A DNA stretch of 64,000 bases from Haplodiscus bocki (Eukaryota), in the NCBI GenBank assembly GCA_965655095.1, contig OZ296653.1:66712001-66776000 (forward strand). The letters run 5' to 3'. Below are positions 1-64,000 of this stretch, one piece after another (the stretch's first letter is position 1; each line of letters begins with the position of its first letter). The position numbers and the translations under genes were made by a program. Below the pieces are notes generated by a model, which was not told the DNA's origin, did no database searches, and saw only the letters and a list, made by a program, of their open reading frames with translations.

Positions 1-480
1 CAATCGGGCTTCGAGTTCAGTGGACGGGTGGGTTTGTTTCAGGCCGTGCAGAACTATGAAATCTTTACTCTTGCGATGGGATAGGTTTGATTTAACTTCT
101 AGTATGGTAATTTTGCTCTCCAACAATTTGCGAAAAATGTCAGGGGCTCCTTCACGTCTACAATATACGTCTTCGATTCTATGACTGAAGTCACGCAGTA
201 TTTGGAGTAACTTTTCGACACTTATGGCCGTGTAGTTGTTGCTTCGATGTTTGCTAATCGAATTGTTCATAATGTCGAGCCAAATTATTACCTCATACTT
301 TCTGGCAAGTATACGTCTTCCAGTCAGTAGATTTTGTAACACCTTCAATGGGTTTTTAGCGTTCCAGTTGAAGCTGAGCCCTCCAAGGCTGTAAGTTCTG
401 CCAAATAATTTTCTCCTGAATTTGTAGGGTATCCTTCCGATTGTAGCGTTCAGCGAACTTGCTCCAATTATAAAAACCAT
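1..480 (-). CDS. SGNH/GDSL-like esterase ORF, 160 open codons, running off the window start
   Basis: Hand translation from ATG at 480: MVFIIGASSL...TYSLGGLSFN...VIIWLDIMNNS...VYCRREGAPDIF...LKQTHPSTELEARL, with no stop. The motifs fall in the order of SGNH blocks I (GxS), II (G), III (N) and V (H). The ORF track missed it because the stop lies outside the window. Confidence 0.7.
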   Translation of the reverse strand, partial: MVFIIGASSLNATIGRIPYKFRRKLFGRTYSLGGLSFNWNAKNPLKVLQNLLTGRRILARKYEVIIWLDIMNNSISKHRSNNYTAISVEKLLQILRDFSHRIEDVYCRREGAPDIFRKLLESKITILEVKSNLSHRKSKDFIVLHGLKQTHPSTELEARL

Positions 481-899
481 AAATGCCTGCCTCTAAAATC
501 CCTTTCACGTAAGGGCTCTCCAGTACCCAGTTTTTACAATCAAGCACTGAAACTATTTAAAAAGAAATTTAATTAGTTATTTAATAAGTTAGTTATTAAG
601 AAACTATTTATTAAGCAATTCACACTAATTCTTCAAGACTACGTGCTTCATAACATCCATAAAGGTCTCACTGGACGTAAGCAAATATAAAAGTCATCGA
701 CTTCGTTCTTTGCTTCGGAATCGCGATAGCCCGGAAGTGCCAAAAAAGTTATGTAAGTATTGCTATATGTCGATATTTAATCACTTACTTTTTTAAACTA
801 AAGGTTTGATTCCTTCAATCAACTTCTCAAGGGAGAGTAATACACTGGTGGAGGGTTATTCATTAAAAAAAAGTATCCATTTTGGTCCCGGTGTTGGGT

Positions 900-1620
900 T
901 AAGGTTGGTCCAGAAAAGTTATTATTGACATATCTCGATTTTCAATTCAAATTTCTTCAACAATACATGCTTGATTCTATCCATCAAGTTTACTGTGGAC
1001 AGTATTTTACTTGAGGTCGACTAGTAGATATGAGAGCCATCGGTTTTGTTCCTCGTGTTGGAATCCTGAAGGTCCAAAATGCCAGAAAAAGGCAACTAAT
1101 AATGATATTTCTCAATACCCAAACACAAAATTCTTGAAAAAAATCCAGGTTCATTTTGCTGGCTAAGATCTCAATTGACAGCTACTGACTCTACAAGGCG
1201 TTTTCGAATGGAAAGATATTAATTGCTTTCCTTGCGTCTGAATCTTGATGGTCTAAAATTTCCAAAATGGTCGACAATATTGACATCTCGATTTTCAAAC
1301 TAACATTTCTCCATAGCTACAAGCTTCATTTCTTACTTCAAGGTCTCAATCGATAGCTTTTTACTTGAGGAGGACTATTCGATTTTCCTTCATGAATCGG
1401 ATTTTCCTTCAACATCGGAATCCTGATGAGCCATTTATGTGAGGGAATGCAAATATTTTTGATTTGTGGAGTTTCAGACTATTAATTCTCTAAAGCTAGT
1501 CGATCGAGAATTTCGTCAAGGTCTCGATCGACAACTTACTGTCAAAAAGGGTTATTTCTTTAATTGATTCGTTCTACGTTCGCTCAATCATTTCTGCGCC
1601 CTTTGATGGAAAATATCGTG
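900..1620. repeat. Degenerate ~178-bp tandem repeat, about 4 units (partly re-copied from 2621 and 5885)
   Basis: The TCAAGGTCTCAATCGAYAG-like motif recurs at ~984/1164/1338/1516. The GAATCYTGAWGG-like motif recurs at ~1061/1240/1418. Confidence 0.7.
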
Positions 1621-2057
1621 AGACTGCGCTTCTTGTATTTAATGCCTTTAATATTTTCCAATCCCTGAGAGTAACCCAGTGGAATCTGATCAGCAATTAC
1701 GGCTGTGTAACACTAAGGTTGTTTCATGTCTCTTGGTGAGAAATACTTTATTCAAATACCAAGACCATACTAACTTGCGCGGTCTCAATCTCAGGACGAC
1801 ATCACTCATTCTCGGAATGTTTGCTTGTACAAATAACTTATGATGCGACACTTAATGTGCTCCAACACAAGTAGCTGTCTTTCGAAGTAACGGAGGGCAG
1901 GCTTTGCAATATCAAATCAAACCAATCAAGGAACGAGGTGACATGCAAAAAATCGCAGCATCAATTTGATTCTGAAAAAAAAGCAGTTCAATTTCTTCAT
2001 ATGCTGTGTTAGTAAAGACAACGATCAATATTATGTATCGTTTTATGTTTTTATTTT

Positions 2058-2620
2058 GATAGTAAACTGTTCAGGAAGCTAGATATTGTGAAAAATTCCT
2101 TGTATGAAGTTGAACTTGCCAAAGCACAAATTGAACACAAAGAACCAATCATTTCCGGATTCTTCGTTCTTCAATTTGCAGAATTGCTAGTGTTGGAGCG
2201 GTACTAGAACTTCTTCAACAAATTCTGTGATGTAAACTAATTCCAAGATTTGGAAATGGTTACAAATTCGCAGTACCTTGCTCTTGCCGAGAAAAAAGTG
2301 GAAGGTTGTATCAGACCTGAAATAGGAGCGGAATGGCAGAAGCTGCGATGCAACGATTGTGTCGAAAGTTTCAGTGCTGATGCTGTAGCATATTTTTCTC
2401 GCCGATAATGTGGTGTAATGCACAAAAAATATGCTAAAGGAGAGCCTGGCTTCGAACAGTGTGGCGACGGACCACGTGAACAGTATCGTAAAACCTTGAA
2501 CTACGAGGTAAACGTCACTTCGAACAGAAGAAGATTTCGAACAAGCAATCACTCTGTTGCTATCTATGAACAAGTTAAGTAAGGTCTGTCCTACATTTAC
2601 TCAAGGCGAATAGTCAAGAG
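2058..2620 (+). pseudogene. polB: Duplicated C-terminal fragment of element 1 pPolB
   Basis: Near-identical to 5322-5884 (EPIISGFFVLQ...GDGPREQYRK). Confidence 0.9.
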
Positions 2621-4270
2621 GTTGGAATCCTGAAGGTCCAAAATGCCAAAAAAAGGCAACTAATAATGATATTTCTCAATACCCAAACACAAAATTCTTG
2701 AAAAAAATCCAGGTTCATTTTGCTGGCTAAGATCTCAATTGACAGCTACTGACTCTACAAGGCGTTTTCGAATGGAAAGATATTAATTGCTTTCCTTGCG
2801 TCTGAATCTTGATGGTCTAAAATTTCCAAAATGGTCGACAATATTGACATTTCTCGATTTTCAAACTAACATTTCTCCATAGCTACAAGCTTCATTTCTT
2901 ACTTCAAGGTCTCAATCGATAGCTTTTTACTTGAGGAGGACTATTCGATTTTCCTTCATGAATCGGATTTTCCTTCAACATCGGAATCCTGATGAGCCAT
3001 TTATGTGAAGGAATGCAAATATTTTTGATTTGTGGAGTTTCAGACTATTAATTCTCTAAAGCTAGTCGATCGAGAATTTCGTCAAGGTCTCGATCGACAA
3101 CTTACTGTCAAAAAGGGTTATTTCTTTAATTGATTCGTTCTATGTTCGCTCAATCATTTCTGCGCCCTTTGATGGAAAATATCGTGAGACTGCGCTTCTT
3201 GTATTTAATGCCTTTAATATTTTCCAATCCCTGAGAGTAACCCAGTGGAATCTGATCAGCAATTACGGCTGTGTAACACTAAGGTTGTTTCATGTCTCTT
3301 GGTGAGAAATACTTTATTCAAATACCAAGACCATACTAACTTGCGCGGTCTCAATCTCAGGACGACATCACTCATTCTCGGAATGTTTGCTTGTACAAAT
3401 AACTTATGATGCGACACTTAATGTGCTCCAACACAAGTAGCTGTCTTTCGAAGTAACGGAGGGCAGGCTTTGCAATATCAAATCAAACCAATCAAGGAAC
3501 GAGGTGACATGCAAAAAATCGCAGCATCAATTTGATTCTGAAAAAAAAAGCAGTTCAATTTCTTCATATGCTGTGTTAGTAAAGACAACGATCAATATTA
3601 TGTATCGTTTTATGTTTTTAATTTGAGAACTAAATTGCATAATCGGAATTGACAGTTTGCGTATATGCGCTAGTCAACAAAAGCAACCATCGATGTATTT
3701 GAGTAGGGGCCCACTTCAAGTGCCAATATCATGGACAAAATATTCTTGAAAAACCAGGCAGGAACAAAAATTAATTTCGATCTGAGTTTTGTTTGCGGTT
3801 TTTTGTAACAAACTGGTTGAAATGACCATCTCGAGAGCATGTCGAAAGCTGCACGAAGAAAAAGCGTAAAAACATTACTTTCTAACCATGACATTCACAT
3901 TGCTAAAAAAACTGAAGAAGCTAGAGATATAAAGAGCTAATTACAGAGTTCACATCAGGGGCAAGAATTCGTAGCAAAAACGGCCGCTCTCTTCATGGCT
4001 ATTTCCACGATCTCTCGTGGACTGCAAATGAAGATAGTAAAGTTGCAAGACCAACATCTACTATCTACCTATTACCAACTTCTACAACTAACTACTTCAT
4101 CACTTCGACAAGCAATGTTTTAAGACACGCAGAGCGAAATTGTGGGCGACGAACACAAAATGTTAAAGTGCCTCCTCTAACGCCACACTTGAAATCCGCC
4201 TTCCCAAATGCAGAGTTGACGTTCAGCACACAGCGAGACGCCTCAAGGTGAGGGCAAAAGCCGAATCAAC

Positions 4271-5884
4271 TTCATCCGAAAGTCTACAAACGTATGCAAA
4301 TTCATCAGTGGGATTGACGCTAGCCAACTATACCCCAACGCGATTTGTCAACCCATGCCGATCAGTCTTTATACGCGTTGGGATCTCGATTCCGAGACGG
4401 GTAGTTTTACGCCTCCACAAAACAAGACTCACAGCTTTCAAAATATTCTCCTGTCTTCTTTTCAACGAACAAGACAACAATGTAAAATTGCAAGCTTCTA
4501 TTCAAAAAGCAGACAGAAAACTGATTACTTCAGTGTTGAAGCGTTTTGTTGTCATTGCAAAAGTGCGTTTGAAGGTATGGGTTGCTTTTACAACTTCTGT
4601 CCCTGTCAAGAAGTACGTCCCTCCATCACTGAAGAGGATACTCAACGTGGTAGGTAGAAGAAAGAGCTCGATGCATTGAGACACTATATACAGGAGAAAG
4701 GTTTCAATGTTTTTCAAATGTGGGAGTGCGAATGGTGGAGACAGTACAAAACAATCGATACTGTTGAACAACATATCCGAGAACACTTTCCCTACCGACG
4801 TTCACTTGCGGCCGAGCAACTACTAGGAGAGATAAAGACAGGAAATTCATTTGGCTACGTGTAGTGCGATATTGAAGTACTTCAAAATTTGAGATCAAAA
4901 TTTGATAATTTCCCTCCGATTTTCCGGAGCGCCTTAGATAGCAAGGATGATATCGGGGACCTGATTTAAAACTAAGTCGCAGGAAAAAAGTTTCTGTCTC
5001 AACCTCGGAAAATGCTGATATCCAGCCTCATGTTACAAAAAGGAACACTGATTTTTCCTCTGCTGTTGCTTTATCTACAATTGAGTCCTGTTTGCACAAA
5101 GAAAACACCGTTTTGTTGAGTACAATCCAAAGTAAAGCTTCAACAGGTTTGTGTAGTCAGCAGTGGATGCAAAAAGGTAAATGGTTGAAACCCCAAACTA
5201 AAGTTTTATCGCAGAAACAATGAAGCTTCTAGCCAACAGCTCTTCCAGCTAACAGATCATCGACCGGAGCCAACACACTGTAACGAAGTACCTCAGTGAT
5301 GGAAAAACACATGCGCCTATTGATAGTAAACTGTTCAGGAAACTAGATATTGTGAAAAATTCCTTGTATGAAGTTGAACTTGCCAAAGCACAAATTGAAC
5401 ACAAAGAACCAATCATTTCCGGATTCTTCGTTCTTCAATTTGCAGAATTGCTAGTGTTGGAGCGGTACTCGAACTTCTTCAACAAATTCTGTGATGTAAA
5501 CTAATTCCAAGATTTGGAAATGGTTACAAATTCGCAGTACCTTGCTCTTGCCGAGAAAAAAGTGGAAGGTTGTATCAGACCTGAAATAGGAGCGGAATGG
5601 CAGAAGCTGCGATGCAACGATTGTGTCGAAAGTTTCAGTGCTGATGCTGTAGCATATTTTTCTCGCCGATAATGTGGTGTAATGCACAAAAAATATGCTA
5701 AAGGAGAGCCTGGCTTCGAACAGTGTGGCGACGGACCACGTGAACAGTATCGTAAAACCTTGAACTACGAGGTAAACGTCACTTCGAACAGAAGAAGATT
5801 TCGAACAAGCAATCACTCTGTTGCTATCTATGAACAAGTTAAGTCAGGTCTGTCCTACATTTACTCAAGGCGAATAGTCAAGAG
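4271..5884 (+). pseudogene. polB: Polinton/adintovirus protein-primed DNA polymerase B (element 1) with VSR-like nuclease insert
   Basis: Motif A GIDASQLYP at 4310, insert FEGMGCFYNFCPC...MWECEW at 4568-4735, motif B MKLLANSS at 5220, decayed motif C MVTNS (from DTDS) at 5520. Many stops and a frameshift. Confidence 0.9.
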
Positions 5885-6888
5885 GTTGGAATCCTGAAGG
5901 TCCAAAATGCCAAAAAAAGGCAACTAATAATGATATTTCTCAATACCCAAACACAAAATTCTTGAAAAAAATCCAGGTTCATTTTGCTGGCTAAGATCTC
6001 AATTGACAGCTACTGACTCTACAAGGCGTTTTCGAATGGAAAGATATTAATTGCTTTCCTTGCGTCTGAATCTTGATGGTCTAAAATTTCCAAAATGGTC
6101 GACAATATTGACATTTCTCGATTTTCAAACTAACATTTCTCCATAGCTACAAGCTTCATTTCTTACTTCAAGGTCTCAATCGATAGCTTTTTACTTGAGG
6201 AGGACTATTCGATTTTCCTTCATGAATCGGATTTTCCTTCAACATCGGAATCCTGATGAGCCATTTATGTGAAGGAATGCAAATATTTTTGATTTGTGGA
6301 GTTTCAGACTATTAATTCTCTAAAGCTAGTCGATCGAGAATTTCGTCAAGGTCTCGATCGACAACTTACTGTCAAAAAGGGTTATTTCTTTAATTGATTC
6401 GTTCTATGTTCGCTCAATCATTTCTGCGCCCTTTGATGGAAAATATCGTGAGACTGCGCTTCTTGTATTTAATGCCTTTAATATTTTCCAATCCCTGAGA
6501 GTAACCCAGTGGAATCTGATCAGCAATTACGGCTGTGTAACACTAAGGTTGTTTCATGTCTCTTGGTGAGAAATACTTTATTCAAATACCAAGACCATAC
6601 TAACTTGCGCGGTCTCAATCTCAGGACGACATCACTCATTCTCGGAATGTTTGCTTGTACAAATAACTTATGATGCGACACTTAATGTGCTCCAACACAA
6701 GTAGCTGTCTTTCGAAGTAACGGAGGGCAGGCTTTGCAATATCAAATCAAACCAATCAAGGAACGAGGTGACATGCAAAAAATCGCAGCATCAATTTGAT
6801 TCTGAAAAAAAAAGCAGTTCAATTTCTTCATATGCTGTGTTAGTAAAGACAACGATCAATATTATGTATCGTTTTATGTTTTTATTTT

Positions 6889-7485
6889 GATAGTAAACTG
6901 TTCAGGAAGCTAGATATTGTGAAAAATTCCTTGTATGAAGTTGAACTTGCCAAAGCACAAATTGAACACAAAGAATCAATCATTTCCGGATTCTTCGTTC
7001 TTCAATTTGCAGAATTGCTAGTGTTGGAGCGGTACTAGAACTTCTTCAACAAATTCTGTGATGTAAACTAATTCCAAGATTTGGAAATGGTTACAAATTC
7101 GCAGTACCTTGCTCTTGCCGAGAAAAAAGTGGAAGGTTGTATCAGACCTGAAATAGGAGCGGAATGGCAGAAGCTGCGATGCAACGATTGTGTCGAAAGT
7201 TTCAGTGCTGATGCTGTAGCATATTTTTCTCGCCGATAATGTGGTGTAATGCACAAAAAATATGCTAAAGGAGAGCCTGGCTTCGAACAGTGTGGCGACG
7301 GACCACGTGAACAGTATCGTAAAACCTTGAACTACGAGGTAAACGTCACTTCGAACAGAAGAAGATTTCGAACAAGCAATCACTCTGTTGCTATCTATGA
7401 ACAAGTTAAGTAAGGTCTGTCCTACATTTACACAAGTCGAAAAGTCAAGATTGACAAAATTCACACTCGACCGCCTAATTTGTAA
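6889..7485 (+). pseudogene. polB: Third copy of the pPolB C-terminal fragment, carrying the natural C-terminus
   Basis: Continues ...GLSYIYTSRKVKIDKIHTRPPNL-TAA (stop at 7483-7485). The other two copies are cut by the junction to X. Confidence 0.85.
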
Positions 7486-7619
7486 CATGTTCACGTAGTT
7501 TTCATTTAATAATGTTGTGTATTTGTCCATTTTATTACATTCCAATTAACTTTTTTCACGTTAATACAATCTCTTTAATTAGCACTAAGTCATATCAGTA
7601 TCGGAAAATGTAATAAATT

Positions 7620-7892
7620 ATCTGTACGCGTATTAAAACATCCGCACGCGTAGTAAAACATGCAGGCCCACAAAAAGTGACAGTATCACCAAACAAGAAA
7701 TGATTCAACCCTTGAAATATTGCATGAAGCCTGGCACCCGTTGCATACCATAAAAAATCCTAAACTACTTAGGTACACTGCCTATCTTAATACATTGCCG
7801 AACTACACCCCATCTTAATACATTGACGACTTATACCCTATCTTAATACATAGGGACCTCCACCCTTCGTCAGGTCTGCTCTTTCTTCTACT
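7620..7892 (+). repeat. Putative terminal region of Polinton element 1 with short tandem repeats
   Basis: A 21-bp repeat x2 (~7623-7662) and a ~28-bp CCYATCTTAATACAT-core repeat x3 (~7775-7860). The segment ends TTCTTCTACT at 7892 (reverse complement AGTAG..., like Polinton 5'-AG ends), exactly where LINE coding sequence begins. Confidence 0.55.
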
Positions 7893-10290
7893 CAAGAATG
7901 ATGTACACTTGAGTATCTTGTATATATCACATCATATCATCTGATTTCATCAAAACAAAAACACTAAAAGCAGCAATCAGCAATCACTAAGCACTTGAGG
8001 TTGACTCATGATTGCTTGCTTCTGAAAAACATGAAAAAACAATACCGTGACTTTTCTCTTCTTATTGGACCAAAACTACGTTTAATCAACGAAAACATAG
8101 CGATCGATAACTATGCAAAAGATTTTATTCGATGTGTATCTTCCTGACTCGACTGTTTTGCTTCAGAGAACCCCCTGAGGGAAAAAAATCAAAACCTGCA
8201 TCCACAAAGGCAACCTTTTTTTCTCACGAAAAGATTAAAAATCCCACACGAAAAAAATGATATGCTTTTCAAGAGCTGCGGAATGAAATTTAAAGACTGA
8301 CATGTTATGCTAGACTTGATGAAGACTTCAAAGAATTAAGTCAAAATACGTCTGCTAGAATAAATCATCAAATAATAGAAAACAAAATTAGCTCACGAAT
8401 CCATGGATGTAGATAAAATGAACGAGTCTTTTGTAAACCTTAGTCTAATTCTTTTGCCAAACAACCAAGACACAACTTTTACTCGCAAAAAAAATGAAAA
8501 CATTGGAGAGTACTATGGTTCTGATTGAAAGAAGTTTTGATGAGATTCCAACGAATATTCCAAAAGCACCAACCGGTCTTTTTCGTATCAGCAATGAAAT
8601 TATGAAAATCTGTTTTCCTGTCATCAGAAACTGTTCATGTAAAATTGTTAACAAAGCTGTGAAAGACCAAACAATTACTGATTGTTTCAAAATTGCAGAA
8701 ATTTTCCCGCTGTACAAAAAGGTGATTCAATGAAAATAGAGAATTGTCATCCTATTAGTCTTCCGAGTCCAATGAAAAAAATCATCAATAACTATCTTTA
8801 CCAATAAATGAACAAATTTTTTCAGCAATTACAAGCTCTATTCGACTAACCTGTTTAAATTTTTAAGTAAAAAGAGCTGTAACCAATCAATTCCTGAGGT
8901 ATCTGATTACTCAACAGACGAAAATGATGAACCAGGATATGGCAGTGCGTGATTTATTGATTCGAAAAAGGCGTTTTTACATTAGATCACAAAGTCTTAT
9001 AGGAGAATATCTATAGATACAGTTTTAAGAACCAATTTTTAGCATCATTAGGACTTATCTCTCAGATAAGAAACAATAAGTAATGCAGAATGGAAAAAAG
9101 GACCCTTTATCTCTGAAAACTCCTGCTCCACAAAGAACCGTTCTCGGTTCATTTCTTTCTCCCGTTTAAATGAACGATTTGAGCATGAGCTTAGTTTTCG
9201 CAGTTGAGACAATCGTGTACAACATTGGCCCAACTGCGGTGAAATAGTTTTCGAGCGATATCCGAAGTGATAGAAAAAGGTTTGATCTGAAAAATTTAAC
9301 AGTTGATGCAGGAAACTGCGAGTGTGCTTGTTTTGGAGAAATTCAACTTTTGGGCAAGGAAGCATTTAGCGACAAAATTCCTCGGAAGGTCATTGTAAAT
9401 AACTAGGTGTAACAATTGATAGAAAACTCATTTTTAAGGAACATGTTAGCTAGGTAACAAAAAAATTGAAAAAAATTTGTGGTCTCGTGTATCAAGTGAG
9501 GCAATTATACCTTATTGGATGTTTTTTTTGCTCTTCAAAACCGTGGCCAACCCAAATCTTATATATGGCGTCATGGAACTTTGCGCAACAGCGGAAACGA
9601 AATTAGATCCAATTGAGAAAGCCCAACGACGAACATTAAGAGCTTTGGAAAACAGACGGACTCCATGCAGAATGTGTATGACAAACATAGAATATTGAAA
9701 ATACATGACAAGTATAGTGTAGAACTCATATGCGAATTGATCCAACAGGAGAGGAGTAAATCGCTTTTTGATTTCGTGAGCAAAAATTTCATCCCGTTCG
9801 ATATAAACACCCGTAGAAGACAAAAAGGTCTGCTGAAATTATCATACAATTGAACGAAACTTAAACGGTGGTCTTTGGAAAACTCAATCGTGAGAACATA
9901 CAATTGGTTGAGAATGCTCGACTTTTTCCACAAAACTTTCAAAATCTAACCCAGAATGCAAGAAAAAACTTATACACTACATCGCCCATACGTATGTATT
10001 GAACAATACGGAAGTCCTAAATGTCTATTTTTGATCTCCACACCCTCCATACCAATGTCTGCAACATGTCTTTTTCTTTTTTTACCGTGTAGTGTTATCA
10101 TTTTCCTATTTTTTGAAAAAAAAACCTACTATGTTATTTTTCGGAAAGTATGGTGGTTCTCAGGGCAAAGACTTAATTGTTGAGCCGAACAACTTTTTCT
10201 TCGTCCCTTTGGCCATTTCTGTTTTATATTCTTTTTGAGATATGGTTTATTTACTTGCCATCATTAATTAAAAATCTTCTTTCTATCGAA
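7893..10290 (+). mobile_element. Degenerate CR1/L2-like LINE: end of APE endonuclease, reverse transcriptase and probable 3' UTR
   Basis: Decayed motifs in correct order: SCIYHI (~7915), ISNH (~7975, from SDH), PLYKKGD..NCHPISL (~8705-8762), FIDSKKAF (~8955), APQRTVLG..MNDL (~9125), FAVET (from FADDT, ~9197), LGVTID..F..H (~9403). The 3' boundary is approximate. Confidence 0.88.
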
Positions 10291-12870
10291 CGGCTCCGAA
10301 ATTTTTCTGAGTTTGGATATCAGTTGAGAGGGAGTGGTCAATCGTTTTTGCATGAGCAATGAAAAATCATTCATTTGGGTTTCCTAGGGAAATTTTAACG
10401 AGAAAGGACAATGAACTGTGGTCATTTGAAATCGCAAAATTTCGTTGCGTGCTGCAGGCTGAATTATGTCGATTACAAGGAATGATAGTTAAAATGTCAA
10501 TTATGCAAACAAATCTCTTCCGTAGGGTTATTGGTGGTGTAAATGGTTCAAAAGAATCGAAACTTTTGAAAAAACTTTCCGGTAAGAATTTTACGTTAAC
10601 CTTCGACTGTTAAAAGTTGTCTTCAAATTTGGCTATCAAAAAACAAGCAGTACTATGATACACTTTTTCTGAGGTTATCCTTGCACAACACAGGGAATTT
10701 TTGGTACCCTGTTTACTTACGTTGAAGCATAACCCAAAGAACCACTATAGTCTTGTATACCTATAACTTTATAACTGAACATTGACATTATAACCGAAAT
10801 CTCAAAGTGATCGGTGAACGTTCTATGGCACGAACAATAGAGTCGAATTCACAAAAATAAGAACATTCTTCCACTATACAGTACGAAAAGTTAAAGTTCT
10901 ATTAATTCTTCTGCAACACGCCTCAGAGCAGCTCCTGCGTTCTCAGAAAAGCAATGAAATCAAGGCAAATTTTCCAGCTCTCAACACTTGTTTTATTGAA
11001 GTAAAGAAACAAAGTAAACAAAACTGGTATTCTCAATCCTGCCTTGAGTTACAATGCAAAGATCTACATCAGCTCAACAGATTGCTCCAAAAAGACAGTC
11101 GACAAAAAAACAGTACCAATGTTCGGATCTGGTCACCCCTGCCACAGATTTTGTTCCAGTAAAAAAACTAAGTACACTTTCACAGTGCCAAAAGTAAAAT
11201 TTTGTGTCGGTGATGCTCATCACTGATGTAAATTGCCTACTTTGACCCTGAGGGAAAGACCATACTGGTCCACACCGTATACGCAGCTTTTATCAACGAA
11301 AATTGGTGTGTCCGACAGCGCCTCATTTTTTAGCTCAAAACCCTGTACTGAAATTTGTCGTTTTGATTAAGACATTTTTTTACTTCATATGATAGTACTT
11401 TCGCGGTAGTTACGCACGAATATCTTCAAAGAGTGAATGAACACTAGCGAAAAATTTTCCCTCAAACTAATTCTGCTCGACTACAAGAACGTTTGCTGCC
11501 CTGCTTACTCGCATCCACGCTAAATCTTCAAAATTTGGAGCTTTTGTTTATCATTTATTCCAAAACAATCTCATTATTGAACTCTCACTGTTTCCGAATT
11601 GTGCTCTGTAGGACGAGAAAAATGAGTCGATTTTCTATATGAAAAAAAATGTACAATGCTCAATCATACATTTCTGAAGTGTAAAATTCAGTTAGTTCCA
11701 TGCAACACGTTTCACAACTGCCTCATCTTCAGCAAAAAAGCTAAGAATTCAAAGCAAACGTTCTCTCCTGCAAAAAATATCTGTTTGGCAAAGCAAACAA
11801 AATAAAGACGAGTGCTGTCATCAATTCTCCTTTGGGTCACAAAAGGAAAAAGTCACTCAGGTCAAACGAATGCTATCGAAATGTCCGTTGATTACTGTAA
11901 CACTTTAAAGGGCTGGTTGTCGACTTCCACAGAAAATTTTTTGCATAAACTTTATGTAGGGCACCATCCTTTGCAAATCTTCAATGCAAGAGCTACTCCG
12001 AACTATCAGAAACTATTTCTATTGGTGGGAAGAAAGTTTGTTTCATTCTCATAACTTGCTAGAAGAGCAAGTGGTGAAAGTGGACGATGCCTTGTCGTAT
12101 CCAATAAGATATTCTTTCAACTTTGAAGTGCCGTTATGTTCGAGAGTCTTTTTGTTGACACAAAAATGTAATCACTCAATCCAAGGACTCTCACAAGCAG
12201 CAAAAGCTCAACTAAAGAAGACAAATGAATGGTCTGTTGTCATCTGACTAACTCTGAGATTTACCTATAGTTTCAGTTCAGTTGTTCAGTTAAAGAATTA
12301 GAACTTGTCGAGACAGCCAAAAAAAACAAAAAAAACTTTAAGCGATTCAGAAGCTGAACATCGTTTTAAACAATTGAATCGGATAGTAGAATAACTAAAA
12401 AAATATTGTTAGGATTACCATCGAACCTGTTAACTCAATGTCATGCATTATCACTTCACCGTCATCACATTGTTTACTGCGCAGCATGTCTATAACTACT
12501 GGCTACTGGCAGCGTAACTTGCCCCTTCTGGGTGAACCGGGTGCTCACCACCAACTCATTTTCTCCCAAAGGTAAGGTCGCCCTTGGCGGGTTTAGAAGT
12601 AGAATACAGGCTAGTTAGAAACAAAGTGGGATTTAAAGTAGTGAGTTTTGAAAAAAACTGTCAAATTTTATTTTACAGGTTGAATGCGGAAGTATTTCGG
12701 AAAAATAAGAATTCTTTTCTTCTGACGTTTTTTCAAAAGCGTCCTCAGTATTGAGAATATCGGCATTTTGAGGCGTAATTCTACCGACTTGGTCATTTAC
12801 TTAGTCAGTTTGAACAAAATGCTTAATAACTCCTCAAGGCGTGCACATGTACAACTTCGGAATGTGTATG

Positions 12871-13432
12871 TGTGATGAGTGTGTGATTGCCGGTCAAAAT
12901 GAGTTTCTGGGACCGACAATTCACTTACCTCGTCTGCAAAATTGTTTCGAGTCTCATCATTCACTTTTCATATTCCTAGTGTATCATTGCTTCCAGATGC
13001 GCTCTCAAAAGGGGCACTAATCCCTACCTGTTCCCTACGTTCTGAATTCACAGACACGTTAGCCACATCTCGTCCCAAAGATGCATTTATTGACCTGATA
13101 GCTAATTCAATTTTAGAAGCAATAATGTTATCGATAGCGGTCAAAATTGCGTTCTGTATCCTATCCTCAACTGTATCAACAATATTGGCCATTTCTCTAT
13201 CAATCCTTTTGTTGAAACACCTTTCTAAAGTTTTCACATTCGCTACACTTCCATTAACAATTGAACTAACGTTAGAAGTACCAACGGTAAAGTCCTGGTC
13301 ATTAGTACCCTCGTTGACCACAGTATTCTCTTGTCTTTCACTAGCAGTATTGCTAATCATGTCTTGATCAAAATCATCTAATTGGCTAAGAAGCCTTCTA
13401 TTTGACTGCCTCTTCTTACGAGTGGAGACCAT
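12871..13432 (-). pseudogene. LTR-internal ORF (MVSTRKKRQSNRRLLSQL...), putative Gag N-terminus
   Basis: 154 aa to a TGA that is TCA in the other copy. The frame then continues to ...FDRQSHTHH at the LTR end. Confidence 0.55.
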
Positions 13433-14387
13433 GTTTGTTTTAATAACTGAATTGTACTAAGAGTTGAAAGTTAACAATAACACAGAGAGTAAAATGATAC
13501 TTCAAACCGTGAAACTTGCAAAGAGTTTTAATAATCACAACAGAATAATATTAGTTTTGGGATTGTTTTTGCGAACTGTTCTCTGGTATAACAGTTTTCT
13601 CCTCCGATAATCGTTGTCTTTCTTGAGGGTCACCCTTCTTCGTTTTCCTACTGCTTCGTCGAGCAATTGGGTGATGTGTCCCTTTGACGTCATTCCCTTG
13701 GTTCTATTTTTAATTAAACATCAAAAGGTTTAACCCGAATTACATATTTCATCAATATGACATCACTTTAAAAATAGTAATATGATTAACATCAAAGAAT
13801 AAATACCGCAAAACCATGACCATCAAAATATAGTTATGAAAACTGGATAAATGTTCAAGGTTAATAAAATCAGGTTAACATGTGTAGTTATTGTCATGGG
13901 TGGTCGTTTATGGTTATAATATAGTAGATATGACAAGAATTTTAATAATGAACTTCATGCACAGGTTTTACCTCTGAGCTAAAATATAGTGGTCAAACGT
14001 GGGCATTTATGACCGTTCTTTGACCAGGTAATAATTTTCACTCGGGGTTAATTTAATAATTAGCACTAGGTAATTTTATATCACATAATTGAGCAATTAT
14101 ATGTTTATATAAGTACATAGCAACATCTTTTAATTATATCTGGTCATACTTCGGTTTTTCTGACTTCGTTTGGCCGTAATTCACCTTTTGTTTATAAGCG
14201 ACCACTCGCTTTGAGCAAAGTGGTCAAAAATAGGTCCTGGTGACCAATTTTGACTACACTCCAGCAGCACTGTTGCTTGGTCAAAATATGATACGAATAC
14301 TTGCCTTGACCAATCAAATTTAAGTATAAGACTTCAATTGAATTTAGCGCTATAAACATTTGTTCATAACCTTTCTCTCATGATACA
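12871..14387 (-). mobile_element. Solo LTR (~1.5 kb, TGTATCAT...CATCACA)
   Basis: TG...CA ends. Colinear with a diverged copy at 14633-16282, and homology starts and stops at the same termini. No target-site duplication found. Confidence 0.7.
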
Positions 14388-14432
14388 AGCTTCTTTGCTA
14401 TTTTTATGGATTTTGCACATAAATACGTAAAT

Positions 14433-14632
14433 NNNNNNNNNNNNNNNNNNNNNNNNNNNNNNNNNNNNNNNNNNNNNNNNNNNNNNNNNNNNNNNNNNNN
14501 NNNNNNNNNNNNNNNNNNNNNNNNNNNNNNNNNNNNNNNNNNNNNNNNNNNNNNNNNNNNNNNNNNNNNNNNNNNNNNNNNNNNNNNNNNNNNNNNNNNN
14601 NNNNNNNNNNNNNNNNNNNNNNNNNNNNNNNN
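14433..14632. other. Assembly gap (200 N)
   Basis: Run of N. Confidence 1.
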
Positions 14633-16282
14633 GTATCATTCGCGAACGGATATAAACAAAAGCTTATAGTGCTCAATTAACTTGCAGTCTTATACTCAAT
14701 TCTGATTGGTCAAAGCAAACATACTTGTCAAAATTTTGATCAAGCAGCAGCGCTGCTGGAGTGTGGTCAAAAGTTGGTCAAAAAGACGTAATTTTGACCA
14801 CTTTCCTTTAAGGGAGTGATCGCTTCTGAATAAAACGTAAACTACGGCAAAATGAAATCGCAAATACCAAAGTTTGGCCATATTAAATTAAAAGACTTTG
14901 CTATGTAATTATATAAGTATATAAATATATTTTATGTGACGCTAAATCATCCAGTACTCATTACTAATGAATCTTATTACTTGGTGAAAATTATTACTTG
15001 GCCAAAAGACCGTCATAATGCCCATCTTTTGACCGCTATACACTAATTTGAAGCCAAACCTGTGCAAGAAACCTAATATCAACATTCTTGTCTTATTTAG
15101 TACATTATAATGATAAATTGACCACATAATGAAGCCTGAAAATATATTGCATTATTCAAAACTTCCCATTCGTGTATGACCAACCACACCCCCGTTAATT
15201 AGACCACAGCCAACAAGTAAAGTTTAAACCCTTAAACCAGGATTTACATGATGGAAATTCTACAAGCAAACATGATTTTCTTGACCTCCAGAATTTGTCT
15301 ACTTTTTTGTAGTCATATTTTGATTGTCATCATTTTTCGGCATCTCCCCCTTTGATGTCTATTTTGTTACTGTTTTTTAAAATGATGTAATAATGACGAA
15401 ATGTAAAATGCGGGATAGACCCTTTGATGTTCTGATTAAAAATAGAATTGCGAACATAACGTCAGTAGATTGGGCCATCTAATTGGTCGACGAAGTTGAG
15501 GTCAAAAGGAGGAACATGTGGCCCACGACTGACCAAAAGCCATCATCAAAGGAAGATTGCGACTCTGAAAAACAGTTCAATAAATTATTCATTGTAAACT
15601 GATACCATTTACTTTGGATTATTTAAACTCTCAACAAGTTTTGTATTGTAAATTGCCATCACGTTCCTATATTATTTTAACATTATAATCTCAAGTACAA
15701 ATGAGTGGTTAAAACAAACATGGTTTCTACTCGCAAGAAAAGACAGTCAAACAGGAGGCTCCTCAGCCAATTAAATGACTTCGATCAAAATATCATTATT
15801 GGCAATGCTGCTAGTGAAAGCGAAGAAAACTCTGTGGTCAATTAAGGTACTAAAGACCGAGATTTGACCATTGACGCCTCTAGCAAAAACATAGCGATTA
15901 TTGAAAGTACGGTGAATGTCAAAACCTTGCAAAGGTGTTTTAATGAAAGTATTGACAGGGAAAAGAGCAATTTTGTTGATACAGTTGAAGACAGGATACA
16001 AATGCAATTTTGACCGCTATTGATAACATTGTTGCTCCTAAAATTGAATTAGCAATCAGTTCAATAAATGCATCTTTTGGACGGGATGTGACTAGTGTGA
16101 CTGCAAATTCAGAAGGTGGGAACACGTAGGCATTATTGCTTCTTTTGAAAACGCATCTGGAAACAACAATGTACTGCATGTATCAAATGTATATGATGAG
16201 ACTCGATATAACATTCCGGACGAGGTAAGTGAGTTGTCGGTCCCAGAAGGACGTTTTGACCGGCAAACACACACTCATCACA
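14633..16282 (+). mobile_element. Second solo LTR of the same family, opposite orientation, with disrupted ORF at 15720-16282
   Basis: Begins (n)GTATCAT and ends CACACACTCATCACA. The MVSTRKKRQSNRRLLSQL ORF has a stop at codon 42 and a frameshift, and ends FDRQTHTHH. Confidence 0.7.
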
Positions 16283-17449
16283 GATATGAAAAGTAACTTT
16301 AATTCTAACCATTACTTTAACTCTAACTCTAACTATAACTGCTTGACGGTCTGCAGAGTACACAAAACGAATTTTCAAAGTATAAAAGATTCCATGTTCA
16401 GTGGGAGTAAAAACAAAAAGTTTTGAATGCATGCTCCAAAGTTTCTGTTGCTTTGTCGAACAGAGTTTAAAGCCAAATGTACTTTCAAGTCAACTCTTCA
16501 AAAAACCCATTCTTTTTTAGCTTTTTCCTAAAAGACTAATCGACCCATCAACGGATTCTTTCCCGTTTTGCACTTAACATCATATAGGTTTCTGTTAACT
16601 TAGTTCCAGGTTAAGTTTAGGGACATGTTTCCATTTCTGGTTAATCCCGTCTTGAATAGGTGCATTTTAATCAATCAGATCATCTAAATCCATATGGTAG
16701 CTACACATTTATTGCACGTCTTGAAATTGAAAAGCACGATGATCATATTAGCACATTTTCAAAGCGTCCACTACGGAGTCTGTTGATTAGGGATACGTTC
16801 TTTTACCGATACCTTTTCGCAAACTTTCTTGAAATATGTCCTAAAAAAAACAAGATTCTTTTCTCTGACTAACCATATTTAAATGGATAATTAGGCCAAT
16901 CATCATTAAGTACAATTGTCGGTGCTAAATGTAGAATTACCTACACTGTTTGCCATTTGGATGAAAGTATGTTTTTGATCCAAAATATGGATTAGTTGTC
17001 TGATATAACTCTGTCATTCGATTAACATGGAAATTATCAACCAAATTTGTTTTTAAGTGGATTTACATTTAGGACTTTAAACTTCAAAAATACCGAACCA
17101 TTTGTTCTAGGTTCGAAAGTTTATTTTCCAAGTTATTCTTGAAATAAAAGACGAAACGGTGAAAACGTCATGCCCGGACAATTTTCTATCGTCATTCCCT
17201 AAGTTGCTTCATCTCATGCGTCCGCATGTGAAACTAGTAGTCTGAAACCTTGTCTCTAAGCATTACATGGTAACACTTGGATCAAGTTGTTCTAACATTT
17301 CAAGAGTCAAGACCCATAGCGGGGGTGGCGTACCCGTCTTTTTCAGCAATCATACTGCCTGCGGTATCAATTTTGTTGCTTCTAATTTCTCCATGGATGG
17401 ATAGGTTGCTTCTGCCTTTTCAAACAAGAGATGCACCGTAACCTAACAA

Positions 17450-17915
17450 TCGATTCAGGCCCAAGCAATTCGCGTCGGATCAAAAAACGACGAGAATGAT
17501 CTTATCCAAATGGACGAGGTAACGTAATTTAGAAAAAAAAATGAATTGTTTCATTTTGGGTTTCTTTTTCAGACAAATTAAGCCCTTATAAAACAGATGT
17601 TTGTAGAAAATTCTTCATTCTTGCTGCTTTTAAACATGTTCGTTGACAAAATACCTTCAACAGGTGTAAATTTCATCAAATTTCACTTCCAATGGCTGAT
17701 TATGCTTGATCTTTGGTGAAATGCATAAATCATCAGAACGTTACGCAATTATGTAATGTGTACGCACTAGGCCCAGGAATAACTTAGTAAACCCCATGGG
17801 TGCATCCCTGGGCCATACTAAGTCATACTCATCCCTGATTCCCGTGTACCCTATCCCTGTCTCACTGACAATGCCTTTGTCATCCCTGGATGGTCAACCC
17901 AGGCAGCTTCGCCTG
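17450..17915 (+). repeat. Left arm of a diverged inverted repeat (partner 51930-52395); candidate Polinton TIR
   Basis: 17698-17729 matches the reverse complement of 52131-52162, and 17770-17792 matches that of 52064-52087, with further colinear blocks. Confidence 0.7.
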
Positions 17916-19139
17916 TGTTAATATTGTACTTGCCATCAAAAAACTTAGTGTCTTTTCTTTTTCTTATGAAATATTGTTAAATTTTTTCTAACTCCTGATC
18001 AGATGGCCGAGTTACGATATACTTTGGGCAAAAAGACCATTTTTTTCCGAAGATTTTACTGAAGAACCAGGAAAATTCCACAGAACCTCTGGAAAAAATG
18101 AAAATCGAATTTCCATTTTTGCCCTGATTTGTTCTTGGAAAGAAAATCAACTGTATTGACTTTCTTTGGTGCCTAAAATATTGCAATCGCTTTCCTTCAG
18201 ACTGAATTCATTAATAAAACAGTTGTAAAAGCTGAAAAAGGCTGGTTGTTTAGATCTTCTTCAATGTTTTGAAGCAGTATTGTCTAAGAGAGTCTAATTT
18301 CTACAATGTTGCTGACAAAATGACAGACAATGTTGCTGGCAAAAGCATTTTCATTACTATGAGCAAATTTTGAGTTAAAGTACCAAATTGGCAAATTATA
18401 TAGACTTTGATGTGAACTTGTCCGTAACCGGAAACAGGTACACTGACGTTTATGACATTTCCCGAGCTACATCCATGATATTCCACGGTTATGTCAGGCC
18501 TAAATACGAATATCCGACAGAAAGAAAGAAAGAATTTATTTCTCCCATTTTTAAGCATAAAATTTATTATATAGTTGAAAGATCGTAACATGAAATAACA
18601 TAAAAAAGATTTGGTCGGCAAAATCGATCGATGGAGAGGAAAGACTAAGGATGCCAAAAGATTGTAGGACCAAGCAAAACAAACGCACCTGAAAAAGAAT
18701 GTGAATGAGACTCGGACGCTAGAACTGAGATTGATTTTCATTTTTTTTCAAATGCTGGTGCTTTTTACTGTTTAATTGAGAATGCCCTTTGGTTAAAGAC
18801 AACCTGGGTCGAAATTTTTTTGAGATTCACTGTTTGATTTCGAAGATCGTCGGTAATTCTGCTGATACCGTCGTTAATCTCCTAAGAAACGCCAATGCGC
18901 TGTTATCATAGAACTTCTGTTGAGAAATGAAGCCAATTTCAATGTCTTTTTTCTATTCTATCTGCTACTGTCTTGAAGTTTGCTTGAAAAACTGTTCAAA
19001 ATTGGTTTTGCGAAATCTCTATGCTTTCCAGCTAAATTTGGACTACTGTGGTTGGAATTATTATGATCGATATCTCAAATTGGGGTGTTTATTTTCAGTT
19101 TGATCATTTTTTCTTGAAATCTTGACTCTCTTTTGAGTT

Positions 19140-19560
19140 TTGGGGTCCTATGGAGGATTCCTTCTTGTCGTGGATACAGTCACTTAGGATATGTTGCGCC
19201 CACAAGCTGAGAGCCTCTAACGTGGAAAATGAAAACTCCGGTTTCTATTCTTTGCAAACATTGTTTGTGGAAAGAGCCTTGTCTCATGACTATGTAAACT
19301 TTTTGTCTTGTTTTGATTAAAACGGTTGGTCGTTTTAGATGTATTGAGTTTTTTCAACAATGTTCGATATCGGAAATTGGTTCTTCGAATTTCCATCTGA
19401 TGTAAATCTTATCATAAATCGATTTTTTTGTCACTTGTTGGGCTCTTTTGCAGGCCACGTTCTCTTCGTGAATCTTGTCAAGTATCCTACACTAGAAGCA
19501 GAAACTCAGAACCTTCAGTAGCAAATATAAGGGTTCCTGTTCCCGTCATCTAAAAAGATT
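19140..19560 (+). repeat. ~290-bp degenerate repeat family, 2 units
   Basis: GGGGTCCTATGGAGGCCACGTTC-like motif at ~19142 and ~19440. Same family as 26880-28600. Confidence 0.7.
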
Positions 19561-20199
19561 GCTTACGGAAGGGAAAATTGTCCGACATCTTGATTTACTT
19601 TTTGTATTCATGCGACACGTTTTTCTTGTTGGATGTTTTGAGCTGTCTAAATATTGAACGAAATTGAGTTCGGACTGTTGGAGCTCCATTTTATTGTCGA
19701 ATTTCTGATGTTTTGATCCTCTTAGGCAGTTTTTCTCATATGCTCTCATGCCCCCCCATTTTCAGAGAATCTGACCTTTTACAAATCCGCTTTGATTACA
19801 GAGGCCAAATATTTTTTTCACTGAAATCACCCTAAAACGATAATTCGTCTCACCTTAGTTACAGACTCTCAGAGAACAATTGGTGAAAGTGTTCCTTTGG
19901 ACACGCAGAAGTCGATTCCGAAAACACCAGCTCTTGTCTGATTCGTAAATACGGAGCTATCAAGAGCAGGACTTCTGGCACTGCTGGTTACCTGTGTGTC
20001 GAATTTTTATCTATCTTTCATGAGCCTTTTCGGACCAGTTGTCGACTGAGAAAAGCAATGTTCTTGCGCTTTCTTTTTACAGTAATGTTACAATATGTCC
20101 ATACCACCTGATTGTTGGGTTTCAATGAGGTGCGACTCGAGAAGGCATGATAAGCAATTCATGGCTCTCAGTATGAGACAGTGTTGCACCTATTTCAAT

Positions 20200-21540
20200 C
20201 TGTTTCTGCTTGATAATGGTGATGATGTACCTTTATGAGTTTTTAAAGTGGTGAAAGTACCTCGAGTCACTAATTTGGAATAATCAGCATAAAGTTTCAC
20301 AACAGTTTTTCCTAATAAACTCAACCGGTTTGGTCTAAATGGATCAACATTAAGTACAATTGGGTCCGATTTATAAGAGCGTCAACAGGTTCTCAACTTT
20401 TGTTGGACGTTGTCAATGTGGATAGTGTTAAACTGGATGGTTTTGCTTTACGCACAGAGCTGTTCATACTATTCATCAACAATATGACCTCAATCTTCCT
20501 GGATTGTTTACATATTTGTATGCAGATGAATTGAAACTGCTGTTCTTCTCCCTGCAGTTTCATTATCATCTCAGCCACCTATACTATTGAAGCATCACTA
20601 ACAGCATTTTTGAAAAAAAAATTCTGACCAAAAATTTTCTCTGTTACTTCATACTTGAGGCGATGTTGACCAACACAAATTATTATGTCTTCTTCTATAT
20701 TCAACCCTGAAATGGGAAATTCTTTTGCAAATTGCAATGCCTAAAGCTCAGAAAAATTCCCTTTTTATAGAAGTCAACTGCACACTGGACTAATTCTTCA
20801 GAAATTTAGTTTAACATGCAAAAAGCAACGATCGTTTGCGTTCTTCTCAGTGGCTTTGAGGCCTTCAAATTTAGATATCAAAGTTGTTTTTCATTCGAAG
20901 GATTGAAATCTTTCATATTTCTTGTTTTATACAGTTTTTTGGTTCTCCAATTTCCCATAGAGAGCGATTGTTGATGTTCAATATAATGTCATTTTGTCAT
21001 TGTATCAAACACAATCTTTTTGCCTTTTTTGGAGCTTCTATATGGCTAGTATCGGTGAAACTTGGAAAAATATGTCTAAATCTGAAAGCAGAGGTGCTCA
21101 AATTTAAACCCTCTTTAGTGTTGAACGGAAATTGGCAACAGTTGAATTCTCACAAGGTCTGTGAACAGTTTAGTTTATTTCTGCTGTTATGATTGAGATT
21201 AGAGACGGCTGTTGAAAAGAAATCAATGTTTCGATATTGGGGAATCTTTACAGAACTATCATTGAAACGAAGTCATATTATATTTCTTGTGAGTTGAAGG
21301 AAATGTAAAGTAACTAAACTCTTAGGAAAATTTCAGCTTGTATTTGGGACTGATGTTATCAGGAAAAGTTTCTCTCCCTCTCCCTCTACCTCTCTATCTC
21401 TTTCTTTTCTCTAGCACTGCTCTTCCTTTTTCTGTTTCTCCTGGTATTTCTCTCTGAAATTCTCACAAAAGTTTTATAGTGAAATGAGCATATTAGTTCC
21501 AGCTAATGATGTTGCTCAGTTTGAGTTGCTCCATTGAATT
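20200..21540 (-). mobile_element. Possible highly decayed Ty3/gypsy gag-protease remnant
   Basis: Charged tract, a broken zinc-knuckle-like CKQSRKI-GHI (~20490-20520) and protease-like RLSLLGKTVVKL. Many stops. Confidence 0.3.
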
Positions 21541-21946
21541 GAATCACTTTTTTCAGTCCCTGGAACCTATTTTAAAAAATTGAAGAGTCTAAAATCATTG
21601 ATTAAATCTTTGTATCGGTTTCACATGTCATTCGGTAAGGTGAACAGTTTGCATACTTCTAATTTCAAAACAAATTGCAGCATTTTAGGGGTCAGTTTTC
21701 GATATTGTTTTTTCTGACCAATAGAAGTCCCGGTTCCCAATGGGTGTCAATTTCCCATCGATTGAACTACCAGTTGAATTTCAGAGTCTTTGATTGATGA
21801 AATTGACTTTTTTTCAAACTTCGCGTCGTTGGATCAATAGCAACAACTAAATAGCTATTAAGTTTAAAAGGACTACTTAGAAATCAGAACTGTAGTCTAA
21901 TGGTCACCACGCCAGGTCAGTACTTGAAAGAATAGTTGCGGAACTT

Positions 21947-22701
21947 TTGAGGTTTAATTTTTTGCTCTCACCCATAATCTTTGAACACTTCTTCAGAACT
22001 CAAGAAAGCGAGTCCAGTATTGGAGAGCTAAAACTTTGGGTAGATGAAGGGCAAGACCTACTGAGAGACAAAGTTAATGATGCCTCTGATGAGAGCATGG
22101 TCAACCATTTTTGTGGAAGTTCGACTACCGAACTTTTGCTTTGGAAAGACTAGTCAGACACTTACCATGCTCTTCGACATATTTCTTGGCAATGTAGAAA
22201 CATCGGATTTCTCACTGCAACATTTGCTTTTTCGTTCGAATCGGTGAATTATCAATCTGATAGAGAAGTTCACGGAAACATTAATGTTTGCAGTCTCTTG
22301 ACGAAACTTTTCATTCAAGATACTGTACTGCTCAAAACTAAACCAGCAGATGTTCCTGTTGGAACATTGACTGCAGAAGTCATGCAAGTAACAATTCGAA
22401 CAAAGAAGAAAGATTATCCTATGGCTTAGATAGCGGTTGTTAACAACAGAAGGAAACACATTCGCCAGAACCTCTAGTGTTTTGCCAAGATGATACCAAC
22501 CAAAACTTCGACAACTTCGCTTACAAATGGGGCGCGAAGCCAACGTCGCCCTATGCGATGAAACAGCGTTGTTTTTGGGCCAAAACGTGGTTTTCAACGC
22601 CTTGGGCCAACAGACTGGTTGCTGCGATGGAGCTCACTGCGTTTGAGAGTGAATTTCAATGTGTGACGGCGGAAACTGTGACTTGTTTGGGATTGAAGTG
22701 A
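21947..22701 (+). pseudogene. Disrupted ORF of unknown function, convergent with the penton gene
   Basis: Track ORFs 21947-22153 and 22244-22429 share a frame and are separated by a single stop. The reading continues after a frameshift into 22477-22701. Confidence 0.35.
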
Positions 22702-23059
22702 ACCAACTCTGGAGACTTAAATATTTAAATCTTTGCTCCAGACCCAACCAATCAAAGTTCTTTCGTTTAAATTCTAATGCCAAAAGGTTCCTTCTTGTTG
22801 CCTTAGAACATTTTGGAATTGATCACATTGGTTTCGTTAGCACAGAAACCAAATCGCAAAAGATTTTCACTGCGCACTTTTATCTCTGATAGTTTTTTTC
22901 TCCTTGTGGGGCTCACATTATCCGCTAGACTGCCCCGTTGTCCATTTTTTTTTCATCGAGCCCACATAATGCGTTTTGGAAATCCTGCGTTTTCCACTGT
23001 CGTTTTTAACTCTCCAAATCACTTTTGCAGCTAGTGATCACTAACAAAATCATTCGAAA

Positions 23060-23870
23060 AATCAAAGTCTTGAAATAGATTATATCGGTCGACGCGCCAT
23101 TTGTGTGGGTGTAAAAAACTCCCGTACTTTCAGTGCGATGATAACAATTGAGCTTCTAGTGGTTGCTTGTTTTACTTTTTTGAAGAAGTTCATTGATTTT
23201 ATTCGTCAAAAATTAGGAGCAAGTTTTCGATCTGCAAATGCTAGTCGAAGGATGATTCGTTGGCAATCGACAACGTCAATGTTGCCGCTGTGATCAAATT
23301 GGTCAGCACTTCTTTCTATTGCCCAAGGTGACAATACGAAAATTGATTTTTTCCTGGAATTTTCCACAACTGGATTCAATTTTAACGCTGTTTATTCGTT
23401 TCGCGTGCTCTAGTTTTTGCTGATATTTGAGTCTAATAGCTTTTAGGTGTTGGCTTAGTATAAGTGCCCTATAATTTTGACACAATGAAAAATGTATTTT
23501 CTTCGTTTCAATTGAATCATACTGTTGATTTTTCGAATAATGAACGTTCTTGTTGAAACGGCTGCTTAGTCGTAATCACAGGTAGCTGCCTTGCTTCTTT
23601 TATTTTTCTGCTAGAAAAAACATTTTTGAAAAATCATTGCTGATTCTGTGTTCCTGCGGAACTTTCCTATGTTCTGTGATTTTTTTCTGACGAATAAGCA
23701 GAGACAGCCGAGGTAAAGGGATGTGCATGTAGTAAACACTTGAAAATTTTTTTCGGTAGCGCTTTCCAGACGTGAAGCTAACAGTACTAAAAAAGTTGTT
23801 TAGTAGCATATTTGGGAAAAACGAAACTTCCGTTCGAAACAATTTCAAAAACCATTTGATTTTCGTTGGA
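23060..23870 (-). pseudogene. Polinton element 2 penton (minor capsid protein)
   Basis: N-terminal FEIVSNGSF-FPN..NNF.V.L..RLE...FQV and C-terminal FKKVKQ...IVI..ESTG...NGASTDIIYFK resemble Polinton penton ends. Read across frameshifts. Confidence 0.6.
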
Positions 23871-24339
23871 GCGAAAGGACTTCGAAGTAACCGAGGCAAG
23901 CAATGGTTTTCCATGATTTTTGCCACGGTAAAGGATTTCAAACGTCAACAGCTGCATTCCTGTAATTAGTCTTAGCCGCCGCAACTAGTAAATATGGGTC
24001 ATAGTGCAGAGAATTGTTGTGAAAAATAGCACCATTTCAGGTAGAAATCGAGTTGCTGTTTTTTTTTCATTTTAAAGCTTTGGTTAGAATATGATGTTTT
24101 TTGTGGCGAAAAATCCGGAAAAATCTGATACAACGCGAGTGATCTTCTCAAAAGTGAAACATTGGTGAAAAATGACACGATGGATATATCAGAAAAGTAT
24201 ACTAACTACAAGAATTCTGACTGCATTTTTGAGCAGGTTTGAATCTGCGGGAGGTTTTCTTCCAATGAAGAAGAGACTTGCTGCATTTTGAAGTTTTTAT
24301 CGCATTTCCTTCAATGACTTGGATTTCAGTTTGCTTCAT

Positions 24340-25850
24340 CACAGTCTCAGTTAAAGAAATATTTTTGACATCAAGGTTTAAGGTATTTGATAATAAAAAC
24401 ACATTGATTCACCTAGTTCCGATACTTTAAATGAAGATAGAATTGTCAGCTTCTAGCATGTTCCTTGCATTTAGCCACCCTGTCTGGAAACAAGTTCAAC
24501 ATTTTTAACTTATCTGATGCAGGTGCCTATGTTGGTTCAGTTCCAGTCAGTTGGTCGGTTGAATGTTTTCGAAGTTTTCGAGATTAACCGCCAAGTGACT
24601 GCCCGCTTTCAACTCCAATTTTGTAACTTTACATTTCATGGCGTAATTCTCATTGTTTTTAAAATACTTTCGTGCATTCAGTTGTGCAACCCTCCTTTTT
24701 CCCTGATGGCAATGAATAGACTTTTTTGAAGACAAAACCGGTTTTTTGTAACGATTTGTTTCTACAGGCCAACACTATTTGTTAACGTTCCATGATCTAG
24801 TGCTTCAATGCACGAAGTCTGTCAAATGAGACAATATCAGTGGAAGTTTGTGAAGAGATTGGTTGAAGGGTTCCCTGCGTGAACTGATGAGAAATTTTTT
24901 TTATGTTGACACTTCTAAAATGTTCGAATGAAGACTCAAACTTGACAAACGATTGGCATCTTTAGGCCCTCATCTGTTGCTATTTCAGCAATTTTGTGGT
25001 TTGGAGCATTGAGATTGTTTGCAGTCCAAACTTTGGTTGATTCTTTGACAATATCTAAACAGTTTCATGGGTTCAGTAGAGTGATCCTCAATTCAACTGG
25101 ATAGGACTGATGGGCCCCATTGAAGAACAAACATTGTCGCACAGCGATTGAGATCTTTGGGCCCCCTAGTCTAGGTTCCTGCAGCGCCTTATTGCTTTCA
25201 CACTTTTCAACGGCAGCAGTTCGTTTATAATATGTTTTCAAGTTTTTAATTAGTTTTGTAAGTGCAATTGTGTTGTTACTCAATCCTTGTCGACGAAGAA
25301 AACCATTTCGGAAGACTTTTTGACTTTGCCTTGTAGAACTTTTTGTTGCTGTAGGTTTGTTCAGCAGTTGCTTCCTCAAACCTTTTTTGGTACTATACGG
25401 CATCAAGTTTGTTTGAACCACAAGAAATTGGAAGAAATTATTCCTTTAGTTTAACTTGATGGCAGAGAAACGATTTTTTGATGACCTAATTTGGTATTCA
25501 AAAAACGATTGTTTTCTTTTGGCCAGCATATGTTACCTCTTTCTATTCACCGCAATGATACTTTCAAATGAAACAAAGTGGACAAAATGATGTTTTAAAT
25601 ATTGTTAAACAGTCTCGTGTGTGAACTAATTTGTCCTCAGTTTTGCTTTGACAGTGCTGCAACGCTTTATCTTTTACTTTAAAAACATAAACGAATGGTT
25701 CCTTTGGCACCCTTGGTTTACGTTTCTGTGGTGCTTCATCGAATTCAAACTTCCCAAAAATACCAGTTTTTTTCATGGATCCAGGTTTGGCGAACTGTCC
25801 CCTAACTTCACTTGAGCTGTCACTTAATGCTTATTCTCTCTCAAAAGCAT
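24340..25850 (-). pseudogene. Polinton element 2 major capsid protein (double jelly-roll)
   Basis: Ordered remnants over ~500 codons: GKFEFD...VYVFKVK, NIILSTLFHLKVSL (cf. NNxLHSLF), LGGP..I..Q..FFNG..VELRITL, GNPSTNLF, VTKLELKAGSHLAVNL. Confidence 0.55.
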
Positions 25851-26249
25851 GGAGGAAACCTAAATGTGTGCTGTCGAACTTTTTTTCTGTGAGGTTTTCG
25901 GCAGATACTTTTTCAAGGCCTTTCTGGTGCTTTACCGCATTGAGACTGTATGAAGTGCAAGTTTCTGATTGACCTAGTGAATTGATGTTTCTCAATCAGT
26001 TTTTTCTCCTCAATTTAATCATCTTTCTTTTTTGTGATAACGCTGATAAGTCCTGTTGAAATCCTAACTTTTCCGAAAAGCGAATGTTTTCTCTGGATCC
26101 CCTGAGTTTTCGCTTTTTTCAAATTTCTGAGCCGGTTTATCGCGTTCCGACAGTTTAAGTAAAATAGTTTAACTGTACGTTGGAGAAAGTTCCCAAGTGA
26201 TTTCTTGCGCTAAAGTGAGTTGTCGTCACGGTTTCCTTGTTTACCTTGA

Positions 26250-26704
26250 AGATTTTATGGGAGTTTTAATTTTGCCTTGTAAATCAACTTGTCAAAACTG
26301 ATCTACAATCAAAAAAGGCAATTTTTTTCAATCACAGGGCTGAAATCTGTCTTGGGGTCAAACTGTTTATGTTCAAAAACACTTCGATCTCTGAAAAATG
26401 TAAGTGAATCAAAAAAGTGACTGATATTTTTCGTCTGAAAATTTAGTCTAACTACTGAAAAACTTTGTAGGTGGCAACTTTTGGCCTTTCCCAGAAAAAC
26501 GGCGTACCAACTTTCTTTTCTCGCAGAAGAGTGGATAGACTTGAGACTAAAAAGTGTTTCATGGATCAAAACAACGTTGCTGTGGTAACGTGGCGTTTTC
26601 AAGGGAAGGAACTGATTAAAAATTAGCAGTAGCCTCCTAGAAATATTGTTTGGCGTGTCTTTTTTTTTCTGGTTTTGCAATATTATGGCCTGAATTTGTC
26701 TCAA
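26250..26704 (-). pseudogene. Polinton element 2 adenain-like cysteine protease
   Basis: ESWYAVFL...HFFDSL...QF....SPVIEKNCLF follows the HW-A / FFDS / Q..S..CG.YC pattern. Catalytic His and Cys are decayed. Confidence 0.5.
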
Positions 26705-26879
26705 AATGAGGATTTGAAACCACCGCTGAGTTAAAACCCTGTGTCGTCGTTCTAAACACGTCAGTTTTGGTATCGATCACTTTTCACTTATTCCAGGGTC
26801 TTCGATGTGTTTTGCTTACCTTTATGCTCAGTTATTAGCCCAGAATGCATTGCATAGATATAATTCCCTTCTGCAAAGA

Positions 26880-28600
26880 ATCGATTTTTAATCAAAATTG
26901 GGGCCCTCTGGATGCCATATTCTTGTTCTAAATCCCGTCAAATAGGGTATTTTGATCCCATAAATTGAGAGCTTCAAGTTTGATCAATACGATTTCTGTT
27001 TCTATCTCATACGAAAACTGTCTCTGGAACGCAAAGTTTTCCGGTGTGTTCAGTGACGTTTTGTGTTTCTTAGATTAACGCAGTTTGTTCTTTTCTGCGA
27101 AGTTACAAAGAGAGTCTTTTGAAGTGCAGTTGTTGTCAAATTTTAACATTTTGACTTTTTTTAACAGTTTTGGTTTCTTATGGAGACCATGATCTAGTTA
27201 TGGATCTGGTCAAAAAAGCTATGCTACGACAGCTAGCTGATATATTCAGTATCAGTTAAAAGGACTTTTGTTTCCATCATCTGGAAACGTTTTTTGAGGA
27301 ACAGATTTTTGTCTGGCAAGTTTATTCACTTTTTTATCCTTCTGACTAATACGTTAAGACTTTTTAGATAAATTGAGTTTTCTCCATACATTCCGACATG
27401 CAACGGCTCTGCAACGAATCTGGCTCTGTGAATTTCCTTTTGTTGTAATAATTTTTTTATCCCGAGTCTGTCAAGCAGATTTTGGGGTCCTATGGAAGCC
27501 ACGTTCTCTTCGTGAATCCTAACAAGTGGGCTACCTAGTGGTCAGATTTTGAACGTTTCTACGCTAAAACAAAAGAACCCCTGTTTCTGTTGTCTGCAAA
27601 CATTGTTTTTGGAACGGAATTTTGTCCGACACCTTCAGACACAAAACATATCTTTTGGAAGACCAGATTTTTTTTGTCTGGTGAGAGAATGTTTTGCTTT
27701 TACACTGTGCCATATTGCAAAGATTGAGTCATTCCCACAGCTTTGAGGTCTTTTGTAAACCATGTTTTCGCAGTAGAGGACGAGACGGTAATCAGGCGCC
27801 AACAAAAGGAAAGCTCCAAGCTTGGCACATAAAGATTCTTGTATTTGTCCGACACAATCGTTGTGGAAAGGAGCATTGTCAGACAACATTATTTACTTTT
27901 TTTTCTTTTACTGAATAACATGTTTTGTCTTTTCAGTCAAAATCAATCTTTCCTTTATCGGAATCTGGCTCTTAGAAATTCCATTAGATGTCATTTTTGT
28001 GATATCTCGATTTGTTTTGAAGTTTTTGGGGTTCTCTGGAGGCCATGTTTTCCTGTGTAGTCCAATTTCTCCTATTCAAGCTACGTTCTCCTTGTATAAA
28101 CACAACAAAAAATATCTGAGGAGAAAAAAATGGTCGTCAAAAAGGACGTTATTTAAATGATGTTATTGTCCAAAAGCAAGGATTGCAGTTGATGGAAACA
28201 GAAAGCCCTACTTTTCAAGTTTGAGGCTCTCAGCTTCTGGGCGCCTCACAGACCATTTGACAGGGTCCACAACAAATTTGTGGTCTCCATAGGACACCGA
28301 AAACTGCTAAACAGAATAAGAGTGTCAGCAAAATGGCACCCAATCAAAAATCAAACAGTCCGATTCCAGCAAAGCGTTAAAACGAAGAAGCTCAAAAGCC
28401 CTGAAAAGTAAAAACTTTAGTCAAAATGATACTAAAAATCAAAAAATAAATCGAACAAAGTGCTTTTCCACAAACAACTTTTTCTGATCACGAAAACAGG
28501 ACCCCTATATATGACACTGAAATTTCTCACCTTCCTGTCGCAGTATAGCCCACTTCAAAGGATCCACGAATTGAACGTGGCCTCCATAGAGCCCCAACAA
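26880..28600. repeat. ~260-310-bp degenerate tandem repeat: 5 forward units, then 2 inverted units
   Basis: Motif at ~26900, 27172, 27484, 27746 and 28027 on the plus strand; reverse-complemented at ~28282 and ~28575. Confidence 0.7.
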
Positions 28601-28649
28601 TTAGTGGTCATATTAGGATAACAAGTCAAGCTCACTTTTTCAGTGCCTA

Positions 28650-30975
28650 GTCCCATAAGGACCATCATTTACCTTCACAACACCCAAGAGCATAGTGAAA
28701 ATGGACAGGACAAAAGAAAAAAATTCACTTTTACCTTGCAACACATGAAACTCTGCCGAATTAACTTAATATATATCTCTACCCCTCATATACTTTCATG
28801 ACCTTAACTTGAAGAAAGTAAATAAAAAAATCATTCAATGATTTATGCTTTGTCACATTGCCCACAAGCGTTGGGGAGGTGAAGAAAAAATTGGTGGACC
28901 AGGGTCACATAAAAGTAGCTGGAGTTGTTTTCTGAATGTGGACCGAGCTGATATTAGGTACTTGAAAAATCACAGCTTTATGCCCCCGTTGATACAATTT
29001 TAACTTTCCAATTTCGCTTCCCATAGCTAGCGTTCCGGTAGGGTCATTGGCTAGCGTTTTTGGGATTTAATCTGAACCAACGTCTCCCAGTATTTGACAC
29101 AAGCGTTTGCTGTAGGAGTCAATCCATTAGAAATAAATTTTTTGAAGAGGTTTAATTTTGACCAGGAAAGCTCACTCTTAAAGATTGAAAACAATTGAAT
29201 TGAAGAACTGGCGATTGAGATTTGTCCAAGTTTTTCCAAAAAATTGCTATAAAATAATTGACAGTGACAGTTGAACTTTCTGCAGGCTATTTTTTGAAAT
29301 AATTGAAGTCAATTCGAAAACCAAACTCTGTGTTATCTGCAATAGACAGTTTATTAGAACAGCATAATGTAGACATTTAGAATCAAATAAAAACTTAGTA
29401 ACGGTGTAAAAATAGTCAAGTCGAAAAAAAGTTATCTCTTAGTAAAGGAGAAAGTCGCTATTAACCACAAACACAAAGATGTGTGATTTGTTGTGCATTA
29501 ACTGCAACTTTAAAAATGCCGGCGAAAAAGTAAAAAGTAAAATACAAAATCTGAAAATCTCATAACGACCACCCTGATGAAGAATCTCATCCTCAATTTT
29601 TTGAGAGTATCAGTATGAAAGCCATATGATGTTTGTGATTTAAGTTTGAATGATTCAAGTTTCGGAACTATTTGGAATCTACAGAAATTTTAAAAGGAAC
29701 AGGTAAAAAAGCAAAAGGTGACCTCTATGAATTTTTTTCCACTTTTTATCACACAAAGTTTAATAATGATGAACCAGATGACGCAGAAACTTTCTAATCA
29801 TCCTTGCTCTGTGATATTTGTGAAGCCGATACAGTCCGCTGGGTTCATATATAAAAAGTGTTTTTTATCGTTATTTTTTTCAAGAAAGGTGAAGTGCGTA
29901 ACTGAGACAAAAGACCAACGAATGTTTCGTTGAAATAATCTGATCTTTCCTGTAGGTTATGTTGAAACAACGAACTACCTTCATGGTCGGGCAATGAATT
30001 AGTTTCGAAGTTGGTATAACCTTCCGGTGACTCCATTGTTTTTATGAATACCGCTTCTTGGAAGCTATTCATCTTTTGAACGGAATTTATTTCTGTCAGC
30101 AAACAAGTATGTAAGGAAGATATTGAAAGAATTGGACAAACCATGTTTACATTAGAAACAAGTAATATCGTCACCGAAGATGCATTTAACTTTAGTGACA
30201 TTTCAGATGGATATATTAAAGAAAGTAAAAACGAAAAATCATTCAAAGCCTTATGCTTTCCCACAATGCCCAAACGTTGCAGAGGTGAAGAAAATAGTGG
30301 ACCAGGCTCAAATTAAACTAACGGGATTTGTTTTCTAAATGTGGCCACAGCTGATATTAGATAATTGAAAACTCACAGCCTCAAGCTCCTGTTTTTACAT
30401 TTATAACTTTTCCAATTTAGCCTGCCATAGTGTCATTGGCCGACGTTTTTGGAATTCAGCCTTAACCAACGTCTCCCAGTGTTTGGCGCAACCGTTTGCT
30501 GTACAAGAAGCTCTAGGTCCATCTGTTAGAAATGAAATTCATCTTTTGAACGGAGTTTTTTTCTATCAATAAAAAAATTTGTAAGGATAAAATTGAAGGA
30601 ATGGGACAAACGTTGTTTAGATCAGAAACAAGTTATTTGGTCGCCAAAGATGCATTTAACTTTAGTGACATTTCAGATGACAGTGTTAAAGAAAGTAAAA
30701 TAAAAAAATCTTTCAATGGTTTATGCTTTCTCACAATGCCCACAAGCGTTGGGGAGGTAAACAAAAAAAGTGGACCGGGATAATATAAATGTAGCGGGAC
30801 CTGTTTTTATAGTGGCCACAACTGATATTAGATAACTGATAAATCACAGCTTTATGCCCTTGTTTATACATTTTCAACTGTCCAATTTGGCTCCGATAGC
30901 GTTGTGGTAGAGTCATTGGCAAGAGATAAGGATGCAGCCGGCGTTTTTGGGGTTCACTCTAAACTAATCTCTCCC
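28650..30975 (+). repeat. Plus-orientation copies of the pPolB-derived monomers
   Basis: The core marker GGACCAGG recurs at ~28896, ~30300 and ~30771 and is the reverse complement of the array marker. Confidence 0.85.
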
Positions 30976-32480
30976 AATCTTTGGCACGAACCTTTAGTAT
31001 GGGAGGAACTCTGAAAGAAACGAGTTGAAACCAGGGGATTTTTATGACAAGTTTTTCAAAGCAGAAAACGTTTCAGTTGTTGCTTTCTTAGTGGCTCTAT
31101 ATGATGACAGTCTGTGCATAGGAAACGTTGATCATGTGATGGACAATTTATTGCTATGGAATTGATTTTCCAACGCAATCCCATTTTACTGGAAGAAAAA
31201 GAAGACACGCACTTTTTACACGTAGTCTAGAGCTAAGGGAGTTAAAAAAATCTTTTTCCGCTAATTTTTCACAAATTCTGCGATTTTGGTTGTCAAATGA
31301 CGTCTTGAAAATTAGTTAACCGAACTTTTGGGAAAAAATAAAACGAAACGAGTTGATTTTTTGGCAAAAACGTGCGGAAGAATATATCTGTTGCAAGAGT
31401 GGGACTGCAATTTTGAGATTCTTACAATGTTTTTCGATGAAGATTTAAATAATTTGGTGGAAATTTTACCCAACGATGGTAAGGAATTTGCAGCTCTGGA
31501 AAAAAAAGAATGATTGGTGAAACATCTGAGAAAAACTAGCGTACATTTATGAGTTTTTTTTTCTATTGAACAATATGCTTATCTTTTGAACCTAAAAGAA
31601 AGATTACTTTTGTGCTTCAAACGTATTTACTCGTTAAAAAAATCGAGTCTAATTCCCAACAAGGAAACTCTACAATTGATAAGGAACTAACTACACTACA
31701 TATTGAAAAGGGTGTTTTAGCACCAACAGATATACTAACCAAATTTACAGATATTAAATCTTCGTATGACTCGAAACAACTTTAATGTTATAGGTGGCGA
31801 AGGACTACTTGGGAGCTGGTTTGCAGGTTACAGGACAAAAATCTGATAGTAAGTTGGATGACACACATAGGTTAGCATTGGAAAATGATTTGAGAAGAGG
31901 AATACTTTCTATGGAGGACAGTCGTAGGGTGGTAGGGTGACAAAAAGCAAAATGAAAAAATTTCTGTGTATGGATGCCAATAACAGGTATGGATGACCTT
32001 TGTCACAGAAAATACCAAAGTGAGTGTTTGACCAGATGAAAACTTGTAAGGATTATGATGAAATATGGGGATATGTGCTTTCAAAAACGTTTACCAATAT
32101 GCAAAATCTAAGTTTTGCAAAGTTTTTTTTAGCATGTGATTTAGAAGATCCACTCTCAGTAAAAAAAGAAGAAACACTTCCTTTTTTGTCCCGGGAAAAA
32201 AATTCAAGTCTTGATCAATGTAATGAATTCAAGTTGAAAGCGAACTCAGAAAAAAATAAAATCACCGAAGAAGTTTTTTTGCCTTCAAACATTTTTAAAA
32301 CTCTCCTTAGGGTATAGAGAGATAAAGTTTGTATCTCGCAATGTTTGAACGCTGGGAATACACATAACGTTGTAAAGTTTGACCAACCACTTTGGTTAGC
32401 AAAATTTTAAATTTTTCTCAAGGACGAACAGCTGAAGCACAGAATAGTATTTGACAATAAGTAAATGAATGCCGCTTTCT
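29800..32480 (+). pseudogene. polB: Polinton element 2 pPolB (DANNLYG-type), sense copy, truncated after motif B
   Basis: ExoII-like VVAFLVALYDDSL (~31070), motif A MDANNRYG*PLSQKIP (~31970-32020), FFLACDLEDP, VVKFDQPLWL, motif B NAAFFGETMDI (~32468). The start coordinate is approximate. Confidence 0.75.
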
Positions 32481-32499
32481 TTGGTGAAACAATGGATAT

Positions 32500-35400
32500 T
32501 ACACAAATTTAAACAAAAAAAAACTTTTACACGGACAACTTATAAACAGTGACAAAAAATGTATAAACAGGGGCAAAAAGCAGTTATTCTTCACATATCT
32601 AATATCAGCTGCGGCCAAAATTAGAAAACAACTCCCGTTGTTTTTATGTGAGCCTGGTCCACTAATTTTTTTATTCACTTCCCCAACGCTTGTGGGCTTT
32701 GAGACAAAGCATAAACCATTGAATGATTTTTCTTTTTTACTTTCTTTAAAATATTCATCCGAAACGTCATTGAAGTTAGATGCATCTTTTGTGACGATGT
32801 AACTTTTTTCTAATCCAAACATGGTTTGTCAAATTCCTTCAATATTATATTTACAAATTTGCTTGCTGATAGAAACAAAATCCGTTCGAAAGGTGAATCG
32901 CTTCGAAGAAGCGATATTGATAACAACAATGGGGCCATCGAAAAGTTTTACCAAAACAAAAACTAACCCATAGCCCGACTATGAAGGTAGTTTTGTTGTT
33001 TCTACTTAACCTACAGGGAATATCAGATTAATTCAACGACACTTTCGTTGGTTTTTTGTCCCTGTTATGCACTTCACATTTCTTAAAAAAATGATGAAAA
33101 ACACTTTTTATATATGAACCCGGCGGGTTGTATTGGCTTCACAAATATCACAGAAAATTAATCAACAAAAAATTTCTGCCTCATTTGGTTCATCAATATC
33201 ATGCCTTGTGTAATTAACAATGGAAAAAAATTCATAGAATTCACATTTTGCTTTTTCACCTGTTCCAAATAAATTTTTACTTATTTTCAATTAGTTTTGA
33301 AACTTGGTTCATTCAAATTTAAACGACAAACATCACATTGTTTTCCTACTGATACACTCTAAAAATTGGGAATGAGCTTCTTCATCATTGTGGTCGGTAA
33401 CAGGTTTTCAGATTTTGTATTTTACTTTTTCACCAGCATTATTGAAATTGCAGTTCCTTCTCTTTTATGGACTCAAAGCACACATCATACATCTTTGTGT
33501 TTGCGGTTAATAGCTACTTTTTCCTTTACTAGGGGAAACTTTTATCGACATGACTCACTTCATACCGTAACTAAAGTTACATTTGATTCTAAATGTCTAC
33601 TTCATGCTGTTCCAATAACCTGTTTATTGCAGAAATCACAAACATTGATTTTTGATTTGGCTTCAATTACTTCAAAAATTTAGCCAGCAGAAATTTCAAC
33701 TGTTGCTCCCAATTACAATAACACAATTTTTTCGAAAATTTTGGAAAAACCTCATTCCGCAGTTTTTCACTTCGTTTTATCGAGCCCTAAGAGTGAGCAT
33801 TCCCGGTAAAAATTACACTTCTCCAAAAAAATTTTTCTAACGGGTTGAATCAGAGCTACTCCTATAGCAAACGCTTGTGTCAAAGACTGGGAAACGTTGG
33901 TTTAGATTGAATCCCAAAAACCCTGGCTAATGACACTACCGAAACGCTAGCAATGGGAGGCGAAATTGGAAAGTTAAAATTGTATAAACAGCGGCAAAAA
34001 GCCGTAATTCTTCAACATTCTAATATCAGCTGTGGCCACAATTAGAAAACCATTCCCGCTATTTTAATGTGAGCCGGGTCCACTAATTTTTTTCTTCACC
34101 TCCCCAACGCTTGTGGGCTTTGTGACAAAGCATAAACCACTGAATGATTATATATTTTTACTTTCTTTAAAAAATTCATCCGAAATGTCATTAAAGTTAG
34201 ATGCATCTTCGGCGACGATATAACTTATTTCTAATCTAAACATGGTTCGTCAAATTCCTTCAACACTATCTTTACAAATTTGCTTGCGGATAGAAACAAA
34301 ATCCGTTCGAAATGTGAATCGCTTTGAAGGAGCGATATTGATAACAACAATGGGGCCTCCGAACAGATATACCAAAACAGAAACTATTTCATTGCCCGAC
34401 CATGAAGGTAGTTCGTTGTTTCAACATAACCTACAGGAAAGATCTGATTAATTCAACGACACATTCGTTGGTCTTTTGTCTCAGTTATGCACTTCACCTT
34501 TCTTGAAAAAAGAACGATAAAAAAGACTTTTGTTGTAGGAACTCAACGGGTAGTATTGGCTTCACAAATATCACAGACCATTCATCAACAAAAAATCTCT
34601 GCATCATCTGGTTCATCATTGTTATGCTTTGTGTAGATAACAGTGGAAAAAAACTCATAGAACTCACATTTTGCTTTTTCACCTGTTCCAATTAAAATTT
34701 TAGTTAAATACAATTAGTTTCGAAACTTGGTCCATTCAAACTTAAATCACAAACATCACATTGTTTTCATAATCTTAAACTCTAAAGATTGAGGATGAGC
34801 TTATTCATGAATCTGGTCGTTATCAGATTTTCAGATTTTGTATAATTTTTTCTCACCAGCATTATTAAAAGTGCAGTTCCTTCTCTTTTATGCACTCAAT
34901 GCACACATCACACATCTTTTTGTTTGTGGTTAATAGCTCCATTTTCCTTTATTAGGGGAAACTTTTTTCGACATGACTCATTTTATACCGTAACTAAGTG
35001 TATTTTTGATTCTAAATGTCTACTTCATGCTGTTCCAATAAATTGTCTATTGCAGAAATCACAAACATTGATTTTTGATTTGGCTTCAATTACTTCAAAA
35101 ATTTAGCCAACAGAAATTTCAACTGTTGCTCCCAATTACAATAACACAATTTTTTCGAAAATTTTGGAAAAACCTCATTCCGCAGTTTTTCACTTCGTTT
35201 TATCGAGCCCTAAGAGTGAGCATTCCCGGTAAAAATTACACTTCTCCAAAAAAAATTTTTCTAACGGGTTGAATCAGAGCTACTCCTATAGCAAACGCTT
35301 GTGTCAAAGACTGGGAAACGTTGGTTTAGATTGAATCCCAAAAACCCTGGCTAATGACACTACCGAAACGCTAGCAATGGGAGGCGAAATTGGAAAGTTA

Positions 35401-38400
35401 AAATTGTATAAACAGCGGCAAAAAGCCGTAATTCTTCAACATTCTAATATCAGCTGTGGCCACAATTAGAAAACCATTCCCGCTATTTTAATGTGAGCCG
35501 GGTCCACTAATTTTTTTCTTCACCTCCCCAACGCTTGTGGGCTTTGTGACAAAGCATAAACCACTGAATGATTATATATTTTTACTTTCTTTAAAAAATT
35601 CATCCGAAATGTCATTAAAGTTAGATGCATCTTCGGCGACGATATAACTTATTTCTAATCTAAACATGGTTCGTCAAATTCCTTCAACACTATCTTTACA
35701 AATTTGCTTGCGGATAGAAACAAAATCCGTTCGAAATGTGAATCGCTTTGAAGGAGCGATATTGATAACAACAATGGGGCCTCCGAACAGATATACCAAA
35801 ACAGAAACTATTTCATTGCCCGACCATGAAGGTAGTTCGTTGTTTCAACATAACCTACAGGAAAGATCTGATTAATTCAACGACACATTCGTTGGTCTTT
35901 TGTCTCAGTTATGCACTTCACCTTTCTTGAAAAAAGAACGATAAAAAAGACTTTTGTTGTAGGAACTCAACGGGTAGTATTGGCTTCACAAATATCACAG
36001 ACCATTCATCAACAAAAAATCTCTGCATCATCTGGTTCATCATTATTATGCTTTGTGTAGATAACAGTGGAAAAAAACTCATAGAACTCACATTTTGCTT
36101 TTTCACCTGTTCCAATTAAAATTTTAGTTAAATACAATTAGTTTCGAAACTTGGTCCATTCAAACTTAAATCACAAACATCACATTGTTTTCATAATCTT
36201 AAACTCTAAAGATTGAGGATGAGCTTATTCATGAATCTGGTCGTTATCAGATTTTCAGATTTTGTATAATTTTTTCTCACCAGCATTATTAAAAGTGCAG
36301 TTCCTTCTCTTTTATGCACTCAATGCACACATCACACATCTTTTTGTTTGTGGTTAATAGCTCCATTTTCCTTTATTAGGGGAAACTTTTTTCGACATGA
36401 CTCATTTTATACCGTAACTAAGTGTATTTTTGATTCTAAATGTCTACTTCATGCTGTTCCAATAAATTGTCTATTGCAGAAATCACAAAATTTGATTTTT
36501 GATTTCGCTTCAATTAATTTAAAGAATAGCCAGCAGAAAGTTCAACTGCTGCTGTCAATTACTTTATAGCAATTTCTTCGAAAAATTTGGAAAAACCTCT
36601 TTCCCCAGCTCTTTATGTGTTTTTTTTGAGCTTTAAGGTTGAGCGTTCCCGGTAAAAATTAAACTTCTCCAAAATTTTCATTTATAGCGGATTGAATCAG
36701 AGCTCCTCCTATAGCAAACGCTTGTGTCAAAGACTGGGAGACGTTGGTTTGGATTGAATCCCAAAAACGCTGGCCAAAGACACTACCGAAACGCTAGCTA
36801 TGGGAAGCGAAATTGGAAAGTTAAAATTGTATCAACGGCGGCATAAAGCTGTGATTTTTCAAGTACCTAATATCAGCTGGGGCCACTTTCAGAAAACAAC
36901 TCCAGCTACTTTTATGTGAGCCTGGTCCACTACTTTTTTTCCTCACCTCCACAATGCTTGTGGACATTGTGACAAAGCATAAATCCTCGAATGATTTTTT
37001 TATTTACTTTCTTCAACTTAATTTCATCAGAGTACATGAGGGGTAGGGATATATATTTAGTTAATTCAGCAGAGTTTTTTGGGTTGCAAGGTAAAAGTGA
37101 ATATTTTTCTATTGTCCTATCCTTTTTCACTATGCTCAAGGGTGTTGTGAGGGTAAATGAAAAAAAGACTTAGGGTTGTTAGAGACTATAAATTTTTCAA
37201 TTTTCTGATGTTAGGCTGTTCATAGAAGTTTTTCATTTCTTTATTTTTGTTTAATATCCATTGTTTTCCCGGAGGAAGCAGCATTCTTTTATGTATCGTC
37301 AAAGACTTGTCTGTGCTTCAGCTGTTCATCCTTTATTAGAGTTTGAAACCTTTGCTAACCAAAGTGATTGGTCAAACTTTACAACGTTATGTGTATTCCC
37401 AGCATTCAATCATTGCGAGCTGCAAAAATTATCTCTCTATAACCTAAGGAGAGTTTTTTCATTGTTTGAAGGCAAAATAACTTCTTCGGTGATTTTATAC
37501 TTTTCTGAGTTCGCTTTCAACTTGAATTAATCTAAAGAACAGCCAGCGGAAAGTTCAACTGCTGCTGTCAATTACTTTCTAGCAATTTTTCGAAAATTTT
37601 GGAAAAACCTCATTCCCCAGCTCTTCACTTCACTTCTTTGAGCATTAAGATTGAGCGTTCCCGGTATAAATTAAACCTCTCCAAAACTTTCATTTATAAT
37701 GGATTGAATCATAGCTCCTCCTATAGCGAACGCGTGTGTCAAAGACTGGGAGACGTTGGTTTGGATTGAATCCGAAAAACGCTGGCCAAAGACACTACCG
37801 AAACGCTAGCTATGGGAGGCGAAATTGGAAAGTTAAAAATGTTTAAACAGGGGCAAATGCTGTAATTCTTCAATTATCTAATATCAGCTGCAGCCATATT
37901 TAGAAAACAACTCCCGTTGTTTTTATGCGAACCTGGTCCACTAATTTTTTTATTCACCTCCGCAACGCTTGTGGGCTTTGAGACAAAGCATAAACCATTG
38001 AATGATTTTTCATTTTTACCTTCTTTAAAATATTCATCCGAAACGTTTTTTAAAGTTAGATGCATCTTTTGTGACGATGCAACTTATTTCTAATCCAAAC
38101 ATGGTTTGTCAAATTCCTTCAACATTATCTTTACAAATTTGCTTGCTGATAGAAACAAAATCCGTTCAAAAGGTGAATCGCTTTGAAGGAGCGATATTGA
38201 TGACAACAATGGGGCCAACGAAAGGTTATCCCAAAACAGAAACTAATTCATGTCCCGACCATGAAGGTATTTTTGTTGTTTCAACATAGTCTACAGGGAA
38301 TATCAGATTAATCTAACGAGCTTTCGTTGGTCTTTTGTCTCTGTTACGCACTTCACCTTTCCTGAAAAAATCATTTTTTATATATGAACACGGCGGGTTG

Positions 38401-41400
38401 TATTGGCTTCACAAATACCACAAACCATTCATCAACAAAAAATCTCTGCATCATCTGGTTCATCATTATTATGCTTTGTGTAGATAACAGTGGAAAAAAA
38501 CTCATAGAACTCACATTTTGCTTTTTCAACTGTTCCAAATAATTTTTTAGTTAATTTCAATCAGTTTTGAAACTTGGCTCAATCAAATTTAAACGACAAA
38601 CATCACATTGTTTTCCTACTGATACACTCTAAAAAATGGGGATGAACTTCTTCATGATTGTGGTCGGTATCAGGTTTTCAGATTTTGTATTTTACTTTTT
38701 CACCAGCATTTTTAAAATTGCAGTTCCTTCTCTTTTATGGACCGAAAGCACACATCACGCATCTTTGTGTTTGTGGTTAATAGCTACTTTTTCTTTTACT
38801 AGGGGAAATCTTTTTCGACATGACTCACTTTATACCGTAACCAAGAGTATATTTGATTCTAAAGGTCTACTTCATGCTGTTGCAATAAATTGTCTATTCC
38901 AGAAATCACAAAGTTTGATTTTTGATTTGGCTTCAATTACTTCAAAAAATTAGCCAGCGGAAAGTTCAACTGCTGCTGTCAATTACTTTATAGCAATTTT
39001 TTCGATAAACTCGGAAAAACCTCATTCCCCAGCTCTTTACTTCATTTTTTCGAGCTTTAAGAGTGATCGTTCCTGGTAAAAAATAAACCTCTCCAAAACT
39101 TTCATTTATAACGGATTGAATCAGAGCTCCTCCTATAGCAAACGCTTGTGTCAAAGACTGGGAAACGATGGTTTAGATTGAATCCCAAAAACCCTGGCCA
39201 ATGACACTACCAAAACGCTAGCTATGGGAGGCGAAGTTGGAAAGTTAAAAATGTATAAACAGAGGCAAAAAGGCGTAATTCTTCAATTATTTAATATCAG
39301 CTGTGGCCACAATTAGGAAACTATTCCCGCTATTTTAATGTGAGCCTGGTCCACTAAATTTTTTCTTCACCTCATAAACGCTTGTGGGCTTTGTGACAAA
39401 GCATAAACCATTGAATGATTATATATTTTTACTTTCTTTAAAAAATTCATCCGAAATGTCATTAAAGTTAGATGCATCTTCAGCGACGATATAACTTATT
39501 TCTAATCTAAACATGGTTCGTCAAAATCCTTCAACACTATCTTTACAAATTTGCTTGCGGATAGAAACAAAATCCGTTCGAAATGTGAATCGCTTCGAAG
39601 GAGCGATATTGATAACAACAATGGGGCCTCCGAACAGATATACCAAAACAGAAACTAATTCATTGCCCGACCATGAAGGTAGTTCGTTGTTTCAACATAA
39701 CCTACAGGAAAGATCAGATTATTTCAACGACACATTCGTTGGTCTTTTGTCTCAGTTATGCACTTCACCTTTCTTGAAAAAAGAACGATAAAAAAGACTT
39801 TTGATGTAGGAACTCAACGGGTTGTATTGGCTTCACAAATATCACAGACCATTCATCAACAAAAAATCTCTGCCTCATCTGGTTCATCATTATTATGCTT
39901 TGTGTAGATAACAGTGGAAAAAAACTCATAGAACACACATTTTGCTTTTTCACCCGTTCCAAAAAGTTTTTTAGTTAATTTCAATTAGTTTTGAAACTTG
40001 GTTCATTCAAAATTAAACGACAAACATCACATTGTTTTCCTACTGATACACTCTAAAAATTGGGGATGAGCTTCTTCATCAAGGTGGTCGGTATCAGATT
40101 TTCAGATTTTGTATTTTACTATTTCACCAGCATTATTAAAATTGCAGTTCCTTCTCTTTTATGGACTCAATGCACACATCACACATCTTTTTGTTTGTGG
40201 TTAATAGCTACTTTTTCCTTTACTAGGGGAAACTTTTTTCGACTGGACTCACTTTACACCGTAACTAAGTGTATATTTGATTCTAAATGTCTACTTCATG
40301 CTGTTCCAATAAATTGTCTATTGCAGAAATCACAAAATTCGATTTTTGATTTGGCTTCAATTAATTTAAAGAATAGCCAGCAGAAATTTCAACAGCTGCT
40401 GTCAATTACTTTATAGCAATTCTTTCGAAACACTTGGAAAAACCTCATTCTCCAGCTCTTCACTTCATTTTTTTGAGCTTTAAGATTGAGCGTTCCCTGT
40501 AAAAAATAAACCTCTCCAAAACTTTCATTTATAACGGATTGAATCATAGCTCCTCCTAAAGCAAACGCTTGTGTCAAAGACTGAGAGACGTTGGTTTGGA
40601 TCGAAATCCAAAAACGCTGGCCAAAGACACTACCGAAACGCTAGCTTTGGGAGGCGAAATTGGAATGTTAAAATCGTATAAACAGGGGCAAATGCTGTAA
40701 TTCTTCAATTATCTAATATCAGCTGCAGCCATATTTAGAAAACAACTCCCGTTGTTTTTATGTGAGCCTTGTTCACAATTGTTTTCTTCACCTCCCCAAC
40801 GCTTGTGGGCTTTGAGACAAAGCATAAACCATTGAATGATTTTTAATTTTTACTTTCTTTAAAATATTCATCCGAAACGTCATTAAAGTTAGATGCATCT
40901 TTTGTGACGATGTAACTTATTTCTAATCCAAACATGGTTTGTCAAATTCCTTCAACATTATCTTTACAAATTTGCTTGCTGATAGAAACAAAATCCGTTC
41001 AAAAGGTGAATCGCTTCGAAGGAGCGATATTGATAACAACAATGGGGCCAGCGAAAGGTTATCCCAAAACAGAAACTATTTCATGTCCCGATCATGAAGG
41101 TAGTTTTGTTGGTTTAACATAGTCTACAGGGAATATCAGATTAATCTAACGAACATTCATTGGTCTTTTGTCTCTGTTATTCGCTTCACCTTTCCTGAAA
41201 AAAACACTTTTTTATATGAACCTGGCGGGTTGTATTGGTTTCACAAATATCACAGACCATTCATCAACAAAAAATTTCTGCCTCATTTGGTTCATCAATA
41301 TCATGCTTTGTGTAATTAACAATGGAAAAAAATTCATAGAACTCACATTTTGCTTTTTCACATGTTCCAAATAATTTTTTTGGTAATTTCAATTAGTTTT

Positions 41401-44400
41401 GAAACTTGGTTCATTCAAACTTAAACGACAAACAACACATTGTTTTCCTACTGTTAAACTTTAAAAATTGGGGATGAGCTCCTTCATCAATGTGCTCGGT
41501 ATCAGATTTACTGATTTTGTATTTTACTTTTTCACCAGCATTATTAAAATTGCAGTTCCTTCTCTTTTATGGACTCAATGCACACATCACACATCTTTGT
41601 GTTTGTGGTTAATAGCTACTTTTTCCTTTACTAGGGGAAACTGTTTTCGACTGGACTCACTTTACACCGTAACTAAGTGTATATTTGATTCTAAATGTCT
41701 ACTTCATGCTGTTCCAATAAATTGTCTATTGCAGAAATCACAAAATTCGATCTTTGATTTGGCTTCAATTAATTTAAAGAATAGCCAGCAGAAATTTCAA
41801 CAGCTGCTGTCAATTACTTTATAGCAATTCTTTCGAAACACTTGGAAAAACCTCATTCTCCAGCTCTTCACTTCATTTTTTTGAGCTTTAAGATTGAGCG
41901 TTCCCGGTAAAAATTAAACCTCTCCAAAACTTTCATTTATAACGGATTGAATCAGAGCTCCTCCTATAGCAAACGCTTGTGTCAAAGACTGGGAGACGTT
42001 GGTTTGGATTGAATCCAAAAAACGCTGGCCAAAGACACTACCGAAACGCTAGCTATGGGAAGCGAAATTGGAAAGTTAAAATTGTATCAACGGGGGCATA
42101 AAGCTGTGATTTTTCAAGTACCTAACATCAGCTGGGGCCACATTCAGAAAACAACTCCAGCTGCTTTTATGTGAACCTGGTCCACTACTTTTTTTGTTCA
42201 CCTCCACACTGCTTGTGGACATTGTGACAAGGCATAAATCCTCGAATGATTTTTTTATTTACTTTCTTCAACTTAATTTCATCAAAGTACATGAGGGGTA
42301 GGGATATATATTTAATTAATTCAGCGGAGTTTTTTGGGTTGCAAGGTAAAAGTGAATATTTTTCTATTGTCCTATCCTTTTTCAATATACTCAAGGGTGT
42401 TGTGAGGGTAAATGAAAAAAAGACTAAGGGTTGTTAGAAACTATAATTTTTTCAATTTTCTGATGTTAGGTTGTTCATAGAAGTTTTTCATTTCTTTATT
42501 TTTGTTTAATATCCATTGTTTTTCCGAAGGAAACAGCATTCTTTTACGTATCGTCAAAGACTTGTCTGTGCTTCAGCTGTTCATCCTTTATTAGAGTTTG
42601 AAACCTTTGCTAACCAAAGTGATTGGTCAAACTTTACAATGTTATGTGTATTCCCAGCATATAAACATTGCGAGATGCAAAATTGATCTCTATATAACCT
42701 AAGGAGAGTTTTTTCATTGACTGAAGGCGAAATACCTTCTTCGGTGATTTTATACTTTTCTGAGTTCGCTTTCAACTTGAATTAATCTAAAGAACAGCCA
42801 GCAGAAAGTTCAACTGCTGCTGTCAATAACTTTATAGCAATTATTCGAAAAACTTGGAAAAACCTCATTCCCCAGCTCTTCACTTCACTTTTTTGAGCAT
42901 TAAGATTGAGCGTTCCCGGTATAAATTAAACCTCTCCAAAACTTTCATTTATAATGGATTGAATCATAGCTCCTCTTATAGCAAACTCTTGTGTCAAAGA
43001 CTGGGAGACGTTGGTTTGGATTGAATCCCAAAAACGCTGGCCAAGAACACTACCGAAACGCTAGCTATGGGAGGCGAAATTGGAAAATTAAAATTGTATC
43101 AACGGGGGCATAAAGCTGTGATTTTTCAAGTACCTAATATCAGCTGGGGCCACATTCAGAAAACAACTCCAGCTACTTTTATGTGAGCCTGGTCCACTAC
43201 TTTTTTTCTTCACCTCCACAATGCTTGTGGACATTGTGACAAGGCATAAATCCTCGAATGATTTTTTTTTTACTTTCTTCAACTTAATTTCATCAAAGTA
43301 CATGAGGGGTAGGGATATACATTTAGTTAATTCAGCAGAGTTTTTTGGGTTGCAAGGTAAAAGTGAATATTTTTCTATTGTCCTACCCTTTTTCACTATG
43401 CTCAAGGGTGTTGTGAGGGTAAATGAAAAAAAGACTTAGGGTTGTTAGAGACTATAATTTTTTCAATTTTCTGATGTTAGGCTGTTCATAGAAGTTTTTC
43501 ATTTCTTTATTTTTGTTTAATATCCATTGTTTTCCCGAAGGAAGCAGCATTCTTTTATGTATCGTCAAAGACTTGTCTGTGCTTCAGCTGTTCATCCTTT
43601 ATTAGAGTTTGAAACCTTTGCTAACCAAAGTGATTGGTCAAACTTTACAACGTTATGTGTATTCCCAGCATTCAATCATTGCGAGCTGCAAAAATTATCT
43701 CTCTATAACCTAAGGAGAGTTTTTTCATTGACTGAAGGCGAAATACCTTCTTCGGTGATTTTATACTTTTCTGAGTTCGCTTTCAACTTGAATTAATCTA
43801 AAGAACAGCCAGCAGAAAGTTCAACTGCTGCTGTCAATAACTTTATAGCAATTATTCGAAAAACTTGGAAAAACCTCATTCCCCAGCTCTTCACTTCACT
43901 TTTTTGAGCATTAAGATTGAGCGTTCCCGGTATAAATTAAACCTCTCCAAAACTTTCATTTATAATGGATTGAATCATAGCTCCTCTTATAGCAAACTCT
44001 TGTGTCAAAGACTGGGAGACGTTGGTTTGGATTGAATCCCAAAAACGCTGGCCAAGAACACTACCGAAACGCTAGCTATGGGAGGCGAAATTGGAAAATT
44101 AAAATTGTATCAACGGGGGCATAAAGCTGTGATTTTTCAAGTACCTAATATCAGCTGGGGCCACATTCAGAAAACAACTCCAGCTACTTTTATGTGAGCC
44201 TGGTCCACTACTTTTTTTCTTCACCTCCACAATGCTTGTGGACATTGTGACAAGGCATAAATCCTCGAATGATTTTTTTTTACTTTCTTCAACTTAATTT
44301 CATCAAAGTACATGAGGGGTAGGGATATACATTTAGTTAATTCAGCAGAGTTTTTTGGGTTGCAAGGTAAAAGTGAATATTTTTCTATTGTCCTACCCTT

Positions 44401-45185
44401 TTTCACTATGCTCAAGGGTGTTGTGAGGGTAAATGAAAAAAAGACTTAGGGTTGTTAGAGACTATAATTTTTTCAATTTTCTGATGTTAGGCTGTTCATA
44501 GAAGTTTTTCATTTCTTTATTTTTGTTTAATATCCATTGTTTTCCCGAAGGAAGCAGCATTCTTTTATGTATCGTCAAAGACTTGTCTGTGCTTCAGCTG
44601 TTCATCCTTTATTAGAGTTTGAAACCTTTGCTAACCAAAGTGATTGGTCAAACTTTACAACGTTATGTGTATTCCCAGCATTCAATCATTGCGAGCTGCA
44701 AAAATTATCTCTCTATAACCTAAGGAGAGTTTTTTCATTGTTTGAAGGCAAAATAACTTCTTCGGTGATTTTATACTTTTCTGAGTTCGCTTTCAACTTG
44801 AATTCAATATATTGATCAAGACTAAAAACGTTTTTCCTGGGACAAAAAAGGAAGTGTTTCCTCTTTATTTTTACTGAGAGTGGATCTTCTAAATCACATG
44901 CAAATAAAAAAACTTTGCAAGACTTACATTTTGCATTGGTGAACGTTTTTGAGAACACATATCCCTACATTTCATCCTAATCCATACAAGTTTCCATCTG
45001 ATCAAACACTCGCTTTGGTAATTTCTGTGACAAAGGTCATCCATACCTGTTATTGGCACCCATGTACAGAATTTTTTTCATATTGCTTTGTGTCACCCTA
45101 CGAATGTCTTTCATAGATAGTACTCCTGTTCTCAAATATATTTTCAATGCTAACCTATAAGCGTCATCCAACTTAATATCAAAAT
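32500..45185 (-). repeat. Higher-order tandem array of inverted pPolB fragments: L-L-L-S-L-L-L-S-S-S' (L ~1.42 kb, S ~1.01 kb)
   Basis: Marker GAGCCTGGTCCAC at 32650, 34071, 35495, 36918, 37929, 39342, 40764, 42173, 43185 and 44196. Spacings are 1421, 1424, 1423, 1011, 1413, 1422, 1409, 1012 and 1011. Confidence 0.95.
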
Positions 45186-45719
45186 TTCATCTCATTTTGA
45201 AAAAGTTTACTGAAAGGTCGCATTGGGAGTTTTGCTTATGAAAATGAAATATTTGATCATCTTATTTTTTTAAATCTCATTTTTTACAAAAATCTCTGGC
45301 GCAACATTTTCATAGTTGTTAGCCATAATATTGGAGCATATAGCTTCATTCTTATTGGTTATATGTTCAATAGTTCTAAAGTTAGAAGTTTTTGAATTAG
45401 CTCATTTATTCTTAATACAAAAATCACAATGGCATACTTTTTTTTGCTTATGTGTTCCTTAGAGCTTAAATGGATTGGTTGATTCTTAAGCTATTCGTTT
45501 ATGGCAGGTAGGCAAAAATAACCCCTAGCTGCTGTAAGGTTGCTAATGGTTTTTCTATGGTTCCATTCATTACAACGTTTACCTTTCAACCCACAAACAA
45601 AACAGGCGAAATACTCCATTTATATTTGGCGTTTTTTAAAAAACATTTTTCAGTTTTCTGTACGTCATCAGATTTTCTCTCAAATTCTGTCGCAGTTCTG
45701 TTTTAGTTTCGCATTCTTC

Positions 45720-45990
45720 TTTTTAATCAAGTTTCAGATGGAATTTCAGATTATCTTTCATAATCATGTTCAGATTCGTATTTCAGAAGCCTATTCATAC
45801 CTACTCTCGTGTTTCAGATTCATTCCTATATTTCCGCTTGATAATCATGTTTCATATTTTTTCCAGCTTCATGTTCTGATTCACATATCAGATTCAGACT
45901 CATATTCATATTCATCTTCATATTTCAGTTTCATCTTCATGTTTTAGATTCAGACTCTGTTTCAGGTTTCATCTTTCTTTTCATCTCACA
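45720..45990. repeat. Low-complexity TTCAK-rich hexamer tract (acidic, E/D/S-rich if read on the minus strand)
   Basis: Repeated ttcaga/ttcata/ttcatc words. Confidence 0.7.
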
Positions 45991-47235
45991 ATCCGTATCA
46001 CTGCTCAAATCACTGCACGACCAACCTGGTAATATAATCTTTTCACCTCTATAATCTCAGCTTTACTATCTGCGCCCGCATGCACTTCTGCCTTCTACTG
46101 CTTCGTTTCGGGTTTTAACTACTTCTGTATCCCAAGTTGAACGAGCATGGAAATTCTGTAAAATTTTATATGTTATCAAACACATTTTGAATGCTTTTGG
46201 ATGATTCATAATAATCTTTCCTGGCTTAAATTTTGTATGCTCATGTGATATCATCCGAGTTTTTGAAACAAATTTATAAAACTAGGCGGAGTGTTGTAGG
46301 TTGCTTCAAAACTTTGACAGAAGAAAAACAAGTAAAGTTTGACTGAAACCTACCCTACATTTATAACCGCGCATTACAACAGAAATGATACAGATTAAGC
46401 TTTCAACTACTAATCAGTCAGCAAATTATAGCTTTACGGTCAAAGCGTCAAAGAAACAACAAATATTGTTAACTTTGAAGTAGTAATGATTGAGTCAACA
46501 CAGGTGCGAGAAATTTAACGGTCTGTATCTGTTACCATGAAAACTTGAGAAAACGTTGGCTGCAGCAGTAAAAACCTTCAAAAAACGTGTTTGCCAATTC
46601 TCTGAATTGTTTATGTCTTTTAAATTAATTGCCTGCGCTCATTAATGCACAGTACAAAATTTTCATGTAAGTTGAATTCGACATGATAATGATTTCGCCG
46701 GGGTCACCATAGCTTTTGAGAATTCTTCCTACCATTATCAAAATGGGAACTTTGATTGTCGGTTGTTTTGTCACAGATAGATACCAATGAATATCGCTTT
46801 CAAAAATTGTCGGGCGTTCATGTTACCAAAAGCAATCGATGGCGAAAATCCATCTTTCACACCACGTAACGACAGTTTCTGATTACTTTACGGCGTAAAA
46901 ACTAAGGATGTTTTCGGTTTCAGCACTGTTATTAGATCTCCCAAAAAATGTTACCTGTTTTCAAGGTTAGAAAAGGCTGTTATTAGTCAACAAGACCTGA
47001 AGACAATTCCAAAAGTTTCCAGTCTCACTCGTCAATCATGAGGACTTGAGACCCTTAGTTGAAACATGAAAGTGAAAATTGTATAGACAACTTAGATATC
47101 GTGAACCTATAATCCACAGGACATCAAGTAACAGAATAATAAATGATTGAGAAACAAACATGGGTAAACATTTTGTGTGAAAAACGATTTTTCAACTCGA
47201 AGCGTTGTTTCAACTCATAACGAAACGTGCAACTC

Positions 47236-47262
47236 GGCCGCTTCGCGGCCTTGATTTACTAG
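47236..47262 (+). mobile_element. Helitron-type 3' end
   Basis: Perfect hairpin GGCCGC-TTC-GCGGCC (47236-47250), 8 nt, then CTAG followed by T. Confidence 0.65.
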
Positions 47263-47299
47263 TGTTCCTTTTCCGAAATCGCCTTTAGTTCAAAAACCT

Positions 47300-48480
47300 T
47301 CACTTGAAAATTCTCTTAAGACAGCGCATCTTGCAAAATTCTGATTGCAAGCTGCGGTTGACGAAAAAAATTCTTTTGGGAGGGTTGGGCTTATCTTGAG
47401 GAAACTACTACTGTAACTCTCAGATTGGATTGTTGGAAAAACTGGTTGTGACATTGGACAAAAAGTATAAATCTTTTTGTAAAATCTGGTCAACCTGCAA
47501 TCAGTATTTCATATTTCTGATTATTTTTTTGGTACCATTGCGTCACCGTAGTAGAATTTGGCAAAATTGTTGGACACTAGGAGATATTTCATCAACTTGA
47601 AGTGAGTGATAATTGTCTGAGCTGCAGTAGGGAAAAAACTCAGTCGAAAAGAAATTTGATGATCCATTGATTTTACAGCGATGATTTCGATTCAAACAAT
47701 TATTATCCTTAATGGTGTCAAAGCATCTATGTATCGTCAATGATATACCGATCAACCAATGATGTCTGGGTTGCAATCGTTCTCCGTCATGTTTAGCTCG
47801 TGATTGAAGCCATTTATAACTTTGCTAATAAACTGTTGGACAGAAGAAGCTGAGATTCGAAGCTTCGTACATTTCAATTTTCCGGAGTGTAATTGGAAAA
47901 CTAATGTTTCAAATCAGAAGATCAGGGAACTCTATTAGTTTGTCACATTATTATCTGGCAAAACGCACTGATGATTGTCTTCTTCCTTCTCGCGCGGAGG
48001 TCTTGGAGGCATTATGTCACAAACCCTCAGTGAGAGTATTGGACGATCAATAAGATTTAAATTTCAACTGGCCATCATCGATGCATTTTCCTCAATGTCA
48101 TCAGTGGCCCGTAAGCCACAAGCTTCACTAACATTCCTTGTTGTGTTCTTTGATGTAAAGTTCTCAGCCATTACTGAGTTAAAGGGTTTTTTATCCCGTT
48201 GAAAGCTTTAAGTAACTTGTTCTCAAAAGCGCTTAAAATCTTCTTGAGGCTGTTCCCAATAGCGTCTTTCATCACATGCGAAGGCACTTGAAAATCATTG
48301 CGAGTTTCATTTGCCTCAGCTAAACTAACAGAAACTGCTCCGTCAATAATTCCTCTGGTTTCATTCTTTTGGAAGCCAAACAACTGATATTGACTGGTTT
48401 CTTCGTCAGTTCACTTTAGGTCCTCATCTTTTTCGTTCTCAACATTTCTCTCGCTTTCAGACTTGTTTTTTTCCAATTTT
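47300..48480 (-). mobile_element. Decayed LINE 5' part (ORF1-like region plus APE endonuclease)
   Basis: NVRS (47862-47873), NPDIIG*S (47755-47772), NCLNRNHR and YYGDA occur in APE order, preceded by a charged, coiled-coil-like ORF. Confidence 0.45.
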
Positions 48481-49199
48481 TGAAGTCAATATAAAAAGCA
48501 AGAATTTTGTTGAACTATGATGCAAAAATTGTTAATCAAACAAAAATGCAATTGCGGGACAGACTTAAATAAAACTAGGAAATTCATGAGAAAATGAGAT
48601 CTGGAACTGTCTGTCGAAAATCGAGTAATTTACAAAAAAAAACAAATGATTTGGAAGAAGCCAGTCTCTCCTGATTGGTCAGCCAGAATTGGGGAAAAAT
48701 TCGAAAAAAGCACCTATCATGAAGCTAATTCTAACATGACAACAACTTACTAGAAGCATGGCGTCAGGTTTTTAGTAACATGACGTCAAGGATGATATGC
48801 CATTGTTTTGGTGGTCATAATATGTCAACAGAACAGCATCTGAATAAAGAATCATGAAGTATTCTCTAACCCAGATTGCATGGAGTAAAAACAATTGAAA
48901 GACTAATCATATTTCTTTATTAGACTGTTTCTGAGTGTATATCCGACTGAGCAACCTGGGTCCCGAAGAGACGTTTCTTTCTAGTGCCAAGATCTTCCTA
49001 TGTCAATTTTCCAAAAAACCGTAAGAGCTACTTAATAACTTTCACTTTCAGAATAAGAAAAATGGTTACTGATTGGTACTGATGGAATTTTTCAAATGAT
49101 TGAACTCGCAAAATTTTTAGAAATATATTTATGAAAAACTGAGTCTGATTGATCGAGTGATTATGTTTCGGATGTTTCAACGTTGACATCAACTGAGGG

Positions 49200-50300
49200 A
49201 GCTGCAATATGGTCCCAATACAAGTCAACCCTGCGAAAACTACCTGATAACATTTTGTACCTTGTCCTAAGACCCCAAGGGTCGGAAGAAGTTAGTAGGA
49301 AAAAATCAAAACTTTCAGTAAATTTTAAAAAATCCGATTTTGAATAAAACAAATAAGTTGAACCAAAAATGGAAAATGTTGTCAAGCTGATGCTAGAAAA
49401 GAGAGAGCTGCTCATAGAAGACAATCTCTTATAAAATTTGGTTAGCTGGCAGCTGGTGTTCCATGTTAGGCGTTACTGTATCAGTTCCATTGTTTTTGTG
49501 GAATAAAGTGTCAGGGTCTGAGAGCACTGTCTGAGGTGACCTATTAAATGTAGCATCTCCTTTGGGAGAACGATCATTCTTGGCACAGTCCTAGTTGTGA
49601 TCCTGGTTTTCCCCGCTAAAGTTCCGGGACGTTGCGGGAGCTGTTCTGCATTGAACCCGAACTAGTCAGCTCTCAACAAACTGGTATAGTTTCGAGAGTG
49701 CACCGAGCATCCGACTCAAAATTTTGCTGGTTTCCTGTGATAATTTTCCGGTTGCTTGGCCCTCAATTTCCTCGAAAACTGTGAAAATACTCTTCAAAAG
49801 TTCCGGAAGCAGTTGTGTCTCTCGACAAGTTGTTCCTAGGATATTCCTCTTGACTTTTAATCCTGAGTGAAGCCAACTTCCCCCTATTCCTCAGTGTTCC
49901 TTTAGCAGAAGAGATTTCAACAGTTTCCAAGATTGAATCAACTTATTAACTTCGTAATAGGAGATGAAAACTTACGAGGAAACTTTTAGTGACAGTTTGA
50001 TAACATCAGTGCAAAGATAATAAACTTTAGTTGTCCCAATTCCTCCTGTATATGGCTTTTCGTTGGCAAAATCGGGAAAAAAATTTTCACTCGTCAAGTC
50101 AAGGTACCAAAAAGAGAAAAGTACTGGTGAATACTATTTATGAAAGCTAAATTGCCGACTCAAGCGGGTAATGACTCAGTCTTTTCTCTCCCTGAAAAAG
50201 TTGCGTCTTTCTCCATCTTTTGGCAGCATGTGGACGAAACTAATCACCCGGAAATTGACATCAAAGTTTTGTTTCTTAGGCCGACATACTATTTACTTAT
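49200..50300 (-). mobile_element. Possible decayed gypsy gag/protease remnant
   Basis: Higher-GC coding-like stretch with only weak gag and zinc-knuckle resemblance. Confidence 0.25.
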
Positions 50301-51929
50301 AAATATCCACTAGCTGAAGTTTTCCCTCCTTTGGGAAAATGAAAATAAACTTTGAATTTCAAATCTGCAATTGAAAACGATAGTATATATTTCATGTCAA
50401 AAGTACAGTAAATCAGCTGAGAAACAGTTAAAAATGAGCCCAATTAAGATCGCTCCCAGTTCATTTACCATTTGTACTAGTCCGTTCCCTAACGGTCCCC
50501 TATTCTAATGGTAGCACTACTAGTACCGGTGAATAAGATTAAATGAGCTAGGCAGTGGACTGAAACTTGTATTCGTTCCGGCTTGAGTTTTCTTAGCTCA
50601 GTTATCTAGCAGAAGAGTGAAGGAGGGAATGGAATAGGGACGTCACCAGATTAGTAATGGCGGAACACGCACGGAACAAATAATCACGCCAAGAGTCTTT
50701 AACGTTTCTATGCAGCTGTACTTCTTCGCTTATCAATTGAAAGCTACTATTTTCTCCGTTTGCATCGTATTATCAAAACTGCAAGTCATTTAATTTAGAA
50801 CTTTAAAAGTGGATTTATGATTTAAAAAATAAATATAATATTGCATGTGTAGCACCTTTAAGTTGTCATAGAATTTTGAGTAGATACTTAATTGTTTCGT
50901 AACGGTTCCGTCCTAGACTGGATGAGTTTAAGAGAAAATGATAGGTATAAGTACGGATCCTTACAGATAAACAAAAACAAAAAATGCATGTATCGTTTGT
51001 TAGACAGTTTATCAATTTTTCTGGTATCTGGGGAATGTTGTTTTGCTTGAGATAACCTGCCCGTAGGTTTTGCAGATGTGCTGCGAGTGTCATCACACTT
51101 TAGAATTTTTTGAGAAATTCAAGAATAGAACTTTTTGTCCCATGTTTCTCAACTATTATATGGTTTATTTTCCTGGCATCTGAGGGAGTGACGCCTTTAA
51201 TCTTCCAAGTCCCCAGAGTTGGAGAAAGGTAATTTTACAACGTTGTCATGGTTCTCTTGTGTGATTATCAGAAACCATGTCCTTATTTAACAACAGTTTC
51301 AGTGTAACATGTATGTTATGATTTCGCGTTGTTTTTTGAAGATTTCTTGCTGATGATCTAGCTCGTCACATTTGGAACAGGGATACGTTTTACATTCTTC
51401 ATGCTCACGGTTAACTTTCGATGTTTTCCATTTTTTGTCACGTGCTCTTTTCTCTGCATTTCGGGGTGGTCGGCTCATGACAAAGCGATGTAGAGAATCA
51501 GCAGAGAAGTAATTAGAAAGGTTGAATTTTGTTTCATTTTGAACATCAGGAAATTGCTGCGAATCTCCTTTCAATATGTTTGAAATTTATTTATTTGTGA
51601 TACTGGCAATTCATTCCATATTATTGAATTTATCTAATTATTTGATGAAGTTTTTGACGCCGCCAATTATTGATATTTTGAAAGTTTTTCTGACAGCGTC
51701 AATAAGTAGACTTAATGTGCAACAAGAATATGTGATATATTATGACTTTCGATAACCGGCCTTAAAAATTAGTAAATTTTGCAATCAGTGGTTTCGTAGG
51801 AAACATTATAAAATAAAGAACAGCTTCTTTTTCTCCAAAAAATTAATCATATGCTACTGTGGTGGCACAAAAGAACTACATAATAACCCGAAACATGAAG
51901 CACAAGGTGTGAACTTCTGAAAATGTACT

Positions 51930-52395
51930 ACCGCCCGGGCTTAGTACCCATTGATGAACACAGGGCATTCTTAGTAAGACTGGGATGGGGTATAGGGATG
52001 TCGTAGTACGGGCCGAAGTATATCCCTGTGTCCCGAAACGACTTATTGAGGTGCATCTCTGGTGTTCACTAAGTTATCCCTGAGCCCAGCCCTGGAACCG
52101 TAGTAAGTTAATTATCTAAAAATTTACTAGTTTATGCTTTTCGTCGAAAATCAAGCATAATCAACCCCTGAATTTGAAATTTGGGGTAAATAATATCTCA
52201 ATTGGAAAAATAGTAGGTAAGATATTTTAAAGTAATTAAAGTATCAGAAACGCTTTCTTTTTGATCTATTGAGCTTTTTTCGGTTTGATTTGTCTGATGA
52301 TTGACTTTTGTTAAATTACTTTATCTCATCCTTTTGGATAATATCATTTTTGTCGTCATTTTAACCGACCCGGAAAGCTCGGCTCGGAAACGGTT
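51930..52395 (-). repeat. Right arm of the diverged inverted repeat (partner 17450-17915)
   Basis: Colinear reverse-complement blocks shared with the left arm. Confidence 0.7.

Positions 52396-64000: not shown

Follow-up and report, generated by a model that had tools for sequence, protein, structure and literature searches.

The repeated DNA at positions 32555-45187 of the window, the whole 64,000-nucleotide stretch of Haplodiscus bocki DNA that was analysed, consists mostly of the terminal inverted repeat (TIR) and the adjoining zinc-finger gene of a long-dead Polinton, a virus-like transposon, and about one seventh of it is polymerase gene. By profile-based boundaries, TIR sequence makes up 53% of the array, the zinc-finger gene 33% and the protein-primed family B polymerase (pPolB) 14%. 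The first-pass annotation had read this DNA as a higher-order satellite built from a polymerase gene; its Polinton derivation and the pPolB fragment in the S units hold, but the polymerase is the smallest of the three components. The tandem run is small, transposon-derived and well resolved, and is neither a polymerase-gene satellite nor a shown higher-order repeat. We consider it probable that this single-locus array of TIR, zinc-finger and short polymerase sequence was amplified by host unequal recombination between direct TIR copies left by earlier rearrangements.

Self-BLAST and probe tiling show that the tandem array is real: 12,633 bp are occupied by ten units, six of type L (~1.42 kb) and four of type S (~1.01 kb, the last one extended). 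The two monomer types and their order on the plus strand, LLLS-LLLSS-S', are thereby confirmed; the LLLS order of types recurs, with two occurrences only. The core common to L and S measures ~0.52 kb (previously given as 0.48), and the coding sense of the units is the minus strand. The full order is partial core, L1 c1 L2 c2 L3 c3 S1 c4 L4 c5 L5 c6 L6 c7 S2 c8 S3 c9 S4, extension. The repeats had been taken to start at 28650, but 28600-32529 lies outside the tandem run and is an inverted copy of array sequence, 79-87% identical to it by self-BLAST. The array and its left boundary comprise the following features:

32530..32554, no strand: breakpoint separating the inverted sister copy from the array (orientation switch in self-BLAST)
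32555..37028, minus strand: partial core, L1-c1, L2-c2 and L3-c3 (probe tiling, identities)
37029..38038, minus strand: S1 and core c4 (monomer identities)
38039..42283, minus strand: L4-c5, L5-c6 and L6-c7 (L5 and c7 are mosaics by sliding nearest neighbours)
42284..44804, minus strand: S2-c8, S3-c9 and S4 (TIR and pPolB profiles)
44805..45187, minus strand: unamplified pPolB extension to the motif A region (tblastn and pPolB profile)

Satellite DNA is defined by long, high-copy arrays or by a multi-locus family. The monomers are arranged head to tail, as in a satellite, but the ten units occupy 12.6 kb at one locus. When an S unit and an L unit were searched as DNA, no match among those listed exceeded 80% identity over more than 100 bp beyond the window; all of those above 80% lay within it, and the nearest copies elsewhere in the genome were at most ~73% identical over any alignment longer than 200 bp. 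The term satellite is not supported for this array. The contig that holds the window is 107 Mb long and belongs to a eukaryotic assembly of 1.5 Gb, in which at least 98 pPolB matches were found. No Pfam family scored above its cut-off in 14 translations of the array and sister arm, nor in the flanks and the ORFs of the window.

The shared core is identified, from sequence comparison, as the ~0.9 kb TIR of an extinct Polinton family. Genome-wide, 132 matches were obtained with the translated core and at least 150 with the first zinc finger, and core matches were often paired, plus then minus, 6.5-17 kb apart. Eight such convergent pairs, chosen by eye for analysis, were inverted repeats in all cases (345-927 bp detectable, 68-84% identical). 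They enclosed pPolB in all eight relatives, integrase in seven, double jelly-roll capsid in six and packaging ATPase in five, the reference proteins for these genes being named by Pfam (rve, DJR-like and Pox_A32); integrase, capsid and ATPase are absent from the array locus. The idea of a capsid-less family was rejected, as the references first used were too distant and family-matched ones found the six capsids. Polinton features, including TIRs of 100-1500 bp, were taken from PMC8097293 and 10.1101/2023.08.22.554363, and TIR length falls in this range in all eight relatives and at the one native end, at 28600. Younger relatives have the inner TIR in common with the family (E 1e-13 to 1e-24) and the same gene order. 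Six of them were fetched, two of which were without a clean TIR pair; AGT-type ends as well as target site duplications of 6 bp were present in four of the four checked. The end motif has decayed at 28600 and in the old relatives, and the array locus is without a right end at which a target duplication could be compared.

A TIR profile made from 16 old natural ends covers every core of the array. It starts at 28597 in the sister arm, ~60 positions further into the TIR in cores that follow an S and ~215 positions in for cores that follow an L. The outer ~345 bp of the TIR form an imperfect palindrome in 11 of the 16 natural ends, as against one of 11 control stretches, and this palindrome is flanked by inverted copies of the end motif. 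The DNA fold of the copy in the window had a z score of -2.5, with none of 100 shuffles as good. A hairpin was considered as the driver of amplification and rejected: both palindrome arms are found in only two of the six unit types examined, namely, S of this array and the unit of the C1 array described below.

The sequence that distinguishes L from S belongs to the element end opposite the polymerase, and L carries the zinc-finger gene of that end. Beyond the TIR, L2 matched 12 of 12 non-polymerase ends and none of 12 polymerase ends; five of the 12 non-polymerase ends had first been found with an L query and one end was reclassified, and the other seven match too. An L6 query gave short matches of 15-40 bp in six of the 12 polymerase ends. 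With a profile of seven non-polymerase ends, ~615 positions of every L were matched (E 1e-69 or better), whereas matches of the polymerase-end profile to L spanned no more than 130 positions (E 5e-7 or worse). The name zinc-finger gene is based on Cys-His spacing and is without a Pfam match. L and the core had been annotated as the N-terminal pPolB domain. A profile of that domain matched no L or core at E<1 and matched the neighbouring pPolB at E 1e-26. The annotation is nevertheless true in part: since the TIR of each end reaches into the first finger of its terminal gene, the first zinc finger of L is common to pPolB starts. A helix-turn-helix gene was seen downstream of the zinc-finger gene in three of eight elements by tblastn and at four single loci by eye.

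Polymerase sequence in the S units was substantiated. Minus-strand pPolB homology at 45192-44578 was detected by tblastn with natural pPolBs of the same genome (E 3e-12 to 2e-17 for the four queries listed, ~30% identity), and a 12-sequence pPolB profile reached E 1.6e-20 at the array end, in agreement with the annotated extension of the last unit to motif A. The same profile approach, which had been proposed as a check of the monomers, matched S1-S3 (E 3e-6, 1.5e-7 and 1e-5) and the last unit. The window thus holds protein-primed family B polymerase as broken fragments at 45192-44443 and 31246-32529. Each S joins ~350 bp of pPolB to the TIR ~60 bp inside the TIR terminus; pPolB ends at this junction, at ~44440 and its copies. 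The outer arm of the TIR palindrome makes up the final ~135 bp of S, and the AELTKY motif, previously assigned to the pPolB motif B region, resides there. An identical stop and an identical frame break ahead of motif B recur in all four S copies, and on the sense strand no more than 115 codons run without a stop. These shared defects indicate that amplification followed the death of the gene.

The inverted sister arm is older than the array and retains what appears to be the precursor order: native TIR, zinc-finger gene, two older partial TIR copies and pPolB. Its features are as follows:

28600..29508, plus strand: native TIR of the zinc-finger end, from the terminus up to and including the first zinc finger, with an approximate inner edge (TIR profile)
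28600..28945, no strand: imperfect ~345 bp terminal palindrome between inverted copies of the terminal motif (profile matches on both strands)
29509..30204, plus strand: broken multi-zinc-finger accessory gene beyond the TIR, source of the L-specific sequence (non-polymerase-end profile, E 1e-62)
30205..31030, plus strand: two older partial TIR copies (30205-30537 and 30675-31030) with the tail of the zinc-finger gene between them (identity)
31031..32529, plus strand: broken pPolB, exonuclease region to motif B (profile and self-BLAST)

The TIR profile matched 28597-29614 at E 7e-129, and the decayed terminal motif at 28600 resembles that of the relatives; position 28600 is accordingly a native element terminus. 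The TIR profile found no matching right-hand element end in 45187-64000. Between the two older partial TIR copies, and between either of them and the native TIR, identity is 75-78%, and the L-to-core junction of the array is also present within 30205-31030. The pPolB of this arm is 85% identical to 45187-44499, with profile matches at 31246-32497 (best E 4e-13). An S junction that had been placed at ~28830 does not exist, since pPolB signal is absent upstream of 28665 and the match to the TIR profile is unbroken from 28597 onward.

In higher-order repeats, position-matched monomers are far more alike than neighbours. The order of types supports the annotated ~5.27 kb unit present twice, but the monomers themselves do not: none of the eight positional pairs of the two blocks were reciprocal best matches, and only two of 16 comparisons were best in one direction. 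The positional pairs were 89.8% (L1-L4), 93.9% (L2-L5), 88.5% (L3-L6), 89.0% (c1-c5), 84.1% (c2-c6), 94.8% (c3-c7), 89.3% (c4-c8) and 95.0% (S1-S2) identical; the closest monomers were c1 and c2 (99.8%), L2 and L3 (99.7%), c8 and c9 (100%) and S1 and S4 (99.0%). Two tracts are nearly identical over one period: 33625-35065 (1441 bp) is duplicated at an offset of 1423 with two substitutions and one indel, and 42693-43730 (1038 bp) at an offset of 1011 with no substitution and one indel. By these identities and tracts, the first block's third L and its S are much younger than the differences between the blocks. L5, c4, c6 and c7 are mosaics of other monomers, as seen from sliding nearest neighbours, and the range of monomer divergence, 0-19%, points to many events over time. 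The 5.27 kb unit was thus probably never duplicated as a unit, although a shorter mixed block may have been duplicated earlier, or exactly one unit may have been converted.

A true higher-order duplication, in which a single doubling of a mixed block, either LLLS or a shorter S-L-L, was followed by conversion and single-unit duplications that blurred the pairing, would account for the recurrence of the types at 5.27 kb, for 90% identity over 5.5 kb at that offset, for some windows there that differ by only 1.5-4%, and for the 94-95% identity of c3-c7, S1-S2 and L2-L5. However, besides the absence of reciprocal pairing and the low values of c2-c6 and L3-L6, neighbours at an offset of 1421 score higher (92%), differences at an offset of 5.28 kb vary from 3 to 32 per 200 bp, and the identity of c1-L2 with c2-L3 covers exactly one period, the outcome of a simple tandem duplication. 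We therefore regard such a duplication as improbable.

Divergence of up to 19% between monomers excludes assembly expansion of the array as a whole. It is a separate matter whether the two near-identical one-period duplicates are assembly expansions in an otherwise real array. They differ by 0-2 substitutions over 1.0-1.4 kb, and three differences between c1-L2 and c2-L3 show one letter each in the short-read contigs of four public runs. These runs, available as contigs and with no RNA data set among those listed, represent two samples of one study and may stem from the sample of the assembly itself; their contigs cover 28, 28, 28 and 23 of 30 bins of 33500-35100 and are too short to bridge a unit, and the listing showed no joint. 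Against expansion, the depth ratio was 1.27-1.30 in three runs, with 1.23 expected for two copies and 1.46 for one; this ratio, computed by hand, sets a contig that is in part three-copy against two-copy contigs, and depth does not equal copy number. The ratios lean to two real c1-L2 copies, and eight diverged units remain either way. Expansion of these duplicates is considered unlikely, and either outcome for c1-L2 weakens the higher-order reading.

The preferred origin by host recombination would have proceeded in five steps. First, an old Polinton inserted, as its terminus at 28600 shows. Loss of the middle genes would then have left TIR copies flanking the zinc-finger gene head to tail; this arrangement is visible in the sister arm, and the route to it is conjectural. 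Next, an inverted duplication, evident from sequence identity, produced the two arms, now 12-19% apart; it was presumably local, as copies elsewhere in the genome reach at most ~73% identity. In the right arm, a crossover between the TIR copies flanking the zinc-finger gene may have made the L unit, as suggested by the chimeric cores that follow L, whose first ~200 columns are nearer to the older TIR copies and whose remainder is nearer to the native TIR. The S unit may have arisen from a duplication at TIR/pPolB microhomology; its defining core-to-pPolB junction lies at a microhomology of 4 bp exact and 7 of 8 between the two parents. Finally, the core common to L and S would have let unequal crossover or conversion shuffle units, as the identities suggest, so that a recent S was placed among the Ls and two one-period duplicates were added, giving the LLLS appearance. 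The order of the early rearrangements has more than one solution, and the pPolB-TIR junction could also stem from another, closely related element that inserted into the first. No function for the host is implied, and the array is most likely neutral.

The alternative that the array formed during replication of the element itself, by template switching or copy-back at palindromic ends, and was integrated as a defective concatemer would fit the ~345 bp palindrome between inverted terminal motifs, the location of the L junction near the palindrome centre and of the S junction in its outer arm, the inverted arms of the locus and the occurrence of the family in five arrays, but it is very improbable because the units share post-death breaks and differ by 0-19% where a concatemer would start identical and intact, L units hold only one palindrome arm, and ~500 bp of flanking sequence beyond the TIR is part of the C1 array. 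The shared breaks place amplification after the death of the element and so favour host recombination over viral replication; for the amplification steps they refute a replicative origin. A replication-type event could nevertheless lie behind the earliest rearrangement.

Four more arrays from the same TIR family were found, of up to ~85 kb:

C1 array, ~85 kb: 69 TIR hits, 56 of them full length, with a period of ~1.37 kb
C5 array, ~55 kb: TIR-pPolB-integrase units shrinking from ~6.5 to ~3.9 kb
C7 array: three units of 4472 bp
Second C5 array: two units of 7070 bp

The C1 unit consists of the TIR and the outside flank, and pairwise identity is 74-100%. As their junctions differ, the five arrays arose separately. 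Array counts at TIR and pPolB loci, made by eye among the matches listed for two locus sets that differ in age, were five of ~129 and one of ~144 (Fisher p 0.10), which does not demonstrate an excess. It can be put forward, tentatively and with considerable doubt, that a long TIR with a palindromic tip, belonging to one extinct Polinton family, has repeatedly seeded arrays of kilobase units in this genome: five independent cases with different junctions and 2 to ~62 units (85 kb, with local two-unit alternation) would grade naturally from the end of a dead virus to a young satellite, and a terminal palindrome with inverted end motifs would make the ends unstable. Self-BLAST also showed unrelated kilobase tandem duplications in the window.

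Polinton-related satellites and TIR-derived arrays have already been published, and the present array adds one more case. LmiSat34-299 of the migratory locust matches Polinton coding sequence (PMC4935994), and CgiSat52 of the Pacific oyster is a Polinton-like satellite with a 1,656 bp unit (PMC8268682). Both are, like this array, Polinton-homologous tandem repeats, the oyster unit being similar in size to L, but they are read-derived satellite families, whereas here ten units of two types occupy one locus with a traceable source and dated steps. TIRs are a common source of monomers, for example, Tetris TIR-220 in Drosophila virilis (PMC9659126; PMC12628747); non-allelic recombination, unequal crossover and microhomology joining have been named as array mechanisms (PMC9659126), and tandem dimers of transposable elements can expand to arrays (PMC5932611). 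The present array resembles these in its TIR source and mechanisms and differs from them in that its unit of 1.0-1.4 kb combines a TIR with part of a viral-type gene and formed long after the death of the element, not by double insertion. At C. elegans eri-6/7, Polinton TIRs were brought into direct orientation by inversions, for which ectopic recombination has been invoked (10.1101/2024.01.15.575659). Both loci hold Polinton remnants with TIRs turned into direct repeats; those of eri-6/7 serve trans-splicing of a host gene, whereas the present locus yielded no host gene and its repeats were amplified in tandem. Diverged monomer types in recurring order are shared with higher-order repeats of the alpha-satellite type, in which, unlike here, position-matched monomers are closest. 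A limited literature search, mostly at the level of titles and the beginnings of abstracts, found no report of a Polinton TIR-seeded array series or of a Polinton terminal palindrome.

A general caution follows from this locus: monomer types can recur in a periodic order without any higher-order unit having been duplicated. With five arrays traced to a single Polinton family, the proneness of certain element ends to tandem amplification would become testable, enrichment over background not being demonstrated by the present counts. The array itself offers a datable case of the passage from transposon remnant to tandem array: its sequence reveals which element it came from, where both junctions lie and in what order the duplications took place.

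The terminal inverted repeat (TIR, ~0.9 kb) of the extinct Polinton family, which forms the core of the window's array (32555-45187), starts with a segment of ~345 bp that has inverted copies of the end motif at both of its borders, as seen at old ends such as L098:5277-5618, a stretch of the same assembly (G000), and window 28600-28945. Because these inverted copies bound the segment, each old end carries a second, outward-facing end motif. Among the young relatives, which share the inner TIR and gene order with the old family, three of four have only shorter internal palindromes. The flank adjoining the native terminus (28429-28600) has a 174 bp inverted match (69%) to 19435-19607, 9 kb upstream. 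At the other side, directly upstream of the array's fragment of the Polinton protein-primed family B polymerase (pPolB), there is a weak match, in a zinc finger, between window 45309-45607 and the beginning of pPolB in the young family (E 2e-4 to 8e-4); a low-complexity stretch (45864-45952) lies beside it.

Further features in the window and elsewhere in the genome are as follows.

Window 52509-64000 plus L049:1-888: a separate decayed Polinton, ~12.4 kb.
G000:C1:106,187,500-106,273,100 (L105-L112, L044, L045): TIR array, ~85 kb.
G000:C5:37,908,000-37,963,000 (L114-L119, L080): TIR-pPolB-integrase array, ~55 kb.
G000:C7:45,884,000-45,894,300: three 4472 bp units containing the TIR of the window's array.
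C5:48,195,500-48,207,800: two 7070 bp units containing the same TIR.
G000:C4:88,366,100-88,385,400 (L071-L073): inverted duplication, 9 kb, 98.8% identical.

The decayed Polinton at 52509 has TIRs that are 80.5% identical across 925 bp and retains remnants of the HTH, ATPase, capsid, integrase and pPolB genes; no DNA match was found between its pPolB and that of the array. Other repeats in the window are recent tandem duplications at 1057-7450 (98.8-99.7% identity, offsets 1564-4828), of a repeat also present in L101, and an old inverted repeat at 12867-16286 (arms of ~1.5 kb, 73-75%) surrounding a scaffold gap of 200 N (14433-14632). In the C4 duplication, the half of a young Polinton-like element that carries the polymerase is present in two inverted copies, and repeat-rich DNA lies at the centre of the duplication.

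The C1 array comprises ~62 units of ~1.37 kb, each consisting of the TIR of the window's array and ~500 bp of flank. It started from an element end and grew outward, and in several stretches a local dimer pattern is seen, the closest unit lying two steps off. Along the ~55 kb C5 array, which holds far more polymerase sequence than the window's array, unit size falls from ~6.5 kb to ~3.9 kb, and seven late units share 96.5-100% identity. As a candidate satellite, the C1 array is to be preferred to the array in the window.
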